From: a virus | Lineage: Duplodnaviria > Caudoviricetes | Direction: 5' to 3' (one strand) | Virus record (IMG/VR): IMGVR_UViG_3300044711_000095 | Location: 1-64,000 of that record | Length of the DNA stretch: 64,000 bases | Translations under genes and position numbers: made by a program | In this document: one piece after another, positions 1 to 64,000 of the stretch | Numbering within the stretch: the first letter of the stretch is position 1 | Layout of the letters: each line of letters opens with the position of its first letter | The notes under the pieces: model-generated | What the model was told of the DNA's origin: nothing | What the model saw: the letters and a program-made list of their open reading frames with translations, nothing else | Databases searched by the model: none

Positions 1-471
1 TCGGTCCGGGTGTACGCCCAGTCGTTGCAGACGTTGCCGTCCGGTGAGGTCGCCGACGAACTCCCCGCCGTCATCGTCGTGTCCCCTGGCTTGAACGGGC
101 CACCGATGGAACGCGGGTCGGGGCAGGTCGACGCGGTGTGGGCGGTCGGTGTCGGCGTCGTCGTCGCAGCGAAAACGTCCGATGACGCGCAGCGGCTCGC
201 GAAACTGTACGGCGCCGCGGTCCGGTCCCTGCTGGTCCAGAAGGGTTCCCTCGGGGGTTTCGCGACGTCGACGACGTGGACGGACGAGGAGACCACCCCG
301 TACGCGTTCGACGCGACGAAAGCGGTCGCCCAATGCGTGTTGATGTTCGAGGTGTACGTGTCGGGGGTCGTGTCCCGGTTCGGTGGCCCCGCCACACCTC
401 CCGTGGACCCGACAGCCCCCGCGACAGTCGGGACCGTCACCACCGTCCACACCCCTGTCACGAAACTTTGA
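1..471 (+). CDS. Tail terminator/completion protein (5'-truncated at window edge)
   Basis: Frame open from base 1; lies just upstream of the sheath; phage-like codon usage. Confidence 0.55.
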   Translation, partial: SVRVYAQSLQTLPSGEVADELPAVIVVSPGLNGPPMERGSGQVDAVWAVGVGVVVAAKTSDDAQRLAKLYGAAVRSLLVQKGSLGGFATSTTWTDEETTPYAFDATKAVAQCVLMFEVYVSGVVSRFGGPATPPVDPTAPATVGTVTTVHTPVTKL

Positions 472-527
472 CAACCCCGGCCGGTCCCGGCCCGGGAACC
501 CCTTGACCCCCGGAAGGAAGGTGCACC

Positions 528-737
528 GTGTGGCACAAGAACGTGTCCCAAGGGCCCGTGGACCTCGGGGGACTCATGGTTCCCCCCGGCGGGTGGGTGG
601 ACACCGACAGCCCCCACGCCGCCGCCCACGTGGACGCCGGGCGGCTGGTCGCGTCCGACGTCCCGCCCGGCACCCCCGAAGACCCCCCGCTGGACCCGCC
701 GGGCCGTAAGCCCGCCGCCCGGAAGGACAACGCCTGA
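528..737 (+). CDS. Small virion-associated protein upstream of sheath
   Basis: GGAAGGAAGG RBS before GTG; stop overlaps sheath ATG (TGATG). Confidence 0.6.
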   Translation: MWHKNVSQGPVDLGGLMVPPGGWVDTDSPHAAAHVDAGRLVASDVPPGTPEDPPLDPPGRKPAARKDNA

Positions 738-2254
738 TGCCCCGTCCCAGTGTGTCCGTGCTGACCTCGGCTGCCGCTGCCGCGGCGACGCCCGGTCAGC
801 GGTTGGGCACCCTTTTCGCTGCCGCACAGACCCAGCGGGGCCCGCTCGTCGCCGACGTGACCGCGCCTCTGCGGTCGTTGGGTGACTACACGGCCCTGTA
901 TGGGGCGCGTGACGCGACGATCGGGTCGGCGGCCCTGTCGTACGACATCGCCGAGACGTTCTTCCGGTCCGGTGGCACCGCCCTGCTGATCAACCGGGTG
1001 GTGGGTCCTGCGGCGACCACTGCGTCCCTGACGTTGATGGACCGGGCCGGGTCGCCGCTGCAGACGGCGAAGGTCGTTGCGCGTGGCCCGGGGGCGTGGC
1101 CGACCAGCCACATCACCATCCAGGTCACGAACGGTGCCGCAGCCAACACGTTCCAGATCGTCGTCCTCGTCGACGCCGTCATCGCCGAGCAGTCCCCTGA
1201 CCTGGCGTCCCCCAGTGAGGCCGTCACGTGGGGCCTGCAGTCGAAGTGGGTGACCGTCCAGGATCTCGCGTCCGCGACGGCCGCACCGAACAACAACCCG
1301 GCTGTCCTCGCCGCGACCGCCCTCGGGTCCGCGATCGACGACATCGCGTCCGTCACCGACACCCAGTGGACCGCCGCCCTCAACGCGTTCCCCGCCTCCT
1401 ACGGGCCGGGCCTCGTCATGAAGATGGGCGTGTCCACGTCGGCCGGCCACGCGGGGACGATGGCCCACGCGGCGGCGAACAACCGGATGGCCCTCCTCGA
1501 CGGCGTCACCGGGTCCTCTCAGGCCACGTTGACGACCCTCGCGTCGACTGTCGCGACCGCGGCGACGGCACCCGAGTACGGGATGCTGTTCGCGCCGTGG
1601 CTGCAGATCCCGCCCGCCGCGGCGGGGGCCGCGAACAGGTCGGTCCCGGGGTCCGCTGTCGCCGCCGGCCTGATCAGTGCGCAGGTCACGAACGGCCCTG
1701 CTGCGGTCGCTGCGGCGGGCCCGAACGGTCAGGCCGGGTACGTCCTGGACACGTCCCCGACGACGTCCGGGGGAGCCGGCCAGACGTTCACCGACGCCGA
1801 ACGGGACCTCCTCGCGGGGTCGGCGGCGGTCAATGTGTTCCGCCGCGCCTACTCGGCGTCCGCAGTACCCCCGGTGGAGTTGTACGGGTACTCGACCCTC
1901 GGGACCCTGTCCAGCCCGTGGCGGCAGGCCGGGCCGCAATTCCTCCGGCTCCGGATCACCGACGAACTGCTCCTGTTGGGTGAGCAGTACATCTTCCGGA
2001 TCATCGACGGCCGACAGCATGTGATGGCCGAACTCGGTGGCGCCGCCGCGGGGATCCTCCAGGGCCACTGGGAGGCGGGGGAACTGTTCGGTAACACGGC
2101 GTCCGAAGCGTACGCCGTGGACTACACGTCCCCGAACACCCCGACCACGATCGCCGCCGGACAACTGAACTGCACGGTCGAGATCCGCGAGTCGACCACG
2201 GCCGAGACCCTCAAGTTCTCGGTCACGAAGATCCCCGTCAACCAGCCCCTCTGA
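737..2254 (+). CDS. Tail sheath protein
   Basis: 505 aa; N-term TQRGP...SLGDYTALYG, YDIAETFFRSGG..LLINRVVG; C-term VNVFRR, ELYGYSTL, GELFG..ASEAYAVD; precedes tube gene. Confidence 0.9.
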   Translation: MPRPSVSVLTSAAAAAATPGQRLGTLFAAAQTQRGPLVADVTAPLRSLGDYTALYGARDATIGSAALSYDIAETFFRSGGTALLINRVVGPAATTASLTLMDRAGSPLQTAKVVARGPGAWPTSHITIQVTNGAAANTFQIVVLVDAVIAEQSPDLASPSEAVTWGLQSKWVTVQDLASATAAPNNNPAVLAATALGSAIDDIASVTDTQWTAALNAFPASYGPGLVMKMGVSTSAGHAGTMAHAAANNRMALLDGVTGSSQATLTTLASTVATAATAPEYGMLFAPWLQIPPAAAGAANRSVPGSAVAAGLISAQVTNGPAAVAAAGPNGQAGYVLDTSPTTSGGAGQTFTDAERDLLAGSAAVNVFRRAYSASAVPPVELYGYSTLGTLSSPWRQAGPQFLRLRITDELLLLGEQYIFRIIDGRQHVMAELGGAAAGILQGHWEAGELFGNTASEAYAVDYTSPNTPTTIAAGQLNCTVEIRESTTAETLKFSVTKIPVNQPL

Positions 2255-2274
2255 CCTGAAAGGAGTAATCGGTC

Positions 2275-2694
2275 GTGACTAACGGTCAGACTTCGAACCT
2301 GTTCCTCACGTTCCTCCAGGTCAACGGGACGGTCATCGGCGACTCGTGGGACAAGAAGACCGGCGGCGGTTCGTCCGCGAACCAAACCCAGTACCGGCCC
2401 GGGGGGGTACCGGACCGACTGTCGTTGGGTGGCCCGAAGGACATCGAGAACGTCACGTTGGAGCGGATCTGGAAGCGGGAACGCGACCTGGCCGTGTACA
2501 AGATGCTGGAGCCCCTCGTGGGCCGCGCCGACGTCGTCGTCACCCAGCAGACCCTCGACAACGACTACGTGCCGTACGGGGCGCCGATCATCTACACCGG
2601 CAAGCTCCAGAAGTGCACCCCCCCGGACATGGACTCGAACTCAAACTCGGCGGCCTTGTTCTCCGTCGAGGTCACCGTCTCCCGCGTCGCCTAG
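2275..2694 (+). CDS. Tail tube protein
   Basis: 139 aa; WDKKTGGG...YRPGG..DRLSLGGPKDIENVTLER pattern; AAGGAG RBS; follows sheath. Confidence 0.85.
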   Translation: MTNGQTSNLFLTFLQVNGTVIGDSWDKKTGGGSSANQTQYRPGGVPDRLSLGGPKDIENVTLERIWKRERDLAVYKMLEPLVGRADVVVTQQTLDNDYVPYGAPIIYTGKLQKCTPPDMDSNSNSAALFSVEVTVSRVA

Positions 2695-2739
2695 CACCAC
2701 CCATCCCCCTGCACGCACCCTTCCCCAAGGAGCACCACC

Positions 2740-3219
2740 ATGCCCGAACCCGGGAGCATCCTCGACCAGATCACACGGCAGGTCGAGGGTTTCGCCGACG
2801 AGATGTTCACCGACCTGTCCCTGTCGATGTGGGGGCAGAACGGCCACCCCCCGGCGTGGTTCCGGATCCGGCCGGTGGACTCGGATTTCATCGAGAAGCA
2901 GCGGGCCAGGGCCGCGAAGGCGAAGGGCCCGGCGATCGCTGGCGCGGTCGTCCGGGGGAACCTGGCGATCCTGGCGATGGGGGTTGAGGCGTTCATCGTC
3001 GGCGAGGGCGACGGCCAGGCCCAGTTCACCCTCGACTCGGAGGATCTGAAGAAGGCTCTCGGGGTGCCCGACGCGGAGACCGCCGGTGACGTCGTGAGGG
3101 CGATCCTCGGGGTGAACGTGACGAAGGCCGACGGGTATGTCCTGTCGCTGTCTGATGCGGTGGTCCGGCATTCGGGTCACGCCGCGCAGATCGCGGAGGA
3201 GAACGCGCTGGGGGAATGA
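2740..3219 (+). CDS. Tail assembly chaperone (G-like)
   Basis: Between tube and tape measure; ends at slippery GGGGGAA before TGA. Confidence 0.8.
   Translation: MPEPGSILDQITRQVEGFADEMFTDLSLSMWGQNGHPPAWFRIRPVDSDFIEKQRARAAKAKGPAIAGAVVRGNLAILAMGVEAFIVGEGDGQAQFTLDSEDLKKALGVPDAETAGDVVRAILGVNVTKADGYVLSLSDAVVRHSGHAAQIAEENALGE
3210..3216 (+). other. Programmed -1 ribosomal frameshift site GGGGGAA
   Basis: CTG GGG GAA TGA; a -1 slip gives GGA ATG AGG into the 3216-3437 ORF. Confidence 0.8.
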
Positions 3220-3437
3220 GGGGGGGGCCATCCGTTGAGGCGGCGGCGGTGGCCCTCAGGAACGGTTGGGCGCCTCTCCCGTGGGCGTACGCGGATGTCC
3301 CGGACCGGTACCGGGCGTTCGGTGACCTGGTCCTGCAGCGGGCGAACGAGTTGCGGGCCGATGAGTGGGACCGGTTGACGCAGGCGGTCGGCGCGCAGGT
3401 CGGTTCGGTGGTGGCGAGGGCGTTCGGGGCGAGCTGA
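3216..3437 (+). CDS. Tail assembly chaperone C-terminal extension (T-like, via -1 frameshift)
   Basis: In -1 frame relative to 2740 ORF; directly before tape measure. Confidence 0.75.
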   Translation: MRGGPSVEAAAVALRNGWAPLPWAYADVPDRYRAFGDLVLQRANELRADEWDRLTQAVGAQVGSVVARAFGAS

Positions 3438-3449
3438 GGGGGTGCCCGG

Positions 3450-5420
3450 GTGGCTTCGCAGGATGATGTCGTCGTCCGGCTGCGTCTGGCGGATGTCGCG
3501 CGGTTCATCGCCGATGTGAAGGCCGGCCGGCTCGCGATCGACGACCTGGAGAAGAAGATCCGGTCGGTGTCGCGGACGGCGGAGGCGGGGTCGAAGGAGT
3601 ACGGCGGCCTCGGCTTGTGGGGTGCGACGGTCGGCCGGATGAAGTATGCGGTCGCTGGTTTGGCGTTGACGGTGGCGGCTGGCGCGGGGGCGTTGGCGAC
3701 GTTCGCGGTGAAGTCGACGGCGAGCCTGGAACAGGTCCGGATCGGGTTCAAGCAGCTCCTGGGTTCGCAGGGCGCCGCCGACCAGATGATCGGCCAGTTG
3801 CAGGAGTTCGCGAAGCGGACGCCGTTCAACTTCCAGGATGTCACGACGCTGACGCAGAAATTGCTGGCGTTCGGCGACCCAGCGAACCAGGTGTTGGGGA
3901 CGTTGACGTCCATTGGAAATGCCGTATCCGCATTTGGGGGCAGTTCCGCGGATATGGATGGAATCGTGACGGCGATGGGCCAGATCGCGATGAAGGGCCA
4001 CATCGCCGGGCAAGAGGTTCTGCAACTGAACAACCACATGATCAACGCGAAGAAGTATCTGATGGACGCGTTGGGTGTGGACGGTAACAAGTTGGCGAAG
4101 CTGATGGAAGCCGGGAAGATCAGTTCTGGTACTGCGATCCCGATCATTCTCGCGGGGATGCAGAAAGAGTTCGGCGGGATGATGGACGTCCAGTCCCGCA
4201 GCCTGTCGGGCATCTGGTCGAACCTGTTCGACACGGTTCAGCAGGAATTGACGCGGCGGGTGTCTCCGTTCCTCCCCGCGATGGAGTCGTGGCTGCAGCA
4301 ACTGGTGGACAAGGTCCCGCAGATCGCCGACATCATTTCCGGGATCATCTCGTCCGCCGTCGGGTTGGCGCAGAAGGGCATCTCGATCGGCGGCGGGATC
4401 GTGTCCGCGTTCCAGTCCGGCGACGGACACGCCATCGGCCAGGGAATCCAGGAGACGGTCACGGGTGGTCTGGTAGCGCTCGGTGGGTGGCTTCGGGGCA
4501 TCGACTGGTTCACCCAAGGCCAGAACGTGGGTAAGCAGGCCGTCCCGTTCCTGATCGGGCTGCTGTCGGGGCTGTTCGACCTGGACACGCTGAAGGATAC
4601 GTTCGAGAAGCACACCGTGGACATGATCCTCGGCCTGGTCGGTGTGATCGGCATCGGCAAGCTGGCCGGACCGATCGAGAAGATCCTGACGAAGATCCCG
4701 TTCCTGAAACTGTTCGCGCCCCTGTTCGGGAAGATCGACACGTTGGCTGGGCCGCTGGGAAGGCGCGTCTTCTCGATGTTCAGTTCCGTCGGCAGCGCTA
4801 TCGGCCGAGCCTTCTACAAGGTGTTCCCCGAGGCGTCCGCGAACATCTGGTACTTCTTCGCCCGCATCGGCGAGTTGATGAACCCCAGGAATCTTCTGAA
4901 GTTCTTCGGCAAGGCTGGCGGCTTCGCGGTCGACCTTATCGAACGGATGTTCACGTTCGGGTTCGGGATCGTCAAGAAAGTTCTGGACGGACCGTTCGGT
5001 AGGGCAATCCTCGACATCATCGCGGGCGTCCGGGAGATGGGGTCCGACATCTGGAAGGCCCTGTTCCAGCCGATGGTGGAGGTAGCGAAGATGGCGTTGA
5101 AGGGCGTCTTCAACTGGTTCGCCAGCCACTGGAACGGGATCATCGGTCATGTCCCCGGGTTGGGGTCGTGGTCGCAGATCCCGTTGCTGGCCGCCGGTGG
5201 CACCGCGGTGTCGGCTGGTGCCGCGGTGGTCGGGGACCGCGGACCCGAACTGATCAACATGCCGCGGGGTGCTTCGGTGGTCCCGCTGCCCCGCGTCCCG
5301 GAGTTCTCGGGTGTCGTCGGTGGCGGGCAGGACTCACGTCCGGTGTACTTGGTCGCCGACGGCAGGGTGATCGCCGAGATCGTGGAGCACGGGAACGATG
5401 ACCGGGCGGCGAGGCTGTGA
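3450..5420 (+). CDS. Tape measure protein
   Basis: 656 aa helical; tape-measure N-domain (LEQVRIGFKQLLGSQ..A..MI..LQEFAKRTPFNF); C-term LAAGG...GDRGPEL. Confidence 0.9.
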   Translation: MASQDDVVVRLRLADVARFIADVKAGRLAIDDLEKKIRSVSRTAEAGSKEYGGLGLWGATVGRMKYAVAGLALTVAAGAGALATFAVKSTASLEQVRIGFKQLLGSQGAADQMIGQLQEFAKRTPFNFQDVTTLTQKLLAFGDPANQVLGTLTSIGNAVSAFGGSSADMDGIVTAMGQIAMKGHIAGQEVLQLNNHMINAKKYLMDALGVDGNKLAKLMEAGKISSGTAIPIILAGMQKEFGGMMDVQSRSLSGIWSNLFDTVQQELTRRVSPFLPAMESWLQQLVDKVPQIADIISGIISSAVGLAQKGISIGGGIVSAFQSGDGHAIGQGIQETVTGGLVALGGWLRGIDWFTQGQNVGKQAVPFLIGLLSGLFDLDTLKDTFEKHTVDMILGLVGVIGIGKLAGPIEKILTKIPFLKLFAPLFGKIDTLAGPLGRRVFSMFSSVGSAIGRAFYKVFPEASANIWYFFARIGELMNPRNLLKFFGKAGGFAVDLIERMFTFGFGIVKKVLDGPFGRAILDIIAGVREMGSDIWKALFQPMVEVAKMALKGVFNWFASHWNGIIGHVPGLGSWSQIPLLAAGGTAVSAGAAVVGDRGPELINMPRGASVVPLPRVPEFSGVVGGGQDSRPVYLVADGRVIAEIVEHGNDDRAARL

Positions 5421-6118
5421 GCACCCTCAACGCGAAACCGGTCGGGTACATCCCCCCGTCTCCGCCGTCGAAGCTCGGGTATGTGACGGTCCGGTCGTCG
5501 GATGGCCGGTTCACGTTGACGGCCCTGCTGGGACAGAACCTGCCGCAACTGTCGGACGGTCAGGGCGGCTGGGTGGAGGTCGCCCGGGACAGGCGCCCGG
5601 CAGTGATCGAGTGGGATGGTCCGGCGGCAGCGAAATGCGTCCTTGAGGTGCTGCTGGACGGGTGGGCGTCGGGGGCGTCCCTCGCCGGCCAGCTCGCCGC
5701 GGTCGCTGGCCTGTGCCCGCTGTCGCCGGTCGGTGAGACGCCGGTGATGTACGTGTCGGGGTGTCCTCTGATCCCCGTCACCGTCCCGTGGGTGTGCCAG
5801 TCGGCGGTCCCTTCGGACTGGCTGCTCACGTCCTCGGGTGCGGTCGCCCGGGTCACGTACACGCTGTCCCTGCTGCAGTACCGGCTCGGGGAGTCGGTCG
5901 TGCGGAACAGCCCGGGGAAGGCCGCGGCGTCGAAGTCGGGGACGGTGTCGAAGGCGAAGGTGAAGACGTACGTCGTGAAGCGTGGGGACACGCTGCCGGC
6001 GTTGGCGGCCCGGTTCTTGGGGTCGTCGTCGAAGTGGCGGACGTTGGCGGCGGCGCAGAAACCGGCGTTGCGTGACCCGAACCACCTCAAAGCAGGACAG
6101 AAACTGACGATCCCTTGA
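5417..6118 (+). CDS. LysM-domain tail tube initiator/baseplate protein
   Basis: C-term TYVVKRGDTLPALAARFLG...DPNHLKAGQKLTIP LysM motif; follows tape measure. Confidence 0.85.
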   Translation: MSTLNAKPVGYIPPSPPSKLGYVTVRSSDGRFTLTALLGQNLPQLSDGQGGWVEVARDRRPAVIEWDGPAAAKCVLEVLLDGWASGASLAGQLAAVAGLCPLSPVGETPVMYVSGCPLIPVTVPWVCQSAVPSDWLLTSSGAVARVTYTLSLLQYRLGESVVRNSPGKAAASKSGTVSKAKVKTYVVKRGDTLPALAARFLGSSSKWRTLAAAQKPALRDPNHLKAGQKLTIP

Positions 6119-6131
6119 TGGAGGCCGTGGC

Positions 6132-7769
6132 GTGGGTGTCGACGACAGCGTGAATTACGCGAATATGATCGCCGCTATGGCGGCGAAGCAGCGCGCTGAT
6201 GCTGTCCCGTCTGGGTATGTTGACGGCGCGGATCTGTCCGCTGACGCACTTACCACGATTGCCTCAGCATCCGCACTTGCTGGCACCTACGCCCGGCTGG
6301 GTGCGCTCGATGGTGAAGCGGTATTGCCGCTCACCATTCCCACGTACGACGGCGATTCGTCGGTCGTGCACTGCGACGTCCACCTGATTCAGGGCGGATT
6401 CGGTCCGCAGAAGTTCCGGTACTGGATGGGCTTTACCCCGTACCCGGGTGCGCTGCGCGAGCAGCCCTCGGTCTGCGCGTCCTACGACGGAGTGAACTGG
6501 GTCGTTCCGACCGGAGCGCCCAACCCCGTCGTACCGCAGACTGAGATCACAGCGGCGGGGTTCCTCTACGGCTCCGATCCTGACCTCGGGCTCCTGGCCG
6601 ACGGTACGACGCTCGCGATGTACTACCGGCTGTACCGGGATGACGGCTCCCCGAAGCAGCGGATCTACCGGAAGACGACCACCGACGGCGTGACGTGGTC
6701 GGCGGCCGTCCAGTGCGTCGACGTCCCGTCGATCAGCGACTCGGCGCTCAGCCCGACCGTGGTCTACGACGGCACCAACTACAAGATGTGGACCGTGAAC
6801 CACCCCGCCGCAACCATGAATCAGCGGGTCGAGTACCGGACCAGCGCGGACGGCATCACCTGGTCGGCGGCCAGCTCGTGCACGATCCCGCTCAACGCCG
6901 ACCCGTGGCACTTGGACGTCGTCTACGCGGGCGGCGTCTACCACATGCTGCTCGACATCCTGGACAGCGGAAACGCCACCCGGCTGATCTACCTCAAGTC
7001 CAGCGACGGCATCACCTGGACCGGCCGCAGCGCCACGATGAGCAGCAACGACCGCGCCGTTCCTCTCAGTGGGTTCGCGTTCGATGCCGGTGGCCGGCAC
7101 TACCGGTCCAGCATGGTCCCGGTCATCGGCGCCAACGGGATCAACTGGGACGTCTACGTCTCGGGTCTGCCCGTCAGCTTCCGCACCGGCAACGGACCGC
7201 TCTCTATCCCGGTCGGGGCCGATGCGGGCAACCCGTGGCGGTTCGGCCTGTTCCGTGGCATGACGCTGCCGGCGCCGATCCCTACGGCTCCTTCGATGGT
7301 CATCCCTGCGGGGGCGACGATCCGCGACTACGCGATGACGGCGTGGCCGACGGCCAACGACGCGCTGTTCAGTCGGTTCCAACTGCAGGTGCCGACTGTG
7401 GTCCGGTACGTCGACTTCGCAGTCGGCACCAGTTCGGGCAACATCCAGGTGGGCTATGTCCGCCTTCGGGGCACCGATCACAAGAGCTTCGACCGGCTCA
7501 AGACCAGCGGCACGATCGCCTGCCCAGCTTCAGGTGCGGTCCGGTACGACCTGGGCGCGGAGACCCAGGAGCCCGGCGACTACGCGGTGTTCCTGTGGTG
7601 CGACAACACCACCGCCACATTCCCCGTCACCACTTCCTCCGGTGGCGGGTGGATGGCGGCGGCCAAGCTGACCGGCTCCTACACCAACGCCATCGGCATC
7701 CCCGCGTCCGATGTGCTCGCTGCGTGGACCAACCGCAGCATCGGTGTCGTCCTGGAGGGCGACAACTAA
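6132..7769 (+). CDS. Asp-box (BNR) beta-propeller glycosidase-like protein with C-terminal beta-sandwich; probable virion/receptor-binding protein
   Basis: Four Asp-boxes SYDGVNW, TTDGVTW, SADGITW, SSDGITW; YWMGFTPYP..EQPSV and DPWHLDV motifs. Confidence 0.7.
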   Translation: MGVDDSVNYANMIAAMAAKQRADAVPSGYVDGADLSADALTTIASASALAGTYARLGALDGEAVLPLTIPTYDGDSSVVHCDVHLIQGGFGPQKFRYWMGFTPYPGALREQPSVCASYDGVNWVVPTGAPNPVVPQTEITAAGFLYGSDPDLGLLADGTTLAMYYRLYRDDGSPKQRIYRKTTTDGVTWSAAVQCVDVPSISDSALSPTVVYDGTNYKMWTVNHPAATMNQRVEYRTSADGITWSAASSCTIPLNADPWHLDVVYAGGVYHMLLDILDSGNATRLIYLKSSDGITWTGRSATMSSNDRAVPLSGFAFDAGGRHYRSSMVPVIGANGINWDVYVSGLPVSFRTGNGPLSIPVGADAGNPWRFGLFRGMTLPAPIPTAPSMVIPAGATIRDYAMTAWPTANDALFSRFQLQVPTVVRYVDFAVGTSSGNIQVGYVRLRGTDHKSFDRLKTSGTIACPASGAVRYDLGAETQEPGDYAVFLWCDNTTATFPVTTSSGGGWMAAAKLTGSYTNAIGIPASDVLAAWTNRSIGVVLEGDN

Positions 7770-7770
7770 T

Positions 7771-7811
7771 CGAGATGGTGTCGCATTAGGCATTGGTGCG
7801 ACACCATCTCG
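7771..7811. terminator. Perfect 15-bp inverted repeat (hairpin), terminator or processing site
   Basis: CGAGATGGTGTCGCA-11 nt-TGCGACACCATCTCG right after the stop; no U-tract. Confidence 0.5.
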
Positions 7812-7854
7812 GCACGGCATATCGGCGGCTCTCTGACCAAGAGTGGGGGCGTGA

Positions 7855-9489
7855 ATGTCAACGTCTCTCTTGGACTTGAAGTCTCTGGTCATCAACGGGG
7901 TGGACGCGCATCGGTCGTACGCGGACCTGGTCGAGTCGCTGGTGTCCCTCACGATGCGCGAGACGATCACTGGTGCTTCGACGGTGGAACTGGTCCTCAA
8001 CGACTCCCACCGGACGATCCTCCGGTCGGCGCTCCTGTCCGGGGGGAGCGACGCGACCACGGACGTGACGGGTGCGACGGTCGCGGGGTCGACGGGGTTG
8101 AAGGGCGCGACCCTGGAACTGGACGGGGCGGGGTTCGAGGTCGCGGCGGTGAAGAAACGCGCCGGCAAGTTGACGTTGACGTTGGAGGACATGGCGGTCG
8201 CGGAGTTGCGGCGCCGGACGGGGCAGAAGGTGTCCCCGGCGGGGTCGTTGACCCGGGCCGAGTTCTGTGCGTCGCTGGTCCGCGAGGTGTCGTGGATCAG
8301 GGTGGCGTATGCGCCGGGCGCGAAGTCGTTGGAGCAGTTGGCCCGCGGGTCGGCGTCGGCTGCTGCGGCGACGGTGCCGGGTGGGCCGACGGGTTGGGGT
8401 GGGGCGGGGTCGGCGGGCACGTCGGGGAATGTGGTGTCCGGGAACGCCGTGTTGGACACCCAGGACCGGCAGGCCGCGCTCGCTGCGTCGACGGCTACCG
8501 GGTCGACGTCGGGGACGGCGTCGGCTCTGCTGCAGGCCCAGATTTCGGCGCTGTCTGAGGGCTCGGACCTGACGACGGCGCAGGAGCACCGTAACCGTGA
8601 GGACACGTGGACGGCGTGTACCCGCATCATGGGGGAGATCAACTGGCGGGTGATGTGCCGCCGCGGCGGGGTGGTGTTCGCGCCGGACGCGTGGCTGATG
8701 TCCCGGTCGGCCGCGAAGTACACCCTCAGCGAGTCCTCGGCGGGCGTGGACGTCATCGACCTTGAGTGGGACACGGGGAAGCCGTCCGCGACAGCGTCGA
8801 TGACGGTGTGGGCCGGGGCCCTGGACCTCATCCCAGGGTCCCCGGTGGTCTTGAAGGATATGGGGCCGGGGAACGGGACGTGGCTGGTGGAGACCGTGGA
8901 CCGGGCCATCAAGTCGAAGAAATGCACGGTGTCCCTGATCAGGCCGGCACCGCAGCTGGAGGAACCCCACGACGCGTCATCGAACGGCACCGGGGTTGGC
9001 GGCGAGGGCGGGTTCGGGGTGTCGACGGTGGACGCGAAAGCTATCGCGACCCTCCCGGTCGGGAAGTACGTGGGCGCTGGTGGCAACGGGGAGCGGTTCG
9101 TTCAGGCGGCGTTGGCGCAGGCCGGGAAACCGTACAGGGGTGGCGGGCATGGCCCGTCGTCGTTCGACTGTTCGGGTCTGGTGATGTGGGCGGCGCGGCA
9201 GGTCGGGGTCGATTTCCCGGCGCCGGTGTCGACGCAAACCTACTTGATCCGGAACGCTGGCGGGTTCATTCCTGTCGCCGACGCGGTCAAGACGCGGGGC
9301 GCGATCCTGTACCGGGGTGTCCCCGGGATCAACGGCGGGATGTCGGGCTCGGACCATATCGCGATCAGTCTCGGTGACGGGCGGACGATCGAGGCCCGGG
9401 GCCGGGCGTACGGGGTGGGCGTTTTCTCGGCGACGAAGGGCCGGGACTGGGCCGGCGGCGGGATCATCCCCGGGATCGGATACGCCTGA
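7855..9489 (+). CDS. Baseplate hub protein with C-terminal NlpC/P60 peptidase
   Basis: N-term hub-like (TITGASTVELVLND); C-term ALAQAGKPY.GGG.GPSSFDCSGLV...DHIAISLGDG. Confidence 0.85.
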   Translation: MSTSLLDLKSLVINGVDAHRSYADLVESLVSLTMRETITGASTVELVLNDSHRTILRSALLSGGSDATTDVTGATVAGSTGLKGATLELDGAGFEVAAVKKRAGKLTLTLEDMAVAELRRRTGQKVSPAGSLTRAEFCASLVREVSWIRVAYAPGAKSLEQLARGSASAAAATVPGGPTGWGGAGSAGTSGNVVSGNAVLDTQDRQAALAASTATGSTSGTASALLQAQISALSEGSDLTTAQEHRNREDTWTACTRIMGEINWRVMCRRGGVVFAPDAWLMSRSAAKYTLSESSAGVDVIDLEWDTGKPSATASMTVWAGALDLIPGSPVVLKDMGPGNGTWLVETVDRAIKSKKCTVSLIRPAPQLEEPHDASSNGTGVGGEGGFGVSTVDAKAIATLPVGKYVGAGGNGERFVQAALAQAGKPYRGGGHGPSSFDCSGLVMWAARQVGVDFPAPVSTQTYLIRNAGGFIPVADAVKTRGAILYRGVPGINGGMSGSDHIAISLGDGRTIEARGRAYGVGVFSATKGRDWAGGGIIPGIGYA

Positions 9490-9791
9490 TGGATGTCGCG
9501 AAGTTCAGCCGGTTCACTCCGGGCGTGCATTTGGCGCAGCAGCGGGCACCGCAGCCGTGGGATGTCCCCCAGTTGGGGCGGGTCACGAAGGTGACTGCGG
9601 CGGGGGCGTGGTTCGAGTTGCTGTCGTCGCCGGGGAACCCGTTCGGGCCGGCACCGTGGGGTCTCGGGTCGTACGCGACGGTCGCGGCGGCGATCACGGC
9701 CGGGTGGAAGCCGCTGGTCGGTGACACGTGCCTGGCGGTGTTCGCGGGTATCGGCCCCGGGTCGCCTGTCGTCCTCGCTTGGTGGAGGTGA
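9489..9791 (+). CDS. Baseplate spike/gpV-like small protein
   Basis: Position between hub and gp25; OB-fold-like G.VT.V...P.VGD.CL.VF pattern. Confidence 0.6.
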   Translation: MDVAKFSRFTPGVHLAQQRAPQPWDVPQLGRVTKVTAAGAWFELLSSPGNPFGPAPWGLGSYATVAAAITAGWKPLVGDTCLAVFAGIGPGSPVVLAWWR

Positions 9792-9794
9792 CGG

Positions 9795-10106
9795 GTGACG
9801 GTCCCACATTTCGCGGTCCCGTTCCGGGTGGGCGGTAACGGTGCGTTCGTGGTGAACGAACAGGACGGGCTCGACGACATCGTCGAAGCGGTGGCGTGTG
9901 TGATCGCCACCCCGGTCGGGTCGCGGGTCGAGGTCCCCGGGTTCGGTGTCCCCCGCTACGAATTCGGGACGCCGCTGCCGGAGGAGATCGTCGCGGCGGT
10001 CGCTGAGTGGGAGCCCCGCGCCGACATCGGCGTGGACGTGGCCGCTGCCCTCGGGGACCTCGGGGAGATCACCGACGTCGCGGTGGCCGTCAAACCGCAC
10101 CTTTAA
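9795..10106 (+). CDS. Baseplate wedge gp25/GpW-like protein
   Basis: PFR.G.NG....EQ...DI...V..VIATP.GSRVEVP.FG...EWEPRA. Confidence 0.85.
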   Translation: MTVPHFAVPFRVGGNGAFVVNEQDGLDDIVEAVACVIATPVGSRVEVPGFGVPRYEFGTPLPEEIVAAVAEWEPRADIGVDVAAALGDLGEITDVAVAVKPHL

Positions 10107-10127
10107 CGATCAGGGAACGGAGGGCGT

Positions 10128-11588
10128 GTGTCGAGTTTCTTGACGTTCGGGGATTTCGCTGACGACGACCCGGACCGGCTCACCGCGGACGCCGTCGCGT
10201 TCCTGCAGTCCGTCGTCCCCGGGTGGGTGCCGGCGGACGGGAACCTGGACACGTGGATGCTGGCGGCGCACGCCCGGATCAACGCGGAGTTGCTGTCCAC
10301 GGCCCGCGACGTCCCCGCCGCGATCTTCCAGGCGTACGGGCAGCGGCTGATCGGTGTCCCCCCGGTGACGGGTGCGGCGGCGACGGTCACGGTGACGTGG
10401 GCGGCGACGGACAGCCTGGGGCACACGGTCCCGGCGGGCACACAGGTCGGGTACCGGGTGTCCGGGGACACGCTGCTGGTGTTCGTGCCCCTCACGGACG
10501 TGGTGATCCCCCCGGGGTCCACGAACCTGGGCGGGTCCGTGTTGACGGCGGTCGGTGTCGGGACGGCGTGGAATGGTGTCCCGACGGGCGTCTTGGAGTT
10601 GGTGGATTCGCTGTCGTGGCTGTCGTCGGTGACGGCGACGGCTGTGTCGTCGGGTGGTGTGGACGCCGAAACCGACGACCAGTACGTGGCCCGGTTGACG
10701 GTCGATCTGCGGCTGCTGGCGCCCCGCCCGATCCTCCCGGCCGACTTCTCGGTGTTCGCGCAGACCATCACGGGCGTGACGCGGGCGTACACGATCGACG
10801 GGTACGACCCGGGCGTGAACGAGGTCCAGCGGCTCACGGTCACCGGGACCCCGACGGGTGGTTCGTCGGCGGTCACGTTCTCCGGGCAGACCGCGACGGT
10901 CCCGTTCAACACGACTGCGGGCGCCCTGCAGACGCTGCTGGAGGCACTGTCGAACATCGCCCCGGGGGATGTGGCGTGCACGGGCGGCCCGTGGCCGGGG
11001 ACGGCCATCGACGTCCAGTTCATGGGCGCGTACGCGTCGACGAACGTCCCGACGATGACGAAGGTCGATTCGTTCACGGGCGGGTCCAGCCCCACGTTGA
11101 CGGTCACGACGCCGACGTCGGGTGTGGCGCCGTCGAGTGGTAACCAGCGGATGGTGACGGTCGTCTCCCTGGACGCGGCGGGTGCGGGCGTGTCGTCGGG
11201 TGTGAAGGCGGTGGTCCAGGCGGACCTCGATGGGCGGCGTGAGGTCGGGTTCGTGGTGCACACTGCGGACCCGACCAGTACGACGATCGACGTGGTGTAT
11301 TCGGTGCATGTGCTGGCCGGGTTCGACTCGACGGCTGTGGTCGCGGCGTGCACGGCCGCGGTGACCGCGTACCTGACCCCAGCGAACTGGGATGGTGGGA
11401 CGGACAGTCCCCCGACGTGGTCGGGTGCGGACAAGGTCCGGTACAACCAGGTCGTCGCGGTCCTGTCCGCGATCACCGGTGTCGCCTATGTGGCGTCGTT
11501 GACGGTCAACGCGGGGACCGTGGATGTGACCCTCTCGGGGGTCGCGCCGCTACCAGCGGTGGGCACCATCTCCGGGTCCGCGGTCTGA
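10128..11588 (+). CDS. Baseplate J-like protein with inserted domain
   Basis: AATVTVTW...GHTVPAGTQV, SGGVDAETDDQY..RL, DF..FA..I.GV.RA motifs. Confidence 0.85.
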   Translation: MSSFLTFGDFADDDPDRLTADAVAFLQSVVPGWVPADGNLDTWMLAAHARINAELLSTARDVPAAIFQAYGQRLIGVPPVTGAAATVTVTWAATDSLGHTVPAGTQVGYRVSGDTLLVFVPLTDVVIPPGSTNLGGSVLTAVGVGTAWNGVPTGVLELVDSLSWLSSVTATAVSSGGVDAETDDQYVARLTVDLRLLAPRPILPADFSVFAQTITGVTRAYTIDGYDPGVNEVQRLTVTGTPTGGSSAVTFSGQTATVPFNTTAGALQTLLEALSNIAPGDVACTGGPWPGTAIDVQFMGAYASTNVPTMTKVDSFTGGSSPTLTVTTPTSGVAPSSGNQRMVTVVSLDAAGAGVSSGVKAVVQADLDGRREVGFVVHTADPTSTTIDVVYSVHVLAGFDSTAVVAACTAAVTAYLTPANWDGGTDSPPTWSGADKVRYNQVVAVLSAITGVAYVASLTVNAGTVDVTLSGVAPLPAVGTISGSAV

Positions 11589-11618
11589 CACCTTTCCGGA
11601 ACCCCGTGGGGAGGCCCT

Positions 11619-12248
11619 GTGGCACGCCCTGTGGTGTCGGTGACCGCGGAGCGCCTGTACCAGGCGATGGGCCCGTTCACGGTCCCTGACGAGGGCTACG
11701 GGTGGCCGCTGCTCCACTGGTGCGATGCGGTGACCCGCCCGGCGGCGACCGTTGAGGCGTATGTCGCGGACACCGACACCCAGGTCGGGTGGCAGCCGCT
11801 CCTGGACCCGGCCCTGTGCCCGGCGGGTGCGTTGCCGTTCCTGGGCCAGTTCGTCGGCGCGCAGGTCCCTGTCGGCGCGGACGAGACGACGGCCCGGGCG
11901 ATCGTCACCCACGCGCCTGGGTGGGCGCGGGGGACCCCGGGGGCGGTGTCCGCGGCGGCCCGCCTGTGGTTGACGGGCGGCCAGCACGTGACGCTGAACG
12001 AACGGTTCGGTGGGTCCGCGTACGCCGTCGAAGTGCAGGTGTACGCGGGTGAACTCGTCGACTTGACGGGCCTGACCGCGGCGGTGAAGGCGGCGCTCCC
12101 GGCGGGGTTCGCACTCACGGTCACGGTCCTCGTCGGCTGGACGATCGCCGAAGCGGAGACCCGTTACACGGGTGAGACGATCGCCGACGTGGAAGCGATC
12201 TGGACGGGTAAGACGATCGCCGACGCCGAAGGGGAGTTCCCGCCGTGA
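11619..12248 (+). CDS. Baseplate wedge/tail protein I-like
   Basis: LDP..CP..ALPFLGQFVG...GWARGTPGAV pattern of P2 gpI-like proteins; follows J. Confidence 0.75.
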   Translation: MARPVVSVTAERLYQAMGPFTVPDEGYGWPLLHWCDAVTRPAATVEAYVADTDTQVGWQPLLDPALCPAGALPFLGQFVGAQVPVGADETTARAIVTHAPGWARGTPGAVSAAARLWLTGGQHVTLNERFGGSAYAVEVQVYAGELVDLTGLTAAVKAALPAGFALTVTVLVGWTIAEAETRYTGETIADVEAIWTGKTIADAEGEFPP

Positions 12249-13288
12249 CCGTAACGCAGGCCCGTACCGGGCTGGTCATCCCGAACTCGTCGGGTTCGGA
12301 CCCGTTCACTGAACTGAAGGACGGGATCCGGGCTGCGGGTCTGTGGATCGAAGCCAACTCGCTGATCTTCCTGACGCCGGGTCTGCTGTCGGCGTTGCCG
12401 GCCGCGGGGACGGTGGGCAGGATCTACAAGGCCACCGACGTGACGGGCGCCTTGTACTACGACAACGGGACCGGGTGGGAGTCGGTCGGGGTCACTCCAC
12501 CGACCGACGCCGCCGCGGGGGTCGGGTCGTTGCGTACTCTCGGCGCCGGGTCCTTGCAGGCCGCCCCCGGGAACCACACCCACGGCATCTCGGGGATCGT
12601 CGCGACAGGGACGCCGTCGGCGACCACATTCCTTCGAGGCGACGGGACGTGGGCGACTGTGGGAACCATCGGGTACGACCTGTACGCGTGGACGCCGTCA
12701 GCGGACGACGCGTACCCCGTGGTGGTCACATCCGGGGGAACCGCGATCACTTTCACGGCGGCTGCCGGGCGGCCCTGTGTGGGGCCCGCCGCGACGGGCG
12801 TGAACGAAGTGGTCGGCCGCGCGAACCTGATGCGCGTGCCCGGTTCGGCGACATCGCCGGGGACCATCAAGTTCAGCGGGGCCGTCCGGTACACCGGCGC
12901 CACCACCGACTCCGTGGTGGCGTTCGGCATGTCCAGCAACCTGACGGCCGGTAACTGGGCTGAGGGTATCGCCCTGCAGGTCCTCGCGGCTTCCGGGTCG
13001 GCGAAGGTGTGGTCCCGGACGGGCAGCGGATTCTCCCCGTCGGACTACACGGCCGGGACGCAGCGGGGCAGCACCGTCACGGGCCTGTCGGCTGGGACGT
13101 GGTACCAGTTCAGTTTCGAGGTGTCCGCGACCGGAAACCTGATCGCGATCTTCAACGGGAGCACCGTGTTCACCGGTGCGTCCGGGGTCGACATGGTCGA
13201 GACGACGGGGCAGACGCCCTCTTGGGCGGTGCAGTGCACCACTGCCGCCAACCTCTCCGTCTCCACGTGCGCGGTCACCTACTCCTAG
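12245..13288 (+). CDS. Tail fiber/receptor-binding protein
   Basis: GSLRTLGAGSLQAAPGNHTH, GTPSATTFLRGDGTW fiber motifs; lectin-like C-terminus; last tail gene. Confidence 0.75.
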   Translation: MTVTQARTGLVIPNSSGSDPFTELKDGIRAAGLWIEANSLIFLTPGLLSALPAAGTVGRIYKATDVTGALYYDNGTGWESVGVTPPTDAAAGVGSLRTLGAGSLQAAPGNHTHGISGIVATGTPSATTFLRGDGTWATVGTIGYDLYAWTPSADDAYPVVVTSGGTAITFTAAAGRPCVGPAATGVNEVVGRANLMRVPGSATSPGTIKFSGAVRYTGATTDSVVAFGMSSNLTAGNWAEGIALQVLAASGSAKVWSRTGSGFSPSDYTAGTQRGSTVTGLSAGTWYQFSFEVSATGNLIAIFNGSTVFTGASGVDMVETTGQTPSWAVQCTTAANLSVSTCAVTYS

Positions 13289-13388
13289 CCGCCCGCCGGA
13301 GGCCATCGCCGACGTCGTGGTCCCGATCCTGACGGCCGCCTGAATCCCGCGGCGGGCCAACGCCAGGCTGCCGCAGAGGGGACGTCTG

Positions 13389-13724
13389 ATGGCGGAGGAC
13401 GACGACCAGTTCGTGGCCGGCCGACGCGCTGGCGAGGTCGCTGAGCGACTCTCCGGCCACGACAAGCACTTCGCGGCCATCAACGGGAGCATCGCCGATC
13501 TCGCCACGGAAATGCGTTCGCTGGTGCTGGCCGTGCAGCGTCTCGGTGACGCGATGACCGCGGACCGCGCCACGGTCTTGACGACCGCCGCGGCCCTCAA
13601 GGAAGCGGAGTCCGCGCGCCGTGACCGCAGCGACCAGTCCTGGTCGCCCTGGTCGAAGGCGTTGGCCCTCGCTGGCGGTGTCGCGGCCCTGGTCGGGGCG
13701 TACCTGGCGCTCCGGCCCCGCTGA
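13389..13724 (+). CDS. Coiled-coil protein with C-terminal TM helix (lysis-associated membrane protein)
   Basis: Hydrophobic C-term ALALAGGVAALVGAYLAL; directly before endolysin. Confidence 0.7.
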   Translation: MAEDDDQFVAGRRAGEVAERLSGHDKHFAAINGSIADLATEMRSLVLAVQRLGDAMTADRATVLTTAAALKEAESARRDRSDQSWSPWSKALALAGGVAALVGAYLALRPR

Positions 13725-13773
13725 CACCCAGCCGAACCGCGGCGGGGGGCCCTGGCCTGCGTAGGAGGCGCCG

Positions 13774-14544
13774 ATGTCGTACGCACCCGCCGACTGGTGG
13801 CCGGAAGCCGCCCGTCGGCCTGTCCGCTGGGCCGGGGCGACGCACCCTTGGGCCGCCCGGCCCCTCGGGTGGGTCCTGCACGTCGTCGTCGGCGACGGCA
13901 GCCCCTGGGCCACGTTCGACCGGTCCACGCCACCGAACCGGCGGTTCAGCCACTGGTGGGTGGCGAAAGACGGCAGGGCCGAGCAGTACGCCCCGTCGTC
14001 GGTCGCCAGTTGGGCGCAGGGCGGCGGAAACGGAACCTACTGGTCGGTCGAGACCGAAGGCATGCCGGGGCAGCCACTCACCGACGCCCAGGTCGCCACG
14101 CTGGCCCGGCTGCACCGGTGGCTGGGCGTCGCCGACCGGATCGCCGCGTCACCGGTCGAGGTCGGCATTTCCTGCCACTTCGTCGGCGGCCAAGCGTGGG
14201 GCGGCCACACATGCCCCGACCCCGCACCAGGCGCGGGCCCACGGTCACACCAACGCGCCGACATCATCCGCCGTGCACAGACAGGAGACGACGACATGCC
14301 CACAGCCGACGAGGTCGCCGCCGCTGTAGTCGACAAGTGGCTGGCCATCGAGTTCGGGAACCGGACCATCGGGCAGGTCATCGGGCAGACCAGCCTCGAC
14401 GCCGCCGCGGCAGCGAAGAACACTGCCGTCTCCTCCACTGCTGGGCTCGACCCGGCCGCGGTCGCTACCGCGATCATCACCCAGCTTGGGCCGGTCATCG
14501 GTGCAGCAGTCGCCGATGAACTGTCCCGCCGTCTCGTCCGATAG
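13774..14544 (+). CDS. Endolysin, N-acetylmuramoyl-L-alanine amidase (Amidase_2-like)
   Basis: WVLHVV, SHWWV.KDG...QY, SVETEG, CH...WGGHTCP Zn-ligand motifs; AGGAGG RBS. Confidence 0.85.
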   Translation: MSYAPADWWPEAARRPVRWAGATHPWAARPLGWVLHVVVGDGSPWATFDRSTPPNRRFSHWWVAKDGRAEQYAPSSVASWAQGGGNGTYWSVETEGMPGQPLTDAQVATLARLHRWLGVADRIAASPVEVGISCHFVGGQAWGGHTCPDPAPGAGPRSHQRADIIRRAQTGDDDMPTADEVAAAVVDKWLAIEFGNRTIGQVIGQTSLDAAAAAKNTAVSSTAGLDPAAVATAIITQLGPVIGAAVADELSRRLVR

Positions 14545-14604
14545 CCGCCCCGTCCGCACGCCCGGGGGGGCCCTGAAGTAGGGGGTTACCCCGATGAAGA
14601 ACGA

Positions 14605-14898
14605 ATGCTCACCCTGACCCTGTCGGCGTTCGCAGCAGAAGCTAGCGGGACTGACCCGTCCGTGGTTCTCCTCCAGTACGGCGCTATCGGCGCGTTCACT
14701 GTCGTGCTCCTCGCCTTCGCGGCGTCAGCGATCAAACGTGAGCGGGAGCGCGCAGACCGGGCGGAGGAACAGCTACGGGAACTCCACACTCTGATGAGAA
14801 CAGACGTGATCCCCGTGTTGGTGAAGGTATCGGAAGGATTCGCCCGCGTCACGGACACCCTCGCCGACGCGGCGGCGGCGCTCCGAGAGCGAAGGTGA
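14605..14898 (+). CDS. Membrane protein (holin-like)
   Basis: LLQYGAIGAFTVVLLAFA TM followed by coiled coil RERERADRAE. Confidence 0.65.
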   Translation: MLTLTLSAFAAEASGTDPSVVLLQYGAIGAFTVVLLAFAASAIKRERERADRAEEQLRELHTLMRTDVIPVLVKVSEGFARVTDTLADAAAALRERR

Positions 14899-15056
14899 GT
14901 GTCTTGACTGGGCCGCGCCCGTCGGTCGTCACGCCGGGCGCAGCGAAAGACGTCCGGGACATCGTCAACAAGATCGAGCAGCAGGTGGTCCAGTTGCAGT
15001 CGCTGCTGGACCGGATGGGAGGTGAGATCGATGCCCGACGTAGCGGCGATGATTGA
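14895..15056 (+). CDS. Small coiled-coil protein (53 aa; not in ORF track)
   Basis: GTGA overlap; MSVLTGPRPSVVTPGAAKDVRDIVNKIEQQVVQLQSLLDRMGGEIDARRSGDD; contains GGAGG RBS of next gene. Confidence 0.6.
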   Translation: MSVLTGPRPSVVTPGAAKDVRDIVNKIEQQVVQLQSLLDRMGGEIDARRSGDD

Positions 15057-15408
15057 GCTTCAACGTTCGGTTGATGACCTTGCCGGTGAGGCGCACCGGC
15101 TGCGCCAGTCCCTGACCCGGTTGATCATTGTCGCCGCCCTGGTTTTCTTGGGTCTCGTGGTCGCGATCTGTGCTGCGGTCGTCGTCCAAATGTCGAACAG
15201 TCAGGCCATCGAACAGAACAACCAGCGGTGGTGTCCGACTCTCAGCCTCCTCATCCTCCACCCGGGGGATCCGCAGCCGACGTCGACCCGGGCGATGCGG
15301 GTCGCCCAGCAGACCCAGATCCTGTACGACTCGTACGGGTGTGGTGCTCTCCCACCGGACCCGTCGTTGATGGACCCTTCCCCGACCCCTGGAGTTTCCC
15401 GTGGCTGA
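15031..15408 (+). CDS. Single-TM membrane protein with extracellular Cys pair
   Basis: GGAGG RBS; TM LIIVAALVFLGLVVAICAAVVV; WC...YGC. Confidence 0.7.
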   Translation: MPDVAAMIELQRSVDDLAGEAHRLRQSLTRLIIVAALVFLGLVVAICAAVVVQMSNSQAIEQNNQRWCPTLSLLILHPGDPQPTSTRAMRVAQQTQILYDSYGCGALPPDPSLMDPSPTPGVSRG

Positions 15409-15727
15409 GTCTTCCCCGCCTGGCCAGATCCATGCACCGGCCGCACTCCCGACGTCGATCGTCCGGACCATCGTCCCGATCGTCGTCGGGTACCTGATCT
15501 CGATCGGGGTCGTCAACTGGTTGGGGATCACCAACGAGCAGGCGACGGGGGCGGCCACGGCGGTCGTGACGGGCGTGTACTACGTCCTCGCGCGGATCTT
15601 CGAGACGTGGTTTTCCCCGAAGCTGGGCTGGCTGCTGGGCCTGCCATCACAGCCGGCGTACGCGTCCCGGAACGGGAGGCACGAGGCTGGTGCCCTGCCC
15701 CGCCGCGTCGAGGCGGGGGACGCTTGA
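15401..15727 (+). CDS. Holin
   Basis: SIVRTIVPIVVGYL...YYVLAR.FE...GWLLG.P..P.Y pattern of actinophage holins. Confidence 0.8.
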   Translation: MAESSPPGQIHAPAALPTSIVRTIVPIVVGYLISIGVVNWLGITNEQATGAATAVVTGVYYVLARIFETWFSPKLGWLLGLPSQPAYASRNGRHEAGALPRRVEAGDA

Positions 15728-15826
15728 CCGGCGGGAGGCTTCATCCTGCCGCCGTCGGGTCGGCCAACTGACCCGGAGCCCGTAAACCCGACGCCCCGTC
15801 TGGGGCCATCCGAAGGGTCCACCGTC

Positions 15827-16234
15827 ATGCAGCTTCAGATCCAGTCCGATCCGGGCGTCGTCGAGGCCGAGGACGTCCAGGTCCGGGTCGCCGGTGAGGG
15901 CGCGACCGCCCAGAGCAGGTTCGTCGCTTCGGTCGACCCGGAGGGCGTCGTCGACGTGATCTCGAACTCCGATGGGGAGATTTTCTCGGTGTTCCCGGTC
16001 AAGCCCGGCGACTTCCTGATCACCTTCGATGACGGCGACCACAAGACCCGTCTCGCCGGTGAGGTCATCGAGGAGGGCGCCACCCGCGTGGCGGTCACCT
16101 TGCGTGGCCCGGTCCGCCAGGCCGCACCCGAGGCCACCCCCCAGGCCGCCCCCCAGGCCGCCCCGCAGGCCACCGCGCCGCGGTCGGTCCCGGACACCGG
16201 CGGCGAGAAGACCCACGCCCGGGGCCCCCGCTGA
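15827..16234 (+). CDS. Hypothetical beta-rich protein with Pro/Gln/Ala tail
   Basis: 135-aa ORF with phage-like codon usage. Confidence 0.6.
   Translation: MQLQIQSDPGVVEAEDVQVRVAGEGATAQSRFVASVDPEGVVDVISNSDGEIFSVFPVKPGDFLITFDDGDHKTRLAGEVIEEGATRVAVTLRGPVRQAAPEATPQAAPQAAPQATAPRSVPDTGGEKTHARGPR
16121..16168 (+). repeat. Four imperfect 12-bp tandem repeats (AxPQ/E)
   Basis: gccgcacccgag gccaccccccag gccgccccccag gccgccccgcag. Confidence 0.8.
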
Positions 16235-16284
16235 CACCGGTCGGGTGGTTCCCGAGGCATCCACGGCACCGGTTCACCGGTTCC

Positions 16285-16365
16285 GTGGGCGACCGGGTCG
16301 TGGTGGTGGCTATCGTGGCGGCCTGGCTGGTCGTCCTCGGGGTCCTGTCCTTGATCGCACACTAG
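16285..16365 (+). CDS. Putative 26-aa TM peptide
   Basis: MGDRVVVVAIVAAWLVVLGVLSLIAH; its stop TAG overlaps AGGAG RBS of next gene. Confidence 0.35.
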   Translation: MGDRVVVVAIVAAWLVVLGVLSLIAH

Positions 16366-16375
16366 GAGTTGGCCC

Positions 16376-16852
16376 GTGGGTCGCCGTCACATTCCCGCCG
16401 TCCTGTTCACTGTCCTGGCGTTCGCTGGGCCGGTCCTCGCGAACGGGCCGGACTGGCGGCGTTCGGGGACCAGCATGTGGGTGGGCGCGTACACGGCCCG
16501 CGCCTGCAACGGCGCGTTGACCGTCACGTACGGCCGGCAGATCCTCGTCGGCCACGAATGGCGGATCACCGACCGGGACGACAGCCAGTGGATCATCGAG
16601 GTCCACGACTATTCGGGCCGGTTCCAGAACCCGAACAACCCCGCGTCCGACGGGAAATGGTTACCGACCGACCTGTACGGCGCCGGGCCCGTCGTGTCCG
16701 GTGGGGAACACGCCCTCCGGTGGCCCGGGTACGGGCGGGCCCTCGGGAACGGCGCGCACATCGACAAGGCGAGGGTCGTCCGGGCCGACGGGACGGGCCT
16801 GACGTCGGTCCCGGCCGCCATCGACTGGTGCCCGCCGCCGTTGGCGCAGTAG
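16376..16852 (+). CDS. Secreted hypothetical protein
   Basis: AGGAG RBS; signal-peptide-like N-term (RRHIPAVLFTVLAFAGPVLA); two Cys. Confidence 0.65.
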   Translation: MGRRHIPAVLFTVLAFAGPVLANGPDWRRSGTSMWVGAYTARACNGALTVTYGRQILVGHEWRITDRDDSQWIIEVHDYSGRFQNPNNPASDGKWLPTDLYGAGPVVSGGEHALRWPGYGRALGNGAHIDKARVVRADGTGLTSVPAAIDWCPPPLAQ

Positions 16853-16865
16853 GTACCGGAAGGGA

Positions 16866-17285
16866 GTGGCGTCTGTGTCGAACGACCAGGCAGAGAGGGT
16901 CGGGTGGCCGTGGGATTTCGTGCAGGAGTTCCGCGAGAAACTCCACCTGATCGCCAACGAACAGAGAATCACCAACCATCGCCTCAAGGAGATCGAGAAG
17001 AAAATGGCTGACCTTCAGACCGCCCTCACCGACCTGCAGGCCGCGGTCCAGACCGCAGTCGCCGAGCTGACCGGCGGCGCTGTCGCCGCGCTGCAGGCGG
17101 CCCTCGCGCAGGCCCAGTCGGACCTCCAGGCCGCCCGGGACCTCGACGCCACCGACCAGGCGGCGATCGATGACCTGACCGCGAGGTTGGGCCAGTCGAT
17201 GCAGTCCGCGCAGGACGCCGCCGACCAGATCGAGTCCCGGGTCCAGGAACTGCAGTCCGCGACGGGTGCCCCGCCGACCGCCTGA
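16866..17285 (+). CDS. Coiled-coil hypothetical protein
   Basis: AAGGGAG RBS; heptad-rich MADLQTALTDLQAAVQ. Confidence 0.7.
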   Translation: MASVSNDQAERVGWPWDFVQEFREKLHLIANEQRITNHRLKEIEKKMADLQTALTDLQAAVQTAVAELTGGAVAALQAALAQAQSDLQAARDLDATDQAAIDDLTARLGQSMQSAQDAADQIESRVQELQSATGAPPTA

Positions 17286-17302
17286 CCCCCAGGCCCGTGG
17301 AC

Positions 17303-17338
17303 GGTGCCCCACCCCACCCCACCCGGGGGTGGGGCACC
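17303..17338. terminator. 13-bp perfect hairpin
   Basis: GGTGCCCCACCCC...GGGGTGGGGCACC after the 17285 stop. Confidence 0.5.
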
Positions 17339-17384
17339 GCCTGCACCTTCCCCCTGCACCTTCCCGTGGCCCTTGGAGGCCGGC

Positions 17385-18608
17385 ATGTCCGAGACGTTCA
17401 CCGGGACCTTGACGGGGTCGTCGGGGTCGAAACTCACCATCACCGCAGCCACGTTGCAGCCGGCGGTCACGCCCGTCCCGGACGGTCCGCTCCCGGCCGC
17501 CACGAACCAGGTGACGGTCTCCGGTGTGGCCCTGCCGTTGGCGGCGGTGAACCCTGCCGGTGGCTTGTTCCCTGGGGGGCGCGGCGCGGACCAGCTCGTG
17601 GCGTACCAGGCGCCGGTCGTGGTGACGCGGACGAACATGTGGGGTGTCGAGGTCACCGTGAGGGACGGGGCCGTCGTGGCGGTGAACGACCGGCAGGCGT
17701 CCAAGTTCACTGCGGGGACGGTGGTCCCTGCGGGGTGTGTGGTGTTGTCCGCGAACGGTACGGCGCGGGACGCTCTGCTGCCGTTGGCGGTGAAGGGCGC
17801 GCCGGTCACGTTCCAGCACGTCACGACCCCGCCCGTGGTGCCGCCCGTGACACCGCCGGGGGGTCCGGGGCGGACGGTGGCGGTGTACCTGATGATGTGG
17901 GCGGGCCAGGTCGGTTCGGTCCCGGCCTCCTGCAACCAGGTCCGGTTGGCGTTCGCGCAGGGGTCCCCTCCGCGGCTGGTCGGGTCCGGTGGGCAGTCGA
18001 TGGACGCCCTCGCCGCGTGGGCGAGGTCGTTCCGCGCCACCGGCGGCAAGGTGATCGTCTCCGTCGGTGGGCAGGACGGCCCGGTGAACCTGTCCGACGT
18101 GGCAGGGTTCGTCGCCGGCATCAACACGATCGGGCAGCAGGTCCCCCTCGACGGCGTCGACTTCGACGTCGAATCCGTTGAACTGGATGTCGCGGGTTGC
18201 GTGTCCGCCGCGAAGGCGTTGGCGACGGGTCGGCCCGGCTGGTTGACGACGTTCACGCCGTCAGGTGGCCCGCCGGTGGCCCGGTACTTGCAGGCCGCGG
18301 TCGCGTGCCAGAGGGCGGGGCTGAGCGTCCAGTTCTCCCAGCAGCTCTACGACACTCCCGTGTCTCAGTCCGCGGCCCTGCAGCAGACGAAACCCGCGGT
18401 GGACGCACTCGGGCAGCGGTCCGTCCTCCTCGGCTTCATGATCGGCAACGATGCTGGTCATTGGACGGTCCAACAGACCGTCACCAACTTCCAGGCCATC
18501 CACGCGGCCTACCCGGCCATCGGCGGGGTCATGGCCTGGGAGGCGTCCCGTCCAGGGACCAGCGACGCGCTCGGCGGCTGCGCGAACCTCCTCGGGCTCG
18601 CGCCGTGA
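17385..18608 (+). CDS. GH18 chitinase-like glycoside hydrolase with N-terminal accessory domains
   Basis: KVIVSVGG and LDGVDFDVE (DxxDxDxE), QLYD, GGVMAWE; GGAGG RBS before ATG 17385. Confidence 0.8.
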   Translation: MSETFTGTLTGSSGSKLTITAATLQPAVTPVPDGPLPAATNQVTVSGVALPLAAVNPAGGLFPGGRGADQLVAYQAPVVVTRTNMWGVEVTVRDGAVVAVNDRQASKFTAGTVVPAGCVVLSANGTARDALLPLAVKGAPVTFQHVTTPPVVPPVTPPGGPGRTVAVYLMMWAGQVGSVPASCNQVRLAFAQGSPPRLVGSGGQSMDALAAWARSFRATGGKVIVSVGGQDGPVNLSDVAGFVAGINTIGQQVPLDGVDFDVESVELDVAGCVSAAKALATGRPGWLTTFTPSGGPPVARYLQAAVACQRAGLSVQFSQQLYDTPVSQSAALQQTKPAVDALGQRSVLLGFMIGNDAGHWTVQQTVTNFQAIHAAYPAIGGVMAWEASRPGTSDALGGCANLLGLAP

Positions 18609-18766
18609 ACCGGGCCGTGGGGTCCCTGTACGCCGCTGTGTGGCGTGCGGGATGGCGGGTCGGGTACCACACGCGCCGGTTCCGTTCCCAGGCCGGTGCG
18701 GCCCGCCTGGAGTCGTACGACGACGTCCGTTCCCGTATGGCCACTACCGACCGGAGGTCGCCGTGA
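18605..18766 (+). CDS. Small hypothetical protein (53 aa)
   Basis: GTGA overlaps at both ends; MNRAVGSLYAAVWRAGW... Confidence 0.45.
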   Translation: MNRAVGSLYAAVWRAGWRVGYHTRRFRSQAGAARLESYDDVRSRMATTDRRSP

Positions 18767-18918
18767 ACCTGTTCGTCCTGATCCTGCTGGTCCTCGGCCT
18801 GGTCCTGTTCATCCTCGCCGGGTTCGGGGTCCCGTCCCGGTGGAACCTGGTCGCGTTCGGCCTCGCGTGTTGGATCCTCACCGTCCTGATCGCCTCACCG
18901 ATGGTGTCCGGGAAGTGA
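18763..18918 (+). CDS. Small two-TM membrane protein (51 aa)
   Basis: GGAGG RBS; MNLFVLILLVLGLVLFILAGFGVPSRWNLVAFGLACWILTVLIA. Confidence 0.75.
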   Translation: MNLFVLILLVLGLVLFILAGFGVPSRWNLVAFGLACWILTVLIASPMVSGK

Positions 18919-19151
18919 CCGGCTGGCGGCGGTCGGCGGCGTGTTCGTCGTCGTCCTGTGTCGAAGTCCAGTTCGCGACGTCCACGTTCTCCGGCGGCGA
19001 CAGGTGTGTCGCGGTTGGTGTCGACGGTGAACGGTGGCTGGTCCGGGACTCGAAGGACCCGGCCGGGCCTGTCCTGACGTTCACGCCCACCGAGTGGGCT
19101 GCGTTCGTGGCGGGCGTGAAGGCCGGCGAGTTCGACCCGCCGGCCGGTTAG
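18915..19151 (+). CDS. DUF397-family protein
   Basis: WRRS..CSSSSCVEV...VRDSKDPAGPVLTFTPTEWAAFVAGVKAGEFD. Confidence 0.85.
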   Translation: MTGWRRSAACSSSSCVEVQFATSTFSGGDRCVAVGVDGERWLVRDSKDPAGPVLTFTPTEWAAFVAGVKAGEFDPPAG

Positions 19152-19249
19152 ACCGTTCGGGCGAAGTTCCCGCGAGCCCACCACAGCAACACCCGCCGCA
19201 CCCGTACCTTGAACGCGCCGGCCCGGCCCCCGACGGGCCGGCAAGACGA

Positions 19250-19302
19250 ACGCACCCCACCTGGTCGCCCTGCGCGGCCCGGGTGGGGTGCGTCTCGTTT
19301 TT
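19250..19302 (+). terminator. Intrinsic terminator at convergent junction
   Basis: 15-bp stem ACGCACCCCACCTGG/CCGGGTGGGGTGCGT then CTCGTTTTT; second hairpin at 19217-19242. Confidence 0.75.
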
Positions 19303-19313
19303 GTCCGCCGGAC

Positions 19314-19436
19314 CTAACCCCCGGGGTCCGTCGGCGGCGGGTCCGTCGGCAACGGCACCGGCGGCGGATCGAACTCGCCCACGAACCGGCCCACCGCGGC
19401 CACCACAGCCCACCAGACGGCCTGGACGGCGTTCAC
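19314..19436 (-). CDS. Small Pro-rich hypothetical protein (40 aa)
   Basis: GTGA overlap with upstream gene. Confidence 0.4.
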   Translation of the reverse strand: MNAVQAVWWAVVAAVGRFVGEFDPPPVPLPTDPPPTDPGG

Positions 19437-19621
19437 CGGCCGGGCTCCGCGCACACGCACCCCGGGAGGGTGCACAGGCGCCTGTGCCCGCCGGGGTTCG
19501 CGGCCCGGTACGTGAACCATTCGGGGTCCATCAGGAAAGCGAACCGGCGGTCAGCGGCCCGCAGCATCGCCTCGGTGACCGGCCGGGGCGTCGACCAGTC
19601 GACCGGCCCGGCGGCCCTCAC
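19433..19621 (-). CDS. Hypothetical protein with C-terminal Cys cluster
   Basis: GTGA overlaps; ...HRRLCTLPGCVC. Confidence 0.5.
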   Translation of the reverse strand: MRAAGPVDWSTPRPVTEAMLRAADRRFAFLMDPEWFTYRAANPGGHRRLCTLPGCVCAEPGR

Positions 19622-19869
19622 CGGGCCACCAACCACACCACGAGGGTGATCAGAGCGGCGGGCGACAGGGCCACCAGGTACGGCAGGGACCTCTGCCACG
19701 GCGACCGGTCGTAGAAACCCGACGAGTGCCGGCCCGCGGGGGTGCCGGGCGGCACCCATTCGATGGCGGACACGACCAGGCCGTCCGCCCGGCCCGTCAG
19801 CGCCTGGGTGCGGGCCCGGGCGGCGGCACGGGCAACCACCACATCCACGTCGTCCACGGGCCGGTTCAC
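19618..19869 (-). CDS. Hypothetical membrane protein
   Basis: C-terminal TM LPYLVALSPAALITLVVWLVA; GTGA overlaps. Confidence 0.55.
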   Translation of the reverse strand: MNRPVDDVDVVVARAAARARTQALTGRADGLVVSAIEWVPPGTPAGRHSSGFYDRSPWQRSLPYLVALSPAALITLVVWLVAR

Positions 19870-20147
19870 AGGGCACGCGCCTGCTCCGCGAGCTGGGACC
19901 GCAACCGGGCCGCGACCCGCGACAAGGCCCGCAGGTCACCGACCAGGGCCGGGTCCTTCCCGGACATCGCGGCCGACATACCCAACGTGGCGATCCCGGA
20001 CGTGAGGACCGCGGCCATGTTGACCAGCTCCCGGGGGTCACCGCGGTCCTGGGCGGGGTCCGGGTTGATGTCGAGTTCGGTCCGCTGCCGGGGCGTCAGG
20101 TCGGGGTACGCGGACAGGGGGGTCGCAACGAACGTGGTGGTGGACAT
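19866..20147 (-). CDS. Hypothetical protein
   Basis: ATG 20147 with GGA-type RBS; MSTTTFVATPLSAYPDL. Confidence 0.6.
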   Translation of the reverse strand: MSTTTFVATPLSAYPDLTPRQRTELDINPDPAQDRGDPRELVNMAAVLTSGIATLGMSAAMSGKDPALVGDLRALSRVAARLRSQLAEQARAL

Positions 20148-20297
20148 GGTCGGGGTCCGTTTCCGTGAGCGGGGGGATGCTGACCACGAGTTCATCGGCC
20201 CCCGCCGCGCGTTCCTTGAGCCCGAGGCGCCAGATGTCGCCCGGACGGCCGAATGCCCGGCCCACGGGAGAGGCCGGGCACTCGGTGAACCATCCTG

Positions 20298-21908
20298 TCA
20301 GGACATGAACGGCCAGTCCTGCGACCTGGCCCGCTCGATCAGGGGAATCAGTCGGAAAGCAGCGTCGGTCAGGCCACCGAACGTGTGCCGGTTCTCCGCC
20401 CCGGCCGCACCGTGCCCCGGCCGGTACCCGCCCACGTTCCACGTGTACATGGGCACACCGGCAGGAACCGCAGAGTCCACCGAGCTGCCCGACTGCGACA
20501 ACGCGGTCTGCTCATCTGTGATCACGATGACCCGGTCGTGGCCCTGGTAGTTCTCCACGATCGCCCGGGGCGTGTCCGTACCCGAGTCCATCCGGAACCG
20601 GCCCATCACCGCTAGGACGGCGTCACCCTTCCCGACCGGCACCCGGTAATGGGTGAACCCGTAGCCGACCAGGTCCGCTGACTCCGCGCGGACCGCGACC
20701 GCAGCGCCGAACAGTTTCGCCTGGTCCGCGAGGCTGATGTCCGACCGGTTCGAGGTCGAATAGTGGTAGCCGGGGAACATCGACGGGGACTGGTCGACGC
20801 AGATCAGCGTGCGGCCCGGCAGTGCGGGGACGTTCGTTAGGGAAGCGGTCAGCGCCTTCTCCAACGCGTGGCCCCACCGCAGGGACCCGACGGCTGTGTG
20901 CGCGGCGTAGTACCGGAACGGGAACTGCCGGGACCTCCGCACCTCGTCCGGGTCGCAGATCCTGGCGGCGACCTGCTCCGCGATGTCGTCGGGGACACCA
21001 GCCTGGTCGAAGTTCCGCAGGTTCCGGACCAACGCCATCGTTCCCATGCTGGGGATGACCCACGACCACGCCTCGGCGTCCATCCCGCCGGGGATCCATC
21101 CCGACAGCCACTCCCACGTCGCGCCGGCGTGGCCGAGCGCCCCGGACGGTCCACGGCCGTTCTCCCGGAGGATGTCCCGCCGGTGCTCGGCGGGGATGGA
21201 CTCCAGCCACTGCCGGAACTCCACGGCAGGGAGTGACCCCGCCTCGATCCGCACGTCCCCGGCGTGGTGACGGCGGTCCAGTAGGTACCGGAAGAGTGCC
21301 GCCTGGGACGGGTCCGTTGGCTCCGGGTGCACCAGCTCCACCACGTCACCCATCCGCCACTTCCCGCCGGTCCCGTCGTACTTGAGGGCCGCCCGCTCTG
21401 TGAACATCCGGGCTACCGCGTCCGCGACGCCACGCTTCACCGGCTTCGGGACCGCCCGGCCGTACCGGTTCGTCCAGTACGCGAGCATCTCGGCCGGCTC
21501 GTCGGGCCGCTGCAACGCAGACGCGATGATCTTCCGGTTCGTGGTGTCCGACACGATCTGGGTGGTCAGCCGCTCCCGGACCGTCTCCGCCGCCAGCACC
21601 ACCGCCGCGGACCGCATGTTCAGCTCGGCCCGCAGCCACGGAACGAACCGGGCCACCCACTCGGGGTCCTCTCGGGTCACCTGACGGGCCAGGTCCACGA
21701 ACCGGGAGTCCCGGACGGCCCCGGCCTCGTAGAACGTGTCCTCGCTGACCTTGTTCGCGGCGGCGAGGAGGAACAGTTCCGACTTCGCGTCCCGGACGGA
21801 CCCGTGGCCGCCCTCGTGGGTGCGGGTGGCCGGGTCGGTGGTGGCGGTCACGGGCGACGTGATCCCGGCGGCGCCGAGGGTGCGGGTGGCGTTCGCGAAC
21901 TTCGACAT
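20298..21908 (-). CDS. rsr: Ro60/TROVE RNA-binding protein (Rsr ortholog) with C-terminal vWA domain
   Basis: THEGG.G..RDAKSELFLLA, DTFYE, LR.E.NMRS, LQRPDEPAEML, VPKPVKRGVADA, MALVRNLRNF, SRQFPFRY; vWA VDQSPSM, SGTDT, ITDEQ; GGAGA RBS. Confidence 0.95.
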   Translation of the reverse strand: MSKFANATRTLGAAGITSPVTATTDPATRTHEGGHGSVRDAKSELFLLAAANKVSEDTFYEAGAVRDSRFVDLARQVTREDPEWVARFVPWLRAELNMRSAAVVLAAETVRERLTTQIVSDTTNRKIIASALQRPDEPAEMLAYWTNRYGRAVPKPVKRGVADAVARMFTERAALKYDGTGGKWRMGDVVELVHPEPTDPSQAALFRYLLDRRHHAGDVRIEAGSLPAVEFRQWLESIPAEHRRDILRENGRGPSGALGHAGATWEWLSGWIPGGMDAEAWSWVIPSMGTMALVRNLRNFDQAGVPDDIAEQVAARICDPDEVRRSRQFPFRYYAAHTAVGSLRWGHALEKALTASLTNVPALPGRTLICVDQSPSMFPGYHYSTSNRSDISLADQAKLFGAAVAVRAESADLVGYGFTHYRVPVGKGDAVLAVMGRFRMDSGTDTPRAIVENYQGHDRVIVITDEQTALSQSGSSVDSAVPAGVPMYTWNVGGYRPGHGAAGAENRHTFGGLTDAAFRLIPLIERARSQDWPFMS

Positions 21909-21927
21909 GGCTGGTCTCCAGACGTGG

Positions 21928-21964
21928 GGAAGGGGGCCTGACACACGTATACGTCGGCCCCTTC
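21928..21964. other. Hairpin between ncRNA array and Ro60 RBS
   Basis: GAAGGGGGCC..GAC / GTC.GGCCCCTTC stem. Confidence 0.5.
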
Positions 21965-21974
21965 ACGTCACACT

Positions 21975-22126
21975 CATGGATGCCCGAGGACCAGGTCGGC
22001 TCGACGGAATTTAGCGCTCTACCAACTGAGCTACGGCCCGGCCTAGACCGAACCGGCGGGACTCGAACCCGTGACCTCTCGAACCAGAATCGAAGTACCG
22101 CCGTGCCTGCGCACCGGGCATCCATG
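21975..22126 (-). ncRNA. Y-RNA-like (YrlA-type) unit A, circularly permuted tRNA mimic
   Basis: 12-bp terminal stem CATGGATGCCCG/CGGGCATCCATG; T arm CGGG-UUCGAGU-CCCG, loop-closed acceptor CGGUUCGG/CCGGGCCG, D arm UAGCUCAGUUGGUAGAGC; scaffold CGGUGCG..UACUUC..GGUCCUCG. Confidence 0.85.
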
Positions 22127-22129
22127 TGT

Positions 22130-22237
22130 GTGCACGAGGACCGTCCGGTCAGGGGATTGCAGGGATCGAACCCTGCGGTCGGACCCTGCGGCCCAACTTT
22201 CATGCCAGAAGTACCCCTGTGCCTTCGCACCGTGCAC
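22130..22237 (-). ncRNA. Y-RNA-like unit B, T-arm-only inner domain
   Basis: Terminal stem GTGCACG/CGTGCAC; same scaffold motifs; GCAGGG-UUCGAU-CCCUGC hairpin; no D arm. Confidence 0.7.
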
Positions 22238-22255
22238 GAACTATTCAATTATGTG

Positions 22256-22395
22256 GGGCGCGCGAGGACCCCTGACGTTGAAGCTGACATGTCGGCTGCT
22301 CTGCCAATTGAGCTACGGAACCGTGTGGCCCCGACCGGACTTGAACCGGCAACCCGCTGATTAGGAAGTAAGCCTCAACTACGCACCGCGCGCCC
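22256..22395 (-). ncRNA. Y-RNA-like (YrlA-type) unit C, circularly permuted tRNA mimic
   Basis: 9-bp terminal stem GGGCGCGCG/CGCGCGCCC; GCCGG-UUCAAGU-CCGGU T arm, CGGGGCC-ACAC-GGUUCCG closed acceptor, UAGCUCAAUUGGCAGAGC D arm; same scaffold. Confidence 0.85.
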
Positions 22396-22408
22396 TATGC
22401 AGTTAGGT

Positions 22409-22480
22409 GAGCGAGGACCGTGCGCCCGACCCGACGGGTTCTCTTAACAGGAGGAAGTAGGGCCAGGCTGCGCACCGCTC
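22409..22480 (-). ncRNA. Y-RNA-like unit D, minimal scaffold without tRNA arms
   Basis: GAGCG/CGCTC terminal stem; CGGUGCG, UACUUC, GGUCCUCG conserved; inner stem GCCUGGCCC/GGGUCGGGC. Confidence 0.6.
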
Positions 22481-22599
22481 GATCCACAGAGAACCACAGC
22501 GGGCCGACAGTCGTCCACCGGGTACCCCCAGTTGGGCGTGCCATGGAGATTTGGTGCCGGGGGCTCAGGTCGGCCCAGTCGCTGGCCCCCGGCGGACGC

Positions 22600-22629
22600 A
22601 TCCTGACCCTAAACGGTGCGGGCATGCAA
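22600..22629 (-). promoter_or_regulatory. Candidate promoter for ncRNA-Ro60 transcript
   Basis: TTGCAT-18 bp-CAGGAT; the predicted start falls at a 9-bp hairpin GCCGGGGGC/GCCCCCGGC (22556-22593). Confidence 0.35.
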
Positions 22630-22656
22630 GTGTCGTCGCTGTCCGTGTACGCCCGT

Positions 22657-23061
22657 TCAGCCGCCCGTAAGCACCCGCGCCTCGGGCCGGAACGGTGACC
22701 GCCGGGCCCGGAGGCCCCCCACGTGGTGGGCGACGGACCGCAGTTCGGCCTCGTCGAGGCCGTCGAGGATCCCGTGGTGTGGCGGGCACCTGTGGGGGAC
22801 GGGGAACCCGAGGGTGTGCCCGACGTGCTCTACGGGGTTCCAGTCGTCCACGGCTTGTAGGGCGCGGATCCTGGCGAGGCACCGGTGGGTGTGGGGTGTT
22901 CGGAACCCGACGATCTGGGTGCGTTCGTCGAGGAGTAGGTCGAGGAGTTGGGTGGACAGCCCGGATTCGTCGGCGAGGGATGCGAGGTCGGGTCGCGGGC
23001 CGAGGCGGTAACGGAGCCACTGGTTGAGGGTCATGTCTTCGACTGGGGGAAGGGTCGGCAT
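22657..23061 (-). CDS. Putative HTH DNA-binding protein (candidate repressor)
   Basis: LNQWLRYRLG..PDLASLADESGLSTQLLDLLL HTH-like pattern; divergent from early operon. Confidence 0.45.
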   Translation of the reverse strand: MPTLPPVEDMTLNQWLRYRLGPRPDLASLADESGLSTQLLDLLLDERTQIVGFRTPHTHRCLARIRALQAVDDWNPVEHVGHTLGFPVPHRCPPHHGILDGLDEAELRSVAHHVGGLRARRSPFRPEARVLTGG

Positions 23062-23249
23062 GCCCTACATGGTCCGTGGATGTGTGGTTTCCGGCAAGCG
23101 TCCGTTCGACACGCCGCATGGGTGAACGTGTAGCCATCCGGCCACGCAGCGCAGTAACGTCGTCTGCACACACCACCCGCGGAACCACCCCGACCCTGTC
23201 GGACCCACGCGGGACCATCACCCCAACCAAACCCACCCGGGAGCACCCC

Positions 23250-23423
23250 ATGCCCTACACGAACGACGGCACCCCCGTGCCCTACGACCGCGACGACGTG
23301 TACGACCAGGACGCCGACCGACCCGTCGACCTCACCGACCCCGACCGGGACCTGCCCGTCGACCCGGACCGGGACGTGTACACCGAACTGGCGTGGGCCC
23401 GTTCCCTGTGGGACACCAAGTGA
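23250..23423 (+). CDS. Small acidic hypothetical protein
   Basis: GGGAG RBS; MPYTNDGTPVPYDRDD... Confidence 0.6.
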   Translation: MPYTNDGTPVPYDRDDVYDQDADRPVDLTDPDRDLPVDPDRDVYTELAWARSLWDTK

Positions 23424-23749
23424 CCGACCAGATGCTGGACCGCGGCTACACCCCGTCCGTGACCGCCCAGATCCGGCGGGTCGCCACCCGGCTGCGGCTC
23501 CTTCGGACCCTCGAAGGGCTGTCCCTACGCGCCGCCGCCGAGAAATCCGGCACCCCCGCAGTCGTGATCGGCGCGTACGAACGGTCCGACCGGCTTCCCA
23601 CCTTGGGGACCCTGTTCACGTACCTGGACGGGATGGGCTGGACGATCTGGGATGTCCTGCCCCCACCGCCCGGGTATGAGCGGTCCCTGACGAACACGGA
23701 GCGAGCTGAGGTGCTCGAAGCGGTCGCCGCGGACCTGAGGGCCCGGTGA
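23420..23749 (+). CDS. XRE/Cro-C1 HTH transcriptional regulator
   Basis: RLRLLRTLEGLSLRAAAEKSG...IGAYERSDRLPTLGTL. Confidence 0.85.
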   Translation: MTDQMLDRGYTPSVTAQIRRVATRLRLLRTLEGLSLRAAAEKSGTPAVVIGAYERSDRLPTLGTLFTYLDGMGWTIWDVLPPPPGYERSLTNTERAEVLEAVAADLRAR

Positions 23750-23859
23750 ACGCCGCGATGGCCGCCGCCCCGGGGACCGTGGGTGACGCGATCGGTTTGG
23801 CCGCGTTCGGGATCGTCATCACGTGGGCTGTCGTCGAGCTGTTGAAGGGGCTGTTCTAG
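23746..23859 (+). CDS. Small TM peptide (37 aa)
   Basis: GTGA overlap; IGLAAFGIVITWAVVELL. Confidence 0.5.
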   Translation: MNAAMAAAPGTVGDAIGLAAFGIVITWAVVELLKGLF

Positions 23860-24132
23860 GTGGCCCGCGGCGCGGCCCTCGCCGAGGACATCGTGTGGGT
23901 CTACCGGACCGTGGGTGGTGTCACCGCCCAACAGATCGCCGAGCGGCTCGGGATCCGGAGCGTCTCAACCGTGTACCGGGCCCTCGACGCGGCCGGCCTG
24001 TCGGACGTCGCTGGGACGCTGCGGTCGCGGGGGGCGGCGGCCAGCACCGGCGGATTCAACTGCGGGTCCGGTGTGTGCCCCAGATGTAACGGCACGTACA
24101 AGGCCCGGTACGGGACGAGGAGAGCAGCGTGA
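23860..24132 (+). CDS. HTH DNA-binding protein with C-terminal Cys cluster
   Basis: TAQQIAERLGIRSVSTVYRAL; CGSGVCPRC. Confidence 0.7.
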   Translation: MARGAALAEDIVWVYRTVGGVTAQQIAERLGIRSVSTVYRALDAAGLSDVAGTLRSRGAAASTGGFNCGSGVCPRCNGTYKARYGTRRAA

Positions 24133-24962
24133 CGGAAACGACAGCCTGGGGGATCACCCCCGAGCAGTACACGTACCTACGGCAGGCGATCAACCAGAAC
24201 CGGGTCCGGGAACTGTCCGGGAACTCCCACCTGGAGGCGTGGGACGTCCGCAGGACCCTGACCCGAGTGTTCGGGTTCGGGGGCTGGGACGTGGAGACCC
24301 GCGACCTGGTCCTGGTCAAGGAGATCGAGATCCCTCCGCGTTCGGAGGGCGGGAAGTCCCGGTGGACGGTCGTGTACCGGGCTGACGTCCGGCTGGTCAT
24401 CAAGGACGCCGCCGGGCGGGAGATATGCCACTTCGACGATTCGGCGGCCGGAGATTCGCAGAACCAGCCGGTGGTCGGCGACGCCCACGACCACGCGATG
24501 AAGACGGCCCTGTCGCAGGCGTTGAAGCGGTGCGCGGTGAACCTCGGTGACCAGTTCGGCTTGTCGCTGTACGACAAGCGCCGGGTCGAGGGGACGTCGG
24601 TGGTAGGTGGCTCGCTGGTCCGGCCGGCGTCGGAGCCGACGGTTACGGTGGAGGACGCCACACCGGTCACAGGCGGGGAGTTGGACGACAACCAGGACGT
24701 GGGCGACGCCCCCTACGAGGCCGTACCTGTCGCGCCCGTACCGCCGCGTCCACCGGTGATGACGAAGGCCGAGCGGTCGGCGCTGCTCGACGCGATCATC
24801 ATCGGCGCCGAATCGGTCGGAGTCAGCCGGTTGGACGCCGCGAAGAGGTTCGCCGACAAGTACGGAACCCAGATCGGTGAGGGTTTGAAAGCGGACCTGG
24901 AGGCGTTCCGGGACGAGTTCCGGGCCTTGTGGGTCGCCAAGCGACGGGAGAACGCGCAGTGA
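24129..24962 (+). CDS. Rad52/Rad22-family ssDNA annealing protein (Sak-like)
   Basis: SHLEAWDVRRTLTRVFGFGGW...AHDHAMKTALSQALKRCAVNLGDQFGLSLYDK. Confidence 0.9.
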   Translation: MTETTAWGITPEQYTYLRQAINQNRVRELSGNSHLEAWDVRRTLTRVFGFGGWDVETRDLVLVKEIEIPPRSEGGKSRWTVVYRADVRLVIKDAAGREICHFDDSAAGDSQNQPVVGDAHDHAMKTALSQALKRCAVNLGDQFGLSLYDKRRVEGTSVVGGSLVRPASEPTVTVEDATPVTGGELDDNQDVGDAPYEAVPVAPVPPRPPVMTKAERSALLDAIIIGAESVGVSRLDAAKRFADKYGTQIGEGLKADLEAFRDEFRALWVAKRRENAQ

Positions 24963-25534
24963 CCGATCCCTTGTTGGACGAGTTCGACGACCCGGAGTCG
25001 TGGGATGTCCCCGAAGACTGGACCGAGGACGCGGCGGTGGAGGTCGCCGACTTGGCGATGGCCACCGAACTGTCCCGGAAGTTGCGGGGCGTGGATCGTT
25101 GGCTGGCCGAGCTGGACGCTCGGGCCGAGGCGGAACTGGACCGGCTGCAGCGGCGCGCGGTAGAGGTGTCCGCGCGGGCCCGGCGACGGCGGGCGTGGAT
25201 CGTCGCCCAGTTGGAGGCGTACGCGCTGGATCGCCGGCATCGGTACGGGGAGAAGACCACGGAGCTGATGTATGCGGTGGTGAAGACCACAGAGTGCGGC
25301 GGCGGGTGGACGGCCGACGAAGACGCGATCGACTGGGCCCGGTTCAACGCTCCGGAGCTGTTGGCGACCAACCCGAAACTGAAGATCGCCGACGCGAAGA
25401 ACCGGCCCGGGTGGAAGGTCGATGGGGACAGGGTGTTGGACGTCGAGACGGGCGAGTTCATCCCCGGCATCACGGTGGCACCGAAGGGCGTCAACGTGAC
25501 CGTGAAGGTTCTCCCGGATGGGAGCGGTCGATGA
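24959..25534 (+). CDS. Mu Gam-like host-nuclease inhibitor
   Basis: Coiled coil, then WARFNAPELL.TNPKLKIADAK...DVETGEFIPGITV. Confidence 0.7.
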   Translation: MTDPLLDEFDDPESWDVPEDWTEDAAVEVADLAMATELSRKLRGVDRWLAELDARAEAELDRLQRRAVEVSARARRRRAWIVAQLEAYALDRRHRYGEKTTELMYAVVKTTECGGGWTADEDAIDWARFNAPELLATNPKLKIADAKNRPGWKVDGDRVLDVETGEFIPGITVAPKGVNVTVKVLPDGSGR

Positions 25535-26127
25535 CCGGCATGCCGTGGCTGTTGGAGACGGACGTGGAGACGACCGGTACCGGTCGTGGTGTCCATGTTC
25601 TGGAGGTCGGGTTCCGGGTCCTCGACCGGGACCTGGAGGCCCTCGCGGAACGGGCGTGGGTGGTGCCGTACACCCCGCGTTGGGTCGCCGCGTTGCGGGC
25701 CCTTGCCGAGCCGGTGGTGGTGGAGATGCATGACCGTTCCGGGCTGTGGGTGGCGTGCGTGGAGGAGGCTCAGCGGGCCGACCGGTACGACCCTGCAGAC
25801 AATGTGGACGAGTGGCTTGAGAGCCTCGTGGACGAGATCGCCGAGTGGGTCGCAGTGAACGCCCCGGGGAAGCTGCGGTTGTGCGGGTCGTCCGTCCACC
25901 ACGACCGGGCCTGGCTCATCGATTTCGTCCCCGGGTTCGCCGACATGGTCCACCACCGGGTCGTGGACGTGTCCACGGTGAAGTCGCTGGTGGAGGAGTG
26001 GTGGCCGGAGTTGGCGCAGGGCCGGCCGGAGCCGAGGAAGACGCACCGGGTGCTCCCAGACATGGAGGACACGTCGGCTGAGTTGGCGTTCTACCGGTCC
26101 CGGCTGGCGCTGGCGGTGACCGAGTGA
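25531..26127 (+). CDS. orn: Oligoribonuclease (DEDDh 3'-5' exonuclease)
   Basis: DVETTG, EMHDRSGL, CGSSVHHDR, HHRVVDVSTVK, HRVLPDMEDTSAELAFYR. Confidence 0.85.
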   Translation: MTGMPWLLETDVETTGTGRGVHVLEVGFRVLDRDLEALAERAWVVPYTPRWVAALRALAEPVVVEMHDRSGLWVACVEEAQRADRYDPADNVDEWLESLVDEIAEWVAVNAPGKLRLCGSSVHHDRAWLIDFVPGFADMVHHRVVDVSTVKSLVEEWWPELAQGRPEPRKTHRVLPDMEDTSAELAFYRSRLALAVTE

Positions 26128-26450
26128 GCCAGATCCCAAGGTTCTCTTCCGACGCGGCGTTGAACGCCACGCTGCGGGCTCTCACGGAACGGGACGCCCC
26201 GCCGCCGGTGAAGACCCCACCGGCCCCGAAGGGACCCGAGAAGCCCCCGGAGCCGCCCCCCGCGCTATCCCTGGAGTGGGATCCGGCGCCACGGACGAAA
26301 CAGGAAGCGATCGACCAGTTGGCGCGGGCGCGGCGGCGCGCTGAGCGCCTGTTCGCGTTCACGGTGGCGAACGCGCGCTGTTCGGCGTGTACCGCCCACC
26401 AGGCCGCCGCACGGGAGATCGTTCTGCGGCTCACCGGCCGGAGGATCTAG
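26124..26450 (+). CDS. Hypothetical protein
   Basis: GTGA overlap; C-term CSACTAH. Confidence 0.55.
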   Translation: MSQIPRFSSDAALNATLRALTERDAPPPVKTPPAPKGPEKPPEPPPALSLEWDPAPRTKQEAIDQLARARRRAERLFAFTVANARCSACTAHQAAAREIVLRLTGRRI

Positions 26451-26716
26451 GTGGGAGCGGACTCCTACCGTGCGGGTGCGACACGGCTGCGGGATGCGCT
26501 CGTGGTGCTCGGCGCGGTCACGGGGCCGTGCGGGTTCTGCGGGCACCCGGACCAGCGTCACCGGTCGGCTGGGACTACTGGGACCGGGAAGACTCCAGGG
26601 CCGAGGTGTACGCCCTGGAGTTGACCATCGCTGTGTTGGCCGCTGACCCGCGCCGGCACGGCATCACCCGAGGCAAGGCCGCCGCCATCGACCGCGAGGT
26701 GTGGGCGGATCTCTGA
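26451..26716 (+). pseudogene. Possibly frameshifted small gene
   Basis: MGADSY...GPCGFCGHPDQRHR in one frame, ...WDREDSRAEVYALELTIAVL in another. Confidence 0.3.
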
Positions 26717-26974
26717 ACCACGCGGGCCGACCCCGGTCCGTGAACGAAACCCAACCAACTGAGAGGAACACAACGCCCTCGCTGACGCCTACTGGACCCG
26801 CCGGGCGCACCTGTGGCTGCTGGCCATCGACGCCGAGCTGGATCAGATGACGAGGTAGCGACAACGACGGCTGCACAAGGCGCTCCAGTTGCCCGTTTCG
26901 GGTGGCTGGGGCGCCTTCCGTCGTTTTCCGGGTCACCCGTTCGGGGCATCCTTCGCGTCGTCGCTCGTCGAGCC

Positions 26975-27003
26975 TTGCAACGTCACCGTCAAGGTGACAT
27001 GCT
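26975..27003 (+). promoter_or_regulatory. Candidate promoter with internal palindrome
   Basis: TTGCAA-17 bp-CATGCT; GTCACC-5-GGTGAC lies in the spacer. Confidence 0.35.
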
Positions 27004-27074
27004 GGTGTGACAGGCCGCCCCGACCCACCAGAGCAGCCACCACGCCCCCCACCGCCAACCCTAGGAGCCCACCC

Positions 27075-27791
27075 ATGTCCGTGACCGTCACCGTCACCGA
27101 CGACATCCGCGCCGCCCTCGCGGCGGCCCTGAACAGCCCCGACCTGACCCTGATCTCCGGTCTCGGCAACGCCGACGGCGGTCCGGCCTCCGGCGAGCGG
27201 TGCACCATCGCTGAGATCAACCTGGTGTTGACGGGGAAGCTGTCGGACGACCCACACCCGTGCATCTCGGAGGTCATCAGGCAGTGGGTGATCCGGGTCC
27301 AGGACAGGATGCCGGACTCGATCCGCAACTCGTCCGCGTGGCGCGGGGCGTCTGTGGGGATCGCCGGGTCGGCGTCCACCCCGGGCGTGGAGCAGGCCCG
27401 TCGCCAGATGGTGATGGATTGGATGTGGGAGCGGCTCGGTGACGAGGCTGTCCTGGAGGCGATCCCGGCGGGGTGCCGGGCGGCGTGGGACCGGATGCTG
27501 TCCGAGAGGACGTGCGAGGCGTCGAGTGAGGCCCGGCGGCAACTGCGCGCCGCCGCCGCCTCCGCCGCCGCCGCCGACGACGCCGCCTACGTCGCCGCCG
27601 CCGCCTACTCCGCCTCCGCCGCCTCCTCCGCCGCCGCCTCCGCCGCCGCCGCCGCCTACGTCGCCGCCTCCGCCGCCGCCTACTCCGCCTCCGCCGCCGC
27701 CGACGACGCCGCCTCCGCCGCCGCTCGCCAGGCGTTCTGGGAGCGGTCCGACCCGGCCGCCCTCCTCACCCGCCTCATCGAAACCCACTGA
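27075..27791 (+). CDS. Hypothetical protein with Ala-rich low-complexity C-terminus
   Basis: AGGAG RBS; CTIAEINLVLTG.LSD.PHPCISEVIRQW..VQDRMPD; AAAAY/AAAAD run. Confidence 0.75.
   Translation: MSVTVTVTDDIRAALAAALNSPDLTLISGLGNADGGPASGERCTIAEINLVLTGKLSDDPHPCISEVIRQWVIRVQDRMPDSIRNSSAWRGASVGIAGSASTPGVEQARRQMVMDWMWERLGDEAVLEAIPAGCRAAWDRMLSERTCEASSEARRQLRAAAASAAAADDAAYVAAAAYSASAASSAAASAAAAAYVAASAAAYSASAAADDAASAAARQAFWERSDPAALLTRLIETH
27548..27724 (+). repeat. GCC-rich imperfect trinucleotide repeat
   Basis: (gcc)n interspersed with tcc/tac/gac/gtc. Confidence 0.8.
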
Positions 27792-27794
27792 CAC

Positions 27795-28013
27795 ATGGCA
27801 GACACCCCCCCACGACTCACCAACCCTGAAGCAGCCGCCTACGCGGGCAAGACGCCCGCCGCCTGGAAACAAGCCAGGGTCCGCCGCCCATGCCCCCCTG
27901 ACGGGCACTTCGGCCGCACCCCCTACTGGCACCCGTCCACCATCGACCGGTGGCTGTCCCAGGCCCCACACCCGGGCCGCCACCACCCACCAACCACGAG
28001 GACCACACCTTGA
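27795..28013 (+). CDS. AlpA/excisionase-like HTH protein
   Basis: LTNPEAAAYAGKT..AWK...PPDGHFGRTPYW.PSTIDRW. Confidence 0.7.
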   Translation: MADTPPRLTNPEAAAYAGKTPAAWKQARVRRPCPPDGHFGRTPYWHPSTIDRWLSQAPHPGRHHPPTTRTTP

Positions 28014-29023
28014 CCACCACACTGACCTACCGCGCCGACCCGGACCTGAAGGCCGCCCTCGTCGCCGAGATGGCCGACCACGCCCGCCTCGACCAGCTCA
28101 TCCAGGGCGCCTACCTCAACCCCGACGGGAAGGGCTGCGCCGTCGGCTGCACCATCTCCGGCCGGCTCCTCGCCGAACTCGGAACGCCCAGCGCGGTCGA
28201 GGAGCGGGTCCGGGAGTCCGGCGGCTGGCACGAGACGTGGGCGCAGGTCACCGGACTCCCCCAGTGGCTCGGGGAACTCGACGACACCATCTTCGAGGGC
28301 CTCACCATCGAGGAGTCGAAGGGGTGGCCGCTGCGCCTCCTGGAGGCTGTCCCTGTCGGCGTGGACCTTGCCCCGGTCCGGGACCAGATCATCCGGTCTG
28401 CCCTGTTCGACCCGTCGCGTGGTGCGATCACGCTTGCCGCCGCCGAATTGGATGCGGAGGGGTACGCCAACTTCGCTGCCGCCCTGCAGGCGTTCCCTAC
28501 GACGTCGGACTACAGCGCGGTACACACCGAACTGTCCGACATGAACTGGCAATGCGAGCATCTCCTTAGCTGGACGATCGACGCGACGCTCGCGGCCATG
28601 ACCGGGACCGTTGATGAGGTGGTCGAGAACGCCGCGTACGCCGCCGTCACGGGCCGCCGCGCGCAATATTCGTGGCTCGCTGACATGGTGATCGGTCACC
28701 TGTCCGCCGCCGGAGGTGACCGAGTGACCGACCGGACGCCACACGTGCCCGCCGTCTCCTGGGCCGGGATCGTCGGCGCGTCGAGTTGGCTGTGCACCGG
28801 CATGTGGCGCCAGGCCGACACCGGCGCCCTGGTCAGCTGCCCCCGCCCCGGCACGTGGGATGTGATGACCTCGTGCCCGTCCGGGCACGATAAGGCCGGC
28901 CTGTACTGCGACGTCCACAAGGGTGAAGCCGGGTCGGGTGGGCTGCCTTGCTCGGCCGGCACGCCGGCCTGTGGGCTGCCGGTGTCCCTGGTCGTGGCGA
29001 CACCCCTCGGGGGCGGGTCGTGA
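28010..29023 (+). CDS. Hypothetical protein; apparent two-domain fusion with internal RBS/GTG at 28724
   Basis: TTG start after GAGG; GKGCAVGCT...GLPQWL.ELDDTIFEGL; Cys-rich C-terminal 99 aa. Confidence 0.65.
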   Translation: MTTTLTYRADPDLKAALVAEMADHARLDQLIQGAYLNPDGKGCAVGCTISGRLLAELGTPSAVEERVRESGGWHETWAQVTGLPQWLGELDDTIFEGLTIEESKGWPLRLLEAVPVGVDLAPVRDQIIRSALFDPSRGAITLAAAELDAEGYANFAAALQAFPTTSDYSAVHTELSDMNWQCEHLLSWTIDATLAAMTGTVDEVVENAAYAAVTGRRAQYSWLADMVIGHLSAAGGDRVTDRTPHVPAVSWAGIVGASSWLCTGMWRQADTGALVSCPRPGTWDVMTSCPSGHDKAGLYCDVHKGEAGSGGLPCSAGTPACGLPVSLVVATPLGGGS

Positions 29024-29295
29024 CCGCGCCGGAGCAGGACACCCAGCCCGGGCACCGGCCGTGCGGGAGGTGCGGGACGTGGCCGGAGCCGTTCTACGTC
29101 CTGGAGGGGGACAACGGTCGGGGCCGGACCGTGTCGTTCGGCCACTCCGCGTCTCGGGGTGATGCGGTAGCACGTCTAGTGCCCGCCCAGTTGGATTTCC
29201 CTGACCTGTACCGGTGGAAGATCCTGCGGATGACCCCGGCAACGATCACGGAGACCGTGGACGAGTTCGAGACTCCCCGGGCCGGCGAGTCGTGA
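29020..29295 (+). CDS. Hypothetical protein (CxxC)
   Basis: GTGA overlaps. Confidence 0.55.
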   Translation: MTAPEQDTQPGHRPCGRCGTWPEPFYVLEGDNGRGRTVSFGHSASRGDAVARLVPAQLDFPDLYRWKILRMTPATITETVDEFETPRAGES

Positions 29296-29564
29296 TCGAC
29301 CACACGACCGGAGCTGAACTCGCCCACCGGTTCCTCGCCAACCCGGAGAACACCCTGTTCTGCGCCAGGAAGGCCGGTAGTGACCCATGCTGGGCGCCGA
29401 CCGTCTGGGCGGTCTACCTGTCGTGCCCGGAAGGGTGCCAGGGGGTCGCCGCGCTCTGCGGGGATGACGCCGTGAAGGCGGCCACCGTCGGGTCGCGCTG
29501 CGGGAAGCACCCGGAGGTCAGCTTCCGGGTGCTGGCGATGTACCGGATCGAGGTGGCGTCGTGA
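29292..29564 (+). CDS. Cys-rich hypothetical protein
   Basis: GTGA overlaps. Confidence 0.55.
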   Translation: MIDHTTGAELAHRFLANPENTLFCARKAGSDPCWAPTVWAVYLSCPEGCQGVAALCGDDAVKAATVGSRCGKHPEVSFRVLAMYRIEVAS

Positions 29565-29782
29565 CCGGCCGAGAGTGCGGCGCTTACCGCCCCGCCCTCG
29601 GAGACAATCCGTGCGAAGAGTCGACCAAGTTCGACGTCGTGTACCGGTCGACGGAGTCCGGTCTGGTCCTGCTGTCTGTGCCGGCGTGTTTCGTTCACGG
29701 TCTCGCCGAGGTCGACCGCGCCACGGCCGCCGGTGTGATGGCCGATGTGCGGATCGATGACCACGTAGAGGAGACGTCATGA
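29561..29782 (+). CDS. Hypothetical protein
   Basis: GAGG RBS; GTGA/ATGA overlaps. Confidence 0.55.
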   Translation: MTGRECGAYRPALGDNPCEESTKFDVVYRSTESGLVLLSVPACFVHGLAEVDRATAAGVMADVRIDDHVEETS

Positions 29783-30099
29783 CCGTCCACATCTTGTTCA
29801 TCGACCGGTCCACTTCCAGTTGCGGGTCCTGCCACCAGGAGACTCTCCCCGACGGGAAGACCCACGACGTGGTCTCCGGGTACGGGGGTGGGGCGGCGGG
29901 TTGCGGGGTGGAGTGGACGCACGTGTCCACCCACTACGCCGGTGACCCTGGATCTGAGGAGGGGTGCCGGGAGATGCGCCCGGACCTGGTGTGGATGGAC
30001 CCGCGGGAAGCCGTCGCGGATGAGACCCGCCGGCACAACGCGAAGGTCCGTTCGTACGTGGACTGGGCCGCTACTGGGATTGAGGAGGTGCCGTGGTGA
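29779..30099 (+). CDS. Hypothetical protein (CxxC Zn-ribbon-like)
   Basis: GAGGAG RBS; CGSCHQ...HDVV.GY...GCG. Confidence 0.6.
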   Translation: MTVHILFIDRSTSSCGSCHQETLPDGKTHDVVSGYGGGAAGCGVEWTHVSTHYAGDPGSEEGCREMRPDLVWMDPREAVADETRRHNAKVRSYVDWAATGIEEVPW

Positions 30100-30287
30100 C
30101 CGTTTTAGGCGCACTGTGGTTGGTGGCCTGTTTCACGTTGGCGTTCGTCGTGATCTACAAGGTCGGCGTGGCTCGGGGCCGGGAGTTGGAACGTGCCCGC
30201 CGGAACGCGGACGTGGACCGTCTCCTGGGCATCACACCTGCGGAGGACGCTGCGCCGACCGGTGGCCTGAACACGTGGGACTTCTGA
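30096..30287 (+). CDS. Small membrane protein
   Basis: GAGGAGG RBS; N-terminal TM. Confidence 0.6.
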   Translation: MTVLGALWLVACFTLAFVVIYKVGVARGRELERARRNADVDRLLGITPAEDAAPTGGLNTWDF

Positions 30288-30354
30288 TGGGCTGCCGACA
30301 CGCCCACACAAGCAGTAGTAGCGCAAGCGCCAGTCGAGAGGGTAGGGTACTGCC

Positions 30355-30549
30355 ATGACCGAACGACCGACCGGGCGCATCCAGCTCACCGGCCTCACCG
30401 ACGATGAGGAGCAGGTCATCCGGGACGCAGCGAGGTGGAGCCGGAAGACCATCAAGGACTACGTCATCGACCAGTCCAGGGCGACCATGCGCGAGGCCCA
30501 GGAATCCATCCTGAAGGCTGCGGGAGGCACCCATCGACCCGCATGCTGA
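30355..30549 (+). CDS. RHH-type (DUF1778-like) DNA-binding protein, probably leaderless
   Basis: RIQLTGLTDDEEQVIRDAARWSRKTIKDYV; TAGGGT 6 nt before ATG. Confidence 0.65.
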   Translation: MTERPTGRIQLTGLTDDEEQVIRDAARWSRKTIKDYVIDQSRATMREAQESILKAAGGTHRPAC

Positions 30550-30575
30550 CCAGGTTCGGAGCTACCAAAACGACT

Positions 30576-30622
30576 ACCGGGTGACCTGGATCTCGACGGG
30601 GGTCTAGGCCAGGTCACCCGGT
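30576..30622. terminator. 14-bp perfect inverted repeat before replication operon
   Basis: ACCGGGTGACCTGG...CCAGGTCACCCGGT. Confidence 0.5.
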
Positions 30623-30761
30623 GCGATACGTCCACTCCAGTGAGGGAGTAGCAACATGGCATCAAGCTTGGGGACCTGCGGTCAAGTCCCCGGCGCGACC
30701 GGCTCCGGGTCGAGCCCCTCGCCCAAATGGGCATGGTGACCCGCGCGTGGGCCGCGGAGTC

Positions 30762-31841
30762 ATGGTCGATGGGCACCGACCGGCTGTCGAATGGGTCACG
30801 TCGATCCCCCGGGAGTGGGGCGTGACGCCGCCGGAGCGCCTCGTCTTGATGTGCTTGGCGTGTGACGCTTTCGACTGGGAGTCCGCCCCCGGGTATGACG
30901 CAGTCGCTGAATGGACGGGAATGCAGCGGTCGTCGTGCGCCGAGATTCTGACCCGGCTCTGCGAGGGCGCCTCAACGCGACCCGCGCTGCTTGAAAAGAT
31001 TTCCACAATGGGCCGGCGGCGCACCATCTTTCGCCTTCTCGGCAAGGAAACGGGTTCCGCTCAACCGTCCGGCGGGGCCGGACGGTTCGGGGGTGGGCCG
31101 GACGCTGACGCGGACGAGGCCAACCGTCCGGCGTCACCGGACGGTTCGACCGACGAGATGGGCGAAGGGGACAGCGAACCGTCCGGCCGCACAGGACGGT
31201 TCAACCGTCTGGCCGAGCCGGACGGTTCGGGCCAACCGTCCGGCGTCACCGGACGGTTAGGACGCGGCGCGAACCGTCCGGCCGCACAGGACGGTTCAGC
31301 ACTGCAGGAGCCGTCAACCGTCGGCGAACCGTCGGCGAACCGTCCGGCCGGGCCGGACACGCCCTTAACCCTTAACCCAACTACGTCTCTTGACTCACCT
31401 TCCGAGGGGGGTACGGGGGGAGACGCGTCGCAGCAAGCTGCTCCGCCAGCCAAGACCAACTCAGCCAGGGGGCACCGGATCCCGGCCGACTGGGTGCCCA
31501 GCGTGGCCAAGCGGACGACTCTCCGCGAGAAATACGACCGGCCCAATGACTGGTGGCTCGACGAGACGGAGGCTTTCAGGAACCATTTCCTGGCCAGCAC
31601 CGGCAGGAATGCGTCGAAGACGAATTGGGACCTGGCGTTCCACAACTGGATCAAGGAGGCGATCCGCCGGGAAGGCGGCCCGAACGGCGGCCGTCGCTGG
31701 GCCCCCAACGGATCGCCGAGCGGGTCGAAGGCCGACGACGCGATCAAGGACATGGCTGCCCGCGCGGCGGCGATCAAGGCGGCGAAACAGACCGCGAACG
31801 GCAACACCCAACCCCAACTCGCCATCGAAGGATCATCGTGA
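30762..31841 (+). CDS. Replication initiator (lambda O-like; N-terminal wHTH)
   Basis: TPPERLVLMCLA..SAPGYDAVAEWTGMQRSS; C-term RGHRIPADWVP...FRNHF...NWDLAFHNW; followed by loader and DnaB. Confidence 0.8.
   Translation: MVDGHRPAVEWVTSIPREWGVTPPERLVLMCLACDAFDWESAPGYDAVAEWTGMQRSSCAEILTRLCEGASTRPALLEKISTMGRRRTIFRLLGKETGSAQPSGGAGRFGGGPDADADEANRPASPDGSTDEMGEGDSEPSGRTGRFNRLAEPDGSGQPSGVTGRLGRGANRPAAQDGSALQEPSTVGEPSANRPAGPDTPLTLNPTTSLDSPSEGGTGGDASQQAAPPAKTNSARGHRIPADWVPSVAKRTTLREKYDRPNDWWLDETEAFRNHFLASTGRNASKTNWDLAFHNWIKEAIRREGGPNGGRRWAPNGSPSGSKADDAIKDMAARAAAIKAAKQTANGNTQPQLAIEGSS
31063..31400. repeat. Replication origin: palindromic 25-bp iterons plus less GC-rich tract
   Basis: AACCGTCCGG-N5-CCGGACGGTT-like units at 31063, 31122, 31177, 31203, 31234, 31272; partial unit at 31338; then CCCTTAACCCTTAACCCAACTA. 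Confidence 0.8.
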
Positions 31842-32284
31842 ACGAACTCGACGAAGCCGACGTCTTGCGCATCCTCGCCAGGGTCAAGAGCTTCCACGGC
31901 CCGCAGGACGTCGGGGACACCGTCGTCGCGTCCTGGCTGCTCGCCCTGCAGCGAGCCGGTGTCCACAACGTGGACGACGCCGACGCTGCGGTGGTCGACC
32001 ACTACTCCGATACGTCGGCGAACCCCTGGATCACTCCTGGCGATGTGATCGCCCGGTACCGCACGATCCGCGCCGCGCGGCTCAAGAACATCGACTACGG
32101 CGACGTCACTCAGGACGTGGACGCGAACGACGCCGATGCTTACCTCGCGACGATCCGGCACCGGTACGCCGCCATCGCGGACGGCGCGACCCTCGCCCAA
32201 GCGAACGCCCTCCCCCTGCCGCCCGCCGCCGCGCACGCCGCGATCGGAACGGCCGCACGTCGGCAGATCGGGAGGGCGCAGTGA
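31838..32284 (+). CDS. Helicase loader/inhibitor-like protein
   Basis: ILARVKSF..Q.VGDTVVASWL...AVVDHY...WITPGDV; between initiator and DnaB. Confidence 0.65.
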   Translation: MNELDEADVLRILARVKSFHGPQDVGDTVVASWLLALQRAGVHNVDDADAAVVDHYSDTSANPWITPGDVIARYRTIRAARLKNIDYGDVTQDVDANDADAYLATIRHRYAAIADGATLAQANALPLPPAAAHAAIGTAARRQIGRAQ

Positions 32285-33624
32285 CCGCCGTAGAGGATCT
32301 CGCCGTGCCCGACGCCGGCCTCGGGTCGCTGCCCGCGGACCCGGACACCGAGCGGGCCCTTCTCGGTGCGTGCCTGGAGAGCCCCGCCGCGGTCGCGGAC
32401 GCGGTCGAGGCCGGTGTGACCGCGGCGGACTTCTACAGCCCGGGGCACGCCGCGGTGTGGGAATCCGTGTGCCGGGTCCCGGTCCCGGGGGTCGTGGAGG
32501 TCCGCGCGGACATGGACGCGCACGGGACGCTCCGGGCGCTGCCGAACCCCGCGTACCTGGTGACGTTGGGCCGGTATGCGGTGGCGGCGTCGGCCGGGTT
32601 CTACGCCCGCCGGGTGATGGGTTTCGCGGCCCGGCGCCGGGCGATCACCGCCGGGCAGCGGATCATGCAGGCGGGGTGGCGGCTCAGCGACCCGTCGGAG
32701 GTGCAGGCGGAGGCCGAGGATGCCGTCGCCCGGATCTCCGCCCCGGTGGACACCTCCACATGGTCACCGCTCGGCGAGATCGCCGGCGATGTGTGGGCCG
32801 AGTACCAGGCGACGAAGAACCGCGGGTACGTCGAGGGAATCCGTTGGGGGTACATCGACATCGACCGGGTCATGAACCCGCTGCAGCCCGGCGACCTGGC
32901 CGTGGTGGTGGCGTGGGCTGGGGGCGGGAAGTCGGTGGTCGCGTCGAACTTGGCGTTGGACGCGTCGATCGTTCAGGGCAAGCGGTCCCTGGTCCACGCC
33001 TTGGAGATGACGCGGCGGCAGTTGGGGCAGCGCTGGGCCGCGAAGACCGGCGGGCTGTGCCTCTCGAAAATCCTGGACGGGACTCTGTCGGAGGACGAGG
33101 AGTGTCGGTTCTGGGAGGCGCTCGCGGAGATGGAGGAGGCTCCGCTGATCGTGGACGAGGTCGGGTCGCTTTCGCTGTCGCGGTTGCGGGCGTCGATCCG
33201 CCGGCACAAGCCGGAGATCGTGATCGTCGACCAGATCCCGATCATGGAGGTGGATGATCCGGCGGGCCGGGCGTCTCGTGAGCAGGCCCTGACGAGACTG
33301 TCCTACGGGCTGAAGGAACTCGCGAAGGCCGAGGGCATCCCGATCGTCGCGTGTGCCCAGTTGAATTCCGCACCGCTGAACCGGGCCGAGAAGCTCCCCA
33401 CCTTGGAGGACATCCGCGAGTCACGGGGCATCGGGCAGGCCGCGACCATCGCGGTGTTCCTGTGGGACCCGTGCAAGGTCCAACCGGAGAGCCCACGCGC
33501 CGGGGAGATCGATTGGATCATCCGGAAGCAACGGCAGGGCCGCAGCGACTTGATCATCCCGATGGCGCAGCAGTTCCACTACTCCCGCCTGTACGACCTC
33601 GGCCGCGACCCGGAAGAAGCGTGA
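32281..33624 (+). CDS. dnaB: DnaB-like replicative helicase
   Basis: DTERALLGACL, LQPGDL.VV.AWAGGGKS, ALEM, IVDQI, LK.LAK...IPIVACAQLN, DIRESRGIGQAA. Confidence 0.95.
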   Translation: MTAVEDLAVPDAGLGSLPADPDTERALLGACLESPAAVADAVEAGVTAADFYSPGHAAVWESVCRVPVPGVVEVRADMDAHGTLRALPNPAYLVTLGRYAVAASAGFYARRVMGFAARRRAITAGQRIMQAGWRLSDPSEVQAEAEDAVARISAPVDTSTWSPLGEIAGDVWAEYQATKNRGYVEGIRWGYIDIDRVMNPLQPGDLAVVVAWAGGGKSVVASNLALDASIVQGKRSLVHALEMTRRQLGQRWAAKTGGLCLSKILDGTLSEDEECRFWEALAEMEEAPLIVDEVGSLSLSRLRASIRRHKPEIVIVDQIPIMEVDDPAGRASREQALTRLSYGLKELAKAEGIPIVACAQLNSAPLNRAEKLPTLEDIRESRGIGQAATIAVFLWDPCKVQPESPRAGEIDWIIRKQRQGRSDLIIPMAQQFHYSRLYDLGRDPEEA

Positions 33625-33625
33625 C

Positions 33626-33943
33626 ATGACTACCTCAACCATCGACCTGGACCTGTCCGTCCTGAGGTGCGCCGGATGCCTCGACCCAGTCAGCGAGGAT
33701 GACTCGGCGCTGGAGGCGTCGTACGCGGACATCAACTCCGGCCAGCCGTTCGAGTGGCGCGTGTGGCACAGCGACTGCTCCGGCGACGACGGGTACTGCA
33801 TCGACCTGGCCCGTATCGAGACCCACGCCGAGGCCGCCTGGTGGACTGACCACCTGTCCGGCAAGGAGTGGTACCCGCGGTCGAACTGGCGGCAGTTGAT
33901 GGCCGCCCTCAAGTTCGACGCCCGACCGCACGAGGACATGTGA
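33626..33943 (+). CDS. Hypothetical protein (CxxC, HxxC)
   Basis: 105-aa ORF; WTDHLSGKEWY..SNW. Confidence 0.6.
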   Translation: MTTSTIDLDLSVLRCAGCLDPVSEDDSALEASYADINSGQPFEWRVWHSDCSGDDGYCIDLARIETHAEAAWWTDHLSGKEWYPRSNWRQLMAALKFDARPHEDM

Positions 33944-34092
33944 TGTCCGACCCGCGTGGGATCTTCCAGGACAGCGACGAATACTGGCGGGCCGTGGAGT
34001 TCGAGGGCTGGCCTGTGATGGACCTGGACCCGTGGCGTGTGTCAACCCAACCAACCGAACCGATCATGAACGGAAAGGTCGATCATGAATGA
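33943..34092 (+). CDS. Small hypothetical protein
   Basis: TGATG overlap; GAGGA RBS. Confidence 0.45.
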   Translation: MSDPRGIFQDSDEYWRAVEFEGWPVMDLDPWRVSTQPTEPIMNGKVDHE

Positions 34093-34465
34093 GTCTTCCC
34101 GCCAACCGGCGAGCGTGGTAGCGCCCGCCCCGTACGGGACGGTCCCCGTCGAGGGTGCCGCGATGCGGATGCTCGCCCACCACGCGGCCCGCGGGTACGC
34201 GTTCTGGTTGTCCGTCGCCGACCCGGGGACGTCGCTGCTGCATCTGGCGACCGCTGAGACGGGGGTGGCGGTGGAGTGGCAGTTGGCCCGCGCCTGGCTC
34301 GCGCTGTACGCCGGGTTCGACGCCGACACGGCAGCGGCGGACATCGCGTACGACTCGACCCGCCCGGAAGAGTTCGGGGACGACTTCCGGCTGTTCTGCA
34401 TGCCGGCTGGCGTGGACCCGGACCGGATCGCCCCCGCGTTCCCCGGGTCGCAGGTGACGGCGTGA
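34085..34465 (+). CDS. Hypothetical protein
   Basis: GAAAGG RBS; phage-like codon usage. Confidence 0.55.
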   Translation: MNESSRQPASVVAPAPYGTVPVEGAAMRMLAHHAARGYAFWLSVADPGTSLLHLATAETGVAVEWQLARAWLALYAGFDADTAAADIAYDSTRPEEFGDDFRLFCMPAGVDPDRIAPAFPGSQVTA

Positions 34466-35010
34466 CCGGCGACCCGCAGATCGACGTGGCGTCCTGGAAC
34501 GCCGTGGCCCGCGAGTGCGCGGACCTGCGGGACCAGCTCGCCCAGACCGTGGAGGAGTTGACTGCTGCCCGGGAGGACGCCGCACACCAGTTCACGCAGA
34601 GGTGCGTTGAGACGGTCCGCGCTGAGGACGCCGCGGTGGTGGTCCGGACCGCCCGGAACTTGATCGACGGCGGCACCGGCCCGGGCCACACGAACCGGCG
34701 GTGGGAACTCTCGGACGCCATCGAAGCGTACGACTCCCGGTCGCTGCTGGTCGACGCCGACCTGGACGGTGCTGGGATGCGGCAGCTCGCCGCTGTCCTG
34801 CTCGCCCACGCGGCCCGACTGGACGCCGTGCCCGCACCCGCAGACCTGGACGTCGATGAGAGGCGCGCGGCGATCCTGGCGGCTGGCAGCGACGCGCTCA
34901 CGGCCGCCCACCGCGAGCTGCGGGCCGCCGGGGTGGCACCGGTGGACCCCCCGGGCGGGCTGGGCGCCGAGACGGGCGCACAAGGCCAGCTAGAGGGTGA
35001 TGCGCGGTGA
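34462..35010 (+). CDS. Hypothetical coiled-coil protein
   Basis: GTGA overlaps. Confidence 0.55.
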   Translation: MTGDPQIDVASWNAVARECADLRDQLAQTVEELTAAREDAAHQFTQRCVETVRAEDAAVVVRTARNLIDGGTGPGHTNRRWELSDAIEAYDSRSLLVDADLDGAGMRQLAAVLLAHAARLDAVPAPADLDVDERRAAILAAGSDALTAAHRELRAAGVAPVDPPGGLGAETGAQGQLEGDAR

Positions 35011-35408
35011 CCGGCCGTCAGTGGTTCGTCCGCAACCCGGACGCCCCGCCCCGCGAGGTCTGGTCGTACGCGAACCAGGGCACGGGCCTGACCCGCCACG
35101 GGAAGTGCAGCCTCGTGTGGTGGCAGTCCGGGAACTACACCAGTCACTGCGCCGGATGTTGCCGGACGTTCACGTCGCTCGCCGGGTTCGACGCCCACCA
35201 GGAGTTGGACACGACTGGCCGGGTGGTCTGCCACGACCCGGCCGGGATCGTCGACGACCAGGGCCGCCTCCGGTTCGGTTTCGAACGGGGCCACCACTAC
35301 GGGGAAACGGCCCCCGGATACTGGACGGCGCTCCCGGCGTCCACCCGGACCCTCCCCGGACCGGGAATCCGCGTGTGGACGACGGATGAGGGGGTGTTTC
35401 CCGAGTGA
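35007..35408 (+). CDS. FDXHR-type phage zinc-binding protein
   Basis: HCAGCCRTFTSLAGFDAHQ...CHDPA. Confidence 0.7.
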   Translation: MTGRQWFVRNPDAPPREVWSYANQGTGLTRHGKCSLVWWQSGNYTSHCAGCCRTFTSLAGFDAHQELDTTGRVVCHDPAGIVDDQGRLRFGFERGHHYGETAPGYWTALPASTRTLPGPGIRVWTTDEGVFPE

Positions 35409-35620
35409 CTCTCCCCACCCCGAACGGCCGGAAGGTTCTCGCGGCCGTCGCAGCAGCTACCGCCCGGGACGGGTACCCGTCGATCGCTGCGGTCGCGGAA
35501 CTGTCCGGCCTGTCCGCCAGGGTGATCCCCGCGCACCTGTTCCTGCTGCAGACGTCGGGGCACCTGGAGGCCGCCGAGGGTGGCCTGCGGGTCACGGAAC
35601 CGCTGCGGGTGGTGAAGTGA
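35405..35620 (+). CDS. Winged-HTH (LexA-N-like) protein
   Basis: DGYPSIAAVAELSGLS...HLFLLQTSGHL. Confidence 0.65.
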   Translation: MTLPTPNGRKVLAAVAAATARDGYPSIAAVAELSGLSARVIPAHLFLLQTSGHLEAAEGGLRVTEPLRVVK

Positions 35621-35673
35621 AGTCGACTCCCCCACACGGCGTGTCGTACGCTGCGCTGCGCTAGTGTGAGCGT

Positions 35674-35889
35674 ATGCCGACCAACCGACGGGCGGGGCGA
35701 GACCCGGACCCGTACACCGCATCCAACCTCCGGGCATCGGCCTGGGACGCCATTCGGGCAGCGAAGCGATCTGTCCGTGGAGAAGGCGACCCATCGCAGT
35801 CCGATGTCGTCAAGGCTGCCATCAAGGTCGCATCCATGCACATGGACGAGTGGACCGCCGCCATCCAGTCGGCGGATGACGCCGAATGA
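35674..35889 (+). CDS. Small DNA-binding protein (RHH-like), probably leaderless
   Basis: NLRASAW...SQSDVVKAAI; TAGTGT 6 nt before ATG. Confidence 0.5.
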   Translation: MPTNRRAGRDPDPYTASNLRASAWDAIRAAKRSVRGEGDPSQSDVVKAAIKVASMHMDEWTAAIQSADDAE

Positions 35890-36407
35890 CCACTCTTTCG
35901 ACTACCTGCGTCGCGCCATCTTGCGAGCGAACTCCTTCCGCCAGGGGGTGGTGCAATCTTCATTATCAGCGGTTCATCCGGTGGGGGGATATCGAGGGCC
36001 ACGCTCCTACCCGCGAAGAGCGGTTCTGGTCGCGTGTCGATAGGACGGATGGCTGCTGGAACTGGACTGCAACCATCCAAAATGCCGGCTATGGGTGGAC
36101 GGGACGGGACCTAGCGCATCGAGTCTCGTACCGAATGGTTCGCGGTGAGATCCCGGCGGGTATGACCATAGATCATCTCTGCCGGAACCGCAGATGCGCC
36201 AACCCTGAACACCTCGAATTGGTCACTCTTGCAGAGAATATTCGTCGTGGCGACTCTCCCTCGGCCCGGACCGCAAGGACAGGAATCTGTGCGCGCGGCC
36301 ACGAGATGACTCCGGGCAACGTGTACATCGCCCCCGGGGACGGGTCGCGGCGGTGCCGGGCTTGCGTGTCGCTTCGCGAGGGCACCAGAAAGGGTCAGAC
36401 GACATGA
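35886..36407 (+). CDS. HNH homing endonuclease
   Basis: FWSRVDRTDGCWNW, AHRVSY, IDHLCRNRRCANPEHL..VT.AEN; C-term CARGH...RRCRAC; lower GC. Confidence 0.9.
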   Translation: MTTLSTTCVAPSCERTPSARGWCNLHYQRFIRWGDIEGHAPTREERFWSRVDRTDGCWNWTATIQNAGYGWTGRDLAHRVSYRMVRGEIPAGMTIDHLCRNRRCANPEHLELVTLAENIRRGDSPSARTARTGICARGHEMTPGNVYIAPGDGSRRCRACVSLREGTRKGQTT

Positions 36408-37768
36408 ACGGTTATCAGAGCTACCTCGCCCGGAAAGTGCAGGCAACCGACGGCGACGGATTCACCCCCACCTGGATGCCCGACGTCCTGTTCGACTTCC
36501 AGGCCGCCCTCACCGAATGGGCGCTCCACCGGGGCAGGGCCGCGATCCTCGCCGACTGCGGCACGGGCAAAGCCATCATGGGCCTCGTGTGGGCCGAGAA
36601 CGTCCGGCGTCACACCGGGAGACCCGTCCTCATCACCACCCCCCTCGCCGTTTCGTTCCAACTTGAAGCGGAAGCCGCGAAGTTCGGGATCGAAGCGGCC
36701 GTATCCCGTACCGGGAAGCCATCCGCGGGGATCACCATCACCAACTACGAGCAGCTGGAGAAATTCACCCCAGACCATTTCGGTGGCGTCGTCTGCGACG
36801 AATCATCCGCGATCAAAGCGTTCGACGGGAAACGCCGCGCGATCGTCACCGAATTCCTGCGGACCCTCCCGTACCGGCTCCTGTGCACCGCCACCGCCGC
36901 CCCCAACGACTACATCGAACTCGGCACATCCTCCGAGGCCCTCGGCCACCTCGGGCACGTCGACATGCTGAACAGGTTCTTCACGAACAAGCAGAAGACG
37001 TCCGCGACGAACCGGATGGCCGGTCAGGCCGCCGAATGGCGGTTCAAGGGCCACGCCGAGAACGAATTCTGGCGGTGGGTCGCCTCCTGGGCCCGCGCCC
37101 TGCGCCGACCCTCCGACCTCGGGTTCGACGACGCCGCGTTCATCCTGCCCACCCTGGAGTACCGGACCCACGTCGTGGAGGCCCTCACGACCGCTGAAGG
37201 CACCCTGTTCGACATGCCGGCCCGCGGCCTGCGGGAGGAACGGGAGGAGACCCGCCGCACCATCACCGAACGGTGCGAGTCGACCGCGGCCCTCCTCGAA
37301 GGCGTCGACCATGCGGTGGCGTGGTGCCAGTTGAACGACGAATCGACGCTGCTCACCGGACTGATCGACGGCGCCGTCGAGGTCAGCGGGTCCGACTCCC
37401 CCGACGCGAAGGAAGAGAAACTCGTCGCGTTCGGCCGGGGCGACATCCGGGTCCTCGTCACCAAGCCCGTCATCGGGGCGTGGGGCTTGAACTGGCAGCA
37501 CTGCAACCGGATGACGTACTTCCCGAACCACTCCTACGAACAGCTGTACCAGGCGGTGCGCCGGTCCTGGCGGTACGGGCAGCAGCGTCCCGTCACCGTC
37601 GACATCGTCACCACTGAGGGCGGCGCGAACGTGATGGCGAACCTCCAGCGGAAAGCCGCGCAAGCCGAAGCCATGTTTGATTCCCTCATCAACCACATGC
37701 GTGACGCCGCCACGATCCGTCCCGGCGTCACCTACGACCAGGAAGTGGTGCTCCCGTCATGGCTCTGA
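36404..37768 (+). CDS. SNF2/SF2-type helicase
   Basis: DCGTGK, NYEQL, VVCDESS, TATAAPND, WGLNWQHC, YQAVRRSWRYGQ. Confidence 0.85.
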   Translation: MNGYQSYLARKVQATDGDGFTPTWMPDVLFDFQAALTEWALHRGRAAILADCGTGKAIMGLVWAENVRRHTGRPVLITTPLAVSFQLEAEAAKFGIEAAVSRTGKPSAGITITNYEQLEKFTPDHFGGVVCDESSAIKAFDGKRRAIVTEFLRTLPYRLLCTATAAPNDYIELGTSSEALGHLGHVDMLNRFFTNKQKTSATNRMAGQAAEWRFKGHAENEFWRWVASWARALRRPSDLGFDDAAFILPTLEYRTHVVEALTTAEGTLFDMPARGLREEREETRRTITERCESTAALLEGVDHAVAWCQLNDESTLLTGLIDGAVEVSGSDSPDAKEEKLVAFGRGDIRVLVTKPVIGAWGLNWQHCNRMTYFPNHSYEQLYQAVRRSWRYGQQRPVTVDIVTTEGGANVMANLQRKAAQAEAMFDSLINHMRDAATIRPGVTYDQEVVLPSWL

Positions 37769-38811
37769 TCACCGACAGCACCATCACCGACAGGTACGCC
37801 CTGTATCTCGGCGATTCCATGGACGTGATGGGCGAGATCCCCGACAGCACGGTCCACGCGGTCGTGTACTCCCCTCCGTTCGCGTACGGGGAGGAAGGCG
37901 TCGGCGGTGCCGGACTGTATAAGTACAGTTCGAACCCGCGCGACCTGTCGAACGCTGGCGGCCTCGCCGGGTTCCTGGAGGCGTACGGTTTCTTCGTCCG
38001 CGAACTGCACCGCATCACGATGCCGGGCCGCCTCCACGCCGTCCACTGCATGGACACCCCGATGGGGAACTCCGGCGGTGACACCCTCCATGACTTCCCC
38101 GGCGACATCATCCGCCTCCACCAGGCGACCGGGTTCGACTACATCGCCCGGCACGTCATCTGGAAGGAGCCCCTCGCGGTCCGGAACCGGACGATGGTGA
38201 AGGACCTCACCCACAAGACGATCGTCGATGACGCGTCCCGGGCCGGTGTCGCATCCGCCGACCACCTCCTGATCTTCCGGAAGCGGGGCGAGAACCCGGT
38301 CCCCGTCACCCACCCGAACGGGTTCACCACCTACCACGGTGCATCCTCGCCACCGGCCGACGTCCTGCGGTACCGGAACTGGGCGGGCGAGCAGATCGCG
38401 AACCGGTACTCGCAGTGGGTGTGGCGCCAGTACGCGTCCAGCGTGTGGGACGACATCCGGGGGAACCTCGGCCAGTACGACCAGCGGGGCGTCACCGGCG
38501 TCCTGCCGTACCGGGAGGCCCGCGACGAGGAAGACGAACGGCACGTGCACCCCCTCCAGTTGGATGTCTCCCGCCGGTTCGTGGACATGCGGACCAACCC
38601 GGGCGAGACCGTGTACACGCCGTTCGCCGGGGTTGGTTCCGAGGTATACGCGGCCGTCGAGCTGGGCCGCCGCGGGATCGGGTCGGAGCTGAAACCGTCC
38701 TACTACCGGCAGGCCGTCAAGAACCTAGCGGCCGTCGACACCGACAACGCGGAGGACCCGACCCTGTTCGAGGTCGACTTCCAGAACGACACCGAGGACG
38801 TGACCCTGTGA
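37759..38811 (+). CDS. DNA N6-adenine/N4-cytosine methyltransferase (beta class)
   Basis: SPPF motif IV before TPFAGVGSE motif I; HVHPLQLD. Confidence 0.9.
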   Translation: MALITDSTITDRYALYLGDSMDVMGEIPDSTVHAVVYSPPFAYGEEGVGGAGLYKYSSNPRDLSNAGGLAGFLEAYGFFVRELHRITMPGRLHAVHCMDTPMGNSGGDTLHDFPGDIIRLHQATGFDYIARHVIWKEPLAVRNRTMVKDLTHKTIVDDASRAGVASADHLLIFRKRGENPVPVTHPNGFTTYHGASSPPADVLRYRNWAGEQIANRYSQWVWRQYASSVWDDIRGNLGQYDQRGVTGVLPYREARDEEDERHVHPLQLDVSRRFVDMRTNPGETVYTPFAGVGSEVYAAVELGRRGIGSELKPSYYRQAVKNLAAVDTDNAEDPTLFEVDFQNDTEDVTL

Positions 38812-39944
38812 AGCTGAAGATCGAGAGAGACGCTCTCGTGGAGGCCGTGACGTGGGCGGCCCGCGCGCTGCCCGCGAAACCGGCGATCCCCGTCCTGTCC
38901 GGCATCATGATCGACGCGACGGCTGGGGCGATGGCCGACGGTGAGGTCCGGATGTCCGCGTTCGACTACGAAACCTCCGCCCGGATCACCACTGGCGCGG
39001 ACGTCACCGAACCCGGCCAGGCGCTCGTGTCGGGCCGGCTCCTCGCCGACATCTGCAAGTCCCTCCCGGCCAAGCCCGTCGACCTGGTCCTGGACGGCAC
39101 GCAGGTGAAAGTGACGTGCGGGTCCGCGAAGTTCAAGCTCCTCACCATGCCGACCGGCGAGTACCCGTCGATGCCGACCGCCCCCGACCAGTCCGGCACC
39201 GTCCCGAGTGACGTGTTCGCGCACGCCGTCGCGCAGGTCGCGGTCGCCGCGTCCCGGGACATCTCGAACCCGGTCCTGACCGCGCTCCGTATCATCGCTG
39301 AGGGGGACCGGCTCACGTTCATGGCGACCGACCGGTACCGTCTCGCGGTCCGCACCTTCGACTGGACCCCGGACGACCCGAACGTGGAGGCCGCCTTGAA
39401 CGTCCGGGCGTTCGTCCTGTCGGAGGCCGCGAAAACCCTCCCGGCCGCCGGCATGGTGTCCCTCGGCTTCAGCGACGGCATGATCGGCCTGGACGCCGGG
39501 TCCCGGACCGTCACGTCCCTACTCACGGACGGCCAGTACCCGGACGCCCTACGCCTGTTCCCCACCGCGTTCAACCACACCGCTGTCGTGGACGTCGCGT
39601 CCCTCGTCGAGTCCGTGAAACGGGTCGCCCTGGTCGCGGAGAAGAACACCCCGGTCCGGCTCGCGTTCACCGACGGCGCCGTCGACCTGACCGCCGGTCG
39701 GGGCGAGGACGCGTCGGGCGAGGACGGGATGGACGCCTACCTGGACGGCGGCCCGATCGATGCGGCGTTCAACCCCCAGTTCCTCGTCGACGGATTGAAC
39801 GCGTTGAACTGCCCGTACGCCCGGTTCTCGTTCACGGAAGCCGGGAAACCGGTCGTGTTGACGGGCCAGGTGATGGCGGACGGGCCCGATGAGTCCAGCT
39901 ACCGGTACCTGATCATGCCGGTCCGGTCGGGCGCCCCGGCGTGA
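38808..39944 (+). CDS. dnaN: DNA polymerase III beta sliding clamp
   Basis: KIERDALVEAVTWAARALPAKPAIPVLSG, FDYETSA, MATDRYRLA, AFNPQFLVDGL, YLIMPVR. Confidence 0.95.
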   Translation: MKLKIERDALVEAVTWAARALPAKPAIPVLSGIMIDATAGAMADGEVRMSAFDYETSARITTGADVTEPGQALVSGRLLADICKSLPAKPVDLVLDGTQVKVTCGSAKFKLLTMPTGEYPSMPTAPDQSGTVPSDVFAHAVAQVAVAASRDISNPVLTALRIIAEGDRLTFMATDRYRLAVRTFDWTPDDPNVEAALNVRAFVLSEAAKTLPAAGMVSLGFSDGMIGLDAGSRTVTSLLTDGQYPDALRLFPTAFNHTAVVDVASLVESVKRVALVAEKNTPVRLAFTDGAVDLTAGRGEDASGEDGMDAYLDGGPIDAAFNPQFLVDGLNALNCPYARFSFTEAGKPVVLTGQVMADGPDESSYRYLIMPVRSGAPA

Positions 39945-40126
39945 CCGCTGGCCGCGATGCCGTGCAGGGGGTTGAGGAATCGATCCCCTGCACGGCATGC
40001 CCACACGATGTGGACGCCCATGACGAACGGGGGCGTTGCCTGAACGGTGATGGCGGGATCCACGACATTCTCGGCTGGACCCCTCCGCCGGGCATGGAGC
40101 CGTGCGGCTGCGGGTGGAACCGGTGA
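39941..40126 (+). CDS. Small Cys/His protein
   Basis: CTACPH...HDERGRC...CGC. Confidence 0.5.
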   Translation: MTAGRDAVQGVEESIPCTACPHDVDAHDERGRCLNGDGGIHDILGWTPPPGMEPCGCGWNR

Positions 40127-40644
40127 CCTTCGGTGAGCGCCGCAAGCCCCTGCCCCGTGGCGGACCCATCGCCAGGAAAACGGAACTGCGGAACACCACC
40201 CCGCTGGCGCCCGGCGGGGCGCTGGCCCGCACGCCGCTCACCCCAGGCAGCCAGCCGACCCGGAAGCCCCTGAAGGCCGCGTGGACACCACCCGGTGACG
40301 CGGAGAAGAACGCCAAGAACGTCGTGGAGGCCCGCTCGCGTGGCGCATGCGAAGTGTGCCTCCAGCCGGGCGACGACTGGTCCCACCGGATCGGCGCCGG
40401 CGTAGGCGGCCCCTGGACACCCGAGAACGGCGTGTACATGTGCCGCGCCGGGCATGCTGCCCTCCACCGGGAACGGAACCGCGCGAACGACGGCGGCTGG
40501 CACCTCTGGTCGTGGCAGGACCCGCCCGGCCAGTGGCCCGTGTGGCTCGCCACCGGGTGGGTCCACTTGCTCCCCGACGGCACGACCAGACCGGCGCCCC
40601 ACCGGCCCCGCCCCCTGTGGCTTCCCTGCGGAGGACGACCATGA
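40123..40644 (+). CDS. HNH-like endonuclease
   Basis: RSRGACEVC...WSHR..AG.GGPW.PENG..MCRAGH..LH. Confidence 0.7.
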   Translation: MTFGERRKPLPRGGPIARKTELRNTTPLAPGGALARTPLTPGSQPTRKPLKAAWTPPGDAEKNAKNVVEARSRGACEVCLQPGDDWSHRIGAGVGGPWTPENGVYMCRAGHAALHRERNRANDGGWHLWSWQDPPGQWPVWLATGWVHLLPDGTTRPAPHRPRPLWLPCGGRP

Positions 40645-40997
40645 ACGGACAGGTACCAGACAACCCGGTCTCCATCGAAGAGGAACTCCGGAAACTCGTC
40701 ACGTGGATCACCCAAGCGGTGTCCGCGAACGACGCTGCGTACCGAGCGAAGCTGCAGGCCGAACACGACTACCGGGTGGCGTACGCCCGGGCCTACGTCC
40801 GGGCCACGGGCCCGCAGACGGAGAAGCGGTACATCGCGGACCTGGAAACCGTCGCCGAAGCGCAGGCCCGGGACGTCACCGACGCCGCCCACCGGTACGC
40901 CCTCGACAAGCACCGTGCGCTACGGGACCGGCTCGAAGCGGTTAGATCAATTGGCGCCTCGGTACGCGAGGCTTACCGGTCGAGCGGCGTCCTGTGA
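40641..40997 (+). CDS. Helical hypothetical protein
   Basis: GGAGG RBS; NPVSIEEELR...LEAVRSIGASVREAY. Confidence 0.7.
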   Translation: MNGQVPDNPVSIEEELRKLVTWITQAVSANDAAYRAKLQAEHDYRVAYARAYVRATGPQTEKRYIADLETVAEAQARDVTDAAHRYALDKHRALRDRLEAVRSIGASVREAYRSSGVL

Positions 40998-41059
40998 CGA
41001 TTTGCCTCGACACGCCTTGACCTGCCGAGATAAGCCGCAGGTGACGCTACAATTGGGTT

Positions 41060-41242
41060 GTGCCCACGCCGATCCGTGGTGTCCGCGTCGACCTCGACGA
41101 ATGGGACCGCGCCCTCACCGCCCTACGCAACCTCACCTGCTCGCACCGGGTCGTCATCACCCTCAAGCCGGGGATGTCCCGTACCGATGCCGTGAACGAG
41201 TTCATCGCCCACGTCGCCCGCCTCCAGGAGGACCCCCAGTGA
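41060..41242 (+). CDS. Small hypothetical protein
   Basis: Ends in GTGA overlap with methylase. Confidence 0.45.
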   Translation: MPTPIRGVRVDLDEWDRALTALRNLTCSHRVVITLKPGMSRTDAVNEFIAHVARLQEDPQ

Positions 41243-42690
41243 CCGACCTGATCGTTGATCTCTTCGCGGGGGCGGGCGGCTGGGATGAGGGGATGTTGGC
41301 CCTCGACCTGGACGCGAACGTCGTGGGGATCGAGTGGGACGAGTGGGCATGCCGGACCGGGAAAGCTGCTGGCCACGCCAGGGTCCGCGCTGATGTTTCT
41401 GTGCTGCACCCGGCGTTCTTCCCGATGACCGGCTTGATCGCCAGCCCGCCGTGTACCAAGTTCTCCGCCGCCGGTTCAGGGGTCGGCCGAAAGGTGATCT
41501 CCGTTCTGGTCCGTGCCGTCCGGTCCCTCCTGAACGGCGAGGATGTCCGCGCCGAGGTCATCGACGCGATCTACCCGATGTGTCTGCGGGACCGGCAGGC
41601 CGCGAACAACAAGCGCGCCGAAGAGAAACGGTCCACGCCTGAGCAGGTGGAACGGTCCGCCCGGGAGGACGCCGCCTGCACAGCTCTGGTGCTGGAGCCA
41701 GCCCGGTGGATCAACAGCGGTAACCCGGAGTGGGTCGCGTTCGAGCAGGTCCCCGACGTCCTGCCGATCTGGCGGGAGTACGTCCGGGTCCTGAAGGAGA
41801 TGGGCTGGTCGGCGTGATGCGGCGTGCTCAACGCCGCCGACTTCGGTGTCCCGCAAACCCGGGAAAGGGCCATCCTCATCGCGTCCCGGGTCAGGGCCGT
41901 TGCTCCACCGGAGCCGACGCACGCCGAGCACGCCCAAGGCGAGGACTTGTTCGGTGGCACCGGTCGGGCGCGGTGGGTGTCGATGGCTCAGGCGTTGGGC
42001 TGGGGGTTGCAAGCCGAACCGCCTCCGGTCGTCATGACTGCCCGGGGCCGGCAGGCCGGGCCTGAGGACGTGCTGCGCGGTTCGTCGTGGCGGGCGCAGT
42101 GGTGGCAGGACGTCGCGGATGACCCAAGTCGGTTCTCCCCGAAGCCGACCGGGATCGTGGTCAACACCCGGGGCGACCGGAAGACGCCAGGTGGGAACGA
42201 GTTCTCCGCAGACCGGCCATCCTGGGCGCTGACGGAGAAGACACGATCCTGGATCGTGTCTTCTCCGTCAGGCTGGGCCATGGGGGACGTGCGGTCAGCC
42301 AACGGGACGGTCCGCCCCGCTGGCTCGCCTTCCGCGACGATTCCCGGGGCGATGGACAACGGGAACTGGCGGTGGGTGTACCGGGGGTCGAACCAGGCGA
42401 ACGCGGCGCGTCGGCCCCTCAACGAACCGGCCCCGAACGTGAACTTCGGGGCCCGGTCGAACAAGGTCGAGTGGATGCCTGAGCCGATCGCGGAGGACCC
42501 GAAGGCCAGTGGGGTCCGGGTGACTGTCCAGGAGGCGGCTGTCCTGCAGTCGTTCCCGTGGGACTACCCGTGGCAGGGGTCGAAGTCGCGGCAGTTCTTG
42601 CAGGTCGGCAATGCCGTCTGCCCGCTGCTGGCGGCGCATGTGGTGGCGGCTGCGTCGGGGGCAAGGTTCCGTGAGGAGGTCGCGGCGTGA
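41239..42690 (+). pseudogene. C5 cytosine DNA methyltransferase interrupted by one in-frame TGA (41815-41817)
   Basis: DLFAGAGG (I), SPPC (IV), EQV (VI), GWSA*CGVLNAADFGVPQTRER (VIII), LQSFP..Y (IX), QVGNAV (X); both parts in the same frame. Confidence 0.75.
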
Positions 42691-43016
42691 CGGACCTCGG
42701 TCAGATCACGACGAAGCAGCTCGCGCGGATGCCGGGCCATGTGCGGCGCCGGGTCCTCGAAGCGGTCCGGCAGGAGGAGTTGGTGGCGGAGCGTGCGGCG
42801 CGGGAGGAGCGGTACCTGAGGGCTGTGCGTGCTGCGGCGCGGGCTGAGTCGGGTAGGGAGGCGATGCGCCTGGCTTTGAACCTTTACGAGGCCCACAAGC
42901 GGGGTCGGGGGCGGGCGTTGACGGTAGTGGAGATGGATCTGGTGCGGGAGGCGTGGCGGGTGCGGCGGTTGGCGTTGAAGGCTGCGGGGGTCACCCAAAA
43001 GAATGACCCAAAATGA
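42687..43016 (+). CDS. Basic helical hypothetical protein
   Basis: GAGGAGG RBS; GTGA overlap. Confidence 0.6.
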   Translation: MTDLGQITTKQLARMPGHVRRRVLEAVRQEELVAERAAREERYLRAVRAAARAESGREAMRLALNLYEAHKRGRGRALTVVEMDLVREAWRVRRLALKAAGVTQKNDPK

Positions 43017-43434
43017 TTGCGCTGGCTGTCCACGCCCCGTAGAGTCGAACACGACGCCGCCGCCCAACCCGGTTGACCGCATCAGACAGAGCCCCGGGCC
43101 GGCGGCGGCACCCAATCCTCCCACCCAGGAGCAACCCTTGCTCATCCTCGCCACGGCCCTCGACGACATCGCGTCGATGCTGAACGCGACCGGCCACCCC
43201 GTGCACTCCGCGACCGTCATGTACTTCCCGCTCCCTGGTGACGCGGACATCCACCTGGTCCTCCGTGCCCCCATCAGCGCACAGGCCGCCGACGCCCTCC
43301 TGGCGGACCTCGGCGGGATAGCCGTCCACCACTCGGCCCCCTACGGCACCGTGGGCGCCCCCCGGGTGAACGTGACCGCGTACTTCCGCCGGTGGTCGCT
43401 CGGTGTCCAGATCGTCGCGGACGCCGACCGGTGA
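43003..43434 (+). CDS. Hypothetical protein
   Basis: 143-aa ORF ending in GTGA overlap. Confidence 0.5.
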   Translation: MTQNDCAGCPRPVESNTTPPPNPVDRIRQSPGPAAAPNPPTQEQPLLILATALDDIASMLNATGHPVHSATVMYFPLPGDADIHLVLRAPISAQAADALLADLGGIAVHHSAPYGTVGAPRVNVTAYFRRWSLGVQIVADADR

Positions 43435-43787
43435 CCCGCCACCTGGCGACCCTCACCATCCCCGGGGCGGTGATACCGAAGGGCCGGCCCCGGTTCGGGA
43501 ACGGCAGGGTCTACACGCCCGCCGAAACCAAGGACTACGAGCTGAAGATCGGGTGGGTCGCGAAGGCGTTCATGAAGTCCCGGCGGCCCGTCACCGGCTG
43601 GTTGAAGGTGGCGATCGACTTGTACGGGGACGTCGCGCACATCGATTCGGACAATGCAGCCAAGTCGATTTTGGACGGAATGAACAAAATCGTCTACAAG
43701 GACGACCGGCAGGTCGACATCCTCACCGTGACCCGCCACCGCGACACCCCAGACCCGAGGGCCGTCGTCATCATCACCGAACTCTGA
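43431..43787 (+). CDS. rusA: RusA-like Holliday junction resolvase
   Basis: PKGRPRF...YTP, DSDNAAKSILDGMN.IVYKDDRQV. Confidence 0.9.
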   Translation: MTRHLATLTIPGAVIPKGRPRFGNGRVYTPAETKDYELKIGWVAKAFMKSRRPVTGWLKVAIDLYGDVAHIDSDNAAKSILDGMNKIVYKDDRQVDILTVTRHRDTPDPRAVVIITEL

Positions 43788-43808
43788 CCACTAACCAAGG
43801 AGAACAGC

Positions 43809-44417
43809 ATGCCCCTCAGCGACCCCCGCGACGACGCCGAGACCACCATGTACACCGCCCTGGCCATCGGCCTCGGAGGAGGTAACGCGTCCGACGCGAT
43901 CCTCGCCCAGGAGTCCCGCGGCCAGCAGCAGATCCTCACCTCCGCCGTCCTGCCCACCGACATGGGCGACCGGGCCGAGTACGAGGCACTCGGGTTCACG
44001 TTCGGTGACCCCGTCCCCGGTGACCCGATGTTCACGAACGCGACCCTCCCGCGGGGCTGGTCCAGGGAGGGCAGCGACCACGCGATGTGGTCGTACCTGG
44101 TCGACGCCGACGGCAACCGGCGGGCCTCGATCTTCTACAAGGCCGCGTTCTACGACCGCAGCGCCCACATGTCCCTGAACACCGTGTACTCGCTGATGTA
44201 CGACTGCGTGTACAACAACCAGCCCCCGACCCTCAACGCGTGGGTGACCCGCGAGGCGGCCGTGGAGGCGCTGACCGCACTCGTGGAACGGTTCGAGAAG
44301 GACGCCGCTGAGGCCGCCACGATCGGTGGGAGCTACGCCGAGACGTACGGCCCGAAGTCTCTCGCTCAGGCGGAGGCCGCCCGGTCCATCCGTGACCAGA
44401 TCGCCTCCGGGTCCTGA
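43809..44417 (+). CDS. Hypothetical protein
   Basis: AAGGAG RBS; EYEALGFTFG...ATLPRGW...WSYLVDADGNRRASIFYKAAFYDR. Confidence 0.7.
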   Translation: MPLSDPRDDAETTMYTALAIGLGGGNASDAILAQESRGQQQILTSAVLPTDMGDRAEYEALGFTFGDPVPGDPMFTNATLPRGWSREGSDHAMWSYLVDADGNRRASIFYKAAFYDRSAHMSLNTVYSLMYDCVYNNQPPTLNAWVTREAAVEALTALVERFEKDAAEAATIGGSYAETYGPKSLAQAEAARSIRDQIASGS

Positions 44418-44605
44418 TGTCCGCGGCGGAGTACGCGGCGGCTGCCCTGGCCACGGTCGGTAGTGGCGTCCTGGGACACCTGTTCGGGATGGCGAAGTGC
44501 ACCGCCGCGTACAACCGTGGCCTGGCCCGCGGCACGCAGATCACCATCGAGACGTACACGGCCCTGACCGGGATCGACCTGAGCGATGAAGGCGGCGGGA
44601 ACTGA
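44417..44605 (+). CDS. Small hypothetical protein
   Basis: TGATG overlaps. Confidence 0.5.
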   Translation: MSAAEYAAAALATVGSGVLGHLFGMAKCTAAYNRGLARGTQITIETYTALTGIDLSDEGGGN

Positions 44606-44940
44606 TGTCCACCATCGGGGAGATCACCTACCGGTCCAGGCACCGCCTGGCCGCCTGGTGGGACAAGAAGTGGACGAAGGCCCGGTGGTCGATCGCCGGC
44701 AAGGCGAACCGGCTGCCCTGGTTCTGTTGGGCCGACCTCGTCGACTGGTCGTTGCACAACCGTACCCGCGCCAAGGACCGGTTCCCGCTGCCGTCCCGGG
44801 TAACGTCCTGCCGGGAGGATGCCGCGCGCAGCGGTTCCTGTTGGTGCGCCAAATTCCAGACCTGCGCGTTCCAGGTCAAGTACCCGCAGGTAACCCCCGG
44901 GATCGTGGTCCCGGCTTCCACGGAAGGTGAAGGGTCATGA
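44605..44940 (+). CDS. Hypothetical protein
   Basis: RLPWFCWADLVDWSL...CWCAKF. Confidence 0.55.
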   Translation: MSTIGEITYRSRHRLAAWWDKKWTKARWSIAGKANRLPWFCWADLVDWSLHNRTRAKDRFPLPSRVTSCREDAARSGSCWCAKFQTCAFQVKYPQVTPGIVVPASTEGEGS

Positions 44941-45236
44941 CGGCCACCGCCCGGGTCTGTGGATGCGACACGTTCGAAGACCACGTCGAACCACACACCG
45001 ACCCTGTCCTCGGTATCGAGCACGGGGAACGGTCCACCCTGAACGAGGACCCGGAACCGATCGAAGTCCCCGGATCCGCTGGCCCCCACTCGTGGTCCTC
45101 GCCTGAGGCGTACTGCCTGTGCGGGCACCCGATCTACGCGACGTGCGCCGCGTTGCCCGAGGGCGGCGTGATGGGCCTGACGATCTCACGCGGACCGGGA
45201 TGGACCGAAGGTGGTGGCGGTGGCGACGGACCCTGA
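44937..45236 (+). CDS. Hypothetical protein (Cys/His)
   Basis: ATGA overlap; YCLCGHP.Y..C. Confidence 0.45.
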   Translation: MTATARVCGCDTFEDHVEPHTDPVLGIEHGERSTLNEDPEPIEVPGSAGPHSWSSPEAYCLCGHPIYATCAALPEGGVMGLTISRGPGWTEGGGGGDGP

Positions 45237-45435
45237 CCCCGAAACCGTCCAGCGGATCATCTCCCGGTACCGGGAGATCAGGGACCACGAGAAGGGCGGG
45301 ATCCGCCGCCTCGCCTCCGAGTTCGGGGTTTCCCGGGAGGTCGCCCGCCGTCTCCTGTCCGCTCACGGCGTCCTCGCTGCCCGTGGTCGGCCCCCGGCCA
45401 AGTGGAACCGGACGGGAGCTTCAGGAACCGGCTGA
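45211..45435 (+). CDS. HTH DNA-binding protein
   Basis: GGIRRLASEFGVSREVARRLLSAHGV. Confidence 0.6.
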   Translation: MVAVATDPDPETVQRIISRYREIRDHEKGGIRRLASEFGVSREVARRLLSAHGVLAARGRPPAKWNRTGASGTG

Positions 45436-45529
45436 ACTGGCCGTTCTGGTAAGACCCCCCGTACGTCCGGTGCCCGGCCCACCCCCTCTGCGGGCCGGGC
45501 ACCGGCCTCTCCGAAAGGCACAGCACGTC

Positions 45530-45793
45530 ATGATCCGGACCCGGCTCACCTACACCGCGCTCACCCTCGCCGTCCTCGGGGCGCTTGTCGGTGCCGCAGC
45601 ATGCGGTCGTGCCGATGACGCTGTACAGACCAAGACGGAAAACAGGAACCCGCGCATCGGGGCCGTCGAGGTGTGGCCAGACGACCTCTCGACGTCGAAG
45701 AGGTGTGACGGAACGACCCTCGTCTACACCAGAGACGCTGGATCCTCCGGTTCCATCGCTGTCGTCCCGTCCAGCCCGGAGTGCACCCCTTGA
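45530..45793 (+). CDS. Putative lipoprotein
   Basis: Signal-like N-term with AAACG lipobox; KRCDGTTLVY...PEC. Confidence 0.65.
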   Translation: MIRTRLTYTALTLAVLGALVGAAACGRADDAVQTKTENRNPRIGAVEVWPDDLSTSKRCDGTTLVYTRDAGSSGSIAVVPSSPECTP

Positions 45794-46359
45794 TCACCTA
45801 CGTTGGCCCTGGCGGAACCGGAGGATTCCGTGGATGGCTCGCCCGCGTCGGACATCACCAGTGGCGCCTCTACGTCCCCCTCGTCTGCTTGAACGCCTGC
45901 CCTGTCCCGGCCACCGGCCCCCTGTCGTGGCTCCCGGTGGTCCCCCTCGGGGGGCTGCTGCTGTGGGTTGCCGCGACATCCGCCCACGAGCTTGCCCTGT
46001 GCGAGACCTGCATCAGCGACTTCCCCTTGGACGCCCAGGCCCAGGCCGAACGGAAGATCCTTCTCCTGCGGCTGTCCCACTGGTCCCGGACGGGGAGGGG
46101 AACGATGGTGTGGGTGGCGGTCCTGGCCGCTGCTGTCCTCATCCCGTCGGTGGTGTGGCATGGGTGGCGCTGGTGGCCGACGCTGATGTTGGCGTCGATC
46201 CCGTGGATGGTCAACGAGAACGCTGCCCTGACCCACAAGCGGCTCCGGCCGGTGTGCCCGATCTGTCGTGGCAGGGACGGCGGGGGTGGCAGGGACGTGC
46301 CGGTGGTTGACCCGGACCCGGTGGATTCCACGCCCCGCACCCCGGCGCCAGCCGCGTGA
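45790..46359 (+). CDS. Multi-TM membrane protein with CxxC/H motifs
   Basis: HELALCETC, HKRLRPVCPIC; hydrophobic stretches. Confidence 0.6.
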   Translation: MITYVGPGGTGGFRGWLARVGHHQWRLYVPLVCLNACPVPATGPLSWLPVVPLGGLLLWVAATSAHELALCETCISDFPLDAQAQAERKILLLRLSHWSRTGRGTMVWVAVLAAAVLIPSVVWHGWRWWPTLMLASIPWMVNENAALTHKRLRPVCPICRGRDGGGGRDVPVVDPDPVDSTPRTPAPAA

Positions 46360-46547
46360 GCGTCCGCTGGTGGCTCTGCTACGCCCTGGGGGTCGCGTAT
46401 CTCCTGGCCGTCGCCGCTGTGGCGTCCACGGACCCGGAGACGCCCAACTACCGGGATCCGCTGCCTGAACGGTGCGCCCGGATGGGTGGTCGCCTGGTTC
46501 CCGACCGTGAACTGTGCCAACTACCCGAAGGGATACGTGTTCCATGA
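46356..46547 (+). CDS. Small membrane protein
   Basis: N-terminal TM; C..MGG...C. Confidence 0.55.
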   Translation: MSVRWWLCYALGVAYLLAVAAVASTDPETPNYRDPLPERCARMGGRLVPDRELCQLPEGIRVP

Positions 46548-46810
46548 CCACCACAGAGACCACACTCCGGCCCGGCCTGTACGGCGGCCGGCTCGACCTC
46601 ACCGGGAAGTCCTACGGCCTAGGCATTCCCACCGCGACCGCGCGGGATCTGATCACCGAAGCTGCCGCCGCGTATCGGGACGCTGGGCTCCCCGCCGACG
46701 GCACGCCGACGATCACCATCGTGTTCGTCACCGCACCGGCTGACCCTCCGTTCCCGGCAATGGCCGAGTGGGTCGCCTACTGGGGATACACGATGGGAAG
46801 CACGCCATGA
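46544..46810 (+). CDS. Hypothetical protein
   Basis: ATGA overlaps. Confidence 0.5.
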   Translation: MTTTETTLRPGLYGGRLDLTGKSYGLGIPTATARDLITEAAAAYRDAGLPADGTPTITIVFVTAPADPPFPAMAEWVAYWGYTMGSTP

Positions 46811-47298
46811 CCATTATCGGTTTCACCGGCGCCCGGGAAGTCACCCCCATGCAGCGCCTGTACATCCGGGCTGTCCTGCGGCACCTCCCTGCCGACACGT
46901 ACGTCACGGGCGCGTGCACAGGCGTCGATGAGGTGATCGCCCGAGCCGTGGCCGAGTACTACCCTGACGCCCGGAACCTGATCGTCGTACCGTCGGGCCG
47001 GTCCTACGTCAGCCACGCGTTCCTCGTGGACATGGCCCGCGCCGGTGCGACCATCAATCTGATGGCGCCGGGCACGACCTACAAGGACCGTAACCAGGTC
47101 ATCGTCGACCAGTCGCAGCGGCTGGTCGGGTTCCCTGCGTTCGCTGAAGGCCACGACAAGGGCCAAACCTCCGGGACGTGGCCGACCATCCGGATGGCCC
47201 GCAGAGCGTTCGTAGCCGGCCTGCACATCGAGGAACCTGACGTCCGGATCCTCACCGAACTGGTGCCCGCCACCGGTGTGCGGAGGGAAGACGCATGA
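46807..47298 (+). CDS. SLOG-superfamily (DprA/YpsA-like) nucleotide-binding protein
   Basis: IIGFTG, TGACTGVD, RNQVIVD, SGTWPTIRMA. Confidence 0.7.
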   Translation: MTIIGFTGAREVTPMQRLYIRAVLRHLPADTYVTGACTGVDEVIARAVAEYYPDARNLIVVPSGRSYVSHAFLVDMARAGATINLMAPGTTYKDRNQVIVDQSQRLVGFPAFAEGHDKGQTSGTWPTIRMARRAFVAGLHIEEPDVRILTELVPATGVRREDA

Positions 47299-47663
47299 CC
47301 CAGATGCGTGCCCCGTGGACACAAGACCAGGTCGCCGCGCTCAACGCCTGGCAGCAGGGACCTGTCCACCCGTTCGCGTGCGGGAACTGCCGCGCTGATT
47401 TGGTCGCCACCACCGACGGGTGGACCTGCCCCCAAGAGGGCTGCGGGTACACCCAGGCGTGGGCCCACGACTTCATGGCCGACCCGGAAACCCTCACCGG
47501 GATCTACTCGTGGAACCCAGGCTGGACCCGGACAGCCAACCCGAAGCCGCCGGCAGGACCAGGCATGGTGCACACCTGCGTTACCCCGCCGTCCATGTCG
47601 TGCAACGCGTGCATGGAGACCTACACCTCCGACGACGACGACATCACGGAGCCACCCGAATGA
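47295..47663 (+). CDS. Zn-ribbon hypothetical protein
   Basis: APWT.DQVAALNAWQ...HPFACGNC..L.AT.DGW.CP..CGY.Q.WAH. Confidence 0.65.
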   Translation: MTQMRAPWTQDQVAALNAWQQGPVHPFACGNCRADLVATTDGWTCPQEGCGYTQAWAHDFMADPETLTGIYSWNPGWTRTANPKPPAGPGMVHTCVTPPSMSCNACMETYTSDDDDITEPPE

Positions 47664-48016
47664 GCACCTGCCCGTTCTGCGAGATCGTCGCCCGCCGCGC
47701 CCCCGCCACGATCGTCCAGTGGTGGGAGGGAGCCATGGCGATCATCCCACTGAACCCCGTCGTCCCCGGCCACCTGATCGTGATCCCGAACCGGCACGTC
47801 CCTGACGCCCTCACCGACCCCGCACTGACCGGACACGTCATGGAGTGCGCCGCCAAGGTCGCCACCGCACCGTGCAACCTCATCACCTCCGTCGGCCAAG
47901 AGGCCACACAGTCCGTGTTCCACTTACATATCCACGTCGTGCCGCGCGCCGCCGATGATGGGCTCGCTCTCCCCTGGTACTCCGGACGCCGGAGCCGGAA
48001 AGGACAAGCCCAGTGA
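47660..48016 (+). CDS. HIT-family nucleotide hydrolase
   Basis: CPFC, PLNPVVPGHLIVIP..H, QSVFHLHIHVVPR. Confidence 0.9.
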   Translation: MSTCPFCEIVARRAPATIVQWWEGAMAIIPLNPVVPGHLIVIPNRHVPDALTDPALTGHVMECAAKVATAPCNLITSVGQEATQSVFHLHIHVVPRAADDGLALPWYSGRRSRKGQAQ

Positions 48017-48309
48017 GTGACGACCGGACGACTGTGGATGCCCGGGTCGAGTGGGGCAACCGGTGGCCTGACGGGGAGGTCGAGGTCGAGTACGGCGTCA
48101 GCTGCCCCGGCTGCGGGTGGCCCGGCTACATGGGGCCCGACGACTCCGCCCGTGAGCGCCGTGAGTGGCAGCGGGAGGCCGACCGGGCAGTCATCGAACG
48201 GCGCGACGGGCCCGGCCCGTGCGGCTGCCACTGCCACAAGCGCCTCGACGAGTGGGACCAGTGCCCGATCTGCACCAGCGGCTACTCGAACCTGTGCGAA
48301 CCGCCGTGA
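48013..48309 (+). CDS. Cys-rich hypothetical protein
   Basis: CPGC; CGCHC...CPIC. Confidence 0.55.
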   Translation: MSDDRTTVDARVEWGNRWPDGEVEVEYGVSCPGCGWPGYMGPDDSARERREWQREADRAVIERRDGPGPCGCHCHKRLDEWDQCPICTSGYSNLCEPP

Positions 48310-48313
48310 CGTA

Positions 48314-48529
48314 TCAGATGATCGTGACCCGGTCGACGGAGCCGTCAGGTTCCTGGAGTAGGAGTTTCCCCCCGGAGCGCTGGTTGGTGGTGACGAGGTG
48401 GTAAAGGTGGACGGCCCTGTTGACGATGGTCGTCTTGTTCAACCCTTCTACCTCGACCAGTTCGGCGAGCTGGGACCTGGTCTGGGTGGAAAGTTCCACC
48501 ACAAGACGCGGGTTGGCAGGTTCAGTCAT
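48314..48529 (-). CDS. RHH/CopG-like regulator
   Basis: RLVVELS...LAELVEVEGLNKTTIVNRAV. Confidence 0.7.
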   Translation of the reverse strand: MTEPANPRLVVELSTQTRSQLAELVEVEGLNKTTIVNRAVHLYHLVTTNQRSGGKLLLQEPDGSVDRVTII

Positions 48530-48678
48530 ACTCGGATGTTACTGGGATGACACTCCACTGTCATCGGCCGGGCACGGGGCTACCATGGCCACGACCCACC
48601 AGGGCAGCCCCCGCGGGGTCTGTGGTGAGGCGGCCCTCCTGTTGCGACCGGGAGGGCCGCAGCCACGTGTGGCGTCCT

Positions 48679-48825
48679 TCACGCGGCGTCGACGCGGTTC
48701 TTGGCCCGCCGCCCGGTCGGTTTCGGGGCGAGCGCCCACCGGTGGAACAGGACCCCGAACGCGAACGCGGTGATGACCGCGAGAGTCCACCCGGCGATGG
48801 ACAGGACGTCGAGCCAGCGCAGCAC
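48679..48825 (-). CDS. Small TM protein (48 aa)
   Basis: GGAG RBS; WLDVLSIAGWTLAVITAFAFGVLF. Confidence 0.5.
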   Translation of the reverse strand: MLRWLDVLSIAGWTLAVITAFAFGVLFHRWALAPKPTGRRAKNRVDAA

Positions 48826-49012
48826 GGGGGCACTCCAACGGGGGCGTTGCGGGAGGGGTGGGGCCGGCCCCCGCCAGCAGTCCAAGGGTACCCATTCAAG
48901 GTCACGGAATGGGCGCGAACGGGTCGGCCGGGCTGGTCCTGACCTCGGGAGTTCAGCCGATACGTGCGTGCTACACGTGTTACGTAGGCGACACACGTAG
49001 TACGCTATCTGC

Positions 49013-49201
49013 ATGACCGAAACTCCGCTCCCCAAGAAACGAGTGGCCCTGTCCCTCACCGGCGAGGAGCAACGCCGGCTCCGCATCCGAGCCTCCGTCG
49101 ACGGAAAAACGATGTCCGCGTGGGTCATGGACCAGGTCTCGGCGGCCGAGAACAACACGGCCGCGCACCCCGCCCGCGAAGAAAACGGGGCACGCAAGTA
49201 G
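49013..49201 (+). CDS. RHH/Arc-like DNA-binding protein, probably leaderless
   Basis: KRVALSLTGEEQRRLRIRASVDGKTMSAWV; TACGCT 6 nt before ATG. Confidence 0.7.
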   Translation: MTETPLPKKRVALSLTGEEQRRLRIRASVDGKTMSAWVMDQVSAAENNTAAHPAREENGARK

Positions 49202-49249
49202 ACCCCACACCCCGTAGGGCAACAACACCCCAACCACGAGAGGGGCAAC

Positions 49250-50398
49250 GTGGCGACACGCGCCTCCGACATCGAGAAACTCCTCCGCCACGCCGAAACC
49301 CAAGGCTGGCGGATAGAGGCCAGGAAGAAATGCTTCATCGCGTTCCCACCACTCGATGCACCCGACCCGAAACCCGTGTCCATACCAAAATCACCGAACG
49401 GAATCAGGATGATCCAGAACGTGACCTCTGCGTTACGGCGCGGAGGATTCAACCCCGACACCGACCGCCACGAAGCCGTAACTACCGCCATCGAGTCCGG
49501 CCACCGCGACATCGTCCCCTCCAGCCGAACCAACCCCCCGCCCACCCGTGAGCAGGTCGAAGTGAGACTGAACGGTGCACCCCTCGTAGCGAACGGCCGG
49601 CCCGTCAACGGCGCCCACAAGGCACCCGTGACCGTCATCACCAGGGAACCCGTCCCCGGCAGGCCCGGTATCGAACAGGTCCTCCTGTCCGACGGCGCGG
49701 AAGTGTTCGGGTGCGCGATCTGCCCAGACCTGCGGGCCCGCACCGCCAGCGAAGCAGCCAACCACCACCACCACAACCACACCATGAACCGCGGGAGGGA
49801 CGGCGAACCGGCACCCGCCGGGACCCTGATCGCCGCCATCCTCCGCGACGAAATCGTCACCGGTAGCGGCGGTTGGACGTACGGGCAGAACATGCCCACG
49901 GGCCGGGACCTCGCCGCCCGGTTCGGGGTGTCCGGGTTCACCATCTCTCAAGCGTTCAAACCGTTGATCGCCGAAGGGCTGGTCTCCACCCAGGCTGGCC
50001 ATCGTGCGGTCGTCACCTACAAGCCCGCCCCCGCCCTCGCCGTGACCCCGGAGCCCACCATGCCGACGCCACCCACACCTGCCCTGCTCGCCGGGTCCGT
50101 CCGCCCGGTCACGGCACCCGCCAAGCCCACCCCACCAGCCCGACCCGCAGCGACCGCACCGGACCCGCAGGCCGAGATCCTGAAGGTGATCGGGCAGTTG
50201 CGGGACATCGCCGGGCAACTCGACGACGGCGGCGCCTCCGCAGCCCAGGCCGCGGAACTACGCCGGCAGGTCGCGCAGTCGAACGCGGAACGTGACTCGG
50301 CCCTCGCGAAAGCCAACGCCGCCACCACCCGCGCCGACAAGGCCGAGAAGGAGCTGGAGGCGTTGAAGGGCGCGTTGAAGGTCATCCAGTCGCTGTAG
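49250..50398 (+). CDS. Multidomain protein: HicA-like fold + C2H2-like Zn finger + GntR wHTH + coiled coil
   Basis: AETQGWRIE...VSIPKSP..R...N....LRRGG; CAICP...HHHH; LRDEIVTG...MPTGRDLAARFGVS..TI.QA...LIAEGLV. Confidence 0.7.
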   Translation: MATRASDIEKLLRHAETQGWRIEARKKCFIAFPPLDAPDPKPVSIPKSPNGIRMIQNVTSALRRGGFNPDTDRHEAVTTAIESGHRDIVPSSRTNPPPTREQVEVRLNGAPLVANGRPVNGAHKAPVTVITREPVPGRPGIEQVLLSDGAEVFGCAICPDLRARTASEAANHHHHNHTMNRGRDGEPAPAGTLIAAILRDEIVTGSGGWTYGQNMPTGRDLAARFGVSGFTISQAFKPLIAEGLVSTQAGHRAVVTYKPAPALAVTPEPTMPTPPTPALLAGSVRPVTAPAKPTPPARPAATAPDPQAEILKVIGQLRDIAGQLDDGGASAAQAAELRRQVAQSNAERDSALAKANAATTRADKAEKELEALKGALKVIQSL

Positions 50399-50478
50399 GG
50401 AAGGTGCGACGGCTTCCGCGTTTCTGGACATTCTCCGCGCTGATGATCGAACGGGTAGTGTTGCCCGCGTAAAGAGTT

Positions 50479-50509
50479 AGCCCCGGCACGGCGGTAACCG
50501 TCCGGGGCT
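50479..50509. terminator. Strong hairpin after the multidomain gene
   Basis: AGCCCCGG-C-ACGG-6-CCGT-CCGGGGCT. Confidence 0.4.
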
Positions 50510-50614
50510 GATCGACCAAGCTGAGCGTCCTGGAGAACCTGTGGCCGATGAGCCGATCCTACCTGCCCCCGTGTTCGCTGCGCAGCGCCCGTCCACCATG
50601 CGGGTCGTGGCGTA

Positions 50615-51115
50615 GTGGCATGGACGAAGACCTCCGATGACTTCCCCGACGACTGCTGGACTCTCTCGGACGCCGCGTACCGGCTCCACCACGAGGGCCT
50701 GACCTGGTCGAACCGGAAGCTCCTCGACTGCCTGATCCCCAAGGACGACCTCCGCAGGTTCGCCAAGTGCCCCGATGCTGTTGGTGAGCTGCTGGCCTGC
50801 GGGTACTGGTCGGAGGAGGGCGACGCATACGCGATCCGCCACCACGCCGCCTACCAGCGCTCACGCGAGCAGGTTGTCGCGCTGCAGGAGCGCAACCAGC
50901 GGAACGGCAAGGCGGGCGGTCGTCCGAAGAAGCCGGGCCGCGAGATCTGGACTCCCGAAACCCAACTGGGTTCCCAGATGGAAACCCAGGGGGTCAGGAC
51001 AGGTCAAGGACAGGCTCTGGAAGAAGAGGTCCATGGGTTGAACGAGAACTTGGCGTGTTCGTGGTGTCGCGGCGAGGGTTGTCCGCAGTGCCGTCCTGAC
51101 ATGTTCGGCGGGTAG
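50615..51115 (+). CDS. Second replication-initiator-like (replisome organizer N-domain) protein
   Basis: MAWTKTSDDF...LSDAAYRLH.EGL.WS...DCLIP...LLACGYW......I.HH..YQ..RE.V...N..NG..GGRP. Confidence 0.55.
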   Translation: MAWTKTSDDFPDDCWTLSDAAYRLHHEGLTWSNRKLLDCLIPKDDLRRFAKCPDAVGELLACGYWSEEGDAYAIRHHAAYQRSREQVVALQERNQRNGKAGGRPKKPGREIWTPETQLGSQMETQGVRTGQGQALEEEVHGLNENLACSWCRGEGCPQCRPDMFGG

Positions 51116-51126
51116 CCCGGACGCGA

Positions 51127-51160
51127 GTGTGGCCCCCCGCTGGCAGGTGGGGGGCCACAC
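51127..51160. terminator. Bidirectional terminator-like hairpin at convergent junction
   Basis: GTGTGGCCCCCC/GGGGGGCCACAC 12-bp perfect stem. Confidence 0.7.
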
Positions 51161-51189
51161 GTATTCCTCCGGACTGACGGTCGGGAGGG

Positions 51190-51420
51190 TCAGAGCAGGA
51201 CGTTCCGGAAGACGCCGAGCGCGTCGCTGGTCTGCCGGTCGGTCGGGAGGTCGCCTTGCTGTGTGGGCCGGAACGTGACCCGGGAGGTCCAGGTGGCGGG
51301 GTCGTGGTCGACTTCGTCGATGGTCTGGTATTCGCCGAGCAGGTTGGGCCCGACGATGGCCCCGATGTTGCCGGTCTGGTCGCCGGGGTAGGTGGCGTGG
51401 CGGCGGTTGTCGAACAGCAT
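51190..51420 (-). CDS. Hypothetical protein
   Basis: AAAGGAGG RBS; VGPNLLGEY. Confidence 0.65.
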   Translation of the reverse strand: MLFDNRRHATYPGDQTGNIGAIVGPNLLGEYQTIDEVDHDPATWTSRVTFRPTQQGDLPTDRQTSDALGVFRNVLL

Positions 51421-51441
51421 GCGTGGTCCTCCTTTGGTGGG

Positions 51442-51777
51442 TCAGGCGTGTCCGGCGGCTATGTGGGTGTCGAGGCGCATACGGAGCACGGAGTTCTCGG
51501 CCCTCAGCTCCGCGACCTCGGATCGCAGGCCGATGACTTCGCTCTGGAGTCTGACGATCTGGATGGCCAGAGGGGTTTCCCGTTTCCGGGTCGAGTCCCG
51601 GAGATCCCTGAACGCCTCGACGTCCCTCCGGCGGTACTTGCGGCGGCCCTTGCGGTGGTCACCGCCTCCGGTCCGTTCGGCGGGTTCGATCGGAAGCCTG
51701 GGGACGGTGGTCCGGTCGACCCCGAGTAGCTCGGCGACTTGCTGCACTCCGAGCAGTTCGTTGGGGTCGTTCGGCAC
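51442..51777 (-). CDS. Xis/MerR-like HTH protein with coiled coil
   Basis: AAGGAGGAGG RBS; ELLGVQQVAELLGVDRTTV...RRKYRRRDVEAF. Confidence 0.75.
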   Translation of the reverse strand: MPNDPNELLGVQQVAELLGVDRTTVPRLPIEPAERTGGGDHRKGRRKYRRRDVEAFRDLRDSTRKRETPLAIQIVRLQSEVIGLRSEVAELRAENSVLRMRLDTHIAAGHA

Positions 51778-51880
51778 GTTCCTCCTCCTTGGCGTGTAGG
51801 TACCCCCGAGGTCTCGGTACCCGCCGGGCAAGAGTAGGTGCAGGCCAGGCATGCTCCCCATCATACAGATTGCGGCATAG

Positions 51881-51910
51881 TTGCGTTAGACCGCGTCTAG
51901 AAGCTACGGT
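51881..51910 (+). promoter_or_regulatory. Candidate promoter of the transfer operon with palindrome
   Basis: TTGCGT-18 bp-TACGGT; TAGAC-CGC-GTCTA overlaps the spacer. Confidence 0.4.
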
Positions 51911-51952
51911 GGAGGGGAGCCACCAACTTCCCCCACCGAACGGAACCCCCTC

Positions 51953-52510
51953 ATGTCCCTCGCCGAATGGGCCGTCCTGCAGGCCCTGTCCGCCGGTGAC
52001 GACCGGACCGCCACATCGGCCAGCCCCGTCCGCTGCGAGGGCTGCGACGGCCGCCGGACCGACGTCCTCACGAACCGGCCGCGCCGTGTCTTCGGCATCC
52101 GCATCGGGTGGATCAACGAGGCGTGGTGTACGGCCTGCTACCGCCGGGACGTCGAACGGTCCATCCCCCGCCGCACCGAGGTGTGGTGGCTCCCGGGGGG
52201 CCACCCGACGACGTGGGGTCCCCTCCTGGAGTCCCTCCCCGAGGACGGCGTCTCCTGTGCCTGCTGCGCGGGGGTCCGCGGACCCATCGAGTACGCGGTG
52301 TGGGAGCCCACCGACGCGCCGGGCGCGGCCGTGGAGTCCGCGTGGCTGGTCTGCACCCGCGACTTCGACGACGCCCACCGGGACGACGTGTGGCCCGCCG
52401 GCACCACAGCCGCGTACATCGGCCGCCAGTACGACGATGGCGCCATCGAAGCCGCTGACGCCGCGTACGACGACCGGGTGGCCCTGCACTTCGCGAAGGA
52501 CACGAAATGA
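51953..52510 (+). CDS. Zn-binding hypothetical protein
   Basis: Multiple CxxC pairs. Confidence 0.6.
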   Translation: MSLAEWAVLQALSAGDDRTATSASPVRCEGCDGRRTDVLTNRPRRVFGIRIGWINEAWCTACYRRDVERSIPRRTEVWWLPGGHPTTWGPLLESLPEDGVSCACCAGVRGPIEYAVWEPTDAPGAAVESAWLVCTRDFDDAHRDDVWPAGTTAAYIGRQYDDGAIEAADAAYDDRVALHFAKDTK

Positions 52511-52770
52511 CCGGCCCCGCCGCCGGGGTCCTGTACGTGACCGCAGAAACGGCCCGGCACCTCGCCGCCGTCGAACACGACCTGGCCGTCACGGCCGCCG
52601 AACTCGCCGACTACCGGACATCCCTGGATTTGGTCCACGACGCGGTCGCTGAGGCGTGGATCGCCCGTTCCCTGCCCGGCACGGACCCGTCGGCCATCCT
52701 CGAACGCCTCATCGACAAGATCACCGCCGCTGCCCCGGCACCGGCCAACCCGAACCGGAGCGCACCGTGA
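52507..52770 (+). CDS. Hypothetical protein
   Basis: ATGA/GTGA overlaps. Confidence 0.55.
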   Translation: MTGPAAGVLYVTAETARHLAAVEHDLAVTAAELADYRTSLDLVHDAVAEAWIARSLPGTDPSAILERLIDKITAAAPAPANPNRSAP

Positions 52771-53195
52771 CCGTCCAGACCACCACCTCCGATGCGGCAT
52801 TCGCTGCCCGTATCCGGGCTCTGCGCGCCGCGCAGTGGTTCGCCGCCGAGTACGCGGCCCTGAAGTCCGCGGACCTGTCCAGGGTCCGGGCCACGATGAC
52901 CCGCCCCTGGGCCCGCCACCAGGCGATCAGCTGCCTGGTCGCGTCCGCCGGGTTCGGGCTGTTCGGGTGGGCGTTCGGGGTGTCCCTGATCTTCCTCGCG
53001 ATGATCCCGTTGGGTGTCGCGGTCCCGGTCGCCGGGGACGTCCTCGCGAAGCGGCACCGGACGGGGGAGCCGTTGACGGGCCGGGTCGTCGCCGACGTCC
53101 TGGTCACGTCGATCGCGGTCACCGTCCCCATCATCGCCGGTGCGGTGATCTTCGCGCTGGTCCTGCAGCGGTTCCTCGGTGGGGGCGCCCCGTGA
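52767..53195 (+). CDS. Three-TM membrane protein (spread-protein-like)
   Basis: GGAG RBS; three hydrophobic helices. Confidence 0.6.
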   Translation: MTVQTTTSDAAFAARIRALRAAQWFAAEYAALKSADLSRVRATMTRPWARHQAISCLVASAGFGLFGWAFGVSLIFLAMIPLGVAVPVAGDVLAKRHRTGEPLTGRVVADVLVTSIAVTVPIIAGAVIFALVLQRFLGGGAP

Positions 53196-53566
53196 GCATG
53201 TTCATTGCGTTGGCCCAGTCCGCTGGTGACCGGATCGCCGCCCGCCACCGGCCCCCCGGCCAGGCGGTCACGACCCACGCGGGACCCGCCACCCCGCCCG
53301 TGGTCGACGTGCCCCTCGCATGGGTGGAGGCGTTCGAGGAGGGGATGGCCCGGTACGGGTGGACCCGGTCCACCACCGGCCGGCCCGGCGCCGGCCGGGA
53401 GTACCACGACCCTGATCACGTCCTCGCCGCGACAGCCCTCGTGGTCCTCGCCGACATGGTCCACACCGGGCGGGTCACCGCGGACCAGCTCGCCGGCCTC
53501 ACCCCACCCCTGTCGACCGCCCAACTGCCCGCACCGGCCCGACCCGCGCTGGAGGCCCCACAATGA
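53192..53566 (+). CDS. Hypothetical protein
   Basis: GTGA/ATGA overlaps. Confidence 0.5.
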   Translation: MSMFIALAQSAGDRIAARHRPPGQAVTTHAGPATPPVVDVPLAWVEAFEEGMARYGWTRSTTGRPGAGREYHDPDHVLAATALVVLADMVHTGRVTADQLAGLTPPLSTAQLPAPARPALEAPQ

Positions 53567-54015
53567 CCCGCCCCGACCTGTCGCCCGTCACCGCCGCCCT
53601 GGCCCCCATCGTGCCCGTCACCCACGCCGGGTGGGGCCACCTGCCGCACCCGAACCCCCAGGTCGAGGCACAGTGCGACCGGCTCCCCGACGACGTGTTC
53701 CGCCTCCACACCGGCGACGCCGCCGCCCTGAACCGGCTCGCCGCAGTCTCCGTCCCGTTCTCGTTCCCCGCCCCCGGTGAGGCGTCCAGCCCCGTCCGTC
53801 GGGCCGAGCACTGGACGGACGGGGCGTGGGACGGGTACGTCACGTTCCACGCCGACCAGGCGGCCGACGTCACCGCGTGGGCGTGGGCGCTACGGCAACT
53901 CACGGCCGTCCAACTCGATCAGGTCCTGGTGGGGCTGTCCGGTGTCCACTTCCGGGACGACATCGCCGTGTTCGTGGAGCGGGTCAAGGGGTTCGCGTGG
54001 GGGGTGCCGGCGTGA
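53563..54015 (+). CDS. Hypothetical protein
   Basis: GGAGG RBS; overlaps. Confidence 0.55.
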   Translation: MTRPDLSPVTAALAPIVPVTHAGWGHLPHPNPQVEAQCDRLPDDVFRLHTGDAAALNRLAAVSVPFSFPAPGEASSPVRRAEHWTDGAWDGYVTFHADQAADVTAWAWALRQLTAVQLDQVLVGLSGVHFRDDIAVFVERVKGFAWGVPA

Positions 54016-54311
54016 GCAGGGACGCGACGATGCGGGCCCGGGTCACCCTGTGGGCCGTCGCGGGGGCCGTCGGGTGGGTGGCGTCCCACGTGACGTTCCC
54101 GGCGCCGTGGGGCGCGTTCGACATGGGCGTGTCCGGCCACGGCCGCTTGTTCTGGGCCGCGTTCGCGGTGCTGGCTGGGTGGAACCTGGCCCGCCACTAC
54201 CGCGACCCCGGCCGTCGCCGCGCGACCCCGCCGCCCGCGGGTCCGACCGTCCAGGTCGTCCCGCCGTCCACCACCACTCAGCCGACCGTCCGGGTGGAGG
54301 TGCCCCAGTGA
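54012..54311 (+). CDS. Two-TM membrane protein
   Basis: Two hydrophobic helices plus Pro/Thr tail. Confidence 0.55.
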   Translation: MSRDATMRARVTLWAVAGAVGWVASHVTFPAPWGAFDMGVSGHGRLFWAAFAVLAGWNLARHYRDPGRRRATPPPAGPTVQVVPPSTTTQPTVRVEVPQ

Positions 54312-54823
54312 GCGAGGGCACCGAACTGGACGTCGTGGACGTCGACGTCGAGGACACCCCCGGAACCGACCTCGCCATCCCTGGGGAGGCCGCCCTGGAG
54401 GAGGTCGTCGACGGGGTGATCGAACCGGAGGACACCGAGCCCGGGGAGATCGTCGTTGACGACATCGGACTGGCGTACCCGGAGCACCAGCCCCGGCAGG
54501 CCACGTCGGACGCCGCCGACGCGGCGACCACTGGTGAGGGATTCTCCGGCGCTGGCTTCAAGTGGACGAAGGACGGCACCGGGAACGGACCCGGCGGGGG
54601 CGGCGGAAGGTCGAAGCCGGGCCGGCGCAGGCTGGGGCGCCGCGGTTCCGGCGGTGGTGGCGGTTCGGGGGGTGGGTTCCATTTCTCCCTGATCGGCGCG
54701 ATCTTCCCGAACGCCGCCTTGATCAAGACAGGGTCGATTGCCTCGAACAACGCGTCCGGCAACGCCCCGTCCGTGATCTCCACCGGTCGACCCGCCCGCA
54801 AGCCCCGCCCCCGACGGAAGTGA
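54308..54823 (+). CDS. Acidic N-term / Gly-Arg-rich C-term hypothetical protein
   Basis: GGAGG RBS; directly before TraB. Confidence 0.5.
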   Translation: MSEGTELDVVDVDVEDTPGTDLAIPGEAALEEVVDGVIEPEDTEPGEIVVDDIGLAYPEHQPRQATSDAADAATTGEGFSGAGFKWTKDGTGNGPGGGGGRSKPGRRRLGRRGSGGGGGSGGGFHFSLIGAIFPNAALIKTGSIASNNASGNAPSVISTGRPARKPRPRRK

Positions 54824-54833
54824 GGTGCCAGCC

Positions 54834-57035
54834 GTGACGACCTTCGATGAGGCCCCCACCACCACGACCAACCCCGGTGTCACGACGGGCGCCGACATCG
54901 TCGGTGACGCCACCGACGCGTTGAAGGCCGCCACCGGCCGTGTCGCGCCCGCCGCTGGCGCTGCCGCGGCCCGGACCAGGGACGCGGGCCGCAAGGCCGC
55001 CGAGAGCGCCGGGAAGGCCGCCAGGGGCTCCCTACGGCTCATGGTGGCCGGCCTGGCCACGGCGTGGCCGGCGTACCTCGACTGGCGGGCCGTCACCGAA
55101 GCCGACCCCGACATCGACGCCGCCCGCGCCGCCGGGTCCTTCGACCGGGTGAAAGATTTCCAGGCGCAGCAGCGCAACGAGGCCCTGCACCGCACCGAGC
55201 TGGCCGCCGCCGCCGCCCGCGTCGGTGTCGCGGTCCTGTTCGGCGGGTGGCTCCTCGCGACCATCGCCCACGTCGCGGCCTGCGCCGCCGCGTTCGCGAT
55301 CTCCCGGGAGATGAAACCGAACCCGCAGAAGTTCCCCGAACCGAAGGCCCGCGCCCAGGTCCGGTTCCGTCACGCCCTGGTCGCCGCCCTCGTTTCCGCG
55401 GCCCTGACGTTCGTGGACGCCGCCGTCCTCGGCGTCGGATGGGGGGTCCTGCCGTTCACCGCCCACCCGGCGGGGTTCTGCTGGGGCTGGGACCGCGTGT
55501 TCCTGGCCTGGCCGGGCGCGGCGCTGGTCCTGGTGCTGTTGGCGCTCATGAAGATGGCGTGGAACGGGACCGTCGCCGATGACCTGCCGTCCGACCTGGC
55601 GCCCGCCGAGGTGGAGAAAGTCGACACCACCGAGAACGTGATCATCGCCGCGTTGAAGGCGTCCTCGATCAAACTGCCCCCCGACGCCGACCCGGCCATC
55701 GTGTCGCCCGGCGTCACCTGGCACGCCGGCGGCACCGTGTGGCGCTGCCACCTCGACACCGCCAAGGGCGGCCGGGGCCCGTCCGCCGCACCCATCGTCG
55801 AACCGAAACCCGCCGAAGACTTCGCTGCCCGCCTCGGCCTCGGCCCGAAGCGTCTCCACATGCACATCGACCCTGACCTCGGGTCCCGCGTCGAACTGAT
55901 CGGCGTCATCGGCGACCCGTGGGGTCCCCCGACCAGGTCCCCGCTGATGGACGTCGACCGGTGGGACCTGTGGCAGGGCGTCCCGTTCGGGATGGACATC
56001 ATGAAGCAGCGGGTCGACGTTCAGGTCGCGTTCCGTAACCGCCTCCACGGCGGCGCACCCGACGCTGGGAAGTCCACCTCCACGTACCCGGTGCAGGCCG
56101 CGTTCGTCCTGTCCCCGAACTCCCGGCTGTGGGTCCTGGACGGCGGGGAAGTCGACACGAAACCGCTGTACGACCACGGGCTGACCTACCGGTGGTGCAA
56201 CAACAACCAGGACGACGCCCTCGACATCCTCATGGAGCTGGACGCGGAGGTGGAGCGCCGGCAGACGATGCTCGGCGAGTACGGGAAGGACCACCCCCGG
56301 CTGGGGAAGAAGGTTTCTCTCCAGTTCTTCGCCGATCACGGCCTCGGGTTCGACCTGCTGCTGTGGGACGAGATGGCCACGTTCACCAACTCCGGGGACA
56401 AGGCCCTCGCCCGGGACATCATGAAAACCGGTACGTCGATCTTCCAGCGGTGCCGGAAGGTCGGGATCCACGTCCTGCTGTCCACCCAATCCCCGTCCAG
56501 TCTCGCGATCGACACGGACGGCCGGGACGTCATCTCCGACCGGTACGCCCTGGCCTGCTCCACCCCCCAAATGTCCGACAAGATCCTCGGGCAGGGGCAT
56601 GTCGCCGAGGGAACGAACGCCGCGAAACTGACCGTCGGGGACCGCCTCGGGTACCTGTCGGACTCCTCCGGGGACCGCCTGGTCCGTGCGGACTACCTCA
56701 CCGACGACGACATGGACATCGTGTACGCCCGCGGGAAAGCCCTACGGAAGGGCCGCGTGGACACCAGGGCCGGGTCGGTCCCCCCGCTGGTGTCCGCGGC
56801 GGTACGTCTGCTGCGGGAGCGGGGCGTCGAGTGGATGCACACCGCGGAAGTCGTGGGCCGGCTGCGCGCGGCCGGCCATGACCTGTCGGAGGGTGTGAAG
56901 GGGCAGCGGGAGTTGGCTGCCGCCCTGAAGCCGTTCGGTGCCGCGTCGGTCGAGGTGCGCGCCGATGGGGGCCGCGCCCGGTACCTGCTGGACGACCTGG
57001 AGGCCGCCCTCCGCAAGGCTGGTGGCGGACAGTGA
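54834..57035 (+). CDS. traB: TraB-like FtsK/SpoIIIE DNA translocase (actinomycete conjugative transfer)
   Basis: N-terminal TM helices; Walker A GAPDAGKS, Walker B LLWDE, RKVGIHVLLSTQSP; C-terminal wHTH (WMHTAEVVGRL). Confidence 0.85.
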   Translation: MTTFDEAPTTTTNPGVTTGADIVGDATDALKAATGRVAPAAGAAAARTRDAGRKAAESAGKAARGSLRLMVAGLATAWPAYLDWRAVTEADPDIDAARAAGSFDRVKDFQAQQRNEALHRTELAAAAARVGVAVLFGGWLLATIAHVAACAAAFAISREMKPNPQKFPEPKARAQVRFRHALVAALVSAALTFVDAAVLGVGWGVLPFTAHPAGFCWGWDRVFLAWPGAALVLVLLALMKMAWNGTVADDLPSDLAPAEVEKVDTTENVIIAALKASSIKLPPDADPAIVSPGVTWHAGGTVWRCHLDTAKGGRGPSAAPIVEPKPAEDFAARLGLGPKRLHMHIDPDLGSRVELIGVIGDPWGPPTRSPLMDVDRWDLWQGVPFGMDIMKQRVDVQVAFRNRLHGGAPDAGKSTSTYPVQAAFVLSPNSRLWVLDGGEVDTKPLYDHGLTYRWCNNNQDDALDILMELDAEVERRQTMLGEYGKDHPRLGKKVSLQFFADHGLGFDLLLWDEMATFTNSGDKALARDIMKTGTSIFQRCRKVGIHVLLSTQSPSSLAIDTDGRDVISDRYALACSTPQMSDKILGQGHVAEGTNAAKLTVGDRLGYLSDSSGDRLVRADYLTDDDMDIVYARGKALRKGRVDTRAGSVPPLVSAAVRLLRERGVEWMHTAEVVGRLRAAGHDLSEGVKGQRELAAALKPFGAASVEVRADGGRARYLLDDLEAALRKAGGGQ

Positions 57036-57036
57036 C

Positions 57037-57176
57037 GACCCCTGCGGTGACTCCTGCCGCGACCCCTGGCCGACCCCTGCGGCATCCCTGCACGTCAGGG
57101 GTAACACATGACCCCCGCAGGGGTCCCGCAGGGGTTCGTGCAGGGGTCCCGCAGGCCAGCCCGAAACAACCCCTGT
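57037..57176. repeat. clt-like array of 9-bp GACCCCTGC repeats, direct then inverted, ~11-12 bp period
   Basis: Direct at 57037, 57049, 57061, 57072, 57083; inverted GCAGGGGTY at 57117, 57128, 57140 (partial 57151). Confidence 0.75.
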
Positions 57177-57220
57177 CGTCACCGAATGTGACGCTTGTAT
57201 CGATACAGGACGGAGCCGAG

Positions 57221-58192
57221 ATGGCGCCCGAGACGACCTACCCGGCCGCCCCTGCGGCGCCCACCCACCCACAGCGCGCCGACGCCGCCCGCCTGCGCGA
57301 CGAAGCCCGCCAGGTCCGCACCGCCAGCTCGGTCCTGCCCTGGGTGCTGGCCCTCCTCGGCCTCGGGAGCCTCGCCTTCACGATGGTCAACGTCTTCACC
57401 CTCGCCGTGAAGCACGGTGTCCCCCGGGAAATCGCGTGGCTCTTGGACCCGCTGATGTCCATCAGCCTCCTCGCCGTACTCATCGGCGACTCCGTCCTGT
57501 CCCGGTTCGGGGTCCGCTCCCCGGCCTGGGCTCAGACCCTCAAGTACGCCGCCGGCCTCGCCACCCTCGCCATGAACATCTGGCAACCGGTCGCCGACCA
57601 CGACCGTGCCGGGGTCCTCATCCACGCGTCCGTCCCGGCCCTACTGGTGCTGCTCGCCGAAGCCACCCCGGCCATCCGGCGTCTGTTCAGCGACCTCGCC
57701 GACGACCTTCACCGACGCGCCCTGGCGGCCGAACTGGATGCCGACGAGAAGGACGCCGCCAACGCCCGCCGGAAGGCCATCGACGACGCCGCGACGGCCG
57801 CCGAGATCGCCCGCCTCGACGCGGAACGGAAGGCCGCTGAGAAGGTCGCCCGAGCGGCCGACAAGGACACCCCGAGGACCACCTCGACGTCCGCCCCACC
57901 GCCCCCGCGACGGACGTCCAAGAAGGACGCCCACGCCCTGCCACCTGGCCTTACGCCCAACGAAATCGCCGTCTACTCGATCATGCTGGGGCGGGGGCAG
58001 ATGACCCGGGCGTCCATCTTCACCGACTCCGGGCTGCCCGAACGGGGCGCCAAGGACGCCCTCGAACGGCTCTGCTCCCGCGGCCTTGTCGCGTCCGTCA
58101 GCCGGGGCGTGTACGAGACGTCGGGGCCCGCTGACCCTGAGCCAGAAATGGACGCCGCCGCGGTCGCCGAGACGGCCGGTGAAGGGTCGTGA
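57221..58192 (+). CDS. SpdA/DUF2637-like plasmid spread membrane protein with C-terminal wHTH
   Basis: GGAG RBS; AWLLDPLMS..LLAVL, ATLAMNIW, LIHASVPALLVLLAE; coiled coil; HTH TRASI..DSGL..GAKDALERL..RGLV. Confidence 0.7.
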   Translation: MAPETTYPAAPAAPTHPQRADAARLRDEARQVRTASSVLPWVLALLGLGSLAFTMVNVFTLAVKHGVPREIAWLLDPLMSISLLAVLIGDSVLSRFGVRSPAWAQTLKYAAGLATLAMNIWQPVADHDRAGVLIHASVPALLVLLAEATPAIRRLFSDLADDLHRRALAAELDADEKDAANARRKAIDDAATAAEIARLDAERKAAEKVARAADKDTPRTTSTSAPPPPRRTSKKDAHALPPGLTPNEIAVYSIMLGRGQMTRASIFTDSGLPERGAKDALERLCSRGLVASVSRGVYETSGPADPEPEMDAAAVAETAGEGS

Positions 58193-58767
58193 GCGGGTAC
58201 CGGGGGGCCCTCCTCAACCCGGCGGTGTTCCTCCCGACGTGGGGCCGGTACGCGGATCGATGGTGGCACCGGGCGTCGTCCTGTCTGGCCACGCTGGAGG
58301 GCGCCCACGCCCTGGGGTGGCCGCTGTGGCAGGTCATCTCCGGGGCGGCGGTCTCGGCGTTCTTCGGCGGGGGGAAGTTCTCACCGGACTGTGACTTGAG
58401 GTGGGCAGCGAAGAAGATCGACGCCGCGTTGCCCGACGAACGGCTCGGCGGACACGGGCCCCTCGGGCACCATGGGTGGACGCACAGCCCGTGGGTTCCC
58501 CTACTCGCCATCGTGGGGATCTACGCCGTCGCGCCGTGGGCGTGGTTCGCGCTCGCGGGGGCTGCCGCATGGCTCTGGCATGATCTTGGTGATGCTCTGG
58601 TCGGCCGTGGCGGGGCGATGATCCCCGCCGGGATACCTCTCTGGCCCCTGCCGGGCCGGCTAGCGGTCGGGACGTTCAAGTCCGGTGGTTTGACCGGCCG
58701 GGTGCTCACGGTCTGCTGCTGGGCATCGATCGGGTGGCAACTGTGGTCGTGGAAGGGGGGTGTGTGA
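58189..58767 (+). CDS. YdjM-like metal-dependent membrane hydrolase
   Basis: PDCD...HHGWTHSP...HDLGDALVGRGG..P..PL.P. Confidence 0.7.
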   Translation: MSGYRGALLNPAVFLPTWGRYADRWWHRASSCLATLEGAHALGWPLWQVISGAAVSAFFGGGKFSPDCDLRWAAKKIDAALPDERLGGHGPLGHHGWTHSPWVPLLAIVGIYAVAPWAWFALAGAAAWLWHDLGDALVGRGGAMIPAGIPLWPLPGRLAVGTFKSGGLTGRVLTVCCWASIGWQLWSWKGGV

Positions 58768-58955
58768 TGGCCGACGGAACCGGTGGCGTCCTCATCGGCG
58801 GTGTCCTCGCTGTCCTCGGGGCGCGGTGGGTGTGGAACCGGGTGATGTTCCCGGTCCGGGTGTGCCCGCCATGTAAGGGCACCGGGGAGATCGTGTCCCC
58901 GGACGGGAAGCGGGTCCGGCCGTGCTCGAAGTGCGGGTCGACGGGCCGGCTGTAG
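58767..58955 (+). CDS. TM plus DnaJ-type Zn finger small protein (AICE-like accessory)
   Basis: CPPCKGTG...CSKCGSTG. Confidence 0.65.
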   Translation: MADGTGGVLIGGVLAVLGARWVWNRVMFPVRVCPPCKGTGEIVSPDGKRVRPCSKCGSTGRL

Positions 58956-59009
58956 GCCGTACGGGTGGCGGCCCAGCAACCCCCATGATCAACTTGGGAG
59001 GATGGTGGG

Positions 59010-59150
59010 ATGCGCACCATCACCCGACGCATCCACGCAGCGTTCACCGCCGGCCCCAACACCACCCGCGTCGACACCTACATCGCCCTGGCCACCGTCG
59101 CGGTCCCCGCGTACACCGCAGCGTGGATCCTGTCCCACTTCCTCCCCTGA
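59010..59150 (+). CDS. Small membrane protein (46 aa)
   Basis: GGGAGG RBS; MRTITRRIHAAF...YIALATVAVPAYTAAWILSHFLP. Confidence 0.5.
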   Translation: MRTITRRIHAAFTAGPNTTRVDTYIALATVAVPAYTAAWILSHFLP

Positions 59151-59164
59151 CCCCGGACAGCACT

Positions 59165-59199
59165 GTGCCCCCACCCTCAGGCCACGAGGGTGGGGGCGC
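59165..59199. terminator. Terminator-like hairpin at convergent junction
   Basis: GCCCCCACCCTC-7-GAGGGTGGGGGC. Confidence 0.7.
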
Positions 59200-59233
59200 A
59201 GTCGTTCACCCAGGTACACCAGCAACCAGCGGG

Positions 59234-59422
59234 TTACGTGCTGGAGCCGCGGGCCGCGCGGCGCCGGGCCACGTGGATCAGTCGGCGGGCGCGGCCGTTC
59301 TTCTGGGCGTCCCAGTCGTTCTGGCTCATCGCTGAGATCGCCTCGTCCAGCGATGTCGCCAGAGCGTCAGCCAGCTCCTGGTCACTGAGCGCGGACTCGA
59401 TCTTGACGTACGGGTCTTCCAT
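59234..59422 (-). CDS. Hypothetical protein
   Basis: GGGAG RBS; MEDPYVKIESALSD. Confidence 0.55.
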   Translation of the reverse strand: MEDPYVKIESALSDQELADALATSLDEAISAMSQNDWDAQKNGRARRLIHVARRRAARGSST

Positions 59423-59452
59423 GATTCGATCTCCCAATCTCGTCGTTACCGG

Positions 59453-59564
59453 TCAGCGCCCGAAGTGGGGATTGGTCTTCGCGCCGAATATTCCCATGCA
59501 GGGATGCCCCGGGCGGGCACCGCAAGTCCTACAGCGGGCGGTGCAGGGGGCCGGACAGGGCCAT
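59453..59564 (-). pseudogene. Possible frameshifted Zn-finger mini-gene
   Basis: AAGGAG RBS + ATG; removing one C from a C5 run gives MALSGPCTARCRTCGARPGHPC...PHFGR. Confidence 0.3.
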
Positions 59565-59668
59565 GGCTTTCTCCTTCTGGTTGGTTTCACCTGGTTGGTG
59601 ACTACTCCGATGCCTTGAAGGCGCCGGCTTCTCTTGACGCGCAAGCGGCATGAAGGGCCAGCCCAGCC

Positions 59669-59980
59669 CTACCGGGACACCGGTTTCCCGGCGACGGCGG
59701 CAGCGACGGCGGCGCGGGCCTGGGGGATGTCCACGACCACGTCCCGGCCGTAGTCGACGGTCGGCGCCCAGTCCGGGATGGGGTGGCTGGAGCACGCCGC
59801 CCAGTCCAGCTTGGCCGGGTCAGCGCCGGAGAGGGCGCCCGCGTACAGGTACCTGGTGACCTGCGGCCCATCCCCGGTGTAGTGGGGTCCGCCGGTCCCA
59901 CACTGGCAGCACCCCTCGGGGATGCCGGCGTAACGGCGGTCGCGCCAGGTGGCGAGGATGGTCTTGAGAAGGTGCCGCAT
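59669..59980 (-). CDS. Hypothetical protein (CxxC)
   Basis: GGGAG RBS. Confidence 0.6.
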   Translation of the reverse strand: MRHLLKTILATWRDRRYAGIPEGCCQCGTGGPHYTGDGPQVTRYLYAGALSGADPAKLDWAACSSHPIPDWAPTVDYGRDVVVDIPQARAAVAAAVAGKPVSR

Positions 59981-60020
59981 GGTGGTCTCCCTGGTAGGTG
60001 ATGGGCTGGTGTGGATCGGC

Positions 60021-60230
60021 TCAGTGCCAGTTCAAGCCGGTGATCAGGTCGGCGACGGCGAGGGACGCATGGACCTGGGCCCGCCGCTCGACGGACGCCA
60101 CGAGCTGCCACAGGTGGGTCTCGGCTGCGTCGTTCCGGCCGCCGACCGGCACTTGGTCGATGTACGCACGCAGCCGGTCGGACTCGGCGAGCAGACGCTC
60201 GGCCTCGGAGCGGTGGCCGAAGTTCGTCAT
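60021..60230 (-). CDS. Hypothetical protein
   Basis: HRSEAERLL...AQVHASLA pattern. Confidence 0.6.
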   Translation of the reverse strand: MTNFGHRSEAERLLAESDRLRAYIDQVPVGGRNDAAETHLWQLVASVERRAQVHASLAVADLITGLNWH

Positions 60231-60376
60231 CGCTGCCCCATTCGAGGCCGCGCCTGGTAGACGGATGCCGTCCCGCAGGACTTCCGGCCGCTGTCGGTGT
60301 GCACCCATCGGGTGCCGTTGCGCTTGATCACGCCGTGGCAGTGGGCGCACTGCGCCAGTTGGGCCGGAGCGGTCAC
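60227..60376 (-). CDS. Small Zn-binding protein
   Basis: AGGAGG RBS; CAHC...WVH..SG...C. Confidence 0.55.
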   Translation of the reverse strand: MTAPAQLAQCAHCHGVIKRNGTRWVHTDSGRKSCGTASVYQARPRMGQR

Positions 60377-60648
60377 CGTCCCGCCTCCTGTCGATACTCG
60401 GCCCGGATCGCCCGGGTGCACGCGTCCATCGCCCCGGCCACGTCGGGGTGGCCAGCGTTCCGCAGCCGGTCCGCCAGGATCTTCCGGCCCAGGGTGACCT
60501 CGCTGTCCCAGGCGCCCGGGTCGGGGGCGACCGCCTGCTGGGCGAGGGCGGTGCGCAGGTACTCGGTCGGCCGGCGGCGCCCCGGCGGGGCGTCCTCGAC
60601 GGCGGCGAGGATCTGCGCGTCGGTGGGGGTGTTGGTCGTGGCGCTCAT
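60373..60648 (-). CDS. Hypothetical protein
   Basis: GGAG RBS; overlaps. Confidence 0.55.
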   Translation of the reverse strand: MSATTNTPTDAQILAAVEDAPPGRRRPTEYLRTALAQQAVAPDPGAWDSEVTLGRKILADRLRNAGHPDVAGAMDACTRAIRAEYRQEAGR

Positions 60649-60953
60649 CGGTCCGTCTCCCCGCCCGTGAGGTCGGCCTGCTCCCACATGCCGGGCAGCT
60701 CGGCGGCCTGCGTCGCGTCGTCGACCAGGGCCTGGTGCTCCCCGACGAGGCGGCGCAGGATCTCCAGCGACCCGAGGGACTCGAAGCCGCCGCCGTCGAT
60801 GAGCTTCCAGGCCAGCGCCGTGCCGGCGTGGGCCTCGGCGATCTCCAGCACCTGGTCGACGTCCCAGTTGGCGCGGGCCGTCTCGATGACGACGCCATCG
60901 TGTGCGACCTCCCAGGGGCCGCCGTCGTCGTCGCGGGTCACGGTGTACGGCAT
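60645..60953 (-). CDS. Hypothetical protein
   Basis: GGGAAG RBS. Confidence 0.55.
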   Translation of the reverse strand: MPYTVTRDDDGGPWEVAHDGVVIETARANWDVDQVLEIAEAHAGTALAWKLIDGGGFESLGSLEILRRLVGEHQALVDDATQAAELPGMWEQADLTGGETDR

Positions 60954-60956
60954 CGG

Positions 60957-61529
60957 TCAGCTTCCCTGCACTTGGTCGGCGATGGCGGCGCGGATGAAGA
61001 CGACCGATGACGGGTCCACGACGTCGTACTCCACGTCCGGCCGGATGGTCTCGGTGTCGCCGCCGTGGAACGCCACGGACCAGGTCTGCGAGTCCAGGTA
61101 CGGCATCGTGATCCGGAAGATCATCCGGGCTCCGCGGTGGTCCAGACTGTCCAGCCAGTCGGTGAGCTTCAGATCACGGCCGAACGTCTTGCGGATCCGG
61201 GTGTACCACTGTGCGTGCTCGGGCAGCGTGGTCACGTCAATGCCGGTCGGCAGCGGGTTGTCGATGTACCCGGCGACCGGCGCCGGCACGATGTACGACT
61301 GGCCGGGCGGGCACGTGAATACCACGGCCCCGGCGTCGTCACGGACCACGTACCGGTCGCCCTCGAACGTGGCCTTCAAGGTCAGATGCTGCACGACGGC
61401 GGTGACGGCAGCCTCGACCCGCTCCTGGTGCGGCTCGCGGTCGGTGCCGGTTCCGGGCCACTGGCATCCGTCGCCGGCGGCGTTGCCGCAGATGGGGCAG
61501 GCGACGGTGAGGGCGTCGGGGCTGGTCAT
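60957..61529 (-). CDS. Hypothetical protein with N-terminal Zn finger
   Basis: AGGAG RBS; ALTVACPIC..AAGDGC...PH..R. Confidence 0.65.
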   Translation of the reverse strand: MTSPDALTVACPICGNAAGDGCQWPGTGTDREPHQERVEAAVTAVVQHLTLKATFEGDRYVVRDDAGAVVFTCPPGQSYIVPAPVAGYIDNPLPTGIDVTTLPEHAQWYTRIRKTFGRDLKLTDWLDSLDHRGARMIFRITMPYLDSQTWSVAFHGGDTETIRPDVEYDVVDPSSVVFIRAAIADQVQGS

Positions 61530-61627
61530 GGCGTTCTCCTGAAGATCGATGCGGCAAGAGGGTTTGTTCGGGCGCCCCGGGCTGGAGTCGATCCGGCGCC
61601 ATCGCGGCGGGGTCTGGGGCTGGCGGG

Positions 61628-61894
61628 TCAGGCGGAAGCGGCCCTGGCCGCTTCGAGCTGCTCGGACGAGTCGAACGTCTCGACCACCTTCCGGCTCCCG
61701 TCGTCGGCGACCTCCACGATCTCGACGCGGCAGGTGGCTGCGCGCCCGCCGTCCACGGCAGACAGCGGACCTCGGGCGTGCAGCCGGGCGTCGTGGATGG
61801 ACGAGGCGACGATGCTGCCGCGCCGCTCGGTGTCCAGTCCGGCGTCGAAGGTGTAGAGGGCTCGGTGGGTGGAGCGGGAGCCGCGCTTGGCCAT
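61628..61894 (-). CDS. Hypothetical protein
   Basis: GGAGG RBS; MAKRGSRST. Confidence 0.55.
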   Translation of the reverse strand: MAKRGSRSTHRALYTFDAGLDTERRGSIVASSIHDARLHARGPLSAVDGGRAATCRVEIVEVADDGSRKVVETFDSSEQLEAARAASA

Positions 61895-61932
61895 CTGTCG
61901 GTCCTCCAGGGGGATGATGCGGAGCCAGCGGG

Positions 61933-62085
61933 TCAGCCGATCGGCGTGATGTTCGGGTACAGCGCGCCGACCTCGCGGCCGTGCGCCATCACGTACCGGC
62001 CGAGGGCGATGAGCGCCTCGTTCTCCGTGCCGAACTGGCCGAGCACCTGCGTGTCCTCGTACTCGCCGATCGTCAACTGGAACAT
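61933..62085 (-). CDS. Small hypothetical protein (50 aa)
   Basis: GGAGG RBS; MFQLTIGEYEDTQVLGQFGTENEAL. Confidence 0.6.
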   Translation of the reverse strand: MFQLTIGEYEDTQVLGQFGTENEALIALGRYVMAHGREVGALYPNITPIG

Positions 62086-62125
62086 GGTGGCCTCCGGTTG
62101 GTGCGGGGTGGTTGGTGTGGTTCCA

Positions 62126-62173
62126 CTCTAGCAGGCAAAAGGATAGACGTCTACCCGGACGTTGTGTTAACCT
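62126..62173. promoter_or_regulatory. Divergent promoter pair with palindrome TAGACGTCTA
   Basis: Leftward TAGACG-17 bp-TAGAGT; rightward -10 TAACCT 6 nt before ATG 62180. Confidence 0.5.
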
Positions 62174-62179
62174 TGTGCC

Positions 62180-62428
62180 ATGAAGAACCCCACACCCCAG
62201 GACCAGGCGCTCCCCGCCCCGCCCAAGGACGTGGCCCAGATCCCCGACGCCGCCACCCGCGTCCGCGCCGCCGTCGAAGCCGCCACCCGCGTCCAACACC
62301 TCGACAAGGAATACCGCGACATCCGCGACGCCGGCCTCCGCGAACTCCGCGCCGCCGGGCACACCCTGGCCGCCATCCAGGCCGAGACCGGCGTCAACGT
62401 CCACACCGTGAAAGCGATCGTCCGGTGA
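62180..62428 (+). CDS. HTH DNA-binding protein, probably leaderless
   Basis: IRDAGLRELRAAGHTLAAIQAETGVNVHTVKAIV. Confidence 0.7.
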   Translation: MKNPTPQDQALPAPPKDVAQIPDAATRVRAAVEAATRVQHLDKEYRDIRDAGLRELRAAGHTLAAIQAETGVNVHTVKAIVR

Positions 62429-62808
62429 CCGGCCGCCCCCTCGGCCCGGCGACCATCGCCTACACCGAACTGGTCGCCCGGCTCACCGCCACCTACCGGG
62501 CCAACCTCGACGAGGTCGCCCGCGCTGCCTTGGCCGCCGACATCGAACGGAACCAGCAGCGGGTCGCCGAGCAGGGCCCGGACTGGCTCCACGACGATCC
62601 GGTGCTGCCCATGTTCACCGTGGACGTCGAGCCCAGTCACGGAACGGGCGGGCACTTCTGGATGGCCCGCTGCCCCCACTGCCCGACGCCCAGCGGCTAC
62701 ACCGGCCCCGTTCCGGACCAGAACGGCGACCTCCTGCACAACACCGAGGAGCAGGCGCGGGAAACCGCTGACCGCCACGAGGCGTGGCACCAGAACCGGG
62801 GATGGTAA
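62425..62808 (+). CDS. Hypothetical protein (C-terminal CxxC/H)
   Basis: GTGA overlap. Confidence 0.55.
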   Translation: MTGRPLGPATIAYTELVARLTATYRANLDEVARAALAADIERNQQRVAEQGPDWLHDDPVLPMFTVDVEPSHGTGGHFWMARCPHCPTPSGYTGPVPDQNGDLLHNTEEQARETADRHEAWHQNRGW

Positions 62809-63059
62809 CCGTGGACGTCCGCACCCAAGCGACCATCGAACTCTCGAAGGCACTCACCTACCGGGGGCAGCCCGGCACCCGCCGCAAGTACGAGACGGCC
62901 CTGCCCCTGGTCCTGGACACGGCCGCTGCCCTGGCCGCCGTATGCGACGACCCCCGGATGATCCCCGACGCCGTCGAACGGAACAAGGCGAAGGCGCAGA
63001 TCCTGGACGCCCTCCTCGCCGTCCACACCGACACCCTGTCCCGCCTCGCCGCCTCATAG
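62802..63059 (+). CDS. Hypothetical protein
   Basis: Phage-like codon usage. Confidence 0.5.
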   Translation: MVTVDVRTQATIELSKALTYRGQPGTRRKYETALPLVLDTAAALAAVCDDPRMIPDAVERNKAKAQILDALLAVHTDTLSRLAAS

Positions 63060-63236
63060 GCCGGCGACTCTCCGTACCGGATCAGTAACCCCCGGGCGAT
63101 AGTGGGAGGTGGAAGGCACGTCCCCAGACCCCGGACGGAGACCCCACGCATGTGCAGGTACGTCACCGCCAGGCAGCTCGCCAAGGGACCACTCCCACCC
63201 GAGCCGCCACCGAAACCCCGCCGCAGGAGGACCACC

Positions 63237-63401
63237 ATGACCAGCCCCCCCGAACCACCGTCCGACGCCGACCTCGCCGAAGGCATCGACGAGACATGGC
63301 TGACCGCCGAGGGCTCCCCGACCCCGAACCAGAAGGGCCACGCCGTCCTCGCGTACCTCCGTAGCCTCGGCTACCACCTGCCTACGAAGGACCGTCCGTG
63401 A
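63237..63401 (+). CDS. Small hypothetical protein
   Basis: AGGAGG RBS. Confidence 0.55.
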   Translation: MTSPPEPPSDADLAEGIDETWLTAEGSPTPNQKGHAVLAYLRSLGYHLPTKDRP

Positions 63402-63673
63402 AGCGCGCCCTGGCCGCGTGGATCCCGGCCCTGGCCCTGTACACGGTCGGCGTGTGGATGTGCTCCCACGGCGCCACCGGCCCGTCATGGCGGGGTGCCG
63501 CGTGGGCTGCGTGGATCCTCTCCGCCGGGATCGCCGCCGGGTTCGTGGCGGCGTTCTGGACGATGGTCGTGGCGTTCCGGGACGACCCGGGGCCCCAGAC
63601 CCGTGGGCGGCTGGACCCTGCCGTGTACTCCCAGGACGACCGGGACCTGTTCGACGACTGGAGACGCAAGTGA
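63398..63673 (+). CDS. Two-TM membrane protein
   Basis: GTGA overlaps; two hydrophobic helices. Confidence 0.6.
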   Translation: MKRALAAWIPALALYTVGVWMCSHGATGPSWRGAAWAAWILSAGIAAGFVAAFWTMVVAFRDDPGPQTRGRLDPAVYSQDDRDLFDDWRRK

Positions 63674-64000
63674 GCCGTATCTACTTTCATTCCCCCACCA
63701 ACGACGTCGAGGTGTCCGGCACCGAACGTGCATGGATGGGGTGCCTCACCGACGACATCGGCATGGCCACCCTCGACGGCGACCTCATCCGCCGCATCAG
63801 CGAGTTCTGCGACATCACCCTCTACGGGGCCAGCCCCGAACAGATCGGACTCAACGCCCGTCTCGCCGAACAGTTCAAACTCGCGTCCCGCTACTCCGGG
63901 TTCGACGACGCCGACGACCGCGGGTCCTGCCGCATGGCCTACCAGGGCCACCCGCTCCGCCCCGGGTCGATCAGCATCAACACGGCCCTCGCCGTCGGGT
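63670..64000 (+). CDS. Hypothetical protein (3'-truncated)
   Basis: MSRIYFHSPTNDVEVSGTERAWMG...; frame open to window end. Confidence 0.65.
   Translation, partial: MSRIYFHSPTNDVEVSGTERAWMGCLTDDIGMATLDGDLIRRISEFCDITLYGASPEQIGLNARLAEQFKLASRYSGFDDADDRGSCRMAYQGHPLRPGSISINTALAVG

What the first reader, a model, noticed from the sequence alone, without database searches (positions are those of the whole stretch)
20298..22480. Ro60 gene preceded by a tandem array of four Y-RNA-like RNAs with one scaffold and different payloads
Seen: four adjacent units (72-152 nt) on the Ro60 strand. Each is closed by a different terminal stem and each keeps CGGUGCG-N11/12-UACUUC near the 5' end and GGUCCUCG at the 3' end, with a compensating inner stem (CAGG/CCUG, CAGGGG/CCCCUG, GUUGAGGC/GCUUCAAC, GCCUGGCCC/GGGUCGGGC). 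Known: bacterial Ro60 (Rsr) binds Y RNAs, YrlA RNAs mimic tRNA and can tether Rsr to partners such as PNPase, and Ro-like proteins occur in some actinophages. Inferred: a phage ribonucleoprotein platform in which one Ro60 is loaded with four different adaptors. Possible roles are decoys for tRNA-targeting defence nucleases, RNA decay or RNA repair. I cannot confirm whether this four-member array is already described.
Basis: partly seen in the sequence, partly recalled or inferred. Interest (0 to 1): 0.9.

Follow-up and report, generated by a model that had tools for sequence, protein, structure and literature searches.

The report
Phage Ro60 gene with four Y RNAs
An uncultured actinobacterial phage carries a gene for the RNA-binding ring protein Ro60, preceded by four small partner "Y RNA" genes that share one handle but carry different, partly tRNA-shaped heads; this is a sound example of a known protein-RNA pairing whose arrays prove common in Streptomyces-family bacteria and their phages.

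Summary
Four closed units of 72, 140, 108 and 152 nt lie head to tail on the Ro60 strand. Each has its own terminal stem (P1), a 5' GGUGCGNAG motif, a compensating inner stem (P2), UACUUC, and GGUCCU just before the 3' strand of P1. The composite 5' motif occurs 4 times in the window against 0 expected.

The gene is a real Ro60: a TROVE domain plus a vWA part with an intact MIDAS motif.

- Units B and D carry a T arm, a closed acceptor stem and a D arm in YrlA order. They match Rfam YrlA at E 3e-6 and 1e-4, below its gathering score.
- Unit D is a complete circularly permuted tRNA with an anticodon-like arm. ARAGORN calls it tRNA-Gln(CUG) once it is un-permuted.
- Unit A is a YrlB-type hairpin. 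A model built only from chromosomal relatives finds it as the top hit in the window.

The same handle occurs in 3-5 copies upstream of Ro60 in Streptomyces phages BRock and GiJojo, Gordonia phage VanLee, a Kitasatospora genome and a sample of Streptomycetaceae chromosomes. It is unannotated there or mis-called as tRNA.

This scan has already reported such arrays on other DNA. I file it as a new member of a known kind (Ro60 with YrlA/YrlB Y RNAs). The adaptor or decoy function is inferred, not shown.

The parts
20298..21908 (-). Ro60 (Rsr-like) gene, 536 aa: TROVE domain plus a vWA part with MIDAS motif DQSPS...T...D
   Evidence: Pfam TROVE E 1.2e-14, above its cut-off. PHROG 850 RNA-binding protein E 4e-44 over residues 13-540. 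Thermus phage phiLo Ro60 structures 9KOP and 9L5Y at E 7e-28. 45% identity to the Ro-like protein of Streptomyces phage BRock. The MIDAS motif is read directly in the translation.
21921..21969 (-). GC-rich hairpin between the last Y RNA and the Ro60 ribosome-binding site; no U tract
   Evidence: Fold. Hairpins at the same place in L002, BRock, GiJojo and VanLee are followed by U runs (read). The consensus terminator scan did not call this one.
21975..22126 (-). Unit D, 152 nt. P1 of 12 bp, handle, P2, and a complete circularly permuted tRNA-like module (22094-22015). The module has an anticodon-like arm (5-bp stem, loop UUCUGGU), a 5-nt variable loop, a T arm, a 7-bp acceptor stem extended by 2 pairs and closed by a tetraloop, and a D arm.
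   Evidence: Rfam YrlA 31.3 bits, E 1e-4. After an in silico cut in the acceptor loop and a join of D arm to anticodon arm, ARAGORN calls tRNA-Gln(CUG) for 17 of 19 junction choices that gave a call. Coordinates. P1 and handle resemble the Ro60-proximal unit of L002 and Streptomycetaceae loci.
22130..22237 (-). Unit C, 108 nt. P1 of 7 bp, handle, P2 with an internal loop, a 3-bp/6-nt mini hairpin on UUC, an 8-bp hairpin (22197-22178) and an atypical T-arm-like hairpin with a UUCGAU loop (22176-22159). No D arm.
   Evidence: Fold z-score -3.5, 1 of 200 shuffles as good. Motif positions.
22256..22395 (-). Unit B, 140 nt. P1 of 9 bp, handle, P2 of 8 bp, and a YrlA-type module (22350-22297) with a T arm, a 7-bp closed acceptor stem (loop ACAC) and a D arm. 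The anticodon-like hairpin is degenerate.
   Evidence: Rfam YrlA 36.6 bits, E 3.2e-6, full model length. Coordinates. Acceptor 7 of 7 pairs.
22409..22480 (-). Unit A, 72 nt minimal (YrlB-type) unit. P1 of 5 bp, handle, P2 of 9 bp, and a tip hairpin (22456-22439) with the 7-nt loop CUGUUAA, the same letters as a tRNA-Asn anticodon loop.
   Evidence: Model R1, built from 24 chromosomal hairpin units with no window sequence, finds it as the top hit in the window and the only one under E 0.01 (22.4 bits, E 0.0067). Coordinates.

Best explanation
This is a phage copy of the bacterial Ro60 (Rsr) locus with four cognate Y RNAs of the actinobacterial YrlA/YrlB type.

Shown here:
- Each RNA is a closed unit. 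Its 5' and 3' ends pair (P1) and flank a conserved asymmetric internal loop, GUGCGNA on the 5' side and N4-6 plus GGUCCU on the 3' side.
- A second helix (P2) follows, and UACUUC lies at the junction to a variable head.
- The heads differ. A carries an anticodon-like hairpin only. B carries a T arm, closed acceptor stem and D arm. C carries two hairpins plus a T-arm-like hairpin. D carries a complete permuted tRNA.

Inferred by analogy with M. smegmatis YrlA/YrlB, D. radiodurans Yrn1 and phage phiLo Yrl1/2:
- The array is transcribed as one precursor ahead of Ro60 and cut into four RNAs.
- Phage Ro60 binds the shared P1 and internal-loop handle.
- Each head then tethers Ro60 to a different tRNA-recognising or RNA-degrading host protein such as PNPase, or presents a tRNA look-alike to it. 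This would redirect host RNA decay or surveillance during infection or lysogeny.
For: - Ro60 identity.
- Same strand, directly upstream of Ro60, which is the published YrlA criterion.
- Rfam YrlA is the best family match for B and D at E 3e-6 and 1e-4.
- The composite handle motif occurs 4 times against 0 expected. Cognate-only P1 pairing and compensating P2 helices.
- The same handle sits upstream of Ro60 in BRock (4 units), GiJojo (5), VanLee (4), IMG/VR relative L002 (3), Kitasatospora (3) and an Acidimicrobiia MAG (4), and typically 2-3 units in the 30 Streptomycetaceae loci scanned.
- Covariation in 24 hairpin-type relatives: 93.6% of cells paired, and 0 of 500 shuffles reach the observed covariation score. 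The model from them finds unit A.
- Un-permuted unit D is called tRNA-Gln(CUG) by ARAGORN.
- The published probes for the Rsr-bound M. smegmatis YrlA and YrlB contain ACUUC when reverse-complemented.
- phiLo Ro60 binds two upstream Yrl RNAs and host PNPase.
Against: - No unit reaches the Rfam YrlA gathering score (36.6 and 31.3 against 69 bits).
- The published 5' motif GNCGAAN0-1G is present only as a variant.
- GGUCCU lies on the 3' strand, whereas the similar-looking animal Y RNA motif lies on the 5' strand, so the Ro contact cannot be transferred from solved complexes.
- There is no expression, processing or binding evidence for this phage.
- No promoter or terminator was called by the consensus scans.
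- Single-sequence folds of A, B and D are no better than shuffles.
- The relatives used for counts are phylogenetically related, so counts overstate independent support.
Confidence: 0.85

Rival explanations
1. The tRNA-shaped units (D, perhaps B) are circularly permuted tRNA genes. They would be processed into working tRNAs, for example tRNA-Gln(CUG), that serve phage translation. The Ro60 linkage would be secondary.
For: Un-permuted D gives a full cloverleaf with a 7-bp acceptor stem. M. smegmatis YrlA is cut by RNase P and receives CCA in vivo. The literature raises this possibility for YrlA. The record has no ordinary tRNA gene.
Against: The break lies between the D arm and the anticodon arm, and it is bridged by a conserved Ro-type handle rather than a splice-type bulge-helix-bulge. 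No bacterial enzyme is known that would excise and ligate it. Units A and C lack a tRNA body but keep the handle. Anticodon-like loops differ freely between orthologous units.
Confidence: 0.05
2. The array is a cis-acting leader of the Ro60 mRNA (an attenuator or autoregulatory Ro60-binding 5' UTR), not a set of stable trans-acting RNAs.
For: It lies directly upstream on the same strand. A strong hairpin separates it from the ribosome-binding site. Terminator-like hairpins with U runs occupy this spot in relatives.
Against: There are four separately closed units with 3-18 nt spacers. In BRock, GiJojo and the Acidimicrobiia MAG the units sit among tRNA genes. The homologous M. smegmatis RNAs are stable, processed and Rsr-bound.
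Confidence: 0.06
3. The units are decayed tRNA genes, remnants of a phage tRNA array, with no function of their own.
For: Relatives keep Ro60 inside tRNA arrays. T and D arms are tRNA-like.
Against: The shared non-tRNA handle, cognate P1 and P2 pairing with compensating changes, and conservation of the architecture across phages and chromosomes with only about 45-59% identical Ro60.
Confidence: 0.03

Closest known systems
Mycobacterium smegmatis YrlA and YrlB (Chen et al. 2014, PMC4201824)
   Same: Several Y RNAs directly upstream of rsr on the same strand, processed from one precursor. One has a T arm, a 7-bp closed acceptor stem and a D arm. One is shorter, with at most a T arm. ACUUC is present in both, from the reverse complement of the published probes.
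   Different: There are four units here instead of two. The element is a phage, not a chromosome. Unit D keeps a full anticodon-like arm. [quoted passage not shown]
Salmonella Typhimurium YrlA (Rfam RF02553; tRNA-like domain structure 6CU1, bioRxiv 10.1101/312249)
   Same: A permuted tRNA-like domain (T arm, closed acceptor stem, D arm) sits on a stem that carries the Ro60 site. It is the best Rfam match for units B and D.
   Different: Scores are about half the gathering score. The published YrlA 'lacks the anticodon loop' and joins the handle through the anticodon stem. In unit D the handle joins between the D arm and an intact anticodon-like arm. The handle motif differs.
Thermus phage phiLo Ro60 with Yrl1 and Yrl2 (PMC12135203)
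   Same: A phage-encoded Ro60 with its own Y RNA-like genes directly upstream. The protein is the closest solved relative (E 7e-28).
   Different: phiLo has two RNAs with a CGAA motif and no described tRNA-like head. In phiLo, binding to Ro60 and to host PNPase was shown experimentally. Nothing was tested here.
Unannotated Y RNA arrays in deposited actinophages (Streptomyces phages BRock KX925554 and GiJojo PP725410; Gordonia phage VanLee NC_073474)
   Same: Three to five tandem units with P1, a UGC(G/C)NAG motif, P2 and UACUUC upstream of a Ro-like gene that is 42-45% identical.
   Different: The 3' handle motif is lineage-specific: UUUUCUA in BRock and GiJojo, UGACCCC in VanLee, GGUCCU here. 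Those phages carry many true tRNA genes around Ro60, and this record has none. One unit in GiJojo and one in VanLee are annotated as tRNA-Arg.

Membership tests
Ro60 / Rsr (TROVE + vWA) | TROVE (HEAT-repeat ring) domain | tested here: met
   Pfam PF05731 E 1.2e-14, 54.9 bits against a cut-off of 23. PHROG 850 over residues 13-540. phiLo Ro60 structures at E 7e-28.
Ro60 / Rsr (TROVE + vWA) | C-terminal vWA domain with MIDAS motif | tested here: met
   DQSPS, a later SGTDT and a VITDE stretch are read in the translation. No Pfam vWA hit was listed, so this rests on the motif and on full-length alignment to Ro-like proteins.
Ro60 / Rsr (TROVE + vWA) | NCBIfam equivalog RNA-bind_Rsr | tested here: not met
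   22.7 bits against a cut-off of 900. The protein is a divergent actinobacterial or phage branch, not the curated Rsr equivalog.
YrlA-type Y RNA (Rfam RF02553) | Encoded within about 4 kb of Ro60 on the same strand | tested here: met
   All four units lie 67-572 nt upstream of the Ro60 start on the minus strand.
YrlA-type Y RNA (Rfam RF02553) | Reaches the Rfam gathering score | tested here: not met
   B scores 36.6 bits and D 31.3 bits against 69. The tRNA-like units that matched YrlA in the ten relative loci scanned also scored only 35-47 bits, so the model under-calls this branch.
YrlA-type Y RNA (Rfam RF02553) | tRNA-like domain: T arm, closed acceptor stem and D arm in permuted order | tested here: met
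   Met for B and D. C has only a T-arm-like hairpin and A has none.
YrlA-type Y RNA (Rfam RF02553) | 5' strand motif GNCGAAN0-1G in the Ro60-binding stem | tested here: inconclusive
   The window has (C)GGUGCGNAG, and BRock has CGAUGCGNAG, which is nearer to CGAA(N)G. The resemblance was judged by eye only.
YrlA-type Y RNA (Rfam RF02553) | Bound and stabilised by Ro60 in vivo | not testable with these tools
   No expression or binding data.
YrlB-type minimal Y RNA | [quoted passage not shown] | tested here: met
   Unit A. Model R1, built from 24 chromosomal hairpin units, gives 22.4 bits and E 0.0067 and ranks it top in the window.

The most novel reading that the evidence does not exclude
In actinobacterial and actinophage Y RNAs the conserved UACUUC is the foot of an anticodon-arm look-alike. 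The heads would then be whole tRNAs or bare anticodon stem-loops displayed on a Ro60 handle.

A hairpin anchored on UUC with exactly a 7-nt loop occurs in 64 of 102 units, against 22 +/- 4 in shuffles. The loops have pyrimidine at position 32 in 77%, U at 33 in 81% and purine at 37 in 83%. The published YrlA is said to lack an anticodon loop.

The phage array (A Asn-like CUGUUAA, D Gln-like UUCUGGU) could then be a set of Ro60-tethered decoys or baits for anticodon-reading host factors, such as anticodon nucleases or modification enzymes.

I reproduced the pattern, but not any function.
Probability: 0.15. Interest if true: 0.75.

Novelty: new member of a known kind. Interest (0 to 1): 0.4.

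Why it matters
**Annotation.** Standard tools miss these RNAs. Rfam reports nothing at its gathering score and ARAGORN finds nothing. In deposited phage genomes homologous units are mis-called as tRNA-Arg or covered by tiny hypothetical ORFs. A dedicated model for the actinobacterial handle would fix this for many Streptomycetaceae and actinophage genomes.

**Biology.** Phage Ro60 function is still open. The only experimental phage case (phiLo) points to capture of host PNPase. A compact cassette of one Ro60 and four heads of graded complexity is a convenient system. The heads run from a bare anticodon-like hairpin to a complete permuted tRNA. One could ask what each head recruits, and whether the anticodon-like loops matter. 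The finding does not by itself change what is known about Ro60-Y RNA systems.

Tried and rejected
- Rfam at gathering threshold gave no hit in the window.
- ARAGORN found no tRNA or tmRNA. Rfam tRNA found nothing over the whole 82.5-kb record.
- Megablast of the locus against GenBank phages gave no match. Only protein-level relatives exist.
- Single-sequence MFE folds were uninformative for A, B and D.
- Cross-lineage MAFFT alignments A1 and A2 were not in structural register, and RNAalifold recovered only P1. I therefore used orthologous hairpin units (A3).
- Model R1 finds unit A but not B-D, whose large heads exceed what it can bridge.
- The consensus promoter and terminator scan found nothing.
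- Neighbouring small ORFs (19314-20195 and 22657-23061, minus strand) have no Pfam, PHROG or NCBIfam match. They are not conserved beside Ro60 in 50 other loci, so they are not part of the cassette.
The link to them rests on the published probe sequences only.
- The paper supplement with phage YrlA tables is not held, and the 2020 Annual Review is not held.
Full report
**What is there.** The window is part of an 82.5-kb linear IMG/VR virus record, about 83% complete. It carries tail sheath, tape measure and baseplate genes, a helicase, a methyltransferase, a Rad52-type recombinase and an HTH regulator. GC content is 69%.

The ORF at 20298-21944 (minus strand) is a Ro60:
- Pfam TROVE at E 1.2e-14.
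- PHROG 850 over nearly its full length.
- The solved Thermus phage phiLo Ro60 at E 7e-28.
- 45% identity to the Ro-like protein of Streptomyces phage BRock.
- A MIDAS motif, DQSPS...T...D, in the C-terminal part.

The likely start is the ATG at 21908, behind a GGAG. This gives MSKFAN, which parallels MAKFN in BRock and GiJojo.

**The four units.** Read on the minus strand, the 572 nt upstream of the start hold four closed units: A 22480-22409, B 22395-22256, C 22237-22130 and D 22126-21975. The spacers are 13, 18 and 3 nt.

Each unit has this order:
- P1 5' strand, then GUGCGNA.
- P2 5' strand, then UACUUC and the head.
- P2 3' strand, then 4-6 nt and GGUCCU.
- P1 3' strand.

The composite 5' motif occurs 4 times in the window against 0.00 in shuffles. 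P1 strands pair only with their own partners, with 5, 9, 7 and 12 bp against 2-5 for non-cognate pairs. P2 helices differ in sequence but all pair.

**The heads.**
- B and D have a T arm, a closed 7-bp acceptor stem and a D arm in the YrlA order. Rfam YrlA is their best family match at E 3.2e-6 and 1.1e-4, though far below the gathering score.
- D also has a 5-bp stem with a 7-nt loop (UUCUGGU), followed by a 5-nt variable loop and the T arm. When D is cut in the acceptor loop and joined from D arm to this hairpin, ARAGORN calls a 76-nt tRNA-Gln(CUG) cloverleaf. It does so for 17 of the 19 junction choices that gave a call. D is therefore a complete circularly permuted tRNA, with the Ro-type handle attached between the D arm and the anticodon arm.
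- A is a minimal unit whose tip is a short hairpin with loop CUGUUAA.
- C has a 3-bp/6-nt hairpin, an 8-bp hairpin and an atypical T-arm-like hairpin. Its fold is better than 199 of 200 shuffles.

**Relatives.** The same handle sits upstream of Ro60 in many places:
- An IMG/VR relative with 53% identical Ro60, three units.
- Streptomyces phages BRock (four units) and GiJojo (five), and Gordonia phage VanLee (four).
- Gordonia phage Neville, three or four units.
- Kitasatospora genomes (three units) and an Acidimicrobiia MAG, where the units are interleaved with tRNA genes.

Ro60 relatives of 47-60% identity occur in 117 of 201 sampled genomes of the family of the Kitasatospora genome. In 30 of those loci the usual array is a tRNA-like unit of about 137 nt, a hairpin unit of about 72 nt, and a tRNA-like unit of about 145 nt.

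In an alignment of 24 hairpin units, P1 and P2 are 93.6% paired, and 0 of 500 shuffles reach the observed covariation score. A covariance model built from them, with no window sequence, ranks unit A first in the window at E 0.0067.

The tRNA-like units that matched Rfam YrlA in the ten relative loci scanned scored only 35-47 bits, so this branch escapes routine annotation. In GiJojo and VanLee one unit each is annotated as tRNA-Arg. In Neville, three tiny hypothetical CDS overlap the units.

**Anticodon-like hairpin.** I anchored on the UUC of ACUUC and looked for hairpins of each loop length. A hairpin with exactly a 7-nt loop is present in 64 of 102 non-identical units. Shuffles give 22 +/- 4, with a maximum of 33 in 300. 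No other loop length stands out comparably; 9 nt comes next, with 44 units. The loops have pyrimidine at position 32 in 77%, U at 33 in 81% and purine at 37 in 83%.

Un-permuted distal units of the chromosomal arrays are called by ARAGORN as tRNA-Lys, Asn, Met, Ile or Thr. The published S. Typhimurium YrlA 'lacks the anticodon loop'.

This difference is real at the sequence level. The sample is phylogenetically related, however, and nothing shows what reads the loop.

**Comparison with what is known.** Chen et al. 2014 reported YrlA-like RNAs near Ro60 in 254 bacteria and 22 phages. They also reported two Rsr-bound RNAs (YrlA and YrlB) processed from one precursor in M. smegmatis, and four small RNAs upstream of D. 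radiodurans rsr. Phage phiLo Ro60 binds two upstream Yrl RNAs and host PNPase. The resemblance of YrlA to circularly permuted tRNA is already noted in the literature.

I found no paper describing arrays of three to five members or the anticodon-like arm in actinophages. The kind of system is known all the same. This scan has also reported such arrays repeatedly on other DNA.

**Verdict.** The identification is supported and the function is inferred. This is a new member of a known kind and of moderate interest.

Noticed in passing
L024-L050 hairpin units (e.g. L033:3299-3370, L037:3289-3358): The middle, hairpin-type Y RNA of chromosomal Streptomycetaceae arrays has an almost invariant terminal stem CCUCCCG/CGGGAGG (22-24 of 24 sequences at each pair). 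The other units vary their P1 freely. The two strands look like an anti-Shine-Dalgarno and a Shine-Dalgarno sequence. The window's unit A does not share it.
   Followed up: partly
L027, L028, L031-L035, L042-L047 distal units: The anticodon-like loops of the Ro60-distal tRNA-like unit nearly all read CU-NNU-AA (Lys, Asn, Met, Ile and Thr types, which are ANN decoders). Positions 34-35 vary between species. In several loci the acceptor loop begins ACCA or ACAA right after the acceptor 3' strand, so cleavage there could leave a CCA-like end.
   Followed up: partly
L006:2269-2343 (GiJojo), L007:2255-2326 (VanLee), L014:1993-2403 (Neville): The deposited annotations tRNA-Arg(cct) in GiJojo and tRNA-Arg(tct) in VanLee lie inside Y RNA-like units. 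Neville gp88-gp90 (43-50 aa hypothetical proteins) overlap three units. These are probably mis-annotations.
   Followed up: partly
L011:260-2420 (Acidimicrobiia MAG OZ244163): At least four Y RNA-like units are interleaved with about 15 tRNA genes directly upstream of a chromosomal Ro60. The layout resembles the BRock and GiJojo tRNA-array context.
   Followed up: no
L002:2880-2925, L005:2420-2475, L006:2420-2475, L007:2495-2530; window 21921-21969: A hairpin sits between the last Y RNA and the Ro60 ribosome-binding site in every locus I looked at. It is followed by a U run in the relatives but not in the window. This suggests the array ends in its own terminator and Ro60 is made by read-through or from a separate start.
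   Followed up: no
window 31065-31256: The R1 search picked up GC-rich palindromic 21-nt hairpins with identical scores at 31124-31144 and 31236-31256, plus another at 31065-31085. These are short repeated inverted repeats in the early region, unrelated to the Y RNAs.
   Followed up: no
window 19314-25534: Ro60 and three small unknown ORFs form the only leftward-transcribed block between the tail and lysis genes and the early region (HTH protein 23393-23749, Rad52-type recombinase 24129-24962). This is a typical place for accessory ('moron') genes. The related handle in Kitasatospora chromosomes suggests prophage carriage.
   Followed up: partly
L005:4579-4742 (BRock): A sub-threshold Rfam manA RNA match (49.7 against 55.2 bits) lies between tRNA-Lys genes downstream of BRock Ro60.
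   Followed up: no

Follow-up and report, generated by a model that had tools for sequence, protein, structure and literature searches.

A probable Streptomyces-plasmid-type DNA transfer module carried by an uncultured actinophage with a contractile tail

The stretch of DNA analysed here (the window) comprised the first 64,000 nucleotides of IMGVR_UViG_3300044711_000095, a linear IMG/VR virus fragment of 82.5 kb that was assembled from a metagenome and is estimated to be 83% complete. Third-position GC (GC3) revealed an 11-gene plus-strand operon between 51,953 bp and 58,955 bp (Table 1). ATGA or GTGA start-stop overlaps join nearly all of its genes, pointing to translational coupling, and this agreed with the original prediction of a tightly coupled operon. 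All 11 genes were intact and had a high GC3. A single 348-aa ORF had been proposed between 53,777 bp and 54,823 bp, whereas GC3 resolved this section into two genes in different frames, which we have designated orfF and orfG. OrfA had no match in Pfam, PHROG or NCBIfam.

Table 1. Coordinates of the operon genes, the repeat array and neighbouring features of the record
Feature	Coordinates	Strand	Description
GntR-containing protein	49250..50398	+	382 aa; central wHTH, Pfam GntR 35.4 bits (residues 194-255); candidate Kor/TraR-like regulator
HTH protein, divergent from operon	51442..51864	-	140 aa; Pfam HTH_17 24.4 bits (cut-off 27); candidate regulator or Xis-like protein
Divergent intergenic region	51865..51952		88 bp, between HTH gene and operon
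orfA	51953..52510	+	185 aa, acidic, Cys-rich; GC3 0.92
orfB	52507..52770	+	87 aa; ATGA overlap with orfA
orfC	52767..53195	+	142 aa, pI 11.4; three predicted TM helices
orfD	53198..53566	+	~122 aa; frame-specific GC3 and candidate starts
orfE	53563..54015	+	150 aa; GC3 0.94, ATGA overlap
orfF	54012..54311	+	99 aa, basic, pI 11.8; N-terminal half hydrophobic; GC3 frame switch
orfG	54308..54823	+	171 aa; N-terminus acidic, middle Gly-rich, C-terminus basic
traB-like gene	54825 (or 54834)..57035	+	736 or 733 aa; membrane-anchored FtsK-type dsDNA translocase
clt-like array of ACCCCTGC	57037..57148		8-mer repeats starting two bases past the traB stop
orfI	57221..58192	+	323 aa, ATG at 57221; three TM helices, charged coiled-coil linker, C-terminal TrmB-type wHTH
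orfJ	58189..58767	+	192 aa; weakly YdjM-like membrane hydrolase, Pfam YdjM 18.9 bits (cut-off 29)
orfK	58767..58955	+	62 aa; one TM helix, two CxxCxGxG zinc-knuckle motifs
103-aa gene	59669..59980	-	homologue in tra operon of metagenome contig L002, 46% identity, E 2e-17
102-aa gene	60645..60953	-	homologue in L002, 34% identity, E 4e-8
Phage zinc-finger domain gene	60957..61529	-	right flank
Lambda-O-like initiator	67061..67804	-	right flank

The largest product, TraB, has four to five predicted membrane helices in its N-terminal part (residues 123–240), followed by a motor with the Walker A motif GGAPDAGKST and an invariant DE pair at residues 515–516. The AF2 model of TraB (pLDDT 84) had the FtsK motor 2iut as its top Foldseek match (E 2.5e-14), and the TraB family profile matched FtsK in the PDB (E 3.7e-33). 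TraB also matched PHROG 1358 (E 1.9e-19) and had no match to Pfam FtsK_SpoIIIE; to the NCBIfam model plasmid_TraB, which is matched by most of the family (34/54 members), it scored 26 bits, the cut-off being 800. The predicted membrane-bound FtsK-type ATPase was thus recovered in its helices and motor fold, while its C-terminal winged helix is a predicted topology, the isolated model of this domain being of poor quality.

By sequence comparison, the window pump is kin to the TraB proteins of Streptomyces plasmids and not to chromosomal FtsK. Its motor is approximately 30% identical to those of the experimentally studied TraB proteins of pSVH1 and pSG5, and phmmer with the motor scored 97 bits for pSG5 and 94 bits for pSVH1, compared to 11 bits or less for four chromosomal FtsK proteins. 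In a tree built without actinobacterial FtsK and EccC outgroups, the query clade fell within the TraB-like group, which was split from FtsK with an SH-aLRT of 100, in line with the proposed placement. A tblastn search with TraB matched 42 plasmids, 41 of them from Streptomyces; the same type of search against 50,697 phage records gave no match at 1e-5. Three further contigs, which came from other collections, carried variants of traB in the same cluster (≥90% identity). As one relative carries a swapped motor, the region recombines; a mosaic relative is located on a 59-kb contig.

Analysis of the DNA following traB revealed five direct copies of ACCCCTGC (at 57,038, 57,050, 57,062, 57,073 and 57,084 bp) and four inverted copies (57,095, 57,117, 57,128 and 57,140 bp), with a spacing of 11–12 bp. 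Five of the seven exact copies in the whole 82.5-kb record fall in this array. Allowing up to one mismatch, the array holds 10 copies in 110 bp, whereas 30 Markov simulations never gave more than 5 per 130 bp, and the clustering is significant. The array occupies the same position as the TraB-binding clt repeats of pSVH1, GACCCGGA, and contig L002, which encodes a 37%-identical relative, has an analogous AGACCC array across its traB stop. The window TraB would be expected to bind the array, and the discovery of this cognate clt-like site strengthens the reading of the operon as a transfer module.

The genes on either side of traB include several that encode small membrane proteins. OrfC resembles Spd proteins in architecture only. 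OrfI, expected to be an SpdA/DUF2637-like protein, has the appropriate architecture of three TM helices, coiled coil and wHTH, but it did not match DUF2637 even at E ≤ 10. It matched Pfam TrmB (33 bits) and PHROG 25954 (E 2e-13), and clusters of DUF2637+HTH and SpdB_N+HTH proteins in the ESM Atlas (0.76–0.83) are leads only. A 9,934-bp contig encodes a copy with 99% identity to the product of orfI; one of the contigs carrying a traB variant is also 9,934 bp in length. Assignment of OrfJ as YdjM-like was not upheld at the Pfam cut-off, although its homologue after traB on L002 reached 29.8 bits. OrfK, which also matched DnaJ_CXXCXGXG weakly, is the TM-zinc-finger protein that had been anticipated. 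Sequence and profile searches detected no homology between the accessory proteins and known Spd proteins.

Upstream, a GntR gene and an Xis-like gene had been described; the former was confirmed and the latter matched HTH_17 weakly, below the cut-off. GntR regulators adjoin the tra operons of pSVH1, NBC plasmids, L002 and pZL12. Downstream, the edge of the block is not sharp because the 103-aa and 102-aa genes co-occur with this TraB on L002.

The record originates from a phage that is uncultured, has a contractile tail and belongs to a high-GC actinomycete, and its identity as a tailed phage is solid. It encodes a sheath, tape measure, baseplate and endolysin, together with DnaB, a beta clamp, a helicase and methyltransferases. 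Contig L003, which is 97–99% identical to the record, has the protease, scaffold, capsid and connector genes that the record is missing. In the phage collection, the tail sheath had matches to phages of Arthrobacter, Gordonia and Brevibacterium only; the plasmid collection gave none. The block had been described as continuous with phage genes on both sides; phage identity was borne out by the sheath and replication genes, whereas the right flank (59–82.5 kb) consists mostly of genes without an assigned function, with a lambda-O-like initiator and a phage zinc-finger domain among them. No host genes were seen in this flank. As originally reported for the window, no relaxase, T4SS (VirB4), integrase or RepSA was found, and this extended to the whole 82.5 kb, with a serine recombinase also lacking; about 17% of the genome is missing from the record. 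ParA/ParB and a plasmid Rep were likewise not found in this ~83%-complete record, and the predicted hybrid is supported as a TraB transfer module in a tailed phage but not under the label of phage-plasmid. Overall, the original observation was partly confirmed and its interpretation is partly supported.

In Streptomyces plasmids, a TraB-type pump, docking repeats and membrane helpers move DNA between hyphae. The block is probably a dsDNA transfer module of this type that is integral to the genome of the contractile-tailed actinophage. The divergent promoter region would drive the operon, probably under the control of the HTH protein, the GntR-containing protein or both. TraB would enter the membrane via its N-terminal helices and form an FtsK-like hexameric ring, and its C-terminal winged helix would dock on the ACCCCTGC repeats 3′ of traB. 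With this site in cis, the motor could pump the phage dsDNA genome across a hyphal contact or septal cross-wall, with OrfC, OrfF, OrfI, OrfJ and OrfK as a putative accessory spreading complex. Since it carries a pump, docking repeats and membrane helpers, the phage may also spread without virus particles; if so, it would be able to pass between hyphal compartments or between mating hyphae without a capsid as well as in virions.

The pump might instead serve the intracellular life of the phage, by moving or segregating its DNA across vegetative cross-walls or into prespore compartments, or alternatively by interfering with FtsK-dependent development of the host or with incoming plasmids. In the former case the pump would take the place of the partition system that is missing and allow vertical carriage in spores. 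We regard an intracellular role as a less likely but realistic explanation. ParA/ParB were not found in the record, and a site that acts in cis and is specific to the phage genome suits directed segregation equally well; additionally, FtsK-like genes of cultured Streptomyces phages have been considered in the context of host development (PMC13587820) and SpdB2 homologues in actinophages have been proposed to aid the spread of phage DNA (PMC4447253). Nevertheless, of the relatives that have been characterised, the closest are conjugative TraB proteins, and the operon layout, membrane partners and GntR neighbour copy a plasmid transfer region. The two explanations overlap, since plasmids use one machinery for both intramycelial spreading and intermycelial transfer.

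Derivation of the block from an AICE or plasmid, as a separate element that recently inserted into a phage or prophage as mere cargo and is possibly decaying, is rather improbable. Its GC content of 72.1% is 3–4 points above the 67–70% found elsewhere, the region recombines, as the swapped motor of a relative indicates, and L002 has an AICE-like layout (GntR, NUDIX, TraB, YdjM) beside a peptidase M20, with no phage genes noticed. Apart from the higher GC, the suggestion of an element nested in a prophage found no support: the whole 82.5 kb lacks an integrase, serine recombinase and RepSA, and the window lacks a tRNA gene. The att-like repeats envisaged around the block were absent, direct repeats in its flanks being at the level of chance (six shared 12-mers compared to an expectation of 5.2, with none reaching 14). 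The intact, tightly coupled genes with high GC3 and the edges blurred by two outside genes shared with L002 also argue against this. A chimeric junction between phage and transfer module is conceivable in a linear fragment assembled from a metagenome, but we consider it very improbable. Gene order was unbroken with no repeats at either edge, codon bias was uniform, a role as tra regulators suits the GntR and HTH genes upstream, a mosaic traB relative is located on the 59-kb contig, and the complete records of pZL12 and pPaSha2 have the same combination.

A phage with a transfer module has already been described. According to the passages on them in PMC3583192 and PMC4170104, pZL12/phage ZL12 (GQ919031; Zhong et al. 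2010, J Bacteriol 192:3747) and pFP4 (Chen et al. [quoted passage not shown] Like the window phage, pZL12 is a tailed-phage genome (~90 kb) with an FtsK/SpoIIIE-like tra gene (pZL12.71c), large membrane neighbours and a GntR regulator. The similarity to the window TraB is remote (hhalign 95% probability, E 3e-8; no BLASTP match). Unlike the ~83%-complete window record, pZL12 has ParA/ParB and an integrase, and none of its genes is annotated as the tail sheath that the window phage has. The Pseudonocardia alni 'plasmid' pPaSha2 (CP052773), a 41.9-kb circular record, is a complete tailed-phage genome with terminase, portal, protease, capsid, holin, Bet and integrase genes. Its DUF2637 gene overlaps an FtsK gene whose product is 28% identical to residues 365–729 of the window TraB; pPaSha2 is smaller, has an integrase and no annotated sheath, and its two-gene module belongs to another TraB sub-clade.

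pSVH1 and pSG5 share with the window a membrane FtsK-like pump and a nearby GntR regulator. The 8-bp array of pSVH1 (four direct copies and one inverted) lies 16–107 bp past the traB stop, and its spd genes are translationally coupled (PMC4447253), as in the window operon. They differ in being rolling-circle plasmid replicons, in the repeat word and in their accessory proteins, which share no detectable sequence similarity with those of the window; in the window, traB comes after seven small genes and is itself followed by a membrane/HTH protein. AICEs of the pSAM2, SLP1 and pMEA300 type likewise use TraB for single-protein dsDNA transfer and have Spd-like genes and GntR (Kor) control, and the GntR-NUDIX-TraB order of L002 is that of AICEs. 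In contrast, the window block lies in phage DNA without an integrase/excisionase pair, RepSA-type gene or tRNA att site. The 'FtsK-like DNA translocase' genes of the Streptomyces phages Gilgamesh, Mischief19, Jaresh and AndoPrime (PMC13587820) are actinophage-borne FtsK-superfamily ATPases that match plasmid TraB weakly (E ~1e-7). These genes have no reported clt or Spd-like operon, whereas the window has features resembling both, a clt-like array and genes that are Spd-like by architecture.

The genes of the 51953-58955 block were called from the GC content of third codon positions (GC3), as GC along the window is high (65-73%). This frame-specific analysis, together with inspection of start codons, revealed eleven plus-strand genes, nearly all of which were coupled via ATGA or GTGA overlaps. 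The 348-aa ORF at 53777-54823, which the original prediction had treated as one gene, was found by GC3 to be two genes in different frames, and the gene after traB, previously taken to start at 57032, begins at the ATG at 57221. At the level of its parts, the reading of this block as a transfer module is well supported; its function, plasmid state and regulation we infer from the sequence.

Features of the phage record. Positions are those of the window unless preceded by G000 (the whole 82.5-kb record) or L003 (a near-identical 22-kb IMG/VR contig)
Feature	Position	Strand	Remarks
Tail sheath	737-2254		Left end
Tape measure	3450-5420		Left end
Baseplate wedge	10128-11588		Left end
Endolysin-like proteins			Left end
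Ro60/TROVE-like RNA-binding protein	20298-21944	(-)	Full-length; PHROG 850, 4e-44
Initiator/DnaB-helicase pair	30621-33624		
DnaB-type helicase	31390-33624		Middle of window
RecA/DNA-repair-like protein, second helicase, DNA methyltransferases, beta clamp			Middle of window
orfA	51953-52510	+	
orfB	52507-52770	+	
orfC	52767-53195	+	Three TM helices, pI 11
orfD	53198-53566	+	
orfE	53563-54015	+	
orfF	54012-54311	+	
orfG	54308-54823	+	
traB	54825/54834-57035	+	Followed by a 185-bp gap
ACCCCTGC copies	57038, 57050, 57062, 57073, 57084	+	
ACCCCTGC copies	57095, 57117, 57128, 57140	(-)	
orfI	57221-58192	+	
orfJ	58189-58767	+	
orfK	58767-58955	+	
Lambda-O-like initiator	G000 67061-67804	(-)	PHROG 8540, 3e-29
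Head maturation protease, scaffold, major head protein, HNH endonuclease, head-tail adaptor, head closure protein	L003		Extra genes of L003
HNH endonuclease	L003 3682-4410		Between major head protein and connector genes; PHROG 99, 2e-47

Analysis of the block's TraB (P0001) revealed the Walker A sequence GGAPDAGKST, and residues G415, K416, D515 and E516 were invariant across 54 relatives. A profile of these relatives matched FtsK motor structures in the PDB at 3.7e-33, above TcpA and EccC. The AlphaFold model of P0001 had a pLDDT of 84 (>90 for residues 270-645), and its best Foldseek matches were likewise FtsK motors (target TM 0.65-0.69), with 2iut at E 2.5e-14 and TM 0.65. The N-terminal membrane anchor was predicted by hydropathy to have 4-5 helices between residues 123 and 240, and the model placed long helices at 106-246. 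The FtsK-type ATPase was thereby confirmed in its Walker A/B motor and its modelled fold, with a predicted N-terminal membrane anchor. Residues 654-731 of the full-length model run helix-strand-helix-helix-strand-strand (pLDDT 91-98), the succession that a winged helix would show. Folded from single sequence as an isolated domain, the C-terminus reached a pLDDT of 61, too poor for a fold search, and it gave no Pfam HTH match.

Assignment of this motor to the plasmid transfer proteins, as opposed to chromosomal FtsK, came from comparison of sequences. P0001 matched PHROG 1358, 'FtsK/SpoIIIE-like', at 2e-19; it had no match to Pfam PF01580 even at E<=10 and no other Pfam match. Against the curated NCBIfam model plasmid_TraB (NF041214) it scored 26 bits, well short of the equivalog cut-off of 800. 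Among the 54 family members, 34 matched plasmid_TraB, 22 EccCa and 20 FtsK. The query motor scored 94-97 bits by phmmer against the TraB proteins of the reference plasmids pSVH1 and pSG5, whereas four chromosomal FtsK gave <=11 bits. A tree of 66 motors, constructed by a quick search without EccC, placed the query and ten relatives in one clade (SH-aLRT 100) inside a TraB-like group with pSVH1, pSG5 and NBC plasmid TraB, and this group was split from the four chromosomal FtsK at 100. The outgroup was non-actinobacterial FtsK (SAR86, Rhodospirillaceae, Nitrospinaceae), obtained from a contig scan with P0019 that gave only chromosomal FtsK of unrelated bacteria. The proposed check of TraB phylogeny against FtsK thus came out in favour of the plasmid transfer proteins, by tree and by phmmer, EccC being outside the tree. 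Additionally, tblastn matched P0001 to 42 plasmids, 41 of them from Streptomyces, including those encoding pSVH1 and pSG5 TraB (~30% identity across the motor). An exhaustive HMMER search found 956 relatives, of which about a dozen were full-length (31-53% identity, all metagenomic); close relatives of TraB or of its flanks were absent from IMG/VR and GTDB genomes.

An array of ACCCCTGC begins 2 bases past the traB stop codon, with nine exact or near-exact copies located 2-113 bp after the stop at a spacing of 11-12 bp. The 82.5-kb record has seven exact copies, five of them within the array. Ten copies with <=1 mismatch were found in 110 bp, compared to a maximum of five per 130 bp in 30 Markov-shuffled genomes. 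An 11-mer with 2 mismatches showed no enrichment over the whole window (79 observed, 80 expected); the signal comes from exact and near-exact copies lying packed together in one place. In pSVH1, the positive control, GACCCGGA was present in four direct copies and one inverted copy 16-107 bp past the traB stop, and 8-bp repeats are the TraB recognition words of this plasmid (PMC4447253, PMC3583192). L002, a metagenome contig with a 37%-identical TraB, carries AGACCC three times in direct orientation past its traB stop and twice inverted immediately ahead of that stop. The candidate array fits clt, the cis repeats bound by Streptomyces plasmid TraB, in position, repeat length, phasing and a shared GACCC core, and would be the binding site of P0001.

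Among the accessory genes, orfC, orfI, orfJ and orfK encode predicted TM helices and have overlapping start and stop codons, in line with small membrane proteins translationally coupled with traB. The SpdA/DUF2637-like protein of the original prediction was not recovered, as no accessory protein matched Pfam DUF2637 at E<=0.01 (hmmscan) or E<=10 (six-frame search) and none showed tblastn similarity to pSVH1 genes. Since Spd proteins are poorly conserved (PMC4447253), these results count more against a protein being an Spd than against its working like one. orfI encodes three TM helices, a charged coiled-coil linker and a TrmB-type wHTH (33 bits); in the ESM Atlas it lay near DUF2637+HTH or SpdB_N+HTH clusters at a sub-threshold 0.76-0.83, which we treat as a lead only. 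The YdjM-like assignment of orfJ was upheld in part: its own match is weak, but its post-traB counterpart on L002 reaches the Pfam cut-off. The expected TM-Zn-finger gene is orfK, with a TM helix and two CxxCxGxG knuckles.

The record itself, whose bases 1-64000 are the window, is 82,539 bp, linear according to IMG/VR and 83% complete (CheckV). Its sheath has ~30% identity to myovirus sheaths of Gordonia, Arthrobacter and Brevibacterium and no match in the plasmid collection. No head genes were found in the 82.5 kb; these are located upstream of the record's start, on L003, which is 97-99% identical to window 2-11022 and reaches 8.3 kb further upstream. Neither portal nor terminase was seen in the record, at its 83% completeness, or on L003. 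From the tail, lysis and replication genes and the head genes on L003, the source is a real contractile-tailed actinophage, its record cut within the structural operon. The 68-76 kb region was rejected as the site of head genes, having no PHROG, Pfam or phage tblastn matches. Within it, G000 72460-75120 holds a pair of large genes on the plus strand, of 460 and 410 aa, with zero matches in Pfam, PHROG and phage tblastn. An alignment with L003 also showed that 51 bp of the window (7767-7818) are replaced by ~1.28 kb (L003 16036-17316) immediately before a 544-aa minor-tail-like gene, probably through exchange or insertion of a tail-fibre/host-range segment.

The alternative of a separate AICE-like element nested in the phage was weighed against the surroundings of the block. 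AICEs have an integrase, an excisionase and an att site of their own, as a rule within a tRNA gene; here the excisionase side gave only a weak HTH_17 match. Of the predicted absences, those of integrase (tyrosine, PF00589; serine, PF07508), relaxase and VirB4 held throughout the 82.5 kb; that of RepSA lacked a working control, as PF20199 matched neither the record nor any control genome. The window encodes no tRNA gene, and the search for att-like repeats gave the chance level, with six 12-mers common to both flanks (5.2 expected) and none >=14. The block has a GC content of 72.1% (67-70% elsewhere), a difference that could fit its acquisition from a host plasmid or AICE some time ago. On L002 the order GntR, NUDIX, TraB, YdjM-like is AICE-like and lies beside a peptidase gene; this contig also holds homologues of window 59669-59980(-) and 60645-60953(-), both outside the block. 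An AAA_33/zeta-toxin-like kinase gene is located downstream of the L002 tra region (13018-13605, minus strand). The right flank, originally described as continuous with phage genes, consists largely of genes of unknown kind; it includes a phage zinc-finger domain protein and, at 67 kb, the lambda-O-like initiator. TraB variants of the same >=90% identity cluster are present on three further contigs from other collections, therefore the traB gene itself, as distinct from its join to the phage arms, is not an assembly artefact. orfI has a 99% copy on a contig of 9,934 bp, the length also of one of the three TraB-variant contigs.

The label of phage-plasmid was not supported, as neither ParA (PF13614) nor ParB (PF02195) was found in the 82.5 kb and the initiators seen, the DnaB-linked and lambda-O-like genes, are phage-type only. 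These two initiator regions may represent separate lytic and maintenance replicons.

A mosaic relative of TraB, P0005, is encoded by a 59-kb Logan contig. It shares 87% identity with P0001 over residues 1-265, whereas the motor and C-terminal domain share 26-31%, and in the tree its motor falls into another TraB sub-clade. This indicates that the membrane domain and the motor/specificity part recombine, and it is because of this identity split that cassette re-assortment is suggested. It is conceivable, though we think it rather unlikely, that this is a phage lineage without integrase or partition genes for which TraB and clt would be the main route of persistence and spread through the mycelium as naked dsDNA, its relatives re-assorting the specificity unit (motor, winged helix, repeat word) as a cassette. 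If so, transfer specificity would be an exchangeable phage trait, comparable to immunity or host-range cassettes. A functional module would give a second, capsid-free horizontal route in mycelial bacteria, independent of a virion receptor, so that phage, plasmid and AICE become less clearly distinct. Like TraB plasmids, elements of this type could mobilise host DNA too.

The search for other phages with TraB was split, with no tblastn match to P0001 in 50,697 phage records and FtsK genes on two phage-like elements filed or described as plasmids. pZL12 (GQ919031, 90.4 kb), a described Streptomyces plasmid-phage, encodes an FtsK/SpoIIIE-like gene, pZL12.71c, that matches the P0001 family profile (hhalign 95%, E 3e-8); pZL12.20c was rejected as its tra gene (hhalign 3%). 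pZL12 also has large neighbouring genes and a GntR regulator and, unlike the 82.5-kb record, encodes ParA/ParB and an integrase. The record deposited as the Pseudonocardia alni plasmid pPaSha2 (CP052773.1) proved to be an entire tailed-phage genome, with genes for terminase, portal, protease, capsid, tail, holin, Bet and integrase, and its DUF2637-FtsK pair adjoins the integrase/regulator region. A few cultured Streptomyces phages have weaker 'FtsK-like DNA translocase' genes (PMC13587820), and SpdB2 homologues in phiC31 and VWB have long been proposed to aid the spread of phage DNA (PMC4447253). The principle is already published, for pZL12 and for pFP4, a second such case, and is met repeatedly in public data, which makes the advance an incremental one. 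What the present record adds is an example with a contractile tail, a separate TraB clade so far found only in metagenomes, and an unusually clear candidate pair of pump and site.
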